A stretch of 46,645 nt of DNA, taken from positions 1-46,645 of the IMG/VR virus record IMGVR_UViG_3300033406_000405; one strand, written 5' to 3'. Position numbers and translations under genes: made by a program. Positions 1 to 46,645 of this stretch are shown here, one piece after another. Within the stretch, counting starts at the first letter, position 1; each line of letters starts with the position of its first letter. The notes under the pieces are model-generated. The model saw only the letters and a list, made by a program, of their open reading frames with translations. It ran no database searches and had not been told where the DNA came from. This stretch comes from a virus (lineage: Duplodnaviria; Caudoviricetes).

Positions 1-204
1 TCATAATAGTGGGTTTACATACAACTCCTTTCTGGTGATCCCGAGCGCTTTAGCGATCTTATCAAGCGTTCCGGGGTCACCTCTCATTTTGTGCCGTTCG
101 ATTTCTCCCAGTGTCGATTTAGGTACATCGGCAAGTACAGCCAAATCTTTTTGATATTTAATGCCTCGTAATTTTCTATATTCTTTGATGTAGTTACGCT
201 CCAA
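1..204 (-). CDS. XRE-family helix-turn-helix regulator (67 aa)
   Basis: IKEYRKLRGIKYQKDLAVLADVPKSTLGEIER...LDKIAKALGIT HTH_3 pattern. TTG at 204 with AGGAGG (211-216) 6 nt upstream is preferred over the ORF-track start at 270. Confidence 0.85.
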   Translation of the reverse strand: MERNYIKEYRKLRGIKYQKDLAVLADVPKSTLGEIERHKMRGDPGTLDKIAKALGITRKELYVNPLL

Positions 205-262
205 CAGTACCCTCCTCATTAGGAGCCGGATAACTACTATACTACAACAAAATATGATTAGC

Positions 263-269
263 TTCGACA
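263..269 (-). promoter_or_regulatory. Spo0A box (TGTCGAA) upstream of the XRE gene
   Basis: Exact TGNCGAA match at the -35 position relative to TATAGT (236-241). A 7-mer can occur by chance. Confidence 0.4.
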
Positions 270-406
270 CTTCGTAATTTGTTGAAATTTTCGGGCATAA
301 AAATATAATTCATTCTTGGCTCGTTGTAAAATTCCTCCTTATTTTTACTATTATTGTAATTATTTTTAATTAGTTACTTATTATTACATTATTCACCATA
401 TTTTTA

Positions 407-482
407 CTACAAGTAAGTGATCTTACTTGTAGATTGACTTGTAGACGGCTTGTAGATGACTTGTAGATTATAATCTACAAGT
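407..482. repeat. Phased CTTGTAGA array with two palindromes (candidate oriT, parC or iteron site)
   Basis: CTTGTAGA at 426, 438, 449 and 460 (spacing 12/11/11). Inverted repeat CTACAAGTAAG-tgat-CTTACTTGTAG at 407-432. Perfect 24-bp palindrome ACTTGTAGATTA-TAATCTACAAGT at 459-482. Very AT-rich flank at about 340-405. Confidence 0.9.
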
Positions 483-573
483 AAATGCCCTTACACCCAG
501 TAACTGCCTGCCAAAACTGTAATTGAATAATAGAGAGTGAGCGCAAGCCAGTCGCGCATGGAAATTGGACAAG

Positions 574-753
574 TTATTTAGTTGTTAGCCATTGAGCAAT
601 ATAGGTCACCCCCGACATGGCTGCACTCCATTTTAGTATCCGTCCAAAACTATCCGGCACAATAAAAACAAATAGTAGATAAATAACAAGCGTCACAAAT
701 ATTTCAAGGAAAACCGTTCCTCCACCACTTAAAAATTGTTTTATGGTTTCCAT
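574..753 (-). CDS. Small membrane protein (59 aa, hydrophobic hairpin)
   Basis: ATG lies 1 nt after the upstream stop (TAA-T-ATG). Hydrophobic VFLEIFVTLVIYLLFVFIV, then PDSFGRILK and a second apolar segment. Confidence 0.7.
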   Translation of the reverse strand: METIKQFLSGGGTVFLEIFVTLVIYLLFVFIVPDSFGRILKWSAAMSGVTYIAQWLTTK

Positions 754-754
754 A

Positions 755-997
755 TTATTTGCCAATACCAAAAACGGCAAGAATAGCTACCAAAGCGGAC
801 AACACAACAGATGCCAAAGACACTACACTACCAGTCATCCCCACCGCGTCAGCGAGTTCTGCATACCATCCCTTCTTGCTGGCTGTCAGTAACGCTTTTA
901 GCAACGCCACCACCAAACCGGTTATACCTATTCCGATGCACATGAAAGCAGGCGTTCCCGGCTTGATAAACTGCCAAACAAATTCTGAGTAGGACAT
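755..997 (-). CDS. Two-TM membrane protein resembling SpoIIIAC/AD family
   Basis: GGAGGAG RBS at 1006-1012. GLVVALLKALLTASKKGWYAELADAVG...ILAVF aligns without gaps to B. subtilis SpoIIIAC as recalled from memory. Confidence 0.6.
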   Translation of the reverse strand: MSYSEFVWQFIKPGTPAFMCIGIGITGLVVALLKALLTASKKGWYAELADAVGMTGSVVSLASVVLSALVAILAVFGIGK

Positions 998-1584
998 TTT
1001 TTTATCTCCTCCATTGCTTTAATTTGAAATTCAAGTTTGGAATTTACCTTTGGAGGTTTTTCGCTAACCACCAATATTGGTGGAAATCTCTCTGTATATT
1101 TAGTCCACCACTGCCCCACGTATCCGTCGATATTGAACCATTTTTCGTACTTTTCCACCTTATCGAATTTATTAAAACCCCTGTCGTACTCGATAAAAAC
1201 AAACCTATGTTTATTGGTCACAGTATTGTAAATACCCATTAACCCGTCCGGCCGTAATGCCCCATAGTTAACTTCATAATGAAATGAATAGGCCTTTTCC
1301 CAGCTCCGTAAATTAGCTAATAGCCATACTCGCACCCAGTTTACACCAAGCCGGTGTTCAATCTGCCCAGGCTTTTTCTCTGCGTAATAAATATACGGTT
1401 CTCCTATGCTGTCTCGTGATTTTTTAACTTTCTTCAATTCTGCCAGCCGTTGCATTCGCTTTTGTGCCATTTTCATCGACGGAAAAAACATCTGAGCTAA
1501 TTGGTATATGTCTAATACTCCCCATTCAGCCAGAACCTCTTGTATAAGCCTATCGCGGTAGTAGCCTTTTTGGCGATTGTTCAT
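928..1584 (-). CDS. Replication-relaxation (Replic_Relax / MOB_C-type) protein
   Basis: N-terminal wHTH (RDRLIQEVLAEWGVLDIYQLAQMFF...AQKRMQRL), IEHRLGVNWV, RPDG...FIEYDRG...KVEKY nuclease-like motifs, FPPILVV. Confidence 0.85.
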   Translation of the reverse strand: MNNRQKGYYRDRLIQEVLAEWGVLDIYQLAQMFFPSMKMAQKRMQRLAELKKVKKSRDSIGEPYIYYAEKKPGQIEHRLGVNWVRVWLLANLRSWEKAYSFHYEVNYGALRPDGLMGIYNTVTNKHRFVFIEYDRGFNKFDKVEKYEKWFNIDGYVGQWWTKYTERFPPILVVSEKPPKVNSKLEFQIKAMEEIKKCPTQNLFGSLSSRERLLSCASE

Positions 1585-2650
1585 TTTTCCATATCAACCC
1601 CTGCTTGCCGGAAAGTAAAGCCCTGGCATCCGATACCGGCAGATACGGCACTTGAACCTCTAACTGTCGTTCCCACTGATAAATTGCCCTGCCCTTAACC
1701 TCTGCTAACATAGCCGCAGCATCATTGTCTAAGAGCATTCGGGAGTTTACCGCGTCGCGCATACGGAATACCAGACTAGCATTTATTAGTGCGCGTGATG
1801 AAGTCCACCCTGGCCACATATCGCTTGAAGGCCGTTGCGTGCTAAGTATTGCCGCGAATCCTGCCGCCCGGCCCAGCCTTAATGCCCGGTTAATTAGCGT
1901 TTGGCAGACTTCGTCTTGCATTTCTGCTAGTTCGTCGATCACCAATAGCATAAAGGGCATGTGGCCTACATACTCCTGGATTTTTACACATCCGGCTTTT
2001 TCGAGAACATCAAGCCGCTTATCAATTTCCTTATTTATAGCTGTTAGCACATCTCTCGCCTGTGGAATGTCGGTTACAACCAAAGCATGCTTCTTCAAGT
2101 ATGTAAACTCCAGGCGCTTCATATCGACGATTACGGCATAGATTTCACGGGTCAGTAATAGATTGCAGACCAATACATGAATTGAGTTTGATTTACCCCA
2201 CCCCGGCATTCCCGCCACCATCAAAAACGGGCTGTCTGCCAAATCACGGATTACTGGGCCTGTGGCCGATTGACCGAAATAAGCTGGCAAATAGGCCCCT
2301 TTTAAATCCGTCATTTCAAATTTCAATACCGTGGGAATCGGCTCGCTGAGTACCGTTAACACAACGGCTTTCCCCCTTTTTTCAATTTCTACGCAGCCTG
2401 AAACGACATCCCCAAAGTAGTGCTTTTTGCTCTCCAAATCCCGGTAAGACACCCCGGGCGGCAGATGGAATACAAAATGGTGTTGGCTCTTATTCTTGTT
2501 GTGTGCTATCACGATAGGATGCGGCTCCTTTGGCCACAATGCTTCTAATGTATCCAAAACACCTGCCTGTATTTCATTTCCCTTTCTGTGCCGCCATGCC
2601 CGCTGAACTGCACTAACGACCGGGGTTAATATGCTGTCATCTTTTTTCAT
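1550..2650 (-). CDS. FtsK/SpoIIIE-family ATPase without TM segments or gamma domain
   Basis: Walker A GMPGWGKS, IVDMK, Walker B LLVIDELAE, LGRAAG, STQRPS, KGRAIY. Confidence 0.92.
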   Translation of the reverse strand: MKKDDSILTPVVSAVQRAWRHRKGNEIQAGVLDTLEALWPKEPHPIVIAHNKNKSQHHFVFHLPPGVSYRDLESKKHYFGDVVSGCVEIEKRGKAVVLTVLSEPIPTVLKFEMTDLKGAYLPAYFGQSATGPVIRDLADSPFLMVAGMPGWGKSNSIHVLVCNLLLTREIYAVIVDMKRLEFTYLKKHALVVTDIPQARDVLTAINKEIDKRLDVLEKAGCVKIQEYVGHMPFMLLVIDELAEMQDEVCQTLINRALRLGRAAGFAAILSTQRPSSDMWPGWTSSRALINASLVFRMRDAVNSRMLLDNDAAAMLAEVKGRAIYQWERQLEVQVPYLPVSDARALLSGKQGLIWKNEQSPKRLLPR

Positions 2651-2659
2651 AAAAACCCC

Positions 2660-2875
2660 TCACATAAATTGGCTAAAATCCACGTTGTTACTGCTCACCG
2701 CAACCGCGCCTAATCTCGCGTCAATGAGCTTATTAATCAGGGCTTCAATATTGCCCGTGTCTAGTTCTGTTGCAAGTTTCTGCTTAACCCAACGAGAGAA
2801 ATTAGGCAATCCCTGACTGTATCGAAATAACTCTGCATCATCATCCGTAAAATACACTAGCCTTGTTTTTGCCAC
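2660..2875 (-). CDS. Small ribbon-helix-helix-like DNA-binding protein (ParR-like adaptor candidate)
   Basis: KTRLVYFT strand, then helices with NFSRWVKQKL. Overlaps the 3' end of the ParM gene. Confidence 0.65.
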   Translation of the reverse strand: MAKTRLVYFTDDDAELFRYSQGLPNFSRWVKQKLATELDTGNIEALINKLIDARLGAVAVSSNNVDFSQFM

Positions 2876-3663
2876 ATTCTCGCCCCCAGTGTGTGATAAC
2901 CAATTGCGTTTGCATATATCGGATTGCTTACTTGCCTTACTTTATAGTGCTTGCTTAAATAAGGTTCCAACGCCCCTGCACCACCTCCGGTAAGTAAGAC
3001 CGTCTCCCCGGAATATTTCACCCATAACTTACTGAGATCCGTGATAATTCGTCTACTAAACTGCTCTGCCTTATCATCCGCCTGTAATTCCATACAGCCA
3101 TAATCTAACGTACCGGACTGTAAGTCGCGGTACTTTTTGTTTTCGTCAATTGTTACTGTGTTGATCGTACGGCTGCCCGCGTCGATCACCCTGCATTTAC
3201 CGGGAGGAGACTCCGCAATGTAAGCCCCTGCCCCCTCAATAGTGATAATGATATCGGCTTCTGCAAGCCGGATATGTTTTTTCACTCCGTTGATTTCAAT
3301 GTCATAAATCCCGGCAAGTAACCGCCGCAACTCAGCTTTCGTTTCCGGCGTATGCTGGTCAACAGGCAGGCCCGTTACGAGTTGCACACGTTCCGTTTCA
3401 GCAAGCAGCGCAATGGCTGTCAGGGTAAGGATTTTGGTTTCTTCGTGGATTTTACTCTTAGTGGTCATATCCCGAGCGTATCGACTCTCATGCTGGGCAA
3501 GCTCTCCGACGAAATACCGTTGGCCGTTGATGCTGACCTCGTAATTACCTCCCTCTGTTATTTTTCGCTCTCGCCATTCGCCGACTACCGACGGATATGT
3601 CAGGCGGCGGCCATTAAATATGGCCTTAACGGCGTGGCGGCCACAATCTACAGATATAGCCAT
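2857..3663 (-). CDS. ParM/StbA-family actin-like ATPase
   Basis: Phosphate-1 ISVDCGRHAVK, LVTGLP, EGAGAY, phosphate-2 VIDAGSRTIN, LLTGGGA, YANAIG. GGGAGG RBS. Confidence 0.9.
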   Translation of the reverse strand: MAISVDCGRHAVKAIFNGRRLTYPSVVGEWRERKITEGGNYEVSINGQRYFVGELAQHESRYARDMTTKSKIHEETKILTLTAIALLAETERVQLVTGLPVDQHTPETKAELRRLLAGIYDIEINGVKKHIRLAEADIIITIEGAGAYIAESPPGKCRVIDAGSRTINTVTIDENKKYRDLQSGTLDYGCMELQADDKAEQFSRRIITDLSKLWVKYSGETVLLTGGGAGALEPYLSKHYKVRQVSNPIYANAIGYHTLGARMWQKQG

Positions 3664-3691
3664 CTATATACCTCCCAATATAGTTACTGCT

Positions 3692-3720
3692 GCAGTATGT
3701 TGTTTGCTATATAGATATGC
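3692..3720 (-). promoter_or_regulatory. Putative sporulation sigma (sigmaE-like) promoter of the ParM operon
   Basis: GCATATC-N14-CATACTGC upstream of the parM RBS resembles the sigmaE pattern (K)CATAtt-N14-CATAcaaT. No good sigmaA promoter is seen on this strand. Confidence 0.35.
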
Positions 3721-3779
3721 TGGATGTGTATAATTTGATGCCTGTATTGGTTAAAATAGAAATAAAAAAATCCCCCCCT

Positions 3780-3977
3780 TTAATCTGGAGGATCAATTAA
3801 TTCTTCAATATGACATTGAAGTTTTCGCGAAATGTTCCATGCCCATTCTAAAGAAGGTTGAATTTCTTGTCTCTCCCACCTAGAATACTGATTTTTATTA
3901 ACCCCCAAAAACATTGCAAACTCTGTCTGGTTCATCTCCCTCTTGTGTCGCCAAGACTTTAAATTATTTTTCAGCAT
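3780..3977 (-). CDS. XRE-family helix-turn-helix regulator (65 aa)
   Basis: NNLKSWRHKREMNQTEFAMFLGVNKNQYSRWERQEIQPSLEWAWNISRKL. Confidence 0.9.
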   Translation of the reverse strand: MLKNNLKSWRHKREMNQTEFAMFLGVNKNQYSRWERQEIQPSLEWAWNISRKLQCHIEELIDPPD

Positions 3978-4064
3978 AACATCATCCTTGCAGGAATATA
4001 GTAGTAATTAACAGTATTTCTATATAATGTAAATAATACCCTTTATTTAGGAAGGAGTTTTGGC

Positions 4065-4553
4065 ATGGTAACCCGATATAAGCTTTTAGTATTTTCTCTA
4101 TTATTTGCAATATTGTTTTCTCAGTATGGATATTGTTCTGGTAGATACTATCAACTGTATTCTAATTCTTATGGGACATTTTCTTTAGATACTTTTACTT
4201 TAGAAGTTAATAGTAATACTACTGGCATCTATTTTAATGCATGGATCATGATACAATACACCGAAGAAGGAAGATATCAGGTAATTGCGGATCGGCTAAA
4301 GTTAGGCCTTCCGGTTTTTGGGTATCAAAATCTTAAATCTTCTCTATGGAACTACACATTTGCAACAAACGGAACACGAAATTTTTTTAAAAATATGCAG
4401 TGTATAGAATATGATACTTACGATAATATTCTATGGAATTATACGTATCCATCTTCTAAACCGTTTCAAGAAGCAATTCCAGGTTCAACAGTAGAATCTG
4501 ATATATACGGAATATCACTTTATTGCTCATCAAATGGAATTCAACCCAAATAA
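4065..4553 (+). CDS. Secreted protein, paralog 1 (surface-adhesin-E-like)
   Basis: AAGGAG RBS, N-terminal signal peptide, C-terminal FQEAIPGSTVE motif. Low GC. Confidence 0.65.
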   Translation: MVTRYKLLVFSLLFAILFSQYGYCSGRYYQLYSNSYGTFSLDTFTLEVNSNTTGIYFNAWIMIQYTEEGRYQVIADRLKLGLPVFGYQNLKSSLWNYTFATNGTRNFFKNMQCIEYDTYDNILWNYTYPSSKPFQEAIPGSTVESDIYGISLYCSSNGIQPK

Positions 4554-4601
4554 ATGGTCAGTCATACGATGTTGTAAATATATTTAATGGAGGGGTTAAC
4601 T

Positions 4602-5096
4602 GTGAAAAGGCTTATTACGTTCTTGCGATTATTTGTTTTTACAATCTTATTAGGAGCACTATTTACACAACAAGGTTATTGCTCTAGCAGATATTATCAT
4701 TTAGAATCTAATGAATATGGAATTTTCTCTTTGGATACGATAACTTTTCACGTTACTAAGGATAATAATTGGATTTACTTTGATATTTGGATTAAAGATG
4801 AATATACTGAAAAAGGGATAGAAGATTATAAAAAAAGCAGACAATCGAAAGGACTTCCTACAAAAGGTTACGAAAAAACAAGTTATTCTTTGACTCACGA
4901 AATATTTGCTACAAATCCATCGCGTAAAATTTTGGCACATGTGGGTTATGCTGTTTATGACAAATATGGTACTAGTATAGAAAATACCACATTGTCCTCA
5001 CTTAAGTATGAAGAAGTTATTCCGGGTTCAGTAGGAGAAGCTCTCTGTAATGAGGTAATAAATTATTGCATAGCAAATAACATATCTCCACAGTAA
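4602..5096 (+). CDS. Secreted protein, paralog 2 (surface-adhesin-E-like)
   Basis: GTG at 4602 after GGAGGGG. Signal peptide. GYCSSRYYHLESNEYGIFSLDT and YEEVIPGSVGE match paralog 1. Confidence 0.65.
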   Translation: MKRLITFLRLFVFTILLGALFTQQGYCSSRYYHLESNEYGIFSLDTITFHVTKDNNWIYFDIWIKDEYTEKGIEDYKKSRQSKGLPTKGYEKTSYSLTHEIFATNPSRKILAHVGYAVYDKYGTSIENTTLSSLKYEEVIPGSVGEALCNEVINYCIANNISPQ

Positions 5097-5124
5097 AACT
5101 AAATAGGTATTCAATATTTCCAAA

Positions 5125-5173
5125 ACACAAACAACCCATAGCCAGTGAAATTATGGCTATGGGTTGTTTGTGT
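5125..5173. terminator. Bidirectional intrinsic terminator
   Basis: Perfect 20-bp stem ACACAAACAACCCATAGCCA / TGGCTATGGGTTGTTTGTGT between convergent genes. Confidence 0.85.
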
Positions 5174-5178
5174 ATATT

Positions 5179-5409
5179 TTACTTCTCCACAAACCACTTA
5201 CCTTCATCGTCAAAAAAATAAACCTGCTTACCCATGATCTTACAGGTGTAGCGTATACCCAGGCCGCCGCCTTTAAGTGAGGCGGCTTTTCTTACATCAG
5301 TAAGTCGGTCTATCTCGAACACGCGTCCATCCTTCCACTTTAAACTTAAGGGGCGAACTGAGCCGTCGACATTATGTCGAGCCGTAACTTCCACGAATAC
5401 TTTTCCCAT
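5179..5409 (-). CDS. Small beta-rich protein associated with DinB cassettes
   Basis: GSVRPLSLKWKDGRVFEIDR...KGGGLGIRYTCKI...KWFVE. ATG at 5409 after AGGTG, directly after dinB. Confidence 0.75.
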   Translation of the reverse strand: MGKVFVEVTARHNVDGSVRPLSLKWKDGRVFEIDRLTDVRKAASLKGGGLGIRYTCKIMGKQVYFFDDEGKWFVEK

Positions 5410-5414
5410 ACTTA

Positions 5415-6650
5415 TCACCTAAAAAAGGATACTGGATGAATTACATTATCGTCTTTCGGACTGAATCCACTTAACTGCGAATCTTTCATCATAATGCACC
5501 GTTGTATACAATATGATCCAAAACGTTCACGGAGCTTATCAATGGTTCGTTCAATAGGTTCCTTATCTACTTTGTTCCAGAATAGATCAAGTTGAATATT
5601 CCCTTCTGCCGTTACTAAATCGGCACCCCGAACACCCAGGCTGCGGATCGGTTTATCCCATGTATAATTAGTCTCAAATAGCTCTAACGCTTTTGCTGCT
5701 ATATCATCCGAAATAAATGTTGGCACCGGAATTTTCCCCGGCCTCTCAAACGATGATAATTCGTTATTCCGCACACTTATTGATACAGTGGTGCATTTCA
5801 GCCCGTGTTTTCGAAGTCGCGCTGCCACACTTTCAGCCAACACATAAATAATAATTTTCACATCTGCTATATTCACTAAATCTCTGGCAGTAGTTGTGCT
5901 GTTGCCAACAGACTTTACAATACTCTCCTCACCAACCAGGCGCACCGGTGCTGAATCAAGGCCATTAGCGAACTGCCACAAGGTTTCTCCCCAAACACCT
6001 AGAAGCAGCTTTAAATCCCGTACATTACGGTTTGCCAAATCACCTATAGTAAATATCGCCCGATTCTCTAACTTCCTTTTAGTTGCACGACCAACATACA
6101 ATAAATCACCTACCGGCAACGGCCATACAGTTTGCCGGTAGTTTTCCTCCGTAATAACTGTAGTCGCATCCGGTTTCTTCATGTCGCTACCGAGTTTAGC
6201 AAATATTTTATTCCAGGAAACACCTACCGACGCAGTGACCCCCACTTCCTCCCGCATACGTTTACGAATAGTATCGGCGATAGCGGGACCATCACCTGCA
6301 GTCAGCTTTGAACAAGAAACATCGCACCAAACCTCGTCAATTCCAAATGCCTCGATTTGGTCAGTGTAATCAGCATATATCTCCCTGGCCATTCTGGAAA
6401 ACCGCAGATACTTTTTGAAGTCCGGCGGTACAACAATCAGCCCCGGGCATTTTTGTTTGGCCTGCCATATGACATCGCCGGTTTTAACCCCCATTTGCTT
6501 AGCATGGTAGTTCTTCGCCAAGACAATTCCGTGACGCGCATCTACATCACCGCCAACAGCTACCGGGAAATCGCGAATCTCTGGTCGATAAAGGCACTCC
6601 ACGCTTGCATAAAAATTGTTTAAGTCTACGTGCAGGATTGTACGATTCAT
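5415..6650 (-). CDS. dinB: Y-family DNA polymerase (Pol IV/DinB-like)
   Basis: ILHVDLNNFYASVE, FGIDEVWCD, SVGVSWNKIFAKLGSDMKKPD, clamp-binding QLDLF. Confidence 0.93.
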   Translation of the reverse strand: MNRTILHVDLNNFYASVECLYRPEIRDFPVAVGGDVDARHGIVLAKNYHAKQMGVKTGDVIWQAKQKCPGLIVVPPDFKKYLRFSRMAREIYADYTDQIEAFGIDEVWCDVSCSKLTAGDGPAIADTIRKRMREEVGVTASVGVSWNKIFAKLGSDMKKPDATTVITEENYRQTVWPLPVGDLLYVGRATKRKLENRAIFTIGDLANRNVRDLKLLLGVWGETLWQFANGLDSAPVRLVGEESIVKSVGNSTTTARDLVNIADVKIIIYVLAESVAARLRKHGLKCTTVSISVRNNELSSFERPGKIPVPTFISDDIAAKALELFETNYTWDKPIRSLGVRGADLVTAEGNIQLDLFWNKVDKEPIERTIDKLRERFGSYCIQRCIMMKDSQLSGFSPKDDNVIHPVSFFR

Positions 6651-6667
6651 TTATCCCCCGCCTTTTT

Positions 6668-6681
6668 AGAACATTTGTTCG
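6668..6681. promoter_or_regulatory. LexA (SOS/Cheo) box
   Basis: AGAAC-ATTT-GTTCG matches GAAC-N4-GTTC. A degenerate second copy CGTACAAATGTTTG is at 6728-6741. Confidence 0.85.
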
Positions 6682-6689
6682 ATGGTTTT

Positions 6690-6718
6690 ATTATAAGGCG
6701 GGCGAGGATACAAATCAA
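6690..6718 (-). promoter_or_regulatory. sigmaA promoter of dinB
   Basis: TTGATT-N17-TATAAT, flanked by the two SOS boxes. Confidence 0.75.
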
Positions 6719-6863
6719 GGCTGAAATCGTACAAATGTTTGGTTTAAATATTACCAGCCCTCTTCTCGCGCGGGAGGCTAGTATTGTAAGCATAGGAAAA
6801 ACAGAAAAGACTAAGAAGAAAGTAAAAAAGGGTCTGGCGTAAATTTAACTCCATTAAAACGCA

Positions 6864-6900
6864 AAATAGCCCCTCAACCAACCAGGCTGAGGGGCTATTT
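6864..6900. terminator. Intrinsic terminator-like hairpin
   Basis: AAATAGCCCCTCA...TGAGGGGCTATTT, 13-bp stem. Confidence 0.7.
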
Positions 6901-7328
6901 AATAAACTACATAAGTCAAACTTTGATATAATAGCTATAAAACCATAATTCACAGGAGTGTATATGAAAGCAACTGTATATAAGTCTTTTTTTCTAGACC
7001 AAGCCCTTCCTATTATCGACTTAGACCGAATTTCTGTTGCGGCTTATGCTGGTGTTTTATCTGTAGCCAGCTTCGGCAATGCAGTTAGTTTTCGCATACC
7101 GGCTTAATCGTTGAGCCAGGGCAGGCGTATTTGTCGGCAGCTGAATGGCGTTAAAGTCGTAGAAAAAGTTCAGGACTCAAAAGATAAGATGCTGGATATT
7201 CTACTATAGCACATTATATTTTCCAATAACCCCCTTACCCGAACTGGATAAGGGAGTTTCATTTGTTTCGCTACCTCTTCCCTTAATTAACTTCTAATAT
7301 TTTATCGTGTATTGCAGGAAATTAATGC

Positions 7329-7364
7329 AAAAAAAAATAAGCTAAGACAAATATATCCTAGCTT
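7329..7364 (-). terminator. Terminator downstream of the MCP gene
   Basis: Minus strand AAGCTAGGA-loop-TCTTAGCTT followed by A and a long T run. Confidence 0.7.
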
Positions 7365-7517
7365 CGAAGGAAGATCAGCATTTTATTGTACTTTTCGCAC
7401 CTAATTAAACCCTTTTACACCCAACTTGAAATGCCTAAGCTATAGGATAAAGCTCCCCCATTCATGGCGAAAACAGTAATATTAATAAAAATCTTAGTAA
7501 AGTACCAATAAAAACCT

Positions 7518-9212
7518 TTATACCTTAAACTTTCTTACAACATTCTGCATTTCCTCTGCCATTTTAGCCAATGCCTGACTTGAAGAAGCGATTTCTTCTA
7601 TAGAGGCAGACTGTTCTTCAGAGGCGGCTGATACTGTCTGTGTCTGACTTGCCGTATTCTTACTAACTGAAACAATCCGTTGCACGGATGATACAATTTG
7701 TTGACTACCGCCAGCCATTTGCTGAACATTGGCCGAAATGTCAGCTACCTGAGAGGAAACCGTATTAATAAGTTCTACTATCTCTCCAAATTTCTTTCCG
7801 GCACTATTTACTACTTCCGTTCCTGTTTTTACATCCTGCGCACCAGTATTCATGGCCACAACTGCTTTTTCCGTATCAGATCTAATCTCACCGATAAGTA
7901 TGGCTATTTTTTGAGTCGATTCCTGTGACTGTTCGGCTAATTTTCGCACTTCTTCGGCTACCACGGCAAAACCTCGTCCCTGCTCTCCTGCCCTGGCTGC
8001 TTCGATGGCCGCGTTAAGGGCCAACAAATTAGTTTGTCCGGCAATACTGGAAATAACTTCAACAATTTGACCGATTTCCTGCGAACGTTCATTTAGTTTG
8101 CTAACTGCATCAGCAGCTTCCAACGTAGATTGTTCAATTGACGCCATTTGATTAACGGCCTGCCCAACAATCTCACTGCCAGATTTAGCCGATTTAAAAG
8201 TTGTATCTGTTACTCCTGCCACAGTATTAGCATTGGCTGCGGCTTGCTGCATTCCCGCTGACATTTCCTGAACCACAGTTGCCGCTTCATCAGCAGCACT
8301 CATTTGAGCATCAGCCCCCCGGGCCACTTCTGTTATAGATCCCGCCACCTGATTAGTGGCTTGAGCAGACTGTTCCGTGCTGGCCGAAAGCTGTTCCGCA
8401 GAAGCTGCCAATGTTTCCGATGAAGTAACAATCTTCTTAAGAACATTGCTAATGCTAGTAATCATTTTTGCCATGGCTCTCGCTAGCTCGCCAGTTTCGT
8501 CTTTGGCACGAAGGAATTTTTCCTCAACCTTAAAACTAAAATCACCGTCCGCCAGTTTATTTAAATCCATAATAACAAGTTTAAGAGGCCCGGTAACAGA
8601 TCTCGTTATCATTATAGCGGTAGCTATTCCTAGTATTATCGCTACCATAGTCAATACCAGTAGGGTGATTTGAGCCTTATGCCCCATTGTCTGAGCATCA
8701 TCAAACCCATCATTCATTTGCTTTTCCCTAAACACAAGATATTCATCAATTTTATTTCGAATATCAGAGGCGGCTGGTGCCATTTCACTCCCCATAACAC
8801 TGACTACTTCGTCCATTTTACCAGCATTTTTTAGAGGAACAGTTTTTTCCATTGCTATCTTATCATATTTTTCATTTAAAGCTTTAATATCCCGAGCAAA
8901 CTGTTTTCCTTTCTCCGTAAGAGCTCTATCATTTAGTTCCTGTAAAATTGTGTCATCTTCTTTATAAAGCTTTTTATAGTCATCAATAAACGATTCCTTA
9001 CCTGTAATGCAAAATCCCCGAATAGCCGCCACTTTTAAAGCACTATGCTGTGCTAAAATATAAGTTTTTTGATACAGGACCAGGTTAATCTCCTGCAAAT
9101 TATCACTCGTTGTATTCATATTCCCAATTAAAAATACCCCAATGCCACAAGATATCGCCGTAATCGCCAGAACAATAATAAAGCCCATCAATATTTTTGC
9201 ACCGATCTTCAT
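7518..9212 (-). CDS. Methyl-accepting chemotaxis protein (2 TM, four-helix sensor, HAMP, signalling domain)
   Basis: [58 protein letters not shown] at 9212 after GGGGAGG. Confidence 0.95.
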
Positions 9213-9256
9213 TATGCATCCTCCCCTGCCGTATAATAGCACCTCTCTCATCTCAC

Positions 9257-9290
9257 CATGTAGTTATATCTCTAGAAATATAACTACATG
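9257..9290. promoter_or_regulatory. 34-bp near-perfect palindrome in the MCP leader
   Basis: CATGTAGTTATATcTCTAGAaATATAACTACATG, one mismatched pair. Confidence 0.6.
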
Positions 9291-9462
9291 TAACTTTACA
9301 CGCTAGATTAGCACTAACGCCTTTACTTTTTACGTTTCTCTTATATAGTTAGTTATTTAATATCATTGGTCATTGATTCTATACTACTTATCTACACCTC
9401 CCTATTCTTCGGGTTTTCTTATTATGCTTTAAATATCTTTCCCTCCTTCCTATGTAATCAAA

Positions 9463-9498
9463 TAAGATTGCAAGGCACTGTGAATCCTTGCAATCTTA
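9463..9498. terminator. Hairpin upstream of the MCP gene (terminator or attenuator)
   Basis: TAAGATTGCAAGG-N10-CCTTGCAATCTTA. Confidence 0.55.
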
Positions 9499-9725
9499 AA
9501 AACGTACATACCCTTTATCCCAAGACTTTAAGTCTACTATAATATATTGAAATTTACGACATTTTATCTCAATTTCCTCTATATTTCGCCTATACATTTA
9601 AAAATTTTATTAGTTTTTGTATAAAAATGTCACTTTCAATTAAACATAAACCTTTATAATCATCTGTCCATACAGGAACTAAGTTAAGCAACCCACAATG
9701 GATAGCTCCTTCTCCTCTTTCTTAA

Positions 9726-9770
9726 AAACCACTTACCTTCATCATCAAGTATATAAACTGGCTTGCCCAT
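9726..9770 (-). pseudogene. Relic 3' end of a second copy of the DinB-associated small gene
   Basis: 38/45 nt identical to 5191-5235. Encodes MGKPVYILDDEGKWF versus MGKQVYFFDDEGKWF. Confidence 0.8.
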
Positions 9771-9969
9771 TGCTTGATAAATTATCTAAACTATTTCAGC
9801 AACCTTTTCAACTTTAGTTGCAGAAATACCCTGTATAAAAAAGATACCTTTAATAATAAGGAGGGAAATAAATAAATTGACTAGACAGACGCATCCACCT
9901 GGCCTATATGTTGATTTCCAACCAAACCATTTCCTTAATATAGGCATTATATTCACCATAACCTTTAAA

Positions 9970-10443
9970 TCAGGCAGTTTCATATTTCACCATCAACGGT
10001 TGCAATTTACGGTATAAGTCAGCCGGGGTCACATTATCAGCGCTGAAATCTGGGAATATGTTAAGACCACCAGCCTGCAGTATCCTGGTGACAGCCTCCG
10101 AACAATCTACCGTTTTTTCTCCATCGCCAGGTACCGTTACTCCTAAAAGGTCATGCAAACCGCCATCAACGCATGCTCGATAACCATACGGTGTACCTAA
10201 CAGCTTTTCAGCTTCTGCCTCTGCTGATGCGATGTCCGGCATATCAATGGAAACTATGGTATGCTTAAATCCGTCATAAGCCGTCAATTCAGACTTAACA
10301 AAACCATCTTCCAAGGCTTCCAGTATTCCACCCAACATAAATATTCCGGTATGGCTTGGGTCTTCACCAGGCCCTTCTACTCTATCGATTAACCTCCCGA
10401 ACGGTGAAACCGCATAGCTAAACAATACCTTAACCTGTGCCAT
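9970..10443 (-). CDS. Permuted papain-like NlpC/P60 (YiiX/C92-like) enzyme
   Basis: His precedes Cys: PSHTGI...EAL...LLGTPYGY...DCSEAV...VTPADL. Confidence 0.75.
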   Translation of the reverse strand: MAQVKVLFSYAVSPFGRLIDRVEGPGEDPSHTGIFMLGGILEALEDGFVKSELTAYDGFKHTIVSIDMPDIASAEAEAEKLLGTPYGYRACVDGGLHDLLGVTVPGDGEKTVDCSEAVTRILQAGGLNIFPDFSADNVTPADLYRKLQPLMVKYETA

Positions 10444-10445
10444 TT

Positions 10446-10637
10446 CTACCCCTCCATTAATTGTTTTGCATAATCAAATGCTTGGTTGGTCAGTTCAACA
10501 CCCGCTTTAAACTTTTGACCGGCTTCATCCAATGGCTGGCCAGTGGCTAATCCATTCACAAAAACGCAAAACATTTTTTCTATACAACAGCCGTACGCAT
10601 CTTCCAGAGCATCTTGATAAACCTTTGTATCATCCAA
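10446..10637 (-). CDS. Hypothetical protein (63 aa)
   Basis: TTG after GGGAGG. Its stop is 2 nt before the next start. Confidence 0.65.
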   Translation of the reverse strand: MDDTKVYQDALEDAYGCCIEKMFCVFVNGLATGQPLDEAGQKFKAGVELTNQAFDYAKQLMEG

Positions 10638-10656
10638 AATAAAACCTCCCAAATAC

Positions 10657-10686
10657 AAAAATAGCCCCGGTATTAACCGGGGCTAT
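10657..10686 (-). terminator. Intrinsic terminator
   Basis: ATAGCCCCGGT/ACCGGGGCTAT stem with T-tract on the minus strand. Confidence 0.75.
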
Positions 10687-10693
10687 CGCAATT

Positions 10694-11482
10694 TTACTTA
10701 CCTTGAGCTTTCTTTTCGTTTGCTAATACTTTATTTAAATACGATTCAATCTTATCCGTAAGTGCAGTGACCAAAGTGGAAATTACCACGGTCTTAATTG
10801 CTGTCAGAACGGCTTTCTCCATGTTGTCGCGGATCTTGACCCACAGGCTCGAAGTCGTGCTAATCTCCGTTTCCAGATCCGCGATAACCTGGGTAACGGC
10901 TTCCGTCGAAGCATCTGTAATGAGATCAGACAGTTCACTTAACACTTCGGTAATAACCGTAGTGACCGCACTCTCAGCCGTGGCAATAAGGGTAATCGTA
11001 CCGGAAACAGTGTCCCCGGCTTCCACCGCTACGACAATAGAATTTGAGGTATAGCCGTCCAAAGAAGCAGTAAAAGTCTGGTCACCTACGGCCAAATCAC
11101 TTAAGGTTGCATTGCCATCGGTGCCGGTAGTGGCCGAAGTTGTAACATCGTTAATTACAACGCTGACCGTTGCACCTGCTAAAGCCGTTTCTGCACTATT
11201 TTGAACGGTGATTGTCGCATTTCCCGTAGTAGCGGTATCCGCATCAGCTTTCAAATTGAACTTGTTATCCATGTTAAAAAACACTCCCTTAATTTTTTTA
11301 TTTGTCCACCGCAGTAAACGGGCGATGGTCCGTAAACCCCATGGTATGGCCTGGGCAACTTCTCTCTCTGCAGCATTAAAAATCGCCACCTTTGCGGCCT
11401 CTAGTTCAGCCTGCACGGGCGGCGATTCAGCAAGTTTTATTAGTTCAGGTACTACCTGTTTCTCAAATTCCGCAAGGTCCAT
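10694..11482 (-). CDS. Protein with central carboxypeptidase-regulatory/Ig-like domain and helical termini
   Basis: GNATITVQNSAETALAGATVSV...TTGTDGNATLSDLAVGDQTFTASLDGY. ATG at 11482 after GGGGG. Confidence 0.7.
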   Translation of the reverse strand: MDLAEFEKQVVPELIKLAESPPVQAELEAAKVAIFNAAEREVAQAIPWGLRTIARLLRWTNKKIKGVFFNMDNKFNLKADADTATTGNATITVQNSAETALAGATVSVVINDVTTSATTGTDGNATLSDLAVGDQTFTASLDGYTSNSIVVAVEAGDTVSGTITLIATAESAVTTVITEVLSELSDLITDASTEAVTQVIADLETEISTTSSLWVKIRDNMEKAVLTAIKTVVISTLVTALTDKIESYLNKVLANEKKAQGK

Positions 11483-11484
11483 AA

Positions 11485-12231
11485 TTACCCCCTGCTTGTC
11501 CAGCAATCACTGGAAAATTTCTCGTAATACTCATAAGGTAAATAACAATATCCGGCATCTCCCCAGACGTAGCCCCATGAATTTCTAACGATCAACTGAC
11601 TTTTGTCATCATCATAGCCCACAACAAGCACTGCATGGCCGCCTAAAAGTTGTTCAGTTTCAGTGTTCGGCATCGGAGCAATGCCGGTATTAGCCACTTC
11701 GTCCGATTCGAAAGATTCATAGACATCAATCCCGATCACTACGGGCAACCCCTCCGCCAGAGCCGCTTTAAGGCTGGCCAGCGAGGTAATGCGGTGATAC
11801 TCTTGGACTTTGTACGGTGCAGCGTCAGCAACCATTTGCTCAGTCGGAGTATTAGTGAAAGTCGTGATATCGTATGGCCAATCCACTTCCGGGCAAACGC
11901 CGATCTGGTTTAGCACCTTCATACCGTCACGAATCTCTGCACCGCTATCCTCGTTTACTGTACCTTCGAGTGAACGTTCTTCCCAATACAAGAACAACCG
12001 GGATAACGCTACCCACTTGGTTTCCTTGTTGATTAAGAGGTATTCTCGCAATCCTGATGCAATGGCATTAGCCGTGCAACTTCCGAGTTCTCCCTGGTTT
12101 ACTACCGGACTACACTTTTTTCTCAAATCCATTTTTGCCGGCAAGTGGGCTTCCGCTTTAAAACTCGCGGAACAAAAAATATGGTCCCTTAAGTCTGGAG
12201 TATCCTTTTTGAGCCGATACTTATGTTTCAT
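11485..12231 (-). CDS. Papain-family (C1A) cysteine peptidase
   Basis: NQGELGSCTANA (Q, C), GGHAVLVVGY (H), IVRNSWG (N). ATG at 12231 after GAGGAGG. No signal peptide. Confidence 0.93.
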   Translation of the reverse strand: MKHKYRLKKDTPDLRDHIFCSASFKAEAHLPAKMDLRKKCSPVVNQGELGSCTANAIASGLREYLLINKETKWVALSRLFLYWEERSLEGTVNEDSGAEIRDGMKVLNQIGVCPEVDWPYDITTFTNTPTEQMVADAAPYKVQEYHRITSLASLKAALAEGLPVVIGIDVYESFESDEVANTGIAPMPNTETEQLLGGHAVLVVGYDDDKSQLIVRNSWGYVWGDAGYCYLPYEYYEKFSSDCWTSRG

Positions 12232-12314
12232 AAAGCAATTCCTCCTCATTAAAATTAAAAGCCATCTGCTTTAATAACAGCGGCTAATTACCAGGCTTAT
12301 TAAAGTGGGCTTTA

Positions 12315-12863
12315 CTAACCATTATACAAATACCAAAGCGCTTTTCCCCGCAATATATCTCCACCTGAGCCAGGGGTATCTCTTGCTTTAATCACCCAGA
12401 AATCCCACCTTTCGCATGAATTATTTGGACCATATTTCCCATCTGGGCATCCGTTTTGTTCATACCCAGGGTTTAGTCCGTCCATATTGTCGGCAGCCTC
12501 CGCGTGCGTCATGAAATGTTGAATGTCAATCGGTAGATTTAACTCTTCACTCAGTACCGCCATGACTTGGGCAATCGTCTCGATCTGCGCGTCAGTCGGC
12601 GGTTCAGGGCCAAGGTTATCAGTAGAGTGCGCATCGTAGGCACATAACGCCGCAATGGCTACCGTCCCGGTATTGCGCATGTAGGTATGCTTAAGATAGG
12701 TTGTTAGGTCATCGACTGTAACAATGAGCGTACCGTCGGCATCAACCAGAATGTGATAATCGGTAAATTGCTGGCCATAATGACCGGCTGTCCAATGGAT
12801 ATATACGTGACCAATTTTACCCTCTGCGGCTTTAGCAAATTCTCTAATACCTGATAGATTCAT
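12315..12863 (-). CDS. Endolysin, N-acetylmuramoyl-L-alanine amidase (Amidase_2-like), no cell-wall-binding domain
   Basis: YIHWTAG, YHILVDADG, HTYMRNTGTVAIA, MTHAEAAD. ATG at 12863 after AAGGAGG. Confidence 0.85.
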   Translation of the reverse strand: MNLSGIREFAKAAEGKIGHVYIHWTAGHYGQQFTDYHILVDADGTLIVTVDDLTTYLKHTYMRNTGTVAIAALCAYDAHSTDNLGPEPPTDAQIETIAQVMAVLSEELNLPIDIQHFMTHAEAADNMDGLNPGYEQNGCPDGKYGPNNSCERWDFWVIKARDTPGSGGDILRGKALWYLYNG

Positions 12864-12969
12864 TTTCCAAGCCTCCTTTCGATTCACAAGAAGAGTGCCG
12901 CCTAAATTAGACGGCACTTCTTTTATATAATGTAACATTTTAAAGGGCATTAAAAGTGTCACTGTTATG

Positions 12970-13152
12970 TCATTTTAGCAGCTTCTCCAATAGCACTACC
13001 ACCAATGCCGTGATGATTCCGCTTGTGCCAGCCGCTTTCCATACCGCCATTTCCAATTCCCGAAGCCTTTTAAAAATATCATCATCGTTTTTTTCCAATT
13101 GTATAAGTCTAGCCTCATGACCCGCATGTACTATACAATCTTTTTCTCCCAC
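12970..13152 (-). CDS. Holin-like / XhlA-like protein (coiled coil plus one C-terminal TM)
   Basis: HEARLIQLEKNDDDIFKRLRELE, then AAGTSGIITALVVVLL. Immediately upstream of the endolysin. Confidence 0.7.
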   Translation of the reverse strand: MGEKDCIVHAGHEARLIQLEKNDDDIFKRLRELEMAVWKAAGTSGIITALVVVLLEKLLK

Positions 13153-13179
13153 GCCTTTCCCGCCTCCCAATAATAAAAT

Positions 13180-13195
13180 AGACGCCGAAGCGTCT
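13180..13195 (-). terminator. Terminator after tailspike cassette B
   Basis: AGACGC-TTCG-GCGTCT plus T-rich tail. Confidence 0.65.
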
Positions 13196-13671
13196 TAACT
13201 CCCCAATGACTCTTTCCATGTCCATGTGACGATTCCATCGGTAACTGTCCCTGCCGTAGCCGTGGGTGCTGTAGTTCCCGAAGTCCCGGCAGTTGTGCAA
13301 GTATAAACGTTTTTTCCATAGTACACTATATCGTTTTCGCTATAAGCTGTTGACGCAACCCATAGCGCAGGAGTACCGGCATCCATGTAATCCATGAGAA
13401 ACCAAAGATCGTCTTGTCTGTACTCACCAGATGGTTTTCCACTGGCCCATGAAGGACTTTCTGACATCAGAAGTGTGTAATTATCACCACTGATGTTATA
13501 GTTTTCGTAACTAAGAGCATTACCAGATGAATCATAATAAGTAACTTGAACATTAACCACTTTCATACTGAGATTTCGAATAATATTCGTGATTTCTTCA
13601 GTAACGGCGGTACTATTTACAACGGTTTCCGTTGTCGTTTGGATAGTCTTTTCAATGCTTCTACTACTCAA
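13195..13671 (-). CDS. Tailspike-associated protein B with C-terminal CBM5/12-like module
   Basis: [34 protein letters not shown]...VTWTW. Paralog of 16453-16929. Start is TTG 13671 or GTG 13680. Confidence 0.75.
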
Positions 13672-13684
13672 ATTTCTCACCCCT

Positions 13685-16411
13685 TTACGAAATAGTGAAG
13701 GTCGTTGAATATGGCCTTCCCATTTTATTTAATTCATACGTGGTGTCGTAAACATCTCCAGTGATCGCTAAACTAAAGCTATCACCAGAAGTTAACGTAG
13801 ACGCTGGGGTAATAATCAAAACATTACTACTTACCGAATACGTGCAGGTTATTGCTGTTGAAGTAGTTGTATCCGTGAGCGTGATCGTTGATGAGGAACA
13901 AGATGCGCTTGTAATAGCCTTGTTAAAAGTAACCGTGATCGCCGTCGATGAGGTTGTAATACTACTTACGCTTGGCGTAGTAAATGCCGGAGTATAAGAA
14001 GCCCATGCACCGCTAACACATTTATAAAAAGCATTAGTGTCATAGGCATAATAGATATTTCCGTTATACGTGGAGGATGCGGTTGGCATATTGGCGTAGG
14101 TTCCCATACTGATTATTGTCCTTGTAGAATCGTACACTCCGAAAACGTCCGAATACCAGTAATATTTACCAGCGGTTCCCGTTCCGTTAAATACACTTCT
14201 AGTTTGTAAATCATAGACTAGCGTTCCGCTTGGAATGGTTAGTGTTGATAGATAAGCCGCAGTCCCAAAGTACGGGTAGCCGGTGGTCAGCAACCATTGT
14301 CCGCTACTATCTAAGGTTAGGGTATTAGTATAGTAACCGGCAATCATTTGTAGACAATTATAAGACGTGCTTGTCGTTGTTGAATTACGGAGCTTATATA
14401 ATTCTTCCGGGTAATAATCTGCTGGTCGACGCTTCAAAAGACTTAAATTACTTACCTTTTTAGATGTTATACTTCCACTATCGTCTACCGTCAGCATATA
14501 GTAATAGCCCGAAGGTGACTTAATAACTGGTCCGTTGACTTCTTTGTCGAAGGATTCAAATGTAATGGGTCTGGTAGTCATTGATTTTATATCAGATAAT
14601 TTATAGTTTCCTATATGAGCGTTGTTATCTTCGAAGGTTCGTAATGTAGAGTTGTAGTCCACTGTAGGGTCTACGGAAGATACTCCATATTGCTTATTAT
14701 TAATGTCTACATAAGAATAATCACTATTAATTTGTATACTTTGATATTCGGATAAAGTACCACTTGTAGTTATACTAGAAAGGGGTATATCTGTTTTTAT
14801 AGTAGTTCGATAGGCTCCCGTTAATAAATATAGATTCATTGAAGTTTCATTGCCCAATATTTCGTATGATCCACAGCCTAACGTGCATTGACCGGCGGTT
14901 GTTCCGTAAAATCTATTTCCTTCTAGGCGTACTTTCGGTGCAATTCGTAAGCTAACCTTATCTGATGATACTAAAGATTCAATGCTTGTACTACTGTCAA
15001 CTGAAATTCCCGCTAAAGCGATTCCCTGCGTACCGATGTTTTCAAAATAGCAATTTCTAATTGTAAAAATAGATGTATCTGAACCTGTCGCTGTAAAATC
15101 TGACGTATAAAACCCCAAAAAACCATATTTAAATCCTTCAATAATGCAACCATCGAAAACAATCGCATTAAGCATAGACTCTATACGAAATGCTTGACTC
15201 GTACATCTAAGAGCGTAATTAGTATCGGTTTCACTGGAACCTTGGGCCACGAATTTTGAAATGGAAGAAGTAAAATCAAGTTTTACGTTTTTAAATTTAA
15301 TTGTATTAATTTCAAAAGCTGATGTTCCAGGAGAAAATTGAACACCCCTGTAACAATTTCTAATACATGATTCGCCCGAAACTTGACCGTAATATGTATC
15401 GGCTAATTTTAATCCGCAATAGCAATTTAATATAGTTACATTATGGAGTAACCATATATTAGCCTCTGAAATGCTTATACCGTTAGAAACATAATCTCCA
15501 TCAAGGGTTATACCGTCAATTGTGAGATATTGTGGATATTTTACGCTTGTAGAATTCGTCCAGGTTATTAAATTGCCGGAAAACCCATTAGATGTTAAAG
15601 TAACCCCATTTGCTTGGATATAGATTTGCTTCGTTTGGGGCGGTATAGTTACGGCGGCAGACATTATATAGTCACCAGGTGGAATTTTTATATGTCCTCT
15701 CTGCGTGGTTGATGAATTAGCATAATTCAATGCCGCCTGTATCCCGCACCAATCTATTTCGTTGGTTAATGCTGTAGCAAAAGAATATACCGCCTGGGCT
15801 GCGGCTAGAGTTGAATAGTACGAAGACAACGGGTGACTAGAACCATCCCCAACAGCTCCAAAAGCCCGAACATCAATATGTGGGCCTTCTTTAATTTTTG
15901 CATCTAAAAGCTTCATGGTCCCGGTATAGTCTTGCAAAGCCAACTTTTCAGCTTCATCCGCACTAGCCGCCGCATTATCGGCATAAGTGGAAGCATTGGC
16001 TTCACTGGTAGCGGCGTTAGTTTCACTCTTTGCCGCCGCAGTTGCAGACGATCCAGCATTCGTTTCGCTTGCCGCGGCGTTGCTCTCTGATCTGGCAGCA
16101 TTGGTTTCACTGGTTTTAGCGTTAACTTCAATCGTTGCGGCGTTCGTAGCACTTGTGGTCGCGTTTTCTTCACTTGTCTTCGCGTTAACCTCACTGGTTG
16201 CGGCGTTCGTTTCAGAGGTTTTAGCATTCGTCTCACTTGTCGCGGCATTTGACTCCGATGTAGCCGCGTTTGCTTCACTTGATGCCGCTTCCTCGGCCTT
16301 TGTTGTGGCAATTTCCGCTTTCTTAGTGGCGGTACTGGCACTAGCTACAGCCTGAGCCACGGAAGCCTCGGAGCCTTGATCTACGACTACTACTGTTTTA
16401 GCCAAAAGCAC
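13685..16411 (-). CDS. Tailspike/receptor-binding protein B (coiled stalk, beta-helix, C-terminal Ig-like domain)
   Basis: 7-aa SETNAAT repeats, [20 protein letters not shown] beta-helix start, C-terminal ITVTFNKAI...LIITPASTL. Confidence 0.85.
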
Positions 16412-16430
16412 TCACCTCCTAATTCAGAAA

Positions 16431-16454
16431 ATAAAAAAAGACGCTTATGCGTCT
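16431..16454 (-). terminator. Terminator after tailspike cassette A
   Basis: AGACGC-ATAA-GCGTCT plus T-tract. Same stem as 13180-13195. Confidence 0.65.
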
Positions 16455-16929
16455 AGCTCCCCAAAGATTGTTTCCACGTCCATGTTACTGTACCGTCTGT
16501 CGCCGTGCCGCTCGTTGCCGTTGGTGCCGTGGTTCCTGATGTCCCGGCAGTTGTACAAGTATAGACGTTTTTACCGTAATAGGCTACATCATTAGCGGCA
16601 TAAGCCGTAGAGGCTACCCACAAGGCAGGTTCTCCTGCATCCATATAAGTAATCAAAAACCAAACATCTTCTTTTCGCCATTCATTTGCCGGTTTTCCAG
16701 TAGCCCATGACGGATTAGCGGACATTAACAAGGTGTAATTATCACTGGCAATCGTATAATTTTTTGTTGTAGTGGTGCTATCGGAGAGCGTATATTGGCA
16801 CGTCACCCCAACAGTGCTATTTGCTGAGTTTTCAACGATTTTGATAAGATCGACAGCCGTAGCATTTACTGTCTCGGTTTCGGTGGTGGCGGTAATTACC
16901 GTTAGCTCCACATCTGTAGAAATACTCAT
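16453..16929 (-). CDS. Tailspike-associated protein A with C-terminal CBM5/12-like module
   Basis: [18 protein letters not shown]...[10 protein letters not shown]...VTWTWKQSLGS. AAGGAG RBS. Confidence 0.75.
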   Translation of the reverse strand: MSISTDVELTVITATTETETVNATAVDLIKIVENSANSTVGVTCQYTLSDSTTTTKNYTIASDNYTLLMSANPSWATGKPANEWRKEDVWFLITYMDAGEPALWVASTAYAANDVAYYGKNVYTCTTAGTSGTTAPTATSGTATDGTVTWTWKQSLGS

Positions 16930-16947
16930 TAAAACAATCTCCTTTCG

Positions 16948-19206
16948 TTAATATTCAAGTACCAAATACCCTCCAATATAGAAACTTGAAGTATAGGTAA
17001 CGGATGATGGTACAATTTTAATTACTAGCTGCCCATCCTGCGGGAAATAGTAGGGTATACCGCTCAAACTATCCGAAAGCGTGGAATTTGTTTTTGTGTT
17101 AATTGTCCCGGTTAGTAACGTTTTCGTGCTATCTGTATCATAAATTGTGATTGTGAAGGTTTGTGAGGTTGAAGTTGATGCTAGGTTTATAAAGGATAGG
17201 CTCATTAAATTCACTAATGGCAAGTCATACGTTTTGGTTGTTGTTGCGGTAGGACTTACATATGCAAAATACGCTTGTTCTGGGCTAAGTGATATTATGT
17301 GTTTGGTTATAGGTCGTGTATATTTATAAGCATTAAAATAACTTCCGCCTAGCCTTATGCTGCCGTTTATTGTTACGGTGATACAATTATTAAATGTATA
17401 AATCGGGGCGCATCCTGCGTGAGTCAGAGAGGACACAACGCTATTATTAATAATATCATTCGGTATAGAACAATCATTGAAAGTCAGTTTTAAAGGGGAT
17501 GTATAATCTCCATCGATGGTTGTATGGTAGCATTTAAAGTTATCAAATCCAACACATGAGTTAAAAGTAAACATTCCTTTACCTTGTGTAAGAATTGGAT
17601 ACCACGAAGTTGTTGTTAATTCACCGCCGCCAACATCACTATTACTAAAATTAGCGGTAAAATAGACATTGGCTTGCTCAATATCTATTAATCTGCTAGA
17701 ACCTTTCATTTCGAAAGATACACCATCCTCGGAAAAATGCGGTCCATTATCATTACCAAAGTAATCTTGCTCTGCAGTTGAAGGAACACTAATAAATGTC
17801 CCACCGCTAGTTGATATTACAGACCCCTGGTACATATGGATGTTAGCCCCACGTAGATACTGAAAAACTACCCCTGTAAAACTTTCTATATCAGTAGCAA
17901 AAAACCGCCAGTTAACGCACTGAGAATTATCGAGAGTAAAAAATATACTGTCGCTCGTTCCTTCCCATAGCTTACAATCACGAAATGTAACTTCAGAACA
18001 ATCTGCACTACCGGACACTACTATAATTTTCAACCAATTCTTAAAGACACATTTTTCGAAAATCAGGCTTTGTGGATTGGCTCCAGACATATTCATAAAG
18101 GTACCTGTTCCCGCTGTTGATACCCCAAAATATATGCCAGTAAAAATGGTAAAACCAAAAATGTCCTGGTTATCAAATAGCGCTGTTGAGTCACTTACTG
18201 TTAGCATAATTTTTGTGCTTTGCCATCCATCACCTTCAAATAGAAACCGGCCATAAGGTACTGATGTTGTGCTGCTTATTAATGATTCCGATACAATATA
18301 AGTTCCGTTCGGTACTTTTATTTTTAATGGCATTCGCCAACCGGACGTTACTGTAGAACAAGCAAAAGCAAATTGAATTGCTGATGCAAACGCACTTGAG
18401 TCATCAGTTGCCCCGTCACCAGTGGCCCCATAATCTCTCACGTTTATCTCATTTCGTGGTGGATGATAAAAGCAACGCCACGCACCGCTTTCAAGTGAAA
18501 AACACTCTACTATGCCACCCGCAGCCACATATAAATCACGATTTCCTGGAAGAATCATGGTGTCGGCATTATAAGTTATCGATAGGCTAGATGAAAAGAT
18601 TAATGTCCTTTTGGCACCTTGTTGCAACGTACCAAAGAACGTTATTGTCTTTGTTCCTGTTATTATAACGGTATTATTTGTTGAGCTTAAATCAGTTGTC
18701 GATGCACTGGCTATTTCGGTATAGGATTCATTGATTGGCCCTGCCATATCTGCACCGGATTTCGGAACATAGTAAGTTAAAGAGCTTTCTACTTCTTTCG
18801 CCCTAGCCGCCGCACTAGCGGCATACGTGCCAGCATTCGTCTCGCTGGTAGCAGCTTTCGTTTCACTCGTTTTTGCATTTGTTTCACTTATCGCTGCATT
18901 ATCGGCGTAAGTGGCAGAATTATTTGCATAGTTTGCCGCATTAATTACGGACAAGGCCGCAGCCGCCGTTGCTTCTGATACTGCATTAGTAGTTGCTGTT
19001 GTTGTTGCTTCTTCAATCGTTGACTCCATAGTGGACAGAACTTCTTTTGCCTTTGTAACACTATCGGCGGCGGATTCCGCATGATTTTGAGCAAGATTCG
19101 CTTGTTCTGTCGCTGTACTGACGCTGGCAATAATCTGCCCTAAAGATGCCTCAGAACCTTGGTCAATAACTACAATAGATTCAATATCATCATAATTATT
19201 CGGCAC
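16948..19206 (-). CDS. Tailspike/receptor-binding protein A (pectate-lyase-like beta-helix)
   Basis: INVRDYGATGDGATDDSSAFASAI...IKVPNGTY, SETNAKT repeats, N-terminal VVIDQGSEAS shared with spike B. Confidence 0.85.
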   Translation of the reverse strand: MPNNYDDIESIVVIDQGSEASLGQIIASVSTATEQANLAQNHAESAADSVTKAKEVLSTMESTIEEATTTATTNAVSEATAAAALSVINAANYANNSATYADNAAISETNAKTSETKAATSETNAGTYAASAAARAKEVESSLTYYVPKSGADMAGPINESYTEIASASTTDLSSTNNTVIITGTKTITFFGTLQQGAKRTLIFSSSLSITYNADTMILPGNRDLYVAAGGIVECFSLESGAWRCFYHPPRNEINVRDYGATGDGATDDSSAFASAIQFAFACSTVTSGWRMPLKIKVPNGTYIVSESLISSTTSVPYGRFLFEGDGWQSTKIMLTVSDSTALFDNQDIFGFTIFTGIYFGVSTAGTGTFMNMSGANPQSLIFEKCVFKNWLKIIVVSGSADCSEVTFRDCKLWEGTSDSIFFTLDNSQCVNWRFFATDIESFTGVVFQYLRGANIHMYQGSVISTSGGTFISVPSTAEQDYFGNDNGPHFSEDGVSFEMKGSSRLIDIEQANVYFTANFSNSDVGGGELTTTSWYPILTQGKGMFTFNSCVGFDNFKCYHTTIDGDYTSPLKLTFNDCSIPNDIINNSVVSSLTHAGCAPIYTFNNCITVTINGSIRLGGSYFNAYKYTRPITKHIISLSPEQAYFAYVSPTATTTKTYDLPLVNLMSLSFINLASTSTSQTFTITIYDTDSTKTLLTGTINTKTNSTLSDSLSGIPYYFPQDGQLVIKIVPSSVTYTSSFYIGGYLVLEY

Positions 19207-19582
19207 TTTTACTCACCCCCGGCGAAACAAAAATAAAGCCGTTCAAGATACGAGTTGAGGCACCTTGAGGGCTTATCACATAAACATCATATACATATTT
19301 ACTTAACTGTGAATAATCATGCCCTTTCGTGGGTATAGAACTAGATTGTTCTTCGGTTAGAATTAATGAAAACATTCCCTTTTCAGCATCATAAATTTCG
19401 TAATCTCCAGTAACGGTTATAGTCGAGCTGGTGGCCGATGGCCTTATTTGCCACAATATTGTATAGTCAGTTAAGTTCTTTGGAGAACCATCCGCATTTT
19501 TCCACGTTATGGGCTGTACCCAAGTTTCACCCTGCTTAGTGCGAAAATGGTATTCTCCGTTACTTCCCGCCAATTTTTCCAA
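19196..19582 (-). CDS. Virion structural beta-sandwich protein (BppU-N-like spike adaptor)
   Basis: KQGETWVQPITWKNADGSPKNLTDY...YVYDVYV...RILNGFIFVSPGV. TTG at 19582 after AAAGGGGG. Confidence 0.7.
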   Translation of the reverse strand: MEKLAGSNGEYHFRTKQGETWVQPITWKNADGSPKNLTDYTILWQIRPSATSSTITVTGDYEIYDAEKGMFSLILTEEQSSSIPTKGHDYSQLSKYVYDVYVISPQGASTRILNGFIFVSPGVSKSAE

Positions 19583-19609
19583 AAAACCACCCCCTTTCAC
19601 CAAAATTAA

Positions 19610-19634
19610 AGAGAGTGCAATTTCTGCACTCTCT
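19610..19634 (-). terminator. Terminator after the 61-aa gene
   Basis: AGAGAGTGCA-N5-TGCACTCTCT with T-rich tail on the minus strand. Confidence 0.6.
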
Positions 19635-19652
19635 CTACTCATTTACCTATTT

Positions 19653-19838
19653 CTATTCTTCTATTTCGGCAGCATCAAAGACATTTTGCGACTCAGTAAC
19701 CGCCAGTTCTTCCTGTAATCGATGTTTTTTCTCAATCTGGCTATTCATCTCAGTAGCAAAATCCTGAAAGCTATTGCCGGCTTTTTTCTTCATAGACTTT
19801 GAAAAATGCAAATAAGAACCATCATTGCGATATGTCAT
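19653..19838 (-). CDS. Small hydrophilic hypothetical protein (61 aa, moron-like)
   Basis: GAGGTG RBS, fills the intergenic gap, followed by its own terminator. Confidence 0.6.
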   Translation of the reverse strand: MTYRNDGSYLHFSKSMKKKAGNSFQDFATEMNSQIEKKHRLQEELAVTESQNVFDAAEIEE

Positions 19839-19903
19839 TGTATCACCTCAATGAATAGTCTGCCCTATGCCATTAATTTTACATCGACTAATTTAAGGTA
19901 GCG

Positions 19904-22900
19904 TTATTTCTTAGATTCATCGTATGAATTAATATATTCATACTCTCCTCTCTGGCCTTTAGATACATTTTGCAGGCTCCGTTCTAAACCGGTTTTACTC
20001 TTCTTTTGGATTTCCGTACTGACCCGTTTACCGGAAATACGGCGTTCCGCTAACTTGTTCCTATTTTCATCGGATGGATTATTAATATAGTTGTCGATAG
20101 CCTTAGCATCTTGGGCTTGTTTTTCTTTTTCCTCCGTGCTAATGATGTTGCGTAGATCAGAGGATACCGCTTCATCTGCCAGCCTAAAGCCCAATCCTTT
20201 TACTAAACGTTCATACATAGTATCGTATACGTTATTCGTCCGGCCGCGTGCGGTTTTGGATTCTCCGGCAACCGCCTGCGCTATATTGCCAACGCCGGGC
20301 GAAACGGCTTTTAAGGTTTCATTGATATTACCCCGCCCTACTTCTCTTATCACTGAAAGTAATGTGCTGACGGCTGGTCCAAATGCGTCCTTTAGTTCCG
20401 TTGGCATTATATCCCCTAGACCGGTTCGATTAGAAATATCTACGCTGCCGGTATAATCCGTTGAGAGAATCCCGTAGTTTATGGCTTTAATAAGGGTTTG
20501 TCTATCTTTGTCTTCACCGGCCCATGTAAACATTGCTTTTTTCATTTTTTCTTCAAGGTCAACGCCAAGGATTCCACTCAATAATTCTAACAACGTATTA
20601 GCAAACGGCGGTCCCGCAAACAACCCGGAAAGGAGTAGCAGCGGTATCCATAACCGGAGGTTTTGTCCAAGGGTGCCTTCATGGAGTAAATCGCCAATGA
20701 GTTCCACTTCTTTGATACCGAACTTCTTAAATTGTAGTAATAGTTGAGCTACTGGGCCGCCCCGTCTAAATAGGTTAGGGGCATCCGCCACGCTATAATC
20801 GAAATTGGCTTGAGTATTAATGGACTTCGCATACTGTAAGGCTTCTTCTTTACTTTTTCCTTGGCTAATGGCTTTATGGTACGCTCCCAAGATAGCCGTC
20901 CGGCGCATCAACATGTCTAAGTAATGAAAAAGAATCGTTGAGTTTTTAAATAGCTTGCCCACGTTTCCGGCGCGAGAATAGCTGCCACTTTCCATGGTCA
21001 AATTGGTATCAATTCCGGCTTTCCGTAAAATGATACGGTCTGCTAAATCAGGCCGTATGGCCCTTGCCAACCCTTTTGAAGCCACCCCATAATCATTAAG
21101 GGCGGCACCCACATTGATAAACTGAGCTACTTGAAGTAAGGCCGAAGAAACGTTCAACATCCCCAGTTTCAACACAGCTATTGTGTTAGTCAGCCCGGAG
21201 ACAAGTTGCAAAGCCGGTCGATCACCAAAATAAGCACCAAGGTATTTTTTGAACACAGGGTTTAGGTTCAAAGCATCGTTTAATACTTTTTCTATGTTGG
21301 TAGGCACACCGTTCACATCATTGATATAGTCTTTCACATAGGAAGCTACTCCTTCATGGCTGGCGTTATCCCAACGGCCAAACAGCCGTTCAAAGGTGCT
21401 AATCGACTTGGATTTAAACGGGTCCATAGCCACATACCGGCTTACCATGTTGAAGTGGTGAGATAGTACCCAATCCAGGTTTTGCTCGTACCCTGCTGCC
21501 CCTTTCCTTTGCAGGAAGTTCCCCATAAAGCGGTGACGGCCTTTCATACCTACTTTGCCGTCCATAAACTGCTTGGCATCAGAAAGGCTAATTTGAAGGT
21601 CTTCGGCAATTTTCTTCTGCATCTTGAAATACTGATAATCCCCGACAACTGCCGCCTGCATCTGTTCACCCTCAAAGCGGAATTGCTTGGGTTGTATTAC
21701 AATTTCCATATCCGGGTTTTCTTTAGCTATCTTATTGGCCTTTTGCGTAGCTTCCTGCATAGTAGTACCGGAATCCAGCATGGTATAGGTAGATTTCCCG
21801 GTTTCCTCATCGATTTCTTTTTGCATGATAAACCAGTCATGGAAGAAATGCGGAATGTAGCCTTTTAATTTGTTGATCGGAGGTGTTTGGCTCCTGTAAT
21901 GAACCTCGTAGAAGCCATCGCCGCGGGTTAAGCCGCTGCTTTCCGGCATGGCATATTCCGTAACCCCATAGGGAGTTGCACTAAGTACCTCAACATTCGG
22001 ATTTTGCCGCATTTCATCCAGGTCTTTTTCCGTCATAACGGCAGTGTCTTCCCGAATTTTCGGCGTTTTGTACGTGACTAAGGTGTAACCACCAACCGCT
22101 GGCGTTTCTTTCAGGATGGTAACAAATTTATTGCTTTTCAGCGCTTCCAATTGATGAGCGTCCAAGTTTTCGGATTTTATTTCTATTCCTTGCCGGATCT
22201 CATTCGTCAAATTATAGGCCTTATCCATGGCCACCCGTACCATACGGTATGCCTTTATAACATTATCCGAATACCCGGCTTGGCGTAAATCCTCATTGGT
22301 GTAATCCTTGCCGTCAATATCTCCTTGTAAAAGAATTTGATACAGAGTGGCCTTGCCGTTTTTGTCCAGCAGTTTTTCCCATTTTTCTTTACGGTGGCGA
22401 AATTCATTTCGTAAGGTTTCCTGCTTTTCCATGGCCATGGTAGCCAAACGGAAAAACGGTTTAATTTTCGGATGCTTCTGAGCGATTTCATTCACCGAAT
22501 TAAGGGCATTAGAAAAGAAACCAATCTTATTCGTGGTTGGTTTCTTTCGAATAGTAACATTTTTACTTGGCTTAATGCCAAAACGCTGCGCTAAGTTTTG
22601 TACAGCATTTTGATTGACTTTATTAATGTCCGAGCTATCAACGGATTCCTTAGTGTTATTCTCTTCACTATTACCTTCTTCCCTATTTTCGGTGGCAGCT
22701 TCTTTAGCAAACATGACATTACCGCACTCATTGGCAGCCATATCCTTAACCTGTTTCCAAACATCCACCATCTTGCTTTTTACCTTGCTCCAAGCCTCGC
22801 CCAACAACTCTCGCATCTTCTTTACCCAATCTCCGGACTTGGTATAACCATCGACTACTAACCGTTTACCGAGTTCCACTAGCCCCGGTAAGGCATCTTG

Positions 22901-25900
22901 TAATCTATTGGCCGCTTTTCTGATTTCTTCCGCCAGATCAACATTATCAAATTCCCCGAAAGTAGGGTCGAAGCCAACATTTAGTTTTGCTCGATTATTT
23001 GTGCTTCCATTACTATTCTCTACAGGTTCTTCTTTAATCGCCGGTTCAAAAACATGCGGTTCGTAAATGGGTACGCCGCTTTCATCGGTAGCCTGTGTAT
23101 AAGGAATAGAGCCTTTATCAGTTATAACATAATAATTATCTTGGCCCCATTTATGACCTTCAACAGTGGTAGGTTTTCCGTCCACATAGATTTCCGTACC
23201 TACCGGAGCGCCTTGCCGTAGCCAGCTTGGAGCCGGAACCGGATTATTTTGCAAATCCTTCTCCAAATCGTCCAGCATCTTACGTTTCTTTACTAAGGTA
23301 TCGGCCTGAGCAAACGGTTGCTTTTGTACTTCCTTTAATCTTTCTATACTGGCCTTGGCTTCGTCAATGCCGCTACCTAGTGCTTCCGCTCTCTTATTCA
23401 GTCCACGCAATTTCCCTTCGACGGAAGCCATGGAAGGTTCAATAGAATATTCCCCATTCCCACTGAGAAGAAAATTGGTATTGAGCCAACCCTTTTGCAT
23501 GAGAATAGTAAAACCATGGACTTTTCCTAATTCCACGCCGTCATTTGTCGCTGCAGTCCGCTTTATAGCATCCTCTAATGCTGCATCCGTATCTTTTCGA
23601 TTATCATACCGCTTGCCATCAATCACTGCACTAAAAGGTTTTTCTTTGGAGGCTATATACTGTTTATAATCAAAATCCAATTCTTTTATTAAGGTGGTAT
23701 TGCGCTTAATCTTTTCCTGGAGTTCGCGTACTTTTCCGGCAGCATCGGCAATGCCATAGGTATGCATCCGTTCCCGCTTTTCCAGTTTTGCAATGTCGGT
23801 TTTGAGTTTCTCCCGCATTTGGGTCCGGGGATCACCAGTGGCTTCGGACAAAGAAGCGGTAATATCATTCACTTCATCGCCATCATCCATGCTTACCGCG
23901 TCCCCTTCTACTACGCGGGTATTTTCGTCTGCCTTTAGAAATTTCTTTATGAAATTATCTTTTACCGCCAATACCTGCCAGCGGCGGCCATCGAGCTTTT
24001 CTGTAATGTATCGATATTCGAGTACCGTATTCCACTTATTCCCCTGCCGCCAGCCACGGCCATTTCGCTGTTCCAGTTCTCCGGGCATCCAAGGAGCATC
24101 TAAATGGTGCATCGCCCGAAGGTTAGTTTGCATATTTACCCCAACGCCCAATGTTGCGGTATTACCGATTACCACCCGGATTTTGCTCTCATTCATGGCA
24201 TCGGCTATTTCTTTACGCTTTTCTTTACTTACCGAACCATCAACAACCGCAATTTGTTCTCTGGGAATACCGGCCTCCACCATTTTATTCACCATGTCTT
24301 TAACCATGTTGAATACCGGGATTTTAGTCTTTGTTACGGTTCCATCCTTAGCGGTTTTAGACCGTACTGACTCATCATTATAACCCCGTTCCATGAAGAT
24401 TACCTGCGTAGCTTGTGGGTGTTCCTTATAATGAGTTATGACATTTCGAATACAACAGTTTTCTTTTAAGTCCGAGTTATCCGGCAAATGCCGGTTAACT
24501 AAGCGCGGGTCCATACCGGCGTTCGCGGCTGCTGTCTCTACTAAAACAGGAGAAGCCGGATCACCCGACTTCATAATTTCAAACCGTTCTTTTTTCGATG
24601 CATTTTTGAATTTCTTCGCCAGTTTGACCAGTTCACCCAGTATTCCCTTCTGCGCTTCGGTCATCGGCCCTATATCATTAATGATTTTCTTATAGGGGCG
24701 GCCAACAGGGTTTTCGGTTCTCCCATTTACTAACGCTTCCCGATCTGCTTCGGTTAAATCCTTAGAGGAAAGCGTTTTGCCGTCCGGAGTTTCCCTGGGA
24801 CGAAATTCCGGCATTTGGTCTGCAAAAACAATGTCCATGTACTGGCCAACTACCCGGCGTAGTTCCGGCACATTTACAAAGGCAGCCAGCCGGGTGATGG
24901 GTTCATATTCTCCGGTGGCGGTAAGTTCCACATCATTCACGGAATCCGCAAAGGTGGAAAACCACGTATCCCAATCTTTAATACCATCGCGCTCCATCTG
25001 ATCATCCATAACATAGCGCATCTGATGATAGATTTCCGTTAAGGTGTTGGTAATCGGTGTCCCGGTAAACGTATGAACTCCGCGCCCATTGTTCATTTTC
25101 TTAACGTAATCCGTTAAAAGGCGCAGCGCCACAGACCGGTCAGATGTACCTTTGTTTAAGCCACGCATAGTCATTTTCGTAGTGATCGGAGGCTTTTTAA
25201 ACTCATGAGCCTCATCGACCAAAACCAGGTCTATTCCCAGTTCTTCAAAGGGTATAGCCCCTTCTTTAGACGCACGCATGGCCATTTCATCAATTTTTTT
25301 AATAATCCGGTTCCGTTCCTTAACCAACTCTTTTGCCGTAACGCTTCGTACCTTACTCATGGCCTCAGGATCATCCATATCCTTAATATCTAAATTCGCA
25401 TTATCCTCTGCCGCTGCGTCCAGGGCTTCTTGTTCCAGTTGAGCAATTTCCTCGGCGGACAGTTCGTCCAACGTTTCGCGGGTTAATGCAAACTTATTGA
25501 TTAGAGAATGCGGCACAACAATAGCGTCCCAATCGTCATTGGCTATTCGCCGGGCAGCTACATCAAAATCCTTCGGCTTTTCAATATACAGCACCTTAGC
25601 CCCTGGGTACATTTGATTAATGTCTGCGGCAAGGGAAGCGCTATTTGCATTATGGGCAAAAATAAGGGGCTTTTTCGCAATTCCATACCGGCGCGACTCT
25701 ACGGCAATACCGCCAATGGTATAGGATTTCCCTGTACCAACCTCATGCGCATATATGCCGCGTCCATTGACTAAGCCTCGGTAAATGGCGTTTTGCTGAT
25801 GCTGGCGAAGATTAAACGGGCTATCCCCGCGCTTTAAAGCCATACCGGGGAATTCCATGAAGGAACCGTCAAAATGCGGACTGGCAACGGCATTCATGAC

Positions 25901-28900
25901 TTCGTTATAGTTATTCTCCAACCAGATTCGACGCTCTGCATCCTTCCACGCCCAGGTAGGGAATTCTTCTCGTATTTTCGTGATCTTATCATTGGCCTGC
26001 GTTGTCGCCTCTTCATCAATAACCGTTTTACCATCTTCATCCTTATAGGTGATTTTTACAGTACGGTTATTCATGGCCGCAGTTAGGAGCTTATCAAACT
26101 TATAATCAGAAACACCCCATTGTGTAGTAGCTTCCGGCCTGCTGTTAAGGGCTTTGTTTTCGAATCGTACACCCCAGGAACCACCACCAAAGCGAATCTT
26201 AATATCTGCTATTTCCTCGGGCTTTGTTACCCCCAGCATTTCAGCAATAAACTGCTGATAGTGTTCTGGTTTTACCCATGGAGCACCTAGTTTGGCCTCT
26301 ATTTGAAAATACGGTACTGTTTTAGGAATGACTTTTTGGAGTGCTTCAATGTTACGCTCCATCCCTTTTTGACCACCATCGAAAGCGTCCTGTGCTTCCC
26401 GGAGTTTCCGCCGGACATTCCCGGACAAATATACGTCCGATACTTCATAGTTTCCGGCTGGTGTCCGAAACACCGCCCCGGAACCTTCCAGTTCATGAAT
26501 GACTTCATCTTCGGACACATGGGCTGCTTTTGCGATCTTTACTATATCGATATCCATGCTTTCATTCCGGGCTATGATATACGCATCCCGAATGCTGGGA
26601 TTCGCAACAGTAACTTTGCCCCGAGTGGTTGGTTCCGTCAAAATCTTAGCGGGTTTACCTTCGTATTCCAAAGCGGCAAGAGAACCGTAGGCCGGATCAT
26701 TAACCCGGTTTAACATATTAAGCCCGTAAGAATCTGTTAGATTGCCGAATTGCTTAACGAACGACTTATATTGCTTATTTAATACCTTCCGTAGTTCTTC
26801 CGTATTCGGCGTACTATCCCGTTCCGCATCAATAAGCTGTCCGTAGGCTTTTCGCATTCCGACTAAGGCTTTGATCTGATTTTCACGGTTCAATGTCTCT
26901 TTTTCACTTTTCACCTTATACTTAGCTACTTCGTTTAAGGGAGCCAGATGTTCGCCGCTAACGACATAGAGATTGCCGTCATCATGACCGACAATACTTC
27001 CCTGTCGGTCTTTCGTATTATTGGTGAGATACTTTATTTCTTCTTTCGGCGTAAAAGGTACAAATCCGTCTTGAGGAACCCGGTCTGCAAGAGAGTTTAG
27101 TAATTCTAACAAGTTTGCCGGCCGATTTACAATCATACCCGGTCTTCCTGTTGTGGTTCCATGCCCAAAGTCAAGTTCTCCTAACACATGGTCTGGATGC
27201 GCTACATAGTATTCGTTGACTTGAAAGTCTTGTCCTGATGGAGATTTTACGTCGGCAAGATTGATCCATCCCTCATTAGAGGCTGATGTAGTAAGGGGTT
27301 CCTGCCGTTTTCGCAGGATAATGAGGTCAGTTACTACCTTCGTTCCCGCGTACTTTTCAAAGGCACCGGTAGGTAAGCGGAATGCGGCAACAAGCTCCCC
27401 TTTCTTCGCCATAGCTAGGCGAGTAGACTTCCCAATCTTGTCCATGGTTCCGGCACTAGTAATACCCATGATAATGCCGCCGGGACGCGTTTGATCTAAG
27501 GCTTTTAAAAAGAAATAGTCATGCAAAGAGGGACTCAGTTTGGCGTAACGCCTATCAACTGGTCCCTCTGCTGCAAACGGCCAATTACCAATAACTAAAT
27601 CATAAAAGTTATCTGCCGTTTTACTATCCTGATATCCTTTTATCTGTACATTGGCCTCTGGATATAAAATTTTTGTCATCCCGCCGGTGGTTTGGTCGAG
27701 TTCAATTCCGGTAAGCTCACTCTTTTCCATTAAGTCACGGGGCATAAGTCCAAAAAAGTTTCCAATCGCCACGGAAGGTTCTAATACCCGCCCTCCGGTA
27801 AAGCCCATGGCTCGCATGATGTTCCACATCGTCTGAACTGTTGGTGGATCGGTATAATGGGCATTGATAATAGATCGCTGGGCGCTCTCCCAGGCTTCTT
27901 TCCCCAGATGTTCACGGAGCCAAGCATCTTCTTTTTCCCACAAGGCTTTAGGTCTTGGCCGGTCCCATGAACCATTAAACAGTTCTTGCCCAAAAGAACC
28001 CCATCCGGTATAAGCCGCCATTGTGCTCAATTCTTCCGGGGTAGGTTCCCGCCCTTCTTCCGTGATGGATTGAAATGCCTCGATGGCACCTTTATTTTTT
28101 CCAAAGCGTAACTTTGGAGAACCACCAATCATATTCTCAGGATCCGCGATGAAATGATTTTGTCTTTGATTGTTTGGGACTAGGCCCGTTGCCTCGCTGC
28201 GTTCAGCATCTCGAATACTTCCTTCATTCCGCGTCCCATGCTGTTCGCTTCCAGTTCCTCCTCGACTCCCTCCTCCGGTTCCCTTAGCAGCCAGTCCCTC
28301 GCTGCTTCTGCTTTCGCGTCCGGTATTGGGAGTCCCGCCTTCATATATTTCGTCTGAGCTTCGTAATACATGTTCATCAGAACGTGAGCCATCCTTTCCA
28401 GGATTTTCAGTTTCTTCAGGCGTGCGTACATCTGGGGTCGATACGCTTCCCAATACTCGATCAGTTCCTTTTCGGCCCAGCTCCCGACTCCCCATTCCTT
28501 CTCGATTTCCCGACTCTTGCGTATGGTCCACTTCACTAGGTCTTTGTCCTCCATCGATAGCGGCGCTGCCATGGCTTTCTGCCCCCTTCTTAAATCCTGG
28601 CCATTCCGTTACACCGGCATGTACCGCTTCCGTTAAACCGGTGTATTGTTTACCTAAGTCCTGCTCAATTTTATTTTTCATTGCATCCAGGCTGGTTATA
28701 CCGTCCTGATACAGTATTCCGGCGTATTCAAACAAGGTATTGGCTACTTCATCATTATATTGTACGTCTTTCGGCCATTTATTTATGGCTTCCCATACAC
28801 TGGGCAAGAAAGGTTCTATTTTTTCCCCAACCGTATCCACCATCTGGTTTGACCATGCGCTAAACTCATTAACGCCCCGTTGTAAATGGATTGCACCGAC

Positions 28901-31900
28901 TTTAAAGGCGGCTGCCATAAGTTTTACATTAAAGACCGGATTCGCTGACAATTTATTAAGTTCGGCCTGCAGTTCTTTCATGGCTGTGGCCAATGCTTCA
29001 TCACTATCATCAATGAAGTGGAAAGCTTTTGGCTGTGCAGGCTTCTTCTGCATCTGTTTTGTTTGCGGTTTTTGCCCAGACAACTCTTTTAGCCTATTCT
29101 GTAAATACTCTCGGTTTTCTTGGCTACCATCAAAGCCGCCTGCTCCAACGACATTTTCTGCTTGCCTACGTTCGTCCATGTCAAAATCATTCTGAGATTT
29201 TGCAGCCGATATTTCTTCTTTTTGTAGTGCCTCCATGTCGTTCTCTTTTTGAGTACCGCTTTTCAATTCTTCAAGGTAGTGCTGCCCCTTTTCCGTAAGC
29301 ATCATTTTACCGCCGGGAGCAGATACCAATTTACTTGCAACTAAATCTTGTAATTCATCTACGTTATATCGATCCACAAACTGCCGGGGAGTAAGTTTAT
29401 TCACCGCAATATCTGAAAGCATAGTTTTATCTTGTTCACTGTTATCGTAAATGGGTTGGGGTGAAGTCGCTGTTTTTTCAGTAGGTTGAGAAGTGCGTTC
29501 CTCCGGCTGCTTTTGTTCCACCCCTGCAATTTCGTTGGCCGTTTTCACTGTTTTATCGGATTTCTTGGCATACCATACTTTCTTTGCGCGATTCCACCGG
29601 AAACCGTTCGTTTTTAACCGCTCACGGATTTCTTCACTTGGCTTACCGTCAAACTTAAGTTCTATACCATTTTTCTCAGTGTTTTCAATGATTTGAACAC
29701 CAGAAGATTTCTTTGCGTTAGCTATAGTAGCAGTTTCATTAACGGGTGATGTTGGCAATTGTTTCGGCTGTTCCGTTATATTAGTTTCCGTAGAAGGTTT
29801 TCCACCGCCAAAAATTGCATTAGCAATTGTCTTTACTTGGTCTAATAACGGTTGAGGGTTTATGCCATATACCGTATTCGGCCATTTTTTTGCTGTTTCA
29901 ATGGCTAACTCTGGATCACCGACAAAAACCTCTGAAAGCTTCCCTTGCAAATATAAAGCATGTGACAACACACCATATGTTCTTCGAATAATGTCCTTTC
30001 TATCGGAGTCATTGACAACGTTTCCCCAGGTTTGAGCCGAATTGAAATACTTCTGAGCTTCTTTTACCGCATCCTCTACTGCGCTTCGAGACGCGGGGCC
30101 AGTATCAGGGATACGATTCATTACGGTAGAGAAGTTATTATTATCAATCGATTTGCCGATAGAATCCCGTTCATCATATAACTTATTTAATTTTGCTAAT
30201 TCTTCAGCCGTTAATTTCGTAGAAGTACTCTCTGATGTATCGTCGATGGGTGCGTTAAATACTTCAGCCTGACCGTATTTTTTGATTAGTTCATCTTCAT
30301 AGTCATCTATTTTTTTCTGTGCAGAATCATATTCCTCTTCCGTTACAGGATTTGCTGTATTCGCAGAATCTTGGTCCTGAATATTAGTCCGTGCTGTGTC
30401 CTTAGCCATATGGTTTTTCAACATTTCTTCATAAGGTATTACTAGATGTGCATATTGCATTGCCCCCATTTGGTCAAGGAATTGAACTAACTCTGAACTT
30501 ACAGCTTCTAATCCACTTCTATCACGATAATACGCATCTAACACTATCTGAGCTGTTTCACCATCGTCTGTAATCCGTCCATCAATCTTTTTATCTCTTC
30601 TTGCTTGTTTTAGGTAATTTACTAATGCTTGATAACGGCCTTGCATTCTTGTACGTAAATCAGTGACATATTTGCTTACTTGGTGATCGCCTAACAATAA
30701 ATCAATCATGTGCCTTATTTCATGTGAAAATGTTCCACTTGGTGCATTTTCACCTCTGCTTATTCTAGCACCATAATGACCACCTACAAGCGTACCAACA
30801 CCAACATCATCACGGGCTTTACCACGATTATTTCTCATATCTTCATCAGAAATTATTTCACCGCGCAAAACGCCCTTCAACTGTGGATTAAGTCTATTCA
30901 ACTCACTTACTCGCCATAAATCATATTCTTTTCTGGACATTTGCCATGGTTCTTTTGTGGTATTTACTAGTTCCTGATTACCTTCACTTAGTGTTGAGCG
31001 GTTTCCTGATCCTGTTCCTTTCAGCACTGCGCTCGTCGCGCCAACTTCTTCATTATTTCCACCATTCGTGGCCTGACCGTTAGATAACCCCTCTGTTCCG
31101 GTTCCCAACCCGTTTTCTTCGAATAGGTTTTGTCCTCTGACACCTTCGGTCAACTCCTTTGCCGATTCTAAGGTTTCGCTTATCGTAGGTTGTTTTGCCG
31201 CAAATAACGTATTCTGTTTTGGGTTTCCCGCTTCATTTACACTATCAACGTATGTATTCAATAATTCAATTATCCGTCGCGGGCGTTGCTTATTATCATC
31301 AAACAATTTTAACAAGGCTTTGGCTTCCGGCGACAACCCTTCCCCAAATAGCCCTTGTTCTTGTAAGTATACGCTGACGGATTTTCCTTCATCCCGCAAA
31401 GCGGACAATTGTTTAACCGCTTCTGTAATATTCGGAGTAATATCCAGCGGAAACAGTTCGCCGCGTTCAATTTTCTCCTTCATTTGGGCCATTCGCGGGG
31501 CTACTGCCAACAAAGCATTGGATATTTTTTTTACATTATTATCCAACGTTTCAGCCAATCTTGCAAGTAAATAATTATCCCCGTAAGCCTTGGCAAACAG
31601 TGCATTTTTCAGGCGTTGAATTCCCTGCTGACTAATCTTTCCGTCACTATCCATTAGGGCATTCATTTCATTTGGCGTAGCAATATCACCCAAAGCAGAT
31701 TGCACAAAGCCCCGGTTAGCGGCGGTCATTAGGTCTCCAGCTTCATTGGCAGAAAACAAGGATAATGTATTAGCCGAAAGGCGATTCGCATCAACAGTAG
31801 CCTGTTCGGATGCACCCATCACTGCCCCGCCTTCTGTAGAGGTAATGATTTTTTCTAGTGGGACATCGGCCATACGCTGCCGGACTAATACCGGATTCTG

Positions 31901-34501
31901 AACTTGTGCAATATCTTCCGGGTTTATTCCGAAGGAAGGAGCATTATCCATAAGGTATTGCTTATAGGCATTTGCGCTGGGTGCATTGGTGCCATACATA
32001 GTTTGAAGGGCCATCGTGCGCCCGTTGCCGTTTTCTACAACATTATCGGCATTAACCAGTGGAGCCCCTTGGTTAATAGAACGACCAGCCCCAAGGTCGG
32101 CTGGTCTGAGTGAATTTACTATGGAATTGATTTGCTGCTTCATGGAAGCCCGGTCCCGATCACGCGGCTGCATTTCCTGCGGATAGTTTTCATTCGGAGA
32201 AAAATCCGTATTATGAGAAGCAACTAAGTTATTGGCCGGAACTACCTTATATTGCACCGGAAACTCTGTTCCGTCATCCGTCCGGACTATATCGTTTTTA
32301 CCAAGTAAAGGCTTTGGTGAGTTTACCCCTATAGGCGCAATACTCTTCAGCTGTGTTGTCGATTCCGCAATATTGTTCCCAGTATTATTATACCTTTCAG
32401 CCATTAAACGATATGCTTCCGCTAAAATATTATCCCCAGCTTGCGCTGCCAGCGTGGAAGCTTGCGTGTAATCCCCACCTTGGGCAACATTACGCGCCTG
32501 GGATATAAGGTCACTAGGATCTTGCTTTTCTACCTGATCAGAATTGACCTGAGTATCCTTTTCCTGATTCGCCGGTGTAATTGTGTCAGTCGATACATTT
32601 GTGCCATTTGTAGGCGTTTCTGCGGTTTTTTCTCGTAGTAAATCGGCAATTTCTACCGGGTACTTTTCCACTATATCTTTAATTCTGCCATTATCCACGG
32701 CATCATTAATAAAGTTGATTTCATTTTCATCCCGCGATGTTTCGGCTTTTTCTTCGGCCCATGTTTTAACATCGTCCAACTGCAAAGGAGTTAAGTCATC
32801 AGTGTTAATTTTAATATCGCCTATATTAGCCCCAGGCCCGGTATCGGTGCCGCCCAAGTTTTCCATGCGTCCTAAAATAGAATCCGCATATTCGTTTATG
32901 CTGGGTTCATTTCCATTACCCTGTTTACGGTTTTTGGCTTCATCCGAATAGTCCAGTGCGCCTTCCCCGCCGTACCAAGCTATAGCCGCCCCTCTTGGTC
33001 CGTATTTATCGTAATACTCCCGAAGCTTATTTCTCGCAACTATCTCCTGGTTCTGTGGGGTCATCGGGGCATCCGGGGATAATCCGGCATCCTGCGACCA
33101 ACTCGCCCAGTTTTCGGGCATAATCTGAAACTTGCCGGCCGCTCCGGTACGTTTATTTACAGCATCATAATTACCGCCGGATTCTTGACCAGAAATTGCT
33201 TTAACCAAGGTTTCAAAGTTTGCATCCGAATTTGCCACATTCAAATTGGTGGCTTCACTCGAATCATAAGCCGGATTATAGGCAGTACTGTTATTAGCCG
33301 CCGTTTCCACTTGATTGGCTGCCGGAAGATCATCCAATACGTTTTCACTATTTTCCCTATTACCAGACGTATTTTTTCTTTTACCGTTATTGGTTACGCC
33401 TCCATACGCGCCGCCAACAATACCAAAGGGAAGCGCGCCAACTGCTCCGGCACCAGCGGCGGCAAATTCGTTCGGTCCCCATGTAAAGGGATTGGCGAAA
33501 CCTAAGCCGCTGGGTGACCTTTGTCCTGTTGCTTCGTTTTGTATTGCCTGCTGTCCACCTTCCGTATACCACTCTGTAGGCATGCCAGTAGCAGTATTTA
33601 ACGCAATATTTTTCCCCACTCTCTTCAAAACGGAATCCGTAGGATTTAAGAAAAGTTTGCCCAATTTGCCTGTCAGTCCGGTAAGTTCAATCGCACCTTC
33701 TCCCATTAGTAAGGGAATGTTTTTACCTACTACTTGATCGGCGATTCCCTTTATTTGCTCATCAGTATATCCCTGTTTTCGTAAATCATCTACAATATTA
33801 CCGCCTTCGGAAACGGCTTCCGGGATTTTACTTAATGCACCAGCAGTACCCCATTTAACGGCTTCCTGTCCGGCTTCCGAGGCCACCTTTTGACCCAATT
33901 TATTTAGACCGACTTTCATTAAACCTTTACCTAAAAGACCAGCTCCAATAGCCGGAACTTCTTCCGGTATAATTGGAGCGGTGGCGACAGCAATCGGGAG
34001 CAAAGCCGCACTACTGCCAACGCCTTGCCCAACGTCTGCCGCAGCCCCCGCAGGATTCGTCCAATAGTCAGAGACAAAAGGAATTCGATCCAATCCACTA
34101 TATTGTTTTGCATCTGAGGGGATATTCGAATTAGCTAGGTTCGTTCCCCAATCTCCAGCGGTTTTCACAACCCCTTTAACTGCAGTTATGTCATTTTCAG
34201 TAGGTGGGGCGGATTCAATTTGAGTTATCTTATTACTATTGGCGATATTATTGCCGTATACTAAACCCGCAGCGTTAAGGTCTTGAACTAATTTTGCAAC
34301 TTCAGGTGCATGGACTTCCGCATATCGCCCTAGACCTCCATAGACACTACCAAAACCTGCTTTGGCATTTCGCCGCGCAGCGTCTAAATAGCCGGAATAG
34401 GGCGGGGAATATGGTTCTAATGAATCAAGCACATCTTGCGTCGAAGATTTCGTATTACTATTTTCAGGTAAAGAATTAAGTATATCATCCTCATTAGCCA
34501 C
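19904..34501 (-). CDS. Giant polyvalent virion/ejection protein with DarB-like methylase-helicase (~4865 aa)
   Basis: G/A-rich apolar N-terminus. SLT QESGG...GKFQIMP (~32860-33220). ddrB-ParB-like LVASH...QPRDR...VENGNGR (~31840-32260). HEIRH (30710-30724). MTase VLEPSVAIGNF and IGNWPF (~27050-28120). SF2 helicase HEVGTGKS, DEAH, TGTPITN, QRNGRGWRQGN (~24000-25800). Helical LPD38-like C-terminus. GTG 34501 fits the AGGAGG spacing better than 34510. Confidence 0.9.
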   Translation of the reverse strand: MANEDDILNSLPENSNTKSSTQDVLDSLEPYSPPYSGYLDAARRNAKAGFGSVYGGLGRYAEVHAPEVAKLVQDLNAAGLVYGNNIANSNKITQIESAPPTENDITAVKGVVKTAGDWGTNLANSNIPSDAKQYSGLDRIPFVSDYWTNPAGAAADVGQGVGSSAALLPIAVATAPIIPEEVPAIGAGLLGKGLMKVGLNKLGQKVASEAGQEAVKWGTAGALSKIPEAVSEGGNIVDDLRKQGYTDEQIKGIADQVVGKNIPLLMGEGAIELTGLTGKLGKLFLNPTDSVLKRVGKNIALNTATGMPTEWYTEGGQQAIQNEATGQRSPSGLGFANPFTWGPNEFAAAGAGAVGALPFGIVGGAYGGVTNNGKRKNTSGNRENSENVLDDLPAANQVETAANNSTAYNPAYDSSEATNLNVANSDANFETLVKAISGQESGGNYDAVNKRTGAAGKFQIMPENWASWSQDAGLSPDAPMTPQNQEIVARNKLREYYDKYGPRGAAIAWYGGEGALDYSDEAKNRKQGNGNEPSINEYADSILGRMENLGGTDTGPGANIGDIKINTDDLTPLQLDDVKTWAEEKAETSRDENEINFINDAVDNGRIKDIVEKYPVEIADLLREKTAETPTNGTNVSTDTITPANQEKDTQVNSDQVEKQDPSDLISQARNVAQGGDYTQASTLAAQAGDNILAEAYRLMAERYNNTGNNIAESTTQLKSIAPIGVNSPKPLLGKNDIVRTDDGTEFPVQYKVVPANNLVASHNTDFSPNENYPQEMQPRDRDRASMKQQINSIVNSLRPADLGAGRSINQGAPLVNADNVVENGNGRTMALQTMYGTNAPSANAYKQYLMDNAPSFGINPEDIAQVQNPVLVRQRMADVPLEKIITSTEGGAVMGASEQATVDANRLSANTLSLFSANEAGDLMTAANRGFVQSALGDIATPNEMNALMDSDGKISQQGIQRLKNALFAKAYGDNYLLARLAETLDNNVKKISNALLAVAPRMAQMKEKIERGELFPLDITPNITEAVKQLSALRDEGKSVSVYLQEQGLFGEGLSPEAKALLKLFDDNKQRPRRIIELLNTYVDSVNEAGNPKQNTLFAAKQPTISETLESAKELTEGVRGQNLFEENGLGTGTEGLSNGQATNGGNNEEVGATSAVLKGTGSGNRSTLSEGNQELVNTTKEPWQMSRKEYDLWRVSELNRLNPQLKGVLRGEIISDEDMRNNRGKARDDVGVGTLVGGHYGARISRGENAPSGTFSHEIRHMIDLLLGDHQVSKYVTDLRTRMQGRYQALVNYLKQARRDKKIDGRITDDGETAQIVLDAYYRDRSGLEAVSSELVQFLDQMGAMQYAHLVIPYEEMLKNHMAKDTARTNIQDQDSANTANPVTEEEYDSAQKKIDDYEDELIKKYGQAEVFNAPIDDTSESTSTKLTAEELAKLNKLYDERDSIGKSIDNNNFSTVMNRIPDTGPASRSAVEDAVKEAQKYFNSAQTWGNVVNDSDRKDIIRRTYGVLSHALYLQGKLSEVFVGDPELAIETAKKWPNTVYGINPQPLLDQVKTIANAIFGGGKPSTETNITEQPKQLPTSPVNETATIANAKKSSGVQIIENTEKNGIELKFDGKPSEEIRERLKTNGFRWNRAKKVWYAKKSDKTVKTANEIAGVEQKQPEERTSQPTEKTATSPQPIYDNSEQDKTMLSDIAVNKLTPRQFVDRYNVDELQDLVASKLVSAPGGKMMLTEKGQHYLEELKSGTQKENDMEALQKEEISAAKSQNDFDMDERRQAENVVGAGGFDGSQENREYLQNRLKELSGQKPQTKQMQKKPAQPKAFHFIDDSDEALATAMKELQAELNKLSANPVFNVKLMAAAFKVGAIHLQRGVNEFSAWSNQMVDTVGEKIEPFLPSVWEAINKWPKDVQYNDEVANTLFEYAGILYQDGITSLDAMKNKIEQDLGKQYTGLTEAVHAGVTEWPGFKKGAESHGSAAIDGGQRPSEVDHTQESGNREGMGSRELGRKGTDRVLGSVSTPDVRTPEETENPGKDGSRSDEHVLRSSDEIYEGGTPNTGRESRSSEGLAAKGTGGGSRGGTGSEQHGTRNEGSIRDAERSEATGLVPNNQRQNHFIADPENMIGGSPKLRFGKNKGAIEAFQSITEEGREPTPEELSTMAAYTGWGSFGQELFNGSWDRPRPKALWEKEDAWLREHLGKEAWESAQRSIINAHYTDPPTVQTMWNIMRAMGFTGGRVLEPSVAIGNFFGLMPRDLMEKSELTGIELDQTTGGMTKILYPEANVQIKGYQDSKTADNFYDLVIGNWPFAAEGPVDRRYAKLSPSLHDYFFLKALDQTRPGGIIMGITSAGTMDKIGKSTRLAMAKKGELVAAFRLPTGAFEKYAGTKVVTDLIILRKRQEPLTTSASNEGWINLADVKSPSGQDFQVNEYYVAHPDHVLGELDFGHGTTTGRPGMIVNRPANLLELLNSLADRVPQDGFVPFTPKEEIKYLTNNTKDRQGSIVGHDDGNLYVVSGEHLAPLNEVAKYKVKSEKETLNRENQIKALVGMRKAYGQLIDAERDSTPNTEELRKVLNKQYKSFVKQFGNLTDSYGLNMLNRVNDPAYGSLAALEYEGKPAKILTEPTTRGKVTVANPSIRDAYIIARNESMDIDIVKIAKAAHVSEDEVIHELEGSGAVFRTPAGNYEVSDVYLSGNVRRKLREAQDAFDGGQKGMERNIEALQKVIPKTVPYFQIEAKLGAPWVKPEHYQQFIAEMLGVTKPEEIADIKIRFGGGSWGVRFENKALNSRPEATTQWGVSDYKFDKLLTAAMNNRTVKITYKDEDGKTVIDEEATTQANDKITKIREEFPTWAWKDAERRIWLENNYNEVMNAVASPHFDGSFMEFPGMALKRGDSPFNLRQHQQNAIYRGLVNGRGIYAHEVGTGKSYTIGGIAVESRRYGIAKKPLIFAHNANSASLAADINQMYPGAKVLYIEKPKDFDVAARRIANDDWDAIVVPHSLINKFALTRETLDELSAEEIAQLEQEALDAAAEDNANLDIKDMDDPEAMSKVRSVTAKELVKERNRIIKKIDEMAMRASKEGAIPFEELGIDLVLVDEAHEFKKPPITTKMTMRGLNKGTSDRSVALRLLTDYVKKMNNGRGVHTFTGTPITNTLTEIYHQMRYVMDDQMERDGIKDWDTWFSTFADSVNDVELTATGEYEPITRLAAFVNVPELRRVVGQYMDIVFADQMPEFRPRETPDGKTLSSKDLTEADREALVNGRTENPVGRPYKKIINDIGPMTEAQKGILGELVKLAKKFKNASKKERFEIMKSGDPASPVLVETAAANAGMDPRLVNRHLPDNSDLKENCCIRNVITHYKEHPQATQVIFMERGYNDESVRSKTAKDGTVTKTKIPVFNMVKDMVNKMVEAGIPREQIAVVDGSVSKEKRKEIADAMNESKIRVVIGNTATLGVGVNMQTNLRAMHHLDAPWMPGELEQRNGRGWRQGNKWNTVLEYRYITEKLDGRRWQVLAVKDNFIKKFLKADENTRVVEGDAVSMDDGDEVNDITASLSEATGDPRTQMREKLKTDIAKLEKRERMHTYGIADAAGKVRELQEKIKRNTTLIKELDFDYKQYIASKEKPFSAVIDGKRYDNRKDTDAALEDAIKRTAATNDGVELGKVHGFTILMQKGWLNTNFLLSGNGEYSIEPSMASVEGKLRGLNKRAEALGSGIDEAKASIERLKEVQKQPFAQADTLVKKRKMLDDLEKDLQNNPVPAPSWLRQGAPVGTEIYVDGKPTTVEGHKWGQDNYYVITDKGSIPYTQATDESGVPIYEPHVFEPAIKEEPVENSNGSTNNRAKLNVGFDPTFGEFDNVDLAEEIRKAANRLQDALPGLVELGKRLVVDGYTKSGDWVKKMRELLGEAWSKVKSKMVDVWKQVKDMAANECGNVMFAKEAATENREEGNSEENNTKESVDSSDINKVNQNAVQNLAQRFGIKPSKNVTIRKKPTTNKIGFFSNALNSVNEIAQKHPKIKPFFRLATMAMEKQETLRNEFRHRKEKWEKLLDKNGKATLYQILLQGDIDGKDYTNEDLRQAGYSDNVIKAYRMVRVAMDKAYNLTNEIRQGIEIKSENLDAHQLEALKSNKFVTILKETPAVGGYTLVTYKTPKIREDTAVMTEKDLDEMRQNPNVEVLSATPYGVTEYAMPESSGLTRGDGFYEVHYRSQTPPINKLKGYIPHFFHDWFIMQKEIDEETGKSTYTMLDSGTTMQEATQKANKIAKENPDMEIVIQPKQFRFEGEQMQAAVVGDYQYFKMQKKIAEDLQISLSDAKQFMDGKVGMKGRHRFMGNFLQRKGAAGYEQNLDWVLSHHFNMVSRYVAMDPFKSKSISTFERLFGRWDNASHEGVASYVKDYINDVNGVPTNIEKVLNDALNLNPVFKKYLGAYFGDRPALQLVSGLTNTIAVLKLGMLNVSSALLQVAQFINVGAALNDYGVASKGLARAIRPDLADRIILRKAGIDTNLTMESGSYSRAGNVGKLFKNSTILFHYLDMLMRRTAILGAYHKAISQGKSKEEALQYAKSINTQANFDYSVADAPNLFRRGGPVAQLLLQFKKFGIKEVELIGDLLHEGTLGQNLRLWIPLLLLSGLFAGPPFANTLLELLSGILGVDLEEKMKKAMFTWAGEDKDRQTLIKAINYGILSTDYTGSVDISNRTGLGDIMPTELKDAFGPAVSTLLSVIREVGRGNINETLKAVSPGVGNIAQAVAGESKTARGRTNNVYDTMYERLVKGLGFRLADEAVSSDLRNIISTEEKEKQAQDAKAIDNYINNPSDENRNKLAERRISGKRVSTEIQKKSKTGLERSLQNVSKGQRGEYEYINSYDESKK
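28180..28572 (-). CDS. Nested +1-frame gene inside the giant ORF (130 aa, helical, TnpV-like)
   Basis: AAGAAGGGGG RBS 9 nt before ATG. Protein-like sequence YWEAYRPQMYARLKKL...AEAARDWLLREPEE, while the host frame here is a G/S/E/R/T-rich linker. Confidence 0.7.
   Translation of the reverse strand: MAAPLSMEDKDLVKWTIRKSREIEKEWGVGSWAEKELIEYWEAYRPQMYARLKKLKILERMAHVLMNMYYEAQTKYMKAGLPIPDAKAEAARDWLLREPEEGVEEELEANSMGRGMKEVFEMLNAARQRA
31021..31143 (-). CDS. Possible second nested +1-frame gene (40 aa)
   Basis: AAGGAG (31154-31159) 10 nt before GTG. MSEDKTYSKKTGWEPEQRGYLTVRPRMVEIMKKLARRAQC lies within a G/N/E-rich linker of the host frame. Confidence 0.35.
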   Translation of the reverse strand: MSEDKTYSKKTGWEPEQRGYLTVRPRMVEIMKKLARRAQC

Positions 34502-34513
34502 TAAGTCCACCTC

Positions 34514-36361
34514 CTAATAGACCCAACTATCAAATCTATTTCCGTAGCCTTTTTCTCGTAGTTTCTGTTTAATAACATCCGCGGAAATATTAGATGCTTT
34601 ACACTGATCAATCCAATCTGCTACTTTTTGTTCAGACCCCGATGGTTGATACGAAGACTGGCTCGCTGTAGACGTTTGCGGAAGTTTTATGCCCATCGTA
34701 TTCGCTAATGTAGAATTTAATAGATTAAAGTTTGTATTTGTATCCTCCATTTTCTTTTGTAATTGAGCAATATTATCTTTATCCGATTGGGTGAGCATTC
34801 CATTTCCGGCCTTAACAATCGAATTGATCTCGTTTTGATACCCTGCTATCTGGGCCTTATAGCTATTTGCCATTCCAGCTATATCTTCAAGTTGCTTTAA
34901 TCCATATTGTTTAATCTGATAATCTTTTTCGTTATTAAATCTATCCCGCGCTAATTGATAATTCAAATTAAACTGTCTATCACTTTGATCCATTTTAGCA
35001 TCAAACTGATCTTTATTCTGTTTTAAAGTGTCTTGACGATCTTGATGTGTCAATACCTCACCAGGTGTACTACTCTTTACAAAGAAAGGCCCAGGGGAGA
35101 ATGTAGGCGTACTGCCAAAGGGGTCCGTGCCAACCGCATGAAAATTAACAGTACCGCCAGTATCAGTCTTTTCCACTTGATACTTGGGCGCAAAGTCTTG
35201 CGCTATTTTTATCCCATTGTTGCCCATTCCCATGCCAAGTGCCCTTCTTGCGGCTTCTCTAGTATCACCTTGAGGAGATAACAAAATTGACATATATTTA
35301 TTTTGTATATCACTGGTTTGTTTTTCTATAAGTGGCTGCAGTTTGGCTATGGTATCGGCACCTAATCCCGCTTTTACTAGCTGTGCCATAGCATCCGTTG
35401 TATAAATGGTTGGATTAAAGTTTTTTATAGCCTCTCCATAGGCCGCCCCTTTAGCGAGGTTTGCTATAGCCGGGTCTTTCGCCACATCCTCTAAGGTAAT
35501 ATTATATTTATTATCCACTGCATTCTTTATCGCATCGGTTGCACTTTTCGGTAATAGTCCCTGATTGGTATTATAATTGCCGTCAATACCGATTACCGAT
35601 TTACCATACGTCCCGAGTAGACTGGGGTTAAACATGGAATTTTTGGCCCATTCCGCATTAGAGTGAGCATCTTCCATGTTTTTTTGTAACTCGGAGGCTC
35701 TGGCCTGTAATCCTTGCACATCCGTATTTACGTCTGGATTAGCAAGTTTGGCATTAATACTATCCAGCTCATTTTTCGCGTTATCATAGGTAGCTTTGGC
35801 ATTGTCAATTGCTTGTATAGCCGAAGTAGCCGCCGGAGCTTGCGTCGACAAATCGGCTTTAACGTTGTTATTATTTTGAATAAATTGGTTAACGTCATCA
35901 TTGGCACCAAGGCCGGTTAAATCCACGCCTTTCTTACTCAATAACCCCCTGGTATAATCGGCCTTTTGATGAAGTCCGTCTAATTGATTTTGCAAATTTG
36001 TTTTCTGCTGATTTAGCGCATTTAATGCATTCTGATCCGAAGTTCCAGCTATTTGATTATTTATATCCGTTAATTTATTATTGGTGATTACCCAGTTATT
36101 TTGTAAATCGGCAAGACTGTTGACTCCATTCATTCCCACTAAACCTTTCATACCGGAAATCTGGTCAGCCGCCGCCGTGATTTGATCATTGGTTGGCGTA
36201 GGATTTAATGCCGGGTTTGCCTGATTGGATATTATCCCTAACCCTTTAGCCAACGCTTCATTCTGCGCTTTTGCATCAAGAAGTTGACCCATTTTATTGC
36301 CTATGGCTGTACCAAGATTACCCCAACGATCTTGCGAAGGTTCAAATTGCACCTGCCCCAT
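34514..36361 (-). CDS. Probable internal virion/DNA ejection protein (Q/N-rich coiled coil)
   Basis: Position between the small Gly-rich gene and the giant protein. Repeated coiled-coil segments. Confidence 0.6.
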   Translation of the reverse strand: MGQVQFEPSQDRWGNLGTAIGNKMGQLLDAKAQNEALAKGLGIISNQANPALNPTPTNDQITAAADQISGMKGLVGMNGVNSLADLQNNWVITNNKLTDINNQIAGTSDQNALNALNQQKTNLQNQLDGLHQKADYTRGLLSKKGVDLTGLGANDDVNQFIQNNNNVKADLSTQAPAATSAIQAIDNAKATYDNAKNELDSINAKLANPDVNTDVQGLQARASELQKNMEDAHSNAEWAKNSMFNPSLLGTYGKSVIGIDGNYNTNQGLLPKSATDAIKNAVDNKYNITLEDVAKDPAIANLAKGAAYGEAIKNFNPTIYTTDAMAQLVKAGLGADTIAKLQPLIEKQTSDIQNKYMSILLSPQGDTREAARRALGMGMGNNGIKIAQDFAPKYQVEKTDTGGTVNFHAVGTDPFGSTPTFSPGPFFVKSSTPGEVLTHQDRQDTLKQNKDQFDAKMDQSDRQFNLNYQLARDRFNNEKDYQIKQYGLKQLEDIAGMANSYKAQIAGYQNEINSIVKAGNGMLTQSDKDNIAQLQKKMEDTNTNFNLLNSTLANTMGIKLPQTSTASQSSYQPSGSEQKVADWIDQCKASNISADVIKQKLREKGYGNRFDSWVY

Positions 36362-36373
36362 ACATTCACCCCC

Positions 36374-36970
36374 CTATCCCAAACCGAACATTTTCAGTAA
36401 GGCTGCACTTCCCGCATTCGAACCAGCTAAACTTCCTAGCAAACCTGTACTTGCACCTGTCTGCACGGTCTGATAGGGTGTAGCCGCCTGGAAGTTTCGT
36501 TCCGTGGTATACCCTTGTTGTAGTGGTGTCGTCATACTCTCACCAGCGGAGATTAATCCGGTACCTAGTCCAGCAGCATTATTATAATTTTGCTGATGGG
36601 CCGCTAAGAGCTGTTGGTTGCCTGTACTTTGAACATTAGAAGCCGTATCGCTAAACTGCGTAGAATCAATGGTGCCGTTACCTGCCGCCCTGGCCAGTGC
36701 CGACCCGAAATTTTTATTTGTATTGGTGTTAATAATTTGGCTGTCAGCAGCATCCGCGCTCTTTACCTGTGAGTTTGTCCCGTTGTTATATAAATCGGTA
36801 AGATACTGTGTGCCTTTATTAATAAGTCCCTGCCCCTGGTTATACTCTTTGGTGGCTCCACTGAAAAATGTATTTCCAGAGTTCGTTCCCCATGTAGATA
36901 AGGGCCGCAAGTTATCATACTGCGTAGTAGAGCCACTTGAACCAAAAAGGAAATTACTTACTCCACTCAT
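36374..36970 (-). CDS. Probable small ejection protein (Gly/Ser/Thr-rich)
   Basis: MSGVSNFLFGSSGSTTQ start and GLLGSLAG tail, as in podovirus pilot proteins. Synteny. Confidence 0.6.
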   Translation of the reverse strand: MSGVSNFLFGSSGSTTQYDNLRPLSTWGTNSGNTFFSGATKEYNQGQGLINKGTQYLTDLYNNGTNSQVKSADAADSQIINTNTNKNFGSALARAAGNGTIDSTQFSDTASNVQSTGNQQLLAAHQQNYNNAAGLGTGLISAGESMTTPLQQGYTTERNFQAATPYQTVQTGASTGLLGSLAGSNAGSAALLKMFGLG

Positions 36971-36973
36971 GAG

Positions 36974-37276
36974 CTATACCTCCTTTTCCATAATGAAGCC
37001 GACAATGTGATACCCATATTTACGGATGAATCCAAACGGTTTTCTGTATGTACCGAACTTAATTTTCTTACAACCTAATTCCCGCGTTTTTTCCTGCAAG
37101 AAGTTATCCCAGTACCGCCCATCCCCGGTTACATCGCCAGCCATAATCGTATCGCCATCCTGTTTCCAAATACAAAACCCTTTTTCTTCATCAAACTCAA
37201 AGTTTGAATCAGGAAAAGGGTTAAATTTATGGCCTAATTTCGCTTCATAAAACTGTAGCCATTTCTTTTTCGTCAT
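36974..37276 (-). CDS. GNAT-fold-like morphogenesis protein (T7 gp13/P22 gp14 position)
   Basis: KGFCIW...TRELGCKKIKFGT...FIRKYGYHIVG. Synteny before the ejection genes. Confidence 0.55.
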   Translation of the reverse strand: MTKKKWLQFYEAKLGHKFNPFPDSNFEFDEEKGFCIWKQDGDTIMAGDVTGDGRYWDNFLQEKTRELGCKKIKFGTYRKPFGFIRKYGYHIVGFIMEKEV

Positions 37277-37488
37277 GAAGTTTTACCATCCGTAGTTGTC
37301 GTTGTGGTAGTCGTTTGTTGAGGTGTTTTATCAATTAAATCACCATTCATAAAAGAAAGGTTTGCTGTATTCACTTCTTTGGCGTAATCCTTTATGGTTG
37401 GATTACTTCTCTCCTCCAAAACTGTTTCCAAAGGTTTATGAGTAAAGGCTCCGATACATTTTCCGCGCGAGTTAAAGGCATACCACAT
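37273..37488 (-). CDS. Small phage tail-region hypothetical protein
   Basis: ATGA overlap with the next gene. AAGGAAGTG RBS-like sequence. Confidence 0.6.
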   Translation of the reverse strand: MWYAFNSRGKCIGAFTHKPLETVLEERSNPTIKDYAKEVNTANLSFMNGDLIDKTPQQTTTTTTTTDGKTS

Positions 37489-37622
37489 GAAACCACTTCC
37501 TTTTACATTTAATTACAGGACATTTAGAATAGTTATCGAAGATATTTAAAAGGCTAAAAAATTCAGCTATATGATCCGTTGGTTCAAATAGCAGCAAACT
37601 ATAGTCAAAGGATAAGAAAGAA

Positions 37623-38273
37623 ATGCATTTTACAGGGAGAATAATTGGTATAACGCTTATAGCGCTACTTGCTTTGGGAATTAGGATATATGCTTACATC
37701 TATTTTGACTTTCCACTTAGTGCGCCACCCATCGTAGGAGTTATTTGTTGTTTTATTGCTTGGTGGATGGGCAATCAGTATGATAAAGCTAAATTTTATT
37801 CAGAAAAAGACAGTTTGACGGGACTTTATAATCGGCGATTTATTGATAAGCTTTTTCCGACCCTTTTAGCTCAAATGGACAGAAGAAAAGCGAAATTAAG
37901 CATAAGCATATTAGATTGTGATAACTTTAAAGTCATTAATGATATGTATGGACATAAAAAAGGGGATTTGGTACTCCAAGAATTCTCAAGTTTACTTTTG
38001 TCTAAAACTCGAAAAAGTGATATAGTTGTTCGATGGGGCGGAGATGAATTTTTAATTGTTGCCCCTTTTGCCGATGAGAAACACACGGAAGTAATTATTG
38101 GTCGATATACACATGCGTTACAAGAACTATCCTCAAAATTACAGTTAGAAATTTCCTGTTCAAGTGGATATGCGATATATCCTACAGATGCGAAAGATAT
38201 GGAAAGCCTAATACAAATTGCAGATAGGAAGATGTATAACCATAAGATAGGATCAAGGGGAAAACTAACTTAA
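37623..38273 (+). CDS. Membrane-anchored diguanylate cyclase (moron)
   Basis: Two TM segments, DSLTGLYNRR, DCDNFKVINDMYGHKKGD, I-site RKSD, intact GGDEF, ADRKMY. Confidence 0.95.
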   Translation: MHFTGRIIGITLIALLALGIRIYAYIYFDFPLSAPPIVGVICCFIAWWMGNQYDKAKFYSEKDSLTGLYNRRFIDKLFPTLLAQMDRRKAKLSISILDCDNFKVINDMYGHKKGDLVLQEFSSLLLSKTRKSDIVVRWGGDEFLIVAPFADEKHTEVIIGRYTHALQELSSKLQLEISCSSGYAIYPTDAKDMESLIQIADRKMYNHKIGSRGKLT

Positions 38274-38276
38274 ACG

Positions 38277-38315
38277 AACGAGGGTTCCGCAACTTAGCGG
38301 TATCCTCGTTTTTTT
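38277..38315 (+). terminator. Intrinsic terminator of the DGC gene
   Basis: AACGAGGGTTCCGC...GCGGTATCCTCG followed by T7. Confidence 0.8.
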
Positions 38316-38322
38316 CCAATAG

Positions 38323-39102
38323 TCAACTAATCTCTATACTTCTATCCCGGCAACAGTTCGCCCGCTGCCACCCACTACCTTTAAGCTGCATCTTAAAGGT
38401 ATGCGTGCCAGCAGCTAAACTCAAGGATTGACTGATAGATCTGCTATAAATCTTACCCGCTGCTAACCGTGCCGCCCATATATCTTCCGTTACAGTATAA
38501 CCACCACTACTCCCGGAATTCCAACCTGTAGTCTGGTAAAAATAGCAGGCTTGCGTTTCGTCATCCACCAGCACCCGCCCTTCTACATGTGAATCACCAT
38601 CATCATTATAGAATTTTATCGCATACTCAATCGTGATGGTTCGGTTTTCCGGTAAGACTACGCTTAAGCTACTCGACACATCCGTCCAACTTCCCCAAAA
38701 GCCATCGGTATATAGATTGGTTTTGGATAAATTGAGATAACCATCATTGCTATTCGCTACGGCGTAGGTAGTGCTGCTTTTAATGATTCTTAAATTCGAG
38801 GCATTATCGCTATCCACATCACAAAGTCTGGCATATAGGACTTCATTATCATTATCTTTATCCCTGACACAAATATAGGTACTTCCCACATAAAACACAT
38901 CGCTATATAACGGTATGGTATATGTGGTATCGTCTTTTAAGTAATATATCTTCTTGCTCGTAGACGTTGCCGTCACTTTTCGTTTGGTATCCACATAGAT
39001 ACTTACGGCATTCTTGTTTTGCCGGAGCGTATCCACATTAATAGAGACGGATTTTTTTATTTGCCTGAGTGTATCCGATTTTATCGAGACTGACGTTGAC
39101 AT
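38323..39102 (-). CDS. Tail fiber-associated protein with N-terminal 14-aa repeats
   Basis: VSIKSDTLRQ / VSINVDTLRQ / VSIYVDTKRK. C-terminal beta-sandwich (SLAAGTHTFKMQLK). Confidence 0.55.
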   Translation of the reverse strand: MSTSVSIKSDTLRQIKKSVSINVDTLRQNKNAVSIYVDTKRKVTATSTSKKIYYLKDDTTYTIPLYSDVFYVGSTYICVRDKDNDNEVLYARLCDVDSDNASNLRIIKSSTTYAVANSNDGYLNLSKTNLYTDGFWGSWTDVSSSLSVVLPENRTITIEYAIKFYNDDGDSHVEGRVLVDDETQACYFYQTTGWNSGSSGGYTVTEDIWAARLAAGKIYSRSISQSLSLAAGTHTFKMQLKGSGWQRANCCRDRSIEIS

Positions 39103-39115
39103 ACCATCACCTGCC

Positions 39116-39718
39116 TTACGAAGTCGCTACTATGGTCGTTGCCACATTAAAATTAACGGTCTTATCATGCAACGTCAATTCGCTGGAAGCGGATTTGTAT
39201 TTTGCATAAAACAGGGTATTGGTTACTGTAATCGTACTGGTAATGGTTAATGCCGCTCCATAATCCTTCCAGGTAGACCCGTCAGCCGATAAGGCCCAAT
39301 AACTTGAGGTAGTGCCGTCCGGAGTAATAACGGTACTACCTGTTGTTTCATAGCCGGTTTCCGTTCGTATCGCCAAAGTAATCGTCCCGGACTCATTACC
39401 AGCCGTTACGCTGCTAGAATAGGTGATCGGGCTGGATTCATTCGCCACGCTTTTCACCGTGGCTGAGGAACTATGCGCAACCGTTAGCGCATCCGAAAGG
39501 GTAATGATATTGGTATCATAGTCCAAGCTGGATATGGTCGCTATTTCCGAATCAATTTTAATTTTTAACCCTGTATAAAAATTTGTAGCGTCATCTACCG
39601 TGATTGTCGTTTCGCTAATCGCGGCAGCTGACGCTAATGTTGTTGAAATCTCTTCACTTACTTCTGTGCCGTCCGTACCGCCGGACGTTGGGCTATCGGT
39701 ATACACATGAATATACAA
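39116..39718 (-). CDS. Thr/Ser-rich virion structural protein
   Basis: PTSGGTDGTEVS...LAIRTETGYET...WALSADG. AAGGAGGGG RBS before TTG. Confidence 0.55.
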   Translation of the reverse strand: MYIHVYTDSPTSGGTDGTEVSEEISTTLASAAAISETTITVDDATNFYTGLKIKIDSEIATISSLDYDTNIITLSDALTVAHSSSATVKSVANESSPITYSSSVTAGNESGTITLAIRTETGYETTGSTVITPDGTTSSYWALSADGSTWKDYGAALTITSTITVTNTLFYAKYKSASSELTLHDKTVNFNVATTIVATS

Positions 39719-39734
39719 TGTATGCCCCTCCTTT

Positions 39735-40040
39735 CTACGCTATCCAGATATTGCCCCCGCAATTGGAGGTGGGAATATTGTAAGCCGTCCCGGTTGTATC
39801 CACCGTCAGATTGCCTTCCGAATCTAATACCGGCAAATTATTGGCCGTATTAGTGGCGTGATACCCGTCCACCTTATCCGCATCGAAGTTTTCCAATAGC
39901 GTAGGAACTTGCGTATCCAAAAGATTATTTAAGCAGGCATAAATATGTTCAATTTCTTTTTTCAATTTTTCGGCTTGGGTATACTCATTATCTCCGTCTT
40001 CACTATCATGTTCCAATGGATATAAAGGTGAATAACTCAT
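39735..40040 (-). CDS. Short tail fiber-like protein
   Basis: FDADKVDGYHA motif of phage fiber shafts. Follows the nozzle gene. Confidence 0.55.
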   Translation of the reverse strand: MSYSPLYPLEHDSEDGDNEYTQAEKLKKEIEHIYACLNNLLDTQVPTLLENFDADKVDGYHATNTANNLPVLDSEGNLTVDTTGTAYNIPTSNCGGNIWIA

Positions 40041-40053
40041 ATGATCTCCCCCT

Positions 40054-42123
40054 TTACAGTTCCGCTATTACTAACGAAATATTTCTGATTTTCACTAGGC
40101 CTTTAGTAACCTTAATTGTTATATCGAAATCAGTTACATTAAAATTCGGTTTACGGTCAATTACCACTAATCCATTCACCCATATTGGCGAGTTGCTATT
40201 ATAGACTGCATCTGTATTGTTATATATAGAGGGTGAGTTAGAGGTTAATGTTATCGTTTCCTCATACTTGCCAATCTTGATGTAACAAATCGTATCCTTG
40301 ATGCAGTAAAACTCCATATGAATGCGGCTGATGTTAAATTCATTATCATTTCGAAACCGTTTGGATTTATAGACCGAGGTAACATAGTCCTCATCTTCTT
40401 TATCACTTAAGGGATTTAAGAGATAAATGGATGAGCCCATAGCAACATACACGGCGTTTTGAAACGTGGCTATGTCGTTGATTGGGCTATTAAACTTTCG
40501 GACGCTGTAGGCATTCCGCAAAAAGTTATATACATAAATGGTGCCGCTGTTATCTACTTTAAGCCAAAGTTGTTTTAAAGAAGGTAAATACCACATCCGA
40601 GCTGCTGCATTATTGCAGGCAATCTTATCGATCTTGGCCCCAATGTCACTGGCTTTTACCGAACCGTATTCAACAACGGTCCCTAAATCTTTAAGGCCGT
40701 ACTGCCCATAAAAATAAGCATTATTTCCCGACTGTACCGCGCAAAAGCGGTTCTGACAGTGGGCATTATCGCTGACGCTATATACGGATTGATTGGGGTA
40801 ATCGCCTTCGATACGAAATATCTTTCCATTATTTTTAAAGACAACAATATCCGCACTGAGCATGACAACCGCGGTAATAAATCCGTCATCCTTATAACCT
40901 ATCTTCACCTTTGCCGCATCACTATCTGTATGGGTATACGTGGTGCTGTTCGTTGTCGGCGGATCTGTGCCGAGGTTATAGGTCGAGCCGTCATCCGTCC
41001 ATGACGTGTCGGTGGTGGTTTTGAGGAGCGTGAGTTCCTCCTCCGTCCGGCCGTAGATTTTATATTTCACCGCATCGGTAATCGCTGACCAGCTTAGTTT
41101 TACACCACCGGTTTCCGTCAGGGTAATTTCCTGCACTTCCGAAGCGGCGGTTTCCGCATATACCGGATCACTACCGGCGGTAGCCGTATTTTTTACCGCT
41201 GATACTTTGTATTGATATATCCCCGAACCTTCTTCGTTATTGATCACAGTCCCCAGGGCTTCGGTGTCCCCATAATCATAGACTAACTGATCTTTAGACC
41301 CGCGTTTATTAGCGGTAAAGGTCAGCACATTACTGCTTCTCGCAACAGTCCAGCCGTCATAATCATTCCCGGTAGCAATCTTTTGGGCTACGGTAGAAGC
41401 TGAATCATCTTCATCTATAGAAACGGTATAGGCTGTATCTCCATCAAAGGTGAGAGTAACATCCCCTGCGGCAGACGCGGAATCGTAAATAGTTAGTACA
41501 TCCACATGATAAGCTGTCTCTAAAGAGCCATCCGTAGTTGCCGCCAGAGTAATTTTTGTCGGGTTGGTTATACCTGAAGCACTGGCAAATATCCAGTCGG
41601 TTATATCCCCAATTCCGCAGTAATAGAAATAGTCGTTTTTGGCATTGTAGACGATCACCCGGCCATCTTTAACAAAGGCGGCGTCCGCCTCCGGGGCATC
41701 ATCATCGTCAAGTGTCTGCAATCCGCTGTCTGTATCCTTTTTATCGTAATATTGAATGGCCCCGCCGGAACACACCACTATCTTTTTATCAAAACGGCAG
41801 TAGCTAGGAAGTTTACTTCCTGATAAGGTATAGGTCGCTAAGATACTGGATAGGTCGGTTATATATAAACTCCCGCTGCTCGAAAAAAACAAATCGCCGT
41901 CTCCTTTAGAAAACAGCGTTTCAATGTCTCCACCCGAGAAGGTATATACTTTTCGAAGGCCGCCGCTGGATACCAGCATCCCGGAGGAATTCAGTTCAAA
42001 GTTTTCTAACCGCTGGGATTCTGTTTGTCCTAATTGGTCCGGTGTTACCGCATAGTTAAGGCCGCCAGTAAAATCATTGATGGTAAGCACCGTTTCGTTA
42101 TCATGTTTAGCTGACCGCTTCAT
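40054..42123 (-). CDS. Tail nozzle / tubular protein (P22 gp10 or T7 gp12-like beta-propeller) with inserted beta-sandwich domains
   Basis: N-terminal INDFTGGLN, propeller blades (IVVFKNNGKIFRIEG, NNAYFYGQYGL). Follows the adaptors. Confidence 0.7.
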   Translation of the reverse strand: MKRSAKHDNETVLTINDFTGGLNYAVTPDQLGQTESQRLENFELNSSGMLVSSGGLRKVYTFSGGDIETLFSKGDGDLFFSSSGSLYITDLSSILATYTLSGSKLPSYCRFDKKIVVCSGGAIQYYDKKDTDSGLQTLDDDDAPEADAAFVKDGRVIVYNAKNDYFYYCGIGDITDWIFASASGITNPTKITLAATTDGSLETAYHVDVLTIYDSASAAGDVTLTFDGDTAYTVSIDEDDSASTVAQKIATGNDYDGWTVARSSNVLTFTANKRGSKDQLVYDYGDTEALGTVINNEEGSGIYQYKVSAVKNTATAGSDPVYAETAASEVQEITLTETGGVKLSWSAITDAVKYKIYGRTEEELTLLKTTTDTSWTDDGSTYNLGTDPPTTNSTTYTHTDSDAAKVKIGYKDDGFITAVVMLSADIVVFKNNGKIFRIEGDYPNQSVYSVSDNAHCQNRFCAVQSGNNAYFYGQYGLKDLGTVVEYGSVKASDIGAKIDKIACNNAAARMWYLPSLKQLWLKVDNSGTIYVYNFLRNAYSVRKFNSPINDIATFQNAVYVAMGSSIYLLNPLSDKEDEDYVTSVYKSKRFRNDNEFNISRIHMEFYCIKDTICYIKIGKYEETITLTSNSPSIYNNTDAVYNSNSPIWVNGLVVIDRKPNFNVTDFDITIKVTKGLVKIRNISLVIAEL

Positions 42124-42593
42124 TAGCTGCCACCACCTTGCAGTAAGCCCAGGTGTTTTTCAAACAAGGCAATGTCTTGGGTTGCATCAAACTCATTCCG
42201 GTTCAAAGCGTATATGGCCGTTAGTTCTATAAGTAAAGGGTCAATGCTGGCCTTGAATGGGTTGCTGTCTGTAGTTACGCTCACATGGTCTTTCGTAGCA
42301 TAATACCTCATGGTTGCTGTGGATCCTGATAACGTTTTGATGGTATCGCCCTCCATGTAAAGCATTTGAGCGCCTACGAAACTATCAAAGTTATCCGGTT
42401 TGGTTATGCTTCCGTCTGCGACTTCCTTAGAAGCAATCATTTCAGCATCGTTGATACGGATTAAAAATGAGGACATATAGTCTATGGCCTCATTTAAACA
42501 ATCAATGAGTTCTTCGTTAGGGTACTCCGTGGTTGTTGTATCCCGGATTTTCTTTCTTACGGCGGAAAGTAAGGTACTAACTTTTGTCGCCAT
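42123..42593 (-). CDS. Head-tail adaptor-like protein, paralog 1
   Basis: LLSAVRKKIRD...YPNEELIDCLNEAIDYM...LLIELTAIYAL. Confidence 0.7.
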   Translation of the reverse strand: MATKVSTLLSAVRKKIRDTTTTEYPNEELIDCLNEAIDYMSSFLIRINDAEMIASKEVADGSITKPDNFDSFVGAQMLYMEGDTIKTLSGSTATMRYYATKDHVSVTTDSNPFKASIDPLLIELTAIYALNRNEFDATQDIALFEKHLGLLQGGGS

Positions 42594-42596
42594 TCA

Positions 42597-43067
42597 CTAC
42601 ACCTGCCTTGCCTGCGTCATCATATCATTCAGTTGCTTTAGCATTACCGAATCCTGATCGATGGTTTTTCCCATTTTATTAATGGCGGCTATAGCCGCAT
42701 ACTGCACCAGGACATTTTTATATTGGTCGGGAAAATCGATGGTTCCCGTCCAGGCGGTAATCGGTGATTTGACCGCCCAATACTTAGCTGTTACGGAATC
42801 TAAATCCAGAAGTAACGAAAATCCGGTACCGATTCTTTTTATAGGATATTGGCCCACGAATTTCACAAAGCCCGTAGGCAATGTGGTATCTTCGTTAAAG
42901 GTTGCTTCCGTTATCATAATTGGGTCTTTAAAGGCAATAAGCTGGTTACTTAGCCAGCTTATTGCTTCGTTTACATATATGAGTAAAAGGTCATCGTCAC
43001 CGATGGCTATTTTACCTTCGTCCCGTATACGGACACGAAGGTCAGGTAATAGGTCGAAACCAGTAAT
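42597..43067 (-). CDS. Head-tail adaptor-like protein, paralog 2 (156 aa, ATT start)
   Basis: The open frame extends 50 codons upstream of the ORF-track ATG (ITGFDLLPDLRVRIRDEGK...LLLIYVNEAISWL). This is homologous to the N-terminus of paralog 1. GAAGGTGA RBS at 43073-43080 precedes ATT. Confidence 0.75.
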   Translation of the reverse strand: MTGFDLLPDLRVRIRDEGKIAIGDDDLLLIYVNEAISWLSNQLIAFKDPIMITEATFNEDTTLPTGFVKFVGQYPIKRIGTGFSLLLDLDSVTAKYWAVKSPITAWTGTIDFPDQYKNVLVQYAAIAAINKMGKTIDQDSVMLKQLNDMMTQARQV

Positions 43068-43279
43068 TTAGGTCACCTTCTCTCGTAATTTTTTATTTCA
43101 ACTTGCGATTATTTATACAGAGTTTTAAAGTATATTTGAGGGATTTATGCATTAAAAACTATGTATAAGCTGAATAAATGGTATAATAAAATACATGAGG
43201 CAGGAAAGACCCGTTGTTCCTGGGTTTCATCGTTTACAGAATGGAACATTATCGAACGTTGCATGTAATGATTGTATTT

Positions 43280-43885
43280 TTATCGTTTAAATAGTTTATC
43301 TTTATAGTAAGCTTCTGCTTGATATATCACTGCTAAAGGATTGTGCCCTAAAACTCTGTCTTTTACTGCAAAGACAGTTACTGGAGCTTCTGAATATTTA
43401 ATGAATAACGAATCATGTCCAACACATAAACCTAAAAGAATATTAAGGTCTGTTTTCGCTTCATTCAAAAACATAGCTTGCCCGATAGGGTTACACATAG
43501 CTACTTTTTCAGGTTCTATCACATCAATATACTCTTTAGATATATGACCATTTTTACAGATGACAGAATTTACTTCAAACCCATTGTGAGAAAGTACTTT
43601 GCTTAGCATTTTACTTTCATTAACTAACCCAATACAAAACGCAAGACCTATATTTTTGTAGCCACACTCATTTGCAAAATCCATGATTTCTTCCAATCTT
43701 GTATTTTTGCAATATCCTTGACTTGTTATTAAGGATGAAGCATGAGCTATTTTATATATATCTTCCTGTTTATATAATTCCTTTATTACTCCCATTTTTT
43801 CATTGATGCATGGACAATTTTTAGGAGCCTTATTTAATTCACCATTGCTACAGACGTGTACAGAGCATAAAGCACAATTATACAA
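43280..43885 (-). CDS. DUF1847-family Cys-rich putative metal-binding protein (moron)
   Basis: TRLEEIMDFA, IGLAFCIGL, SVICK, MCNPIGQA, GLCVGHDSLF, KDRVLGHNP. Low GC. Confidence 0.88.
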   Translation of the reverse strand: MYNCALCSVHVCSNGELNKAPKNCPCINEKMGVIKELYKQEDIYKIAHASSLITSQGYCKNTRLEEIMDFANECGYKNIGLAFCIGLVNESKMLSKVLSHNGFEVNSVICKNGHISKEYIDVIEPEKVAMCNPIGQAMFLNEAKTDLNILLGLCVGHDSLFIKYSEAPVTVFAVKDRVLGHNPLAVIYQAEAYYKDKLFKR

Positions 43886-43997
43886 AATAGTTCCTCCTCG
43901 TCAAATGTTAGTTAAGTATTATAATACTGCAGTTATGTATTATTTTCCTTTTGATAATATATCTGTTCTTCACATAAGGCTTTAATATAGGACATTA

Positions 43998-44025
43998 ACC
44001 CCCTGGAATGCTTAGTCCAGGGGGT
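43998..44025. terminator. Terminator-like hairpin
   Basis: ACCCCCTGGA-N8-TCCAGGGGGT just after the 44040 stop. Confidence 0.7.
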
Positions 44026-44039
44026 GTTTACTTAACGGT

Positions 44040-44507
44040 TTATTCTCGGACGCTAAAATCATTCCCTCTTTTCTTCCTCATATATCTACTTGATTTCGCT
44101 CCGTAGCAACCATCCATCAAAATATTTTCATTACTAAAGGTACTGGCCAGAGATAACACCTTTTGCTGCCACAATTGTTTCGCCTGTTCCTTGGTGGCGT
44201 AATCTCCGGGAGATAATAAGATTATGGCATATTCAATAATTAGGCTATTAAATTCTTCAGGGAAACCCATTTCCTCAAATTCCACTTCACCATCCGCATC
44301 TATAACCGTTTCCCCTTCTTCCAGCGGAAGATCATCTGTTTTCTGTTCCATAAAGGACAGGTGACTATAAAACTGGGTTGCTAAATTTCGCATTTCGGTA
44401 AGCGTTTCGTCCAAGGCATCTTGAACCTCATATTTGCTACAGGTGCTTTCATCCATGTCTTTGAGCTTAAGTCGTAGACGATAGATGATTTTATTTACGG
44501 CAGACAT
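44040..44507 (-). CDS. Head-tail adaptor-like protein, paralog 3
   Basis: IIYRLRLKLKD...EVQDALDETL...FPEEFNSLIIEYAII, the same pattern as paralogs 1 and 2. Confidence 0.6.
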   Translation of the reverse strand: MSAVNKIIYRLRLKLKDMDESTCSKYEVQDALDETLTEMRNLATQFYSHLSFMEQKTDDLPLEEGETVIDADGEVEFEEMGFPEEFNSLIIEYAIILLSPGDYATKEQAKQLWQQKVLSLASTFSNENILMDGCYGAKSSRYMRKKRGNDFSVRE

Positions 44508-44548
44508 CTATTCCACCACACTTTATAATAAATATCCCCCGGCCTAGC

Positions 44549-44946
44549 CGAGGCCACTGAAAAACTTTACTTTTAACGGAGCAAAGAACAAAGAGTACGA
44601 AACAGCAGACGGCCCTTATTCCCAATTTGGGGATAAGGGTCGTTATTACTTATCACTTACTGTATCAATTTTAATATTCTCTTTATATTTACAGCAAAGA
44701 TCGCCATTGCCCCCTGTAACTGCATACCAACAAGACCCGAAGACGATGCTACGTCATACCCGTGCCTGTGTTTGAGTTCACTGTTCTTTGCTTCAATCTT
44801 ATAGCGCTCCTTTGCCCTTTCCCTAAAGTACTCGCTTTCCTGGAAAGACATTTGTTCGGTGTGCTCACCCGAAAGGTATAGCCTCCTCATATTTTGAGGA
44901 ACTATACCTTTTTTAGTAGCAACGAGAGACTTTTTCAGCGGCCTCG
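44549..44946 (-). mobile_element. Internally deleted IS1182-family element (~400 bp, both terminal inverted repeats)
   Basis: TIRs CGAGGCCACTGAAAAA (44549-44564) and TTTTTCAGCGGCCTCG (44931-44946), 15/16 match. Contains only the transposase 3' end. Confidence 0.8.
44657..44875 (-). pseudogene. IS1182-family transposase C-terminal fragment
   Basis: ERYKIEAKNSELKHRHGY...GLVGMQLQGAMAIFAVNIKRI. An orphan GAGGAGG RBS (44882-44888) is joined directly to it. Confidence 0.85.
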
Positions 44947-44956
44947 CTCTAATCTG

Positions 44957-45150
44957 GTCATCATTTTTCCAAGCATGGAATCCTACGCCCGACTTGTGAC
45001 CAGTCACCTCATTGAGTACAGCGAAGACTAGTCCAGTGGACGTTCCTATATTAATCCCAAAATCATTACTGAGATTCAACTGCAATTAGCAAAGACTGCT
45101 TAACCTTTTCGGAGGAGCGAAGGTTTTTGCGAACTTTTCTTGACACTATC
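44957..45150 (+). pseudogene. IS256-family remnant: transposase C-terminus and right end
   Basis: VIIFPSMESYARLVTSHLIEYSED*SSGRSYI (44957-45103), with TAG where Trp is expected. Terminus ...TTTTGCGAACTTTTCTTGACACTATC. Confidence 0.75.
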
Positions 45151-45163
45151 CAGAAAAGAATAT

Positions 45164-45203
45164 TTATACTATATAATGCATACATATGCATTATATAGTA
45201 TAA
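45164..45203. repeat. Perfect 19-bp-arm AT-rich palindrome
   Basis: TTATACTATATAATGCATA-ca-TATGCATTATATAGTATAA. Confidence 0.8.
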
Positions 45204-45421
45204 TTAAAATATTTAATATAAGAAATTGAAGGCCTAAGAAGCTTGGCATTTGTTGGATTTCCTCATTTTTACCTACGAAGTGTTTTAAAACTAATATATT
45301 TATTCTATCGGAATCACGATAATAGAAAAGTGTCTTAAAAAATTATTTAGTGTGTTACTTAACACACTTTTTTTTATTCATAAGTGCAAAAATTAACAAA
45401 TTGTATGAGTTGTTACAACTA

Positions 45422-45450
45422 TTGACATTATAGTCAAAATTGATTAAATT
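45422..45450 (+). promoter_or_regulatory. sigmaA-like promoter of the secreted moron
   Basis: TTGACA-N17-TAAATT upstream of an AAAGGAG RBS. Confidence 0.55.
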
Positions 45451-45489
45451 CTATTTATCGGTAAAAGAATTTTAAAGGAGATAGTAGAT

Positions 45490-45882
45490 ATGAAAAAGAT
45501 ATTTGTATCCATTTTCATGGGGTTATTTATTTTTGGAGGAACAGCAAGCTTAAATATATGCAATGCAGCATCATTCCCTCAAGACATTGTTTCATGGCAT
45601 TATTTATCTGACGGTGACATGAAACAACGTATTGCAAGCACAATAACTGTTTCTAAAGATGTAGTTTCCTATTTTATAGAAAAAGGGTACGCACCGATGG
45701 ATATAGCAATGGCTGGATTATTAGCTGGTCAAAATTATAATGTCAATGTGCATATTAGCAATATAAGCGAAATATTGTCAAAGAAGGCTAGTAGTAACAC
45801 TTGGCAGGATATTGCTACTGCTATAGGAGTTGATCAAGAAACCTATAATCAATACATGGAGAGAGCAAAAAAACTAGTTTAA
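45490..45882 (+). CDS. Secreted helical protein (moron)
   Basis: Signal peptide MKKIFVSIFMGLFIFGG...CNA, DIAMAGLLA...TWQDIATAIGV. Opposite strand to the virion genes. Confidence 0.75.
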   Translation: MKKIFVSIFMGLFIFGGTASLNICNAASFPQDIVSWHYLSDGDMKQRIASTITVSKDVVSYFIEKGYAPMDIAMAGLLAGQNYNVNVHISNISEILSKKASSNTWQDIATAIGVDQETYNQYMERAKKLV

Positions 45883-45936
45883 ATCCTGCAGAACTATGCA
45901 TTTCGGTAGTTAACCCCATTTTTCACTGAATTCTAT

Positions 45937-45965
45937 ATAAGCCGGGGCTTTTCACCCCGGCTTAT
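45937..45965. terminator. Bidirectional terminator
   Basis: ATAAGCCGGGG-N7-CCCCGGCTTAT between convergent genes. Confidence 0.8.
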
Positions 45966-45971
45966 TTCTTT

Positions 45972-46412
45972 TTACGATACAGTGACTACGCAAGTTGCTA
46001 CGGTAAGCTCATACCCGAAAATGGCTGCGGACACCGTTAATGTCGCAGTATCCGCAGCCACCCATGCCGCAGCACTACCCGTAAGGGTTACGGTTAAGAC
46101 ACCATCCGTCATATCATGGGAGCCTGCCGCCGGTGAAATGCTGGCCGTGCCAGCAGTGGAGGTATCCGCAATAGCCAACGTTACCGGGCCATTATACCAA
46201 GAACATACTTCTCCACCAGACGTTTTCAATGTAACAGTTATGGCTTGCGTAAATCCTGTACTGCCGGCCGATTCGCTAACCGTTGAAGGACTGACATTTA
46301 GCACCATATCGCCGGACAAGGCTTTAATCAAACTAACCAGAGTATCCCGGCTACCGGAACCATTCGCTACTATATGTTCATACAGGGCTTGCTGCCCATC
46401 AGTCATACTCAT
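45972..46412 (-). CDS. Ig-like head decoration/accessory virion protein
   Basis: Directly after the capsid gene. T/A/S-rich beta-sandwich. ATG at 46412 after GAAAGGA. Confidence 0.55.
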   Translation of the reverse strand: MSMTDGQQALYEHIVANGSGSRDTLVSLIKALSGDMVLNVSPSTVSESAGSTGFTQAITVTLKTSGGEVCSWYNGPVTLAIADTSTAGTASISPAAGSHDMTDGVLTVTLTGSAAAWVAADTATLTVSAAIFGYELTVATCVVTVS

Positions 46413-46465
46413 GTAAGACCATCCTTTCAAACTAAAGTAAGGGTAAGAGCTACGCTCCCACCCTC

Positions 46466-46645
46466 TTATGCATCCGCAACAGACGCAGTATACACATGCA
46501 GTACGCCAAAGTCTTCGTCATTGTACACCGATTTAGCAATACCGAAGATTTGCCCAAATTCGAATCCAACTTTATTCCCATAGTCAAATTCTTCTTCATT
46601 CCATTCCGGGTCACTGCCAACAGCAAAGCAAGCGGCCTGTGCTCC
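46466..46645 (-). CDS. Major capsid protein, N4-gp56/DUF4043-like (3' end only; missed by the ORF track)
   Basis: GAQAACFAVGSDPEWNEEEFDYGNKVGFEFGQIFGIAKSVYNDEDFGVLHVYTASVADA*, followed by a hairpin at 46440-46464. Confidence 0.85.
   Translation of the reverse strand, partial: GAQAACFAVGSDPEWNEEEFDYGNKVGFEFGQIFGIAKSVYNDEDFGVLHVYTASVADA

Follow-up and report, generated by a model that had tools for sequence, protein, structure and literature searches.

A phage operon with an FtsK-type motor, a Replic_Relax nuclease and a SpoIIIAC-like membrane protein: a candidate pump for DNA into the forespore

How the DNA of phages and plasmids enters spores is an old open question. A cassette with no assigned function, found in more than 100 phage records and in several hundred from plasmids, all of relatives of Bacillus, may bear on it; a SpoIIIAC-like subunit and a mother-cell promoter point to a specific job for this cassette. 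The copy considered here lies in a stretch of 46,645 nt of the virus record IMGVR_UViG_3300033406_000405, hereafter the window, which holds only part of a prophage. The six coupled genes announced in the original prediction were confirmed by ORF calls and by Pfam matches for the actin, FtsK and Replic_Relax proteins. They occupy the minus strand in the order actin, 71 aa protein, FtsK, Replic_Relax, hairpin 1 and hairpin 2, and the successive junctions are an overlap of 19, a gap of 9, an overlap of 35, an overlap of 70 and a gap of 1 nt. The operon and its surroundings comprise the following features.

3773..3977, minus strand: upstream gene for a 65 aa XRE-type HTH protein (PF01381), with a terminator-like site at 3792-3773
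3710..3742, minus strand: sigmaE-type (mother-cell) promoter motif, -35 at 3742-3736, 16-nt spacer, -10 at 3719-3710
2857..3663, minus strand: short ParM/AlfA-type actin, 268 aa, accessory (PF17989, ALP_N, E 3e-28)
2660..2875, minus strand: 71 aa protein, probably a DNA-binding adaptor or repressor, resembling ParR/RHH in pattern only
1550..2650, minus strand: FtsK/TcpA-like motor, 366 aa, without anchor or gamma domain (PF01580, E 6e-13)
928..1584, minus strand: Replic_Relax (MOB_C-like) protein, 218 aa, N-terminal winged helix and PD-(D/E)xK nuclease (PF13814, E 8e-12)
755..997, minus strand: hairpin 1, membrane protein of 80 aa with two helices, distantly related to SpoIIIAC (15.2 bits with the host SpoIIIAC profile)
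574..753, minus strand: hairpin 2, membrane protein of 59 aa that falls in no known family, kept in the related locus L001
407..482, no strand: CTACAAG array, candidate binding or loading site, six copies, four of them direct and 11-12 nt apart with inverted copies flanking

The terminator-like hairpin upstream of the operon insulates it, and many cassette loci are likewise preceded by a small HTH gene. A scan with Rfam gave no match at gathering level. The core of the operon is an FtsK protein devoid of anchor and gamma domain, a Replic_Relax nuclease and a small membrane protein, joined sometimes by an actin. Within the FtsK clade the nuclease comes next in 97 of 104 loci, and in six of the seven exceptions the sequence stops within 430 nt of FtsK. 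In 45 of 56 lineages a gene for a small membrane protein lies next to the pair. In 11 of the 56 an M23 peptidase follows, with its motifs intact and frequently as a fusion with such a hairpin, and wall hydrolases of this kind beside the cassette are expected if a septal wall must be crossed. The core gene set is the 'DNA translocation operon' of Bacillus phages, described as early as 2012 by Pathria et al. (PMC3357382, in excerpt) in 0305phi8-36 (orf200/201/203/207), SPO1 (gp27.3/27.4/27.9), GBSV1 and Gamma/Wbeta/Fah. It is not a phage-only system, as it occurs in lytic phages, plasmids and prophages; cultured B. subtilis phages are among its carriers.

The motor appears complete in its catalytic part, with Walker A (K153), Walker B (D239-E240) and QRPS invariant across 55 FtsK sequences. 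The prediction that it lacks a transmembrane and a gamma domain held: Pfam matched neither an N-terminal membrane anchor nor a C-terminal gamma domain in it, and its predicted structure (pLDDT 90) shows no membrane helix and ends directly after the motor, without a gamma domain. The one segment flagged by a crude hydropathy rule is read as a buried helix plus the strand after Walker A. In fold comparisons TcpA ranked first (E 4e-25), followed by an FtsK motor (E 1e-21), and direct sequence matches include GBSV1 and Gamma. Matches were also obtained to 51 mycobacteriophage records, and LittleE, the one inspected, has no nuclease annotated beside FtsK; Ralstonia contributed 5 phages and 135 plasmids.

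Residues D113 and E132 of the nuclease are invariant in 81 sequences. Its model (pLDDT 93) finds FokI as top fold at E 0.004 and nothing at E<=0.001, the top folds being restriction nucleases with weak E-values. Residues 3-67 of the model display the helix-helix-helix-wing order of a winged helix, and HTH regulators are found among the fold matches at E about 0.2. The protein bears the RefSeq name 'replication initiation protein', and its family is treated as a relaxase family in excerpts of PMC3357382 and PMC12857230. The phased repeat and palindrome array predicted downstream proved real: six copies of CTACAAG stand in 407-481 versus four in the rest of the window, and the array holds two perfect palindromes. 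Its letters are not conserved in the related locus L001, where another degenerate array occupies the same position. Across the family the enrichment of periodic arrays is weak (6/50 versus 4/108) and an exact-repeat test was flat. A nic site at 70-120 bp from the array, a feature of MOB_C origins of transfer, was not identifiable in the window.

The ParM-like gene was also borne out, as its product matches pCBH ParM (E 8e-12) and AlfA (E 1e-5) in the PDB and its ATPase motifs are present and intact. The actin is nevertheless missing from 50 of the 56 lineages. The 71 aa family is conserved in seven, namely all six with actin and one without, and where both occur the partner gene always follows the actin. 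Actin and partner are thus accessory to the cassette. The RHH identity proposed for the 71 aa protein found no backing by family or structure: the protein has no Pfam match and no meaningful PDB match, and its only family match is phrog_8400, of unknown function. Nor was a centromere recognised. An integrase, a recombinase or an att-like site lies close by in at least three of the six actin lineages, and in an identical copy, L162, the sequence passes via a tRNA-like 3' half (weak, E 0.21) to genes of host type. The element appears integrated and not to be an extrachromosomal replicon. The idea of a rescued element can therefore apply to extrachromosomal copies only, since a copy within the chromosome enters the spore along with it and needs no rescue.

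Three independent lines of sequence evidence suggest a link to sporulation, namely the kinship of hairpin 1 with SpoIIIAC, the sigmaE-type promoter and the host range. The kinship was assessed with a profile built from host SpoIIIAC on a set of 386 small membrane ORFs, 99 of which are cassette genes. Of the 20 highest ranks 19 went to cassette genes, as did 29 of the 30 highest, a result equalled by none of 100 block-shuffled profiles. Hairpin 1 itself ranked sixth of 386, at a score that the 100 shuffled profiles did not approach (8.1 bits at most), and it reached 19.1 bits in the hairpin family of the cassette with its own rows left out. On pMU3262, a related plasmid, the gene two positions ahead of FtsK and nuclease encodes a full SpoIIIAC member, so named in RefSeq and above the PF06686 cut-off (E 4e-13, 49.8 bits). 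The top Atlas match of hairpin 1 is a SpoIIIAC/AD cluster (0.85), taken as a lead only. Neither hairpin matched PF06686 at the curated cut-off, and cassette relatives scored 10-19 bits versus a cut-off of 24. Profile-profile comparison gave the kinship a probability of only 10% and SpoIIIAD an E of 0.095. Run against 10 host genomes, the hairpin family profile failed to recover spoIIIAC; its one weak match (E 0.035) was a long ORF after spoIIIAD in one of the host genomes, G001. The hairpin of Blastoid leans to a type IV secretion pilin (E 0.012). A predicted complex of FtsK with hairpin 1 scored 0.00 and was counted neither way. Hairpin 1 is, as judged from order-specific similarity above composition controls, a distant SpoIIIAC relative. 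The original prediction of two SpoIIIA-like membrane proteins consequently stands for hairpin 1 and falls for hairpin 2, which scored -1.0 bits with the same SpoIIIAC profile and matched nothing in Pfam, PHROGs or the Atlas families. The seven remaining SpoIIIA-SpoIIQ subunits were not seen in the cassette.

The promoter was scored with a matrix trained on 35 host spoIIIA promoters. At 14.8 bits the site upstream of the operon outscores every other site in the whole window, on either strand, which upholds the predicted sigmaE-like promoter as a motif. When the intergenic stretch was shuffled 2000 times, six of the shuffles reached this score, and the -10 is conserved in locus L001. The 16-nt spacer occurs in no training site and is 1 nt longer than any of them. 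Family-wide, scores of at least 14 bits were obtained for 8/55 loci versus 13/468 controls (rank test p 3e-5), and 32 of the 55 loci stayed below 10 bits. A sigma70 scan returned 8 sites versus 11 expected. The element CTATATAG was first taken as an operator of the adaptor, and this reading was dropped because host spoIIIA -10 boxes have the same letters. Promoters of sigmaG have a spacing of 17-18. A sigmaG reading of a second CATA in the 3694 region was dropped as well, because its spacing of 16 is shorter. A GGACA-plus-CATA pattern, set after viewing the same loci and therefore a lead only, occurs in 26 of 57 loci versus 8.3 in shuffles and is absent from the window itself.

Since the window's own nuclease found no match among isolated phages, Bacillus-type nuclease queries were used to examine the host range. 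In phage records 23/26 and 103/105 matches belong to Bacillaceae, and the nuclease is found in 348 plasmid records whose listed genera are all Bacillaceae or Paenibacillaceae, 2 records being unlisted. Among isolated phages and plasmids, the nuclease homologues are thus almost confined to spore-forming genera, as the original prediction would have it. Of 10 named genomes carrying the cassette, nine also have spoIIIAC. In a phylum sample of 401 genomes, Pfam detected the nuclease in 27 and a window-type FtsK adjoining it in five, a scan that also missed known cassettes in two genomes (G005 and G010). All five have spoIIIAE, and this genome-level test is uninformative, with little power, because 326 of the 401 sampled genomes have it too.

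From these data the operon is likely, at about even confidence, a mother-cell pump that would move the DNA of an extrachromosomal element into the forespore. That this would amount to conjugation-like transfer within one sporangium, and give the spore channel its first DNA cargo, is put forward more tentatively. The SpoIIIA-SpoIIQ complex is not known to carry DNA. A metabolite has been proposed instead (PMC2703783, in excerpt). In the proposed mechanism, sigmaE would switch the operon on after septation and the hairpin would insert in the engulfing membrane, either next to the host SpoIIIA-SpoIIQ complex or within it, where it may substitute for the missing anchor of FtsK. The winged helix of the nuclease may bind the repeat array and so stand in for the missing gamma domain, while its cut would supply the motor with a DNA end or relax a circle; the actin, where present, would carry the DNA to the pole. 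The beneficiaries would be copies stranded in the mother cell, namely those of phages that have just infected a sporulating cell, of excised prophages or of plasmids. If true, mobile elements would possess an active route to spore-borne persistence, and the spore channel could be co-opted for DNA. The sporulation reading of the original prediction is thus favored by hairpin 1, promoter and host range, and is not favored by hairpin 2 or by a ParM that is only accessory. The Bacillus versions, which lack both signals, also count against the pump: Bacillus-phage hairpins reach at most 7.1 bits with the SpoIIIAC profile, and no good promoter site lies upstream in the four Bacillus-type isolates scanned (3.1-5.6 bits). 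A literature search, with most subscription journals outside its coverage, retrieved no report linking the cassette to sporulation.

Kinship, promoter and host range would be explained equally well by a sporulation-timed interference module that delivers no DNA, in which the hairpin poisons or tunes the channel, or the ATPase and nuclease destroy mother-cell DNA, in order to delay dormancy, kill element-free sporangia or stop other phages. Defence systems include pairs of an ATPase and a nuclease. The window FtsK does match the MADS and SspH ATPase models, and a Spo0E-family gene lies just downstream in pMU3262. We nevertheless hold this unlikely, as the nuclease matches no defence model and belongs to a relaxase family (PMC3357382; PMC12857230, both in excerpt), the closest fold of the motor is a coupling protein, and the recurrent recruitment of actin in six lineages together with the repeat arrays fits DNA movement. 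Transfer between cells, proposed to take place in biofilms in the excerpt of Pathria et al. (PMC3357382), or mobilisation in trans, through the pore of another element or a minimal TraB-like pore made with the hairpins, would suit the TcpA fold, the top NCBIfam match (plasmid TraB, E 1e-15), the pilin-like partner in Blastoid, the M23 wall hydrolases and the plasmid records; the four direct repeats recall the five bound by pAD1 TraX (PMC12857230, in excerpt). Such transfer seems rather improbable, since it leaves unexplained the SpoIIIAC relative, the mother-cell promoter and the near-absence of the cassette from phages and plasmids of non-sporulating Firmicutes, and would set out from a mother cell about to lyse. 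The predicted absence of mating-pore genes also held: among the proteins scanned, which are the main ORFs of this part of the prophage, no mating-pore family, VirB4-type or channel gene was matched, which likewise speaks against such transfer.

Least probable, and in our estimate quite unlikely, is ordinary partition or replication support in an extrachromosomal phase, whereby ParM, adaptor and array segregate the element, also at polar division as with AlfA, and FtsK and nuclease resolve it or initiate its replication. The AlfA-like actin and the RefSeq name of the nuclease agree with it, and with AlfA the retention through sporulation goes up from 18% to 58% (PMC4615649, in excerpt). The FtsK of Fah is made in lytic growth as a 'delayed' gene (PMC4113786, in excerpt), which suits partition and counts against the sporulation reading. 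Partition is opposed by the rarity of the actin, by the integration functions near at least three actin lineages and by the membrane hairpin, for which it has no role. In 0305phi8-36 the cassette is dispensable in laboratory growth and its deletion has no growth effect (PMC3357382, in excerpt). The timing of the predicted promoter also argues against partition. SigmaE acts after septum formation, hence too late for it.

The operon resembles several known systems and differs from each. Like the operon of Pathria et al. it combines a MobC-like relaxase, an ATPase without membrane helix, a separate membrane protein and an actin-like gene; the excerpt of PMC3357382 describes a VirB6-like membrane protein, not SpoIIIAC, and reports neither a promoter nor a link to spores. 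With pAD1 TraX, CloDF13 MobC and pCW3 TcpA it shares a winged helix joined to a restriction-type nuclease, an adjacent FtsK-like ATPase and direct repeats, whereas its ATPase has no anchor, no VirB4 or pore gene was matched among the window proteins scanned, and a SpoIIIAC-like partner and a sporulation-type promoter are added. The likeness of phage FtsK proteins to SpoIIIE has been remarked in genome announcements (PMC3853050); both have the alpha-beta motor and the proposed direction from mother cell to forespore, but the window FtsK has no membrane or gamma domain, is paired with a nuclease and would be expressed later, under sigmaE. The SpoIIIA-SpoIIQ complex is linked to the operon by the relation of SpoIIIAC to hairpin 1 and by spoIIIA promoters that match its own, with the difference that the window has a single, distant subunit on a mobile element. 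AlfA/AlfB, ParMRC and the phage entrapment aids (parS, 0A boxes; also the SPO1 ParM gp27.9, in PMC12991052) likewise involve a short actin with a small partner or the spore inheritance of extrachromosomal DNA. They place DNA before or at septation by host or filament forces, whereas the cassette can do without the actin, and what stays constant in it is a motor that is putatively coupled to the membrane.

The cassette of FtsK-type motor, Replic_Relax nuclease and small membrane hairpin is already known as an orphan; the clostridial-type variant in the window is new, as is the evidence presented here for a role in the mother cell. The six coupled genes of the original prediction are all present, and coupled, on the minus strand (574-3663), in the order actin, 71 aa protein, FtsK, nuclease, hairpin 1 (755-997) and hairpin 2 (574-753). 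Pfam recognises ALP_N, FtsK_SpoIIIE and Replic_Relax in the operon and matches none of its three small genes to a family. The FtsK was rightly described as devoid of TM and gamma domains, the predicted model (pLDDT 90) being an alpha-beta motor alone; its closest folds are TcpA of pCW3, then FtsK. The nuclease model (pLDDT 93) combines a winged helix with a restriction-type domain and has FokI as best fold (E 0.004), and D113 and E132 are invariant across 81 relatives. The actin is nearest to clostridial ParM and AlfA.

For comparison, 219 loci were gathered. In this FtsK clade, delimited at 200 bits or more (n=104 loci, window included), the nuclease lies at most 750 nt downstream of FtsK in 97 loci, and six of the seven others end within 430 nt of FtsK; among more distant FtsK genes it is found downstream in 2/112 loci. 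The 99 cassette loci were collapsed at 85% FtsK identity into 56 lineages. A small two-helix membrane gene adjoins the cassette in 45 of these, an integrase or recombinase family lies nearby in 17, and an M23 peptidase with intact motifs occurs in 11, the 71 aa family in 7 and actin in 6. By these counts the conserved unit is motor, nuclease and hairpin, and the actin pair is an add-on. Gene order is the same in Bacillus and Geobacillus phage isolates and on plasmids; in SP-15 and LIS04, which possess FtsK and hairpin, no neighbouring gene is annotated as a nuclease. Look-alikes of the 71 aa protein follow the cassette of phage Blastoid (L249:5700-5903) and occur in locus L127, both with no actin annotated nearby. 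This protein may thus far equally be taken for a repressor, and the ParR role may not apply.

Both hairpins had been called SpoIIIA-like, which is upheld for hairpin 1 and not for hairpin 2. Pfam SpoIIIAC matches are weak, in 5 of 53 proteins in one scan and in 5 of 13 preselected by a SpoIIIAC profile. This profile, built from 38 host SpoIIIAC sequences, was searched against 386 small ORFs with at least two hydrophobic segments, taken from every locus fetched. Cassette genes make up 99 of these ORFs; a position rule assigned 92, and the label of the other 7 was changed by hand once the list had been seen. Cassette genes took 19 of the top 20 and 29 of the top 30 places; hairpin 1 ranked sixth with 15.2 bits, the best non-cassette ORF reaching 9.5 bits. 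The reversed profile placed 13 cassette genes in the top 20 and gave hairpin 1 1.8 bits, and 100 block-shuffled profiles preserving the hydrophobic layout placed at most 16 there and gave hairpin 1 at most 8.1 bits; the decoys include non-genes, which eases enrichment, but the shuffled profiles face the same decoys. Hairpin 2 and the Bacillus-phage hairpins did not score with the profile. The top three Atlas matches of hairpin 1 are SpoIIIAC/AD clusters (0.85, 182 features), below 0.9 and thus a lead only. Thermoanaerobacterium plasmid pMU3262 encodes a full member of the SpoIIIAC family, separated from the FtsK and nuclease downstream of it by one gene and 100 nt. In Desulfosporosinus-type cassettes (L083:7975-8556, L011:7909-8625, L202:1865-2569) the second membrane gene is a hairpin-M23 peptidase fusion with intact motifs, the hairpin part of several scoring 8-12 bits with the profile; SpoIIQ also belongs to the M23 family.

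The predicted sigmaE-like promoter upstream was recovered as the first-ranking motif of the window. DNA upstream of spoIIIAA, the spoIIIA operon being sigmaE-controlled, was fetched from 37 genomes (starts found in 36), and a two-block matrix was trained on 35 host sites with no phage DNA. The best site on both window strands lies 47 nt upstream of the actin start and scores 14.8 bits (runner-up 14.2) on this matrix, whose seeds and 14-16 spacer range were chosen after the window site had been seen. Its -10 is identical to that of host L335-type sites (CATATCTATA, L339), its 16-nt spacer is absent from all training sites, and shuffles of the intergenic stretch equal it in 6/2000 cases. Upstream of the cassette in 55 loci the sense strand outscores the controls (rank test, p 3e-5), with sites of at least 14 bits in 8/55 loci in sense, 2/55 in antisense and 13/468 in the control; most of the 55 loci score modestly and the four Bacillus-type isolates are negative. 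On pMU3262 (L347:2060-2180), the strongest sigmaE-type site before the SpoIIIAC gene (17.7 bits) points the opposite way, towards a restriction endonuclease gene. A GGACA box, which we take to resemble a SpoIIID site, recurs in many cassette promoters (e.g. L002, L107, L112, L117, L127, L247) 10-11 or 21-23 nt ahead of the CATA element, and GGACA[AG] is found upstream of 21/36 host spoIIIA starts (L312-L345). The spoIIIA promoter is among those footprinted with SpoIIID (PMC517825), and sigmaE and sigmaK share a common -10 with different -35 elements (PMC3789822).

Confinement of the cassette to spore formers holds for nearly all phage and plasmid matches. Bacillus-type nuclease queries against 50,697 phage records gave 26 and 105 matches, 23 and 103 of them Bacillaceae, the remainder being labelled Staphylococcus (SpaA1, MVC_VPHSA1) and Stenotrophomonas (TS-12); the SpaA1 gene is identical to that of Bacillus phage BceA1. 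Actin matches fell in 36 phage records, of which 34 bear the name of a spore-forming genus and two give no host. The nuclease matched 348 of 72,556 plasmid records, the genera listed being all Bacillaceae or Paenibacillaceae. The reach of Blast is short and this host range partly reflects descent; the cassette nonetheless occurs in Bacilli as well as in clostridial lineages. Of ten named genomes carrying it, nine have spoIIIAC, the tenth being an 'Archaeoglobus' bin suspected of misbinning. A random sample of the phylum was not informative on this point, spoIIIAE being present in 326 of its 401 genomes.

The repeat array claimed downstream was confirmed, with six CTACAAG within 407-481 versus four in the remaining 46 kb. 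Other cassettes (L085, L105, L107, L194, L246:2705-3180, L245:2790-3085) have phased arrays of 11-15 nt that differ in sequence, several with an inverted copy at one end, as though the site were particular to each nuclease. Five direct repeats distant from nic are bound by TraX (PMC12857230).

The forespore-transfer interpretation is partly supported: a mother-cell role gains new evidence, and the DNA transport step is one that we infer. SigmaE would transcribe the operon in the mother cell after septation, and the hairpin would move to the engulfing membrane, alongside or inside SpoIIIA-SpoIIQ, where the motor, lacking its own anchor, would dock. The nuclease would mark, and may cut, element DNA at the array, and the motor would pump this DNA across with the assistance of actin. 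SpoIIIA proteins form a complex spanning both forespore membranes (PMC2703783), and AlfA helps plasmid retention during sporulation (PMC4615649). Some role timed to sporulation is likely, and better supported than the DNA pump itself, for and against which we find the balance even. The benefit would be restricted to DNA stranded outside the forespore. This suits plasmids, lytic phages and, in a fresh infection, temperate phages, and it agrees with the missing laboratory phenotype.

Three other explanations were weighed, all of them improbable. An interference or defence module is an unlikely reading, cell-to-cell transfer is slightly more doubtful, and plain partition or replication is the least probable. 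Pathria et al. (PMC3357382), who described the gene set in 0305phi8-36, SPO1, GBSV1 and Gamma and found its deletion harmless in the laboratory, regarded its tie to phages as unexplained and suggested biofilm transfer. Elsewhere, genome announcements bring up SpoIIIE and the forespore (PMC3853050), SPO1 ParM is cited as a possible entrapment aid (Magalie et al. 2026, PMC12991052), and a review places Fah FtsK among the delayed genes of lytic growth (PMC4113786); our literature search found no paper tying the cassette to SpoIIIAC or sigmaE.

The window is a single virus record of 46,645 bases with tail fibre and lysis genes. An identical copy lies on a longer contig (L162) that extends beyond window position 1. 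The features concerned are:

window:19904-34510, 4,868 aa ejection-type, DarB-like protein with transglycosylase, ddrB-ParB and helicase domains
L162, beyond the window start, in order: repressor-like gene, tRNA-like 3' half, transposase fragment, host-type transporter
L162:8462-9028, probable att site in the form of the tRNA-like 3' half (weak, Rfam tRNA E 0.21), then apparent integrase remnant and transposase fragment

Because L162 runs from the window into the tRNA-like half and host-type genes, the window start is read as the putative end of an integrated prophage. ARAGORN called no tRNA at this half, which is followed by an apparent C-terminal integrase remnant without Pfam match and a Mutator-family transposase fragment. 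A chemoreceptor, a GGDEF protein, DUF1847 and a transposase fragment stand among the phage genes (window:7518-9251, 37623-38273, 43280-43885, 44657-45085) and may be cargo or decay. TGTCGAA (0A box) occurs at window:263-269 ahead of a Cro-like gene, the window total of 2 versus 4.8 expected being not above chance. A tandem pair of paralogous proteins without family and with signal-like N-termini (window:4065-5096) points away from the cassette. Next, window:5179-6650 encodes a Y-family polymerase and a 79 aa partner whose family is found close to the cassette in 8 loci; on plasmid p334, YolD and a Y-family polymerase adjoin the cassette.

What the first reader, a model, noticed from the sequence alone, without database searches (positions are those of the whole stretch)
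755..997. Phage-encoded SpoIIIAC look-alike
GLVVALLKALLTASKKGWYAELADAVGMTGSVVSLASVVLSALVAILAVF aligns without gaps to GIVVAFLHTILDQMGKKEYAQWVTLLGFIYILFMVATIVDDLFKKIKAVF. That reference is B. subtilis SpoIIIAC recalled from memory and must be verified. About 16/50 positions are identical, including the K-x-x-YA loop and the terminal AVF. The next gene (574-753: TM, PDS, FGRILK, TM) loosely recalls the N-terminal hairpin of SpoIIIAF. An orphan SpoIIIA-like subunit beside a relaxase is unexpected, and could be an adaptor or a dominant-negative sporulation modulator.
Basis: partly seen in the sequence, partly recalled or inferred. Interest (0 to 1): 0.8.

Follow-up and report, generated by a model that had tools for sequence, protein, structure and literature searches.

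The report
Phage spore-stage DNA-pump membrane subunit
A phage of a likely spore-forming bacterium carries a tiny membrane-protein gene, likely a distant relative of the host's spore-channel subunits, in one unit with a DNA-pump gene behind a copy of the host spore-channel promoter motif, so it likely anchors the phage's own pump during spore formation rather than acting alone on the host.

Summary
The ORF is real (755-997, minus strand, 80 aa, strong RBS, two predicted membrane helices). It is not a SpoIIIAC family member: PF06686 and TIGR02848 give no hit. A distant kinship to SpoIIIA-type hairpins holds up. A host SpoIIIAC profile scores it above 766 of 766 unrelated hairpin segments, level with SpoIIIAD. 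Its 35-sequence family aligns without gaps to SpoIIIAC (HH 53-75%), and better to SpoIIIAE's first hairpin (89%). The SpoIIIAF idea for 574-753 is not supported.

It is not an orphan. It sits in an Alp-RHH-FtsK-Replic_Relax-hairpin unit. 36 of 46 FtsK+relaxase loci carry the hairpin, against 0 of 24 FtsK loci without relaxase, and these FtsKs lack membrane segments. The unit lies behind the window's only CATATCTAT, the -10 motif upstream of spoIIIA in 5 of 5 likely host relatives.

Best reading, untested: it is the membrane anchor of a mother-cell-expressed phage DNA pump, probably serving entry into the spore. The scan noted similar cassettes in three other genomes.

The parts
755..997 (-). 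The finding: 80-aa helix plus two-TM hairpin, distant SpoIIIAC/AD/AE-type; likely membrane subunit of the cassette
   Evidence: (helices 3-11, 16-39, 43-76; pLDDT 69.6)
574..753 (-). 59-aa second membrane hairpin, in the slot where relatives carry a paralogous hairpin; its own kinship is not shown; not SpoIIIAF by the tests run
   Evidence: (3% to the other second hairpins)
928..1584 (-). Replic_Relax family protein (HTH plus PD-(D/E)xK fold); likely the DNA-recognition partner
   Evidence: PF13814 E 8e-12, above cut-off; catalytic motif present here but absent in 5 of the 14 aligned proteins
1550..2650 (-). FtsK/SpoIIIE-type ATPase, 366 aa, no N-terminal membrane segment, ends about 220 aa after Walker A
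   Evidence: PF01580 E 6e-13; hydropathy and length
2660..2875 (-). 71-aa small protein, probably a ribbon-helix-helix adaptor (label by inspection, no named family hit)
2857..3663 (-). Actin-like ParM/Alp protein; present in only some related cassettes
   Evidence: PF17989 E 3e-28
3711..3741 (-). Predicted sigma-E-type promoter: GCATCAAA ... CATATCTAT, 47 nt before the alp start; same -10 motif as upstream of host spoIIIA
   Evidence: only CATATCTAT in the window; first of 279,666 scored sites
407..481 (.). Six CTTGTAG/CTACAAG repeats right behind the cassette; candidate binding site of the Relax protein (inferred)
   Evidence: 6 of the 10 copies in the window; TGTAGAT-type repeats at the same place in L001 and L009
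567..574 (+). GGACAAGT, one mismatch from the SpoIIID box, pointing back into the cassette
   Evidence: same orientation in 10 of 37 loci against 116 of 1562 controls
3780..3977 (-). XRE-type HTH gene upstream of the promoter; a similar gene often precedes related cassettes

Best explanation
The 80-aa protein is likely the membrane anchor of a phage-encoded DNA pump that is predicted to be switched on in the mother cell during spore formation. Shown: it is a hairpin gene in one unit with a membrane-less FtsK ATPase and a Replic_Relax protein; its family aligns to SpoIIIAC/AD/AE hairpins; the unit lies behind the host spoIIIA -10 motif and in front of a repeat cluster. Inferred: sigma-E transcribes the unit along with spoIIIA. 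The Relax HTH would bind the repeats and stand in for the missing DNA-reading tail of FtsK. The hairpin or hairpins would stand in for the missing membrane domain and place the motor in the engulfing membrane, at or beside the SpoIIIA-SpoIIQ complex. The motor would then tether or move non-integrated phage DNA out of the doomed mother cell into the forespore. Step odds: kinship 0.8; works with the cassette 0.7; mother-cell timing 0.6; DNA delivery into the forespore 0.35.
For: Kinship: an iterated profile seeded with the window clade, host loci barred from inclusion, ranks the SpoIIIAC of five host genomes at E 1e-4 to 7e-3 among 32,766 segments. HH probability is 74.5% over 54 gapless columns; 0 of 40 block shuffles and the reversed profile fall short. 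A host-only profile gives the window protein 10.5 bits, above 766 of 766 unrelated hairpins, with SpoIIIAD at 9.4-12.8. PF06686 is the commonest weak Pfam hit (4 of 35 and 4 of 20 members). The top three Atlas clusters carry PF06686 (14%, 82%, 14% of members; scores 0.83-0.85, a lead only). Linkage: 36 of 46 against 0 of 24. All relaxase-linked FtsK frames have N-part hydropathy under 1.6, except one cut fragment. Small hydrophobic genes sit beside FtsK in five Bacillus/Geobacillus phages, four of them with an annotated Relax-type gene behind FtsK. Timing. GGACAAGC with at most one mismatch lies upstream in 14 of 40 loci, 0 of 40 on the other strand, and 58 of 781 controls. Host range: 5 of 5 relaxase hits and 9 of 9 strong hairpin hits lie in the 71 of 301 Negativicutes genomes that hold spoIIIAC.
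Against: No direct family hit. The family profile did not pick out host spoIIIAC in five whole genomes. The window protein is a divergent member (leave-clade-out E 0.07), and the 36 of 46 count is partly circular. Of the four hairpin hits not used in training, none sits in an intact cassette: one lies beside a broken FtsK, one is broken on a 2.6-kb contig, and two have no FtsK or relaxase in 10 kb. The promoter matrix was built after the match was seen and is weak family-wide (8 of 39 above the control 90th percentile, p 0.018). The window's own upstream SpoIIID-like box has 3 mismatches. The post-hoc box-plus-CATA pattern matched 1 of 11 held-out loci. In phage Fah the FtsK/SpoIIIE gene is a delayed gene of infection (PMC4113786, passage). 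Loci are related, so p-values are optimistic.
Confidence: 0.45

Rival explanations
1. The hairpin anchors the FtsK-Relax unit for upkeep of a plasmid-like prophage in growing cells (segregation or replication together with Alp and RHH), with no special link to sporulation.
For: Alp and a small adaptor-like gene share the unit; L009 carries ParA-like and Rep-like ORFs beside it (by inspection). PMC9658697 and PMC11526630 (passages) read such cassettes as plasmid replication and segregation genes. Fah FtsK is a delayed infection gene (PMC4113786, passage).
Against: It leaves the spoIIIA-type promoter, the strand-specific SpoIIID-like boxes and the restriction to spoIIIAC-bearing genomes unexplained. 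Alp was found in 5 of 46 loci with 3.5-kb flanks.
Confidence: 0.2
2. The hairpin acts on the host: it enters the SpoIIIA-SpoIIQ complex as a decoy and blocks or delays spore maturation.
For: Kinship to three SpoIIIA subunits; predicted co-expression with spoIIIA; two relatives with no FtsK or relaxase within 10 kb, one looking intact (G028).
Against: Tight linkage and translational overlap with FtsK-Relax; median identity of 20% within the family and 18% to SpoIIIAC; hairpin distances follow FtsK distances (Mantel 0.46, 0 of 500 permutations, though shared descent alone gives this).
Confidence: 0.15
3. The unit is a minimal cell-to-cell transfer device (coupling ATPase, relaxase, pilin-like subunit, wall hydrolase), like Streptomyces TraB or a mobilisable element.
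For: Weak hit to plasmid TraB (E 1e-15, far under cut-off). Phage PS1 has a T4SS-pilin-like gene in the slot (E 5e-4, under cut-off). Many relatives have signal-peptide-like starts, and five have an M23-like peptidase fused to the second hairpin (by inspection).
Against: No profile match between the hairpin family and a 23-sequence pilin alignment (1%). The relaxase catalytic motif is lost in 5 of 14. No plasmid record matched the relaxase.
Confidence: 0.1
4. The likeness to SpoIIIAC is convergent: a generic two-helix anchor with a Gly/Lys loop.
For: No direct hit; the narrow profile is no better than shuffles; HH probability under 90% throughout; the second-hairpin profile scores nearly as well reversed (21.2 against 24.9); Foldseek found nothing at E 0.001.
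Against: (A5); no match to pilins or to the other SpoIIIAE, AB and AF segments used as natural decoys.
Confidence: 0.1

Closest known systems
SpoIIIAC (TIGR02848) and the SpoIIIAC/AD family (PF06686), small membrane subunits of the SpoIIIA-SpoIIQ complex
   Same: Size, helix-loop-helix layout, gapless 54-column alignment, Gly/Lys loop; predicted shared promoter type.
   Different: Under both cut-offs; 7-14 of 51 identities; extra N-terminal helix; no spoIIIA operon around it; partner is an FtsK ATPase, not SpoIIIAA; the family is far more divergent.
SpoIIIAE, first membrane hairpin (PF09546)
   Same: Best profile match of the family (89%, 45 columns; beats 30 shuffles and reversal).
   Different: SpoIIIAE is a multi-pass protein of about 390 aa; the phage protein is one free hairpin.
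FtsK/SpoIIIE + Replic_Relax cassettes of Bacillus and Geobacillus temperate phages (BtCS33, phi18-2, GBSV1, PK2; RBClin15, Novomoskovsk, Bolokhovo)
   Same: Same gene pair, membrane-less FtsK, adjacent small hydrophobic gene, nearby HTH gene and repeat cluster.
   Different: There the small gene lies upstream of FtsK and was not recovered by my profile, or is annotated TrbC/VirB2. The passages read give a plasmid-maintenance reading and mention no SpoIIIA kinship.
SpoIIIE/FtsK chromosome translocase, and Streptomyces TraB-clt (both from background knowledge)
   Same: Same ATPase family; DNA moved across a membrane; repeats as a loading site (TraB).
   Different: Those carry membrane and DNA-reading domains in one chain; here they appear to be split off into hairpin and Relax genes (inferred).

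Membership tests
SpoIIIAC (TIGR02848 / PF06686) | Score at or above the curated cut-off | tested here: not met
   No hit for the protein or its 10 close homologues; 4 of 35 family members hit weakly, best E 0.004
SpoIIIAC (TIGR02848 / PF06686) | Third gene of a spoIIIAA-AH operon | tested here: not met
   Neighbours are Alp, FtsK, Replic_Relax and HTH; PF06686 not found in the 46.6-kb record, which is 77% complete
SpoIIIAC (TIGR02848 / PF06686) | About 65-aa two-helix membrane hairpin | tested here: met
   AlphaFold2 model, helices 16-39 and 43-76, pLDDT 69.6; membrane insertion itself is inferred from hydrophobicity
SpoIIIA-type hairpin superfamily (AC, AD repeats, AE hairpin 1) | Profile similarity above shuffled, reversed and unrelated hairpins | tested here: met
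   probabilities 53-89%, twilight zone; a whole-genome search missed host AC
SpoIIIAC (TIGR02848 / PF06686) | Sigma-E-dependent mother-cell expression | tested here: inconclusive
   Motif match only; no transcript data
SpoIIIAC (TIGR02848 / PF06686) | Part of the SpoIIIA-SpoIIQ complex; complements a spoIIIAC mutant | not testable with these tools
   Needs bench work
SpoIIIAF (for 574-753) | Match to the SpoIIIAF N-terminal hairpin | tested here: not met
   No Pfam or NCBIfam hit to it; HH 1%; rank 217 of 800; shallow 5-sequence profile
SpoIIIAF (for 574-753) | C-terminal soluble domain, about 200 aa in all (length recalled) | tested here: not met
   The ORF is 59 aa
VirB2/TrbC-type T4SS pilin (PF18895, PF04956) | Profile match to pilins | tested here: not met
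   HH 1% against a 23-sequence alignment of PF18895 hits, several under cut-off; no solved-structure match
Phage FtsK + Replic_Relax cassette | Adjacent co-oriented PF01580 and PF13814 genes with a small membrane gene | tested here: met

The most novel reading that the evidence does not exclude
Phages of spore-formers encode their own split SpoIIIE: a motor, a DNA-reading adaptor and SpoIIIA-derived membrane hairpins (in some relatives fused to a LytM/M23 domain, as SpoIIQ has). It is expressed with spoIIIA and pumps phage DNA from the mother cell into the forespore through or beside the SpoIIIA-SpoIIQ channel. The same hairpin unit would be the shared building block of SpoIIIAC, AD and AE.
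Probability: 0.3. Interest if true: 0.9.

Novelty: new variant of a known kind. Interest (0 to 1): 0.62.

Why it matters
FtsK-type genes are very common in Bacillus phages: 356 phage records match this FtsK at E 0.001, 258 of them named Bacillus. The papers read offer only guesses at their role. A SpoIIIA-type membrane partner and a spoIIIA-type promoter give a specific, testable function: active entry of phage DNA into spores, a route so far proposed for segregation genes in general (PMC10294663, passage). It would also bear on what the SpoIIIA-SpoIIQ complex can carry, and would link SpoIIIAC, AD and AE through one repeated hairpin.

Full report
Setting. The window is a 46.6-kb provirus record, 77% complete by CheckV. 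It holds an amidase, a 4868-aa SLT/helicase protein, DinB and an MCP gene. Its DinB is 74-79% identical to those of Sporomusa species and related soil genomes, so the host is inferred to be a spore-forming Negativicute. DinB is mobile, so this is only a pointer.

The observation. The ORF at 755-997 (-) is 80 aa, has GGAGGAG 8 nt before its ATG and overlaps the upstream ORF by 70 nt. It is kept at 78-88% identity, with the same neighbours, in two independent loci, L001 and L009. AlphaFold2 on 11 sequences gives a short helix and two long helices (pLDDT 69.6). Against 31 fetched SpoIIIAC sequences the same register gives 7-14 of 51, median 9.

Direct tests of membership fail. There is no PF06686 or TIGR02848 hit for the protein or its 10 close homologues. 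The narrow profile against SpoIIIAC gives 6.9% and is matched by 8 of 40 block shuffles. The Atlas put three PF06686-bearing clusters on top at 0.83-0.85, which is a lead only.

Building the family. An alignment of nine cassette FtsKs fetched 62 viral and 80 genomic loci. I examined all 62 viral loci and the 15 genomic loci with long matches; the other 65 served only as background. An iterated profile was seeded with the window clade and run on 32,766 six-frame segments of 285 loci, with host spoIIIA loci barred from inclusion. It collected the small genes beside the relaxases and then ranked the SpoIIIAC of five host genomes at E 1e-4 to 7e-3. The 35-sequence family aligns to SpoIIIAC over 54 gapless columns at 74.5% (53% without context terms), and beats 40 of 40 block shuffles and its reversal. 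A profile made only from host SpoIIIAC scores the window protein 10.5 bits, above 766 of 766 unrelated hairpin-bearing segments and within the SpoIIIAD range of 9.4-12.8.

Limits of the kinship. The first hairpin of SpoIIIAE matches better (89%) and the SpoIIIAD C-half as well (58%). Pilins and the other AE, AB and AF segments give 3% or less, as does the AD N-half. The window protein is a divergent member (leave-clade-out E 0.07, HH 65%). The family profile did not retrieve host spoIIIAC from five whole genomes. The fair label is 'SpoIIIA-type hairpin', not SpoIIIAC. The 59-aa neighbour does not match SpoIIIAF. In relatives its slot holds a paralogous hairpin (96% to the first family), but the window's own copy joins that group by position only (3%).

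It is not an orphan. The unit reads Alp, small adaptor, FtsK, Replic_Relax, hairpin, second hairpin. Among 46 non-redundant FtsK+relaxase loci, 36 carry a family hairpin at E under 0.001; this count is partly circular, since the profile came from them. Of the other ten, two have weak hits, three have a hydrophobic hairpin upstream of FtsK, two end at the contig edge and three show none. None of 24 FtsK loci without a relaxase has one. The relaxase-linked FtsKs lack an N-terminal membrane segment and end 200-260 aa after Walker A. That they therefore lack the gamma domain is inferred from length and background knowledge. The relaxase catalytic motif is missing in 5 of 14 aligned proteins while the N-terminal part is kept, which suggests DNA binding matters more than cutting. 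PMC3424549 (passages) places PF13814 in the PD-(D/E)xK fold with an HTH. Six copies of a 7-bp repeat lie at 407-481, with similar repeats in L001 and L009. Other loci have different repeats, and the enrichment is modest (7 of 37 against 48 of 781).

Timing. An earlier scan note (e1-6175237) suggested a mother-cell promoter, and I tested it here. Upstream of spoIIIAA, five of five Sporomusa-group genomes carry CATATCTAT about 13 nt behind a CATAAA-like element. In B. subtilis spoIIIA is sigma-E-driven and SpoIIID-repressed (PMC517825, passages). The window holds CATATCTAT once, at 3719-3711, 47 nt before alp. A matrix from the five host sites ranks it first of 279,666 scored sites, and 1 of 400 control windows scores as high. 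The matrix was built after I saw the match, and across the family it is weak (8 of 39; p 0.018). The SpoIIID box TAGGACAAGC (PMC11180830, passages) appears as GGACAAGC with at most one mismatch upstream of 14 of 40 cassettes, in 0 of 40 on the other strand, and in 58 of 781 controls. The window's own upstream copy has three mismatches; its relative L001 has one. A stricter post-hoc pattern matched only 1 of 11 held-out loci. SpoIIID is present in 5 of 5 genomes tested.

Host range. In 301 Negativicutes genomes, 71 hold spoIIIAC. All 5 with a relaxase hit and all 9 with a hairpin hit under 1e-5 are among them. Five of the nine supplied training sequences. Four weaker hits lie in long ORFs and look spurious. 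The four new strong hits are not intact cassettes: G049 lies beside a broken FtsK, G080 is broken on a short contig, and G120 and G028 have no FtsK or relaxase in 10 kb. G028 looks intact. These may be remnants, or a sign that a hairpin can act alone.

Mechanism. The simplest reading is a SpoIIIE split into three genes: motor, DNA reader and membrane anchor. Co-expression with spoIIIA and kinship to its subunits would put the anchor in the engulfing membrane. An integrated prophage reaches the spore with the chromosome, so the device would matter for excised, incoming or plasmid-state DNA, which fits the Alp gene. None of these steps was shown by binding or expression data. Against it, the Fah FtsK gene is a delayed infection gene (PMC4113786, passage), and PMC9658697 and PMC11526630 (passages) read such cassettes as plasmid-maintenance genes. 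A host decoy is less likely: family identity is 20%, against 56% among the host sequences, which were the best-scoring hits and so biased towards conservation.

What is known. The FtsK + Replic_Relax pair is annotated in many Bacillus phages. Phage use of segregation genes for entrapment in spores has been proposed (PMC10294663, passage; 'spoIIIA' does not occur in its main text). PMC2703783 (passages) shows SpoIIIAB, AD, AE, AF and AG in one complex and lists no homologue for AC or AD in the passage read. Searches listed nothing on phage SpoIIIAC-like genes; other papers were seen as listings only, and no supplements were opened. Three earlier notes of this scan describe similar cassettes in other genomes; they are unchecked AI notes and are not counted as support.

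Verdict. A real gene and a distant SpoIIIA-type hairpin, not a SpoIIIAC. It is most likely a subunit of a widespread, uncharacterised phage cassette with signs of mother-cell expression. Novelty: new variant of a known kind. Interest 0.62.

Noticed in passing
L144:2050-2637, L145:5458-6042, L147:5471-6061, L158:5464-6054, L210:2649-3200: The second hairpin is fused to what looks like an M23/LytM peptidase domain (motifs by inspection, not scanned), a layout that recalls SpoIIQ.
   Followed up: no
L093:1690-2850 (host spoIIIAE, residues about 90-160): The first hairpin of SpoIIIAE matches the phage hairpin family at 89% but SpoIIIAC itself at only 7%, so the phage family may bridge AC/AD and AE.
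   Followed up: partly
L113:1096-2046 (-): Relaxase and hairpin lie in one 316-aa open frame, with a signal-peptide-like stretch at the joint: a fusion, or an internal start.
   Followed up: no
L114-L118 relaxase genes: Short Replic_Relax proteins that keep the N-terminal part but lack the nuclease motif.
   Followed up: partly
L372:4951-5235 (-): An intact-looking hairpin with no FtsK or relaxase in 10 kb, near a gene that looks like a cell-wall hydrolase (by inspection).
   Followed up: partly
L007:4353-4844 (phage PS1): A T4SS-pilin-like gene (PF18895, under cut-off) follows FtsK and Relax where other phages have the hairpin.
   Followed up: partly
window 19904-34510 (-): 4868-aa protein with SLT, ddrB-ParB and helicase domains.
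   Followed up: no
window 7518-9251 (-), 37623-38273 (+), 43280-43885 (-): Host-type cargo among phage genes: an MCP chemoreceptor, a GGDEF diguanylate cyclase and DUF1847.
   Followed up: no
window 4065-4553 and 4587-5096 (+): Two similar-looking low-GC genes with hydrophobic N-termini and no family hit, on the opposite strand.
   Followed up: no
window 5179-6650 (-): DinB/UmuC-type polymerase with a 79-aa partner; relatives of the partner recur next to several cassettes (L001, L165, L166, L170).
   Followed up: no
L002:2213-2480, L003:2320-2580: Bacillus phage cassettes carry their own short repeat clusters upstream of the small membrane gene.
   Followed up: no
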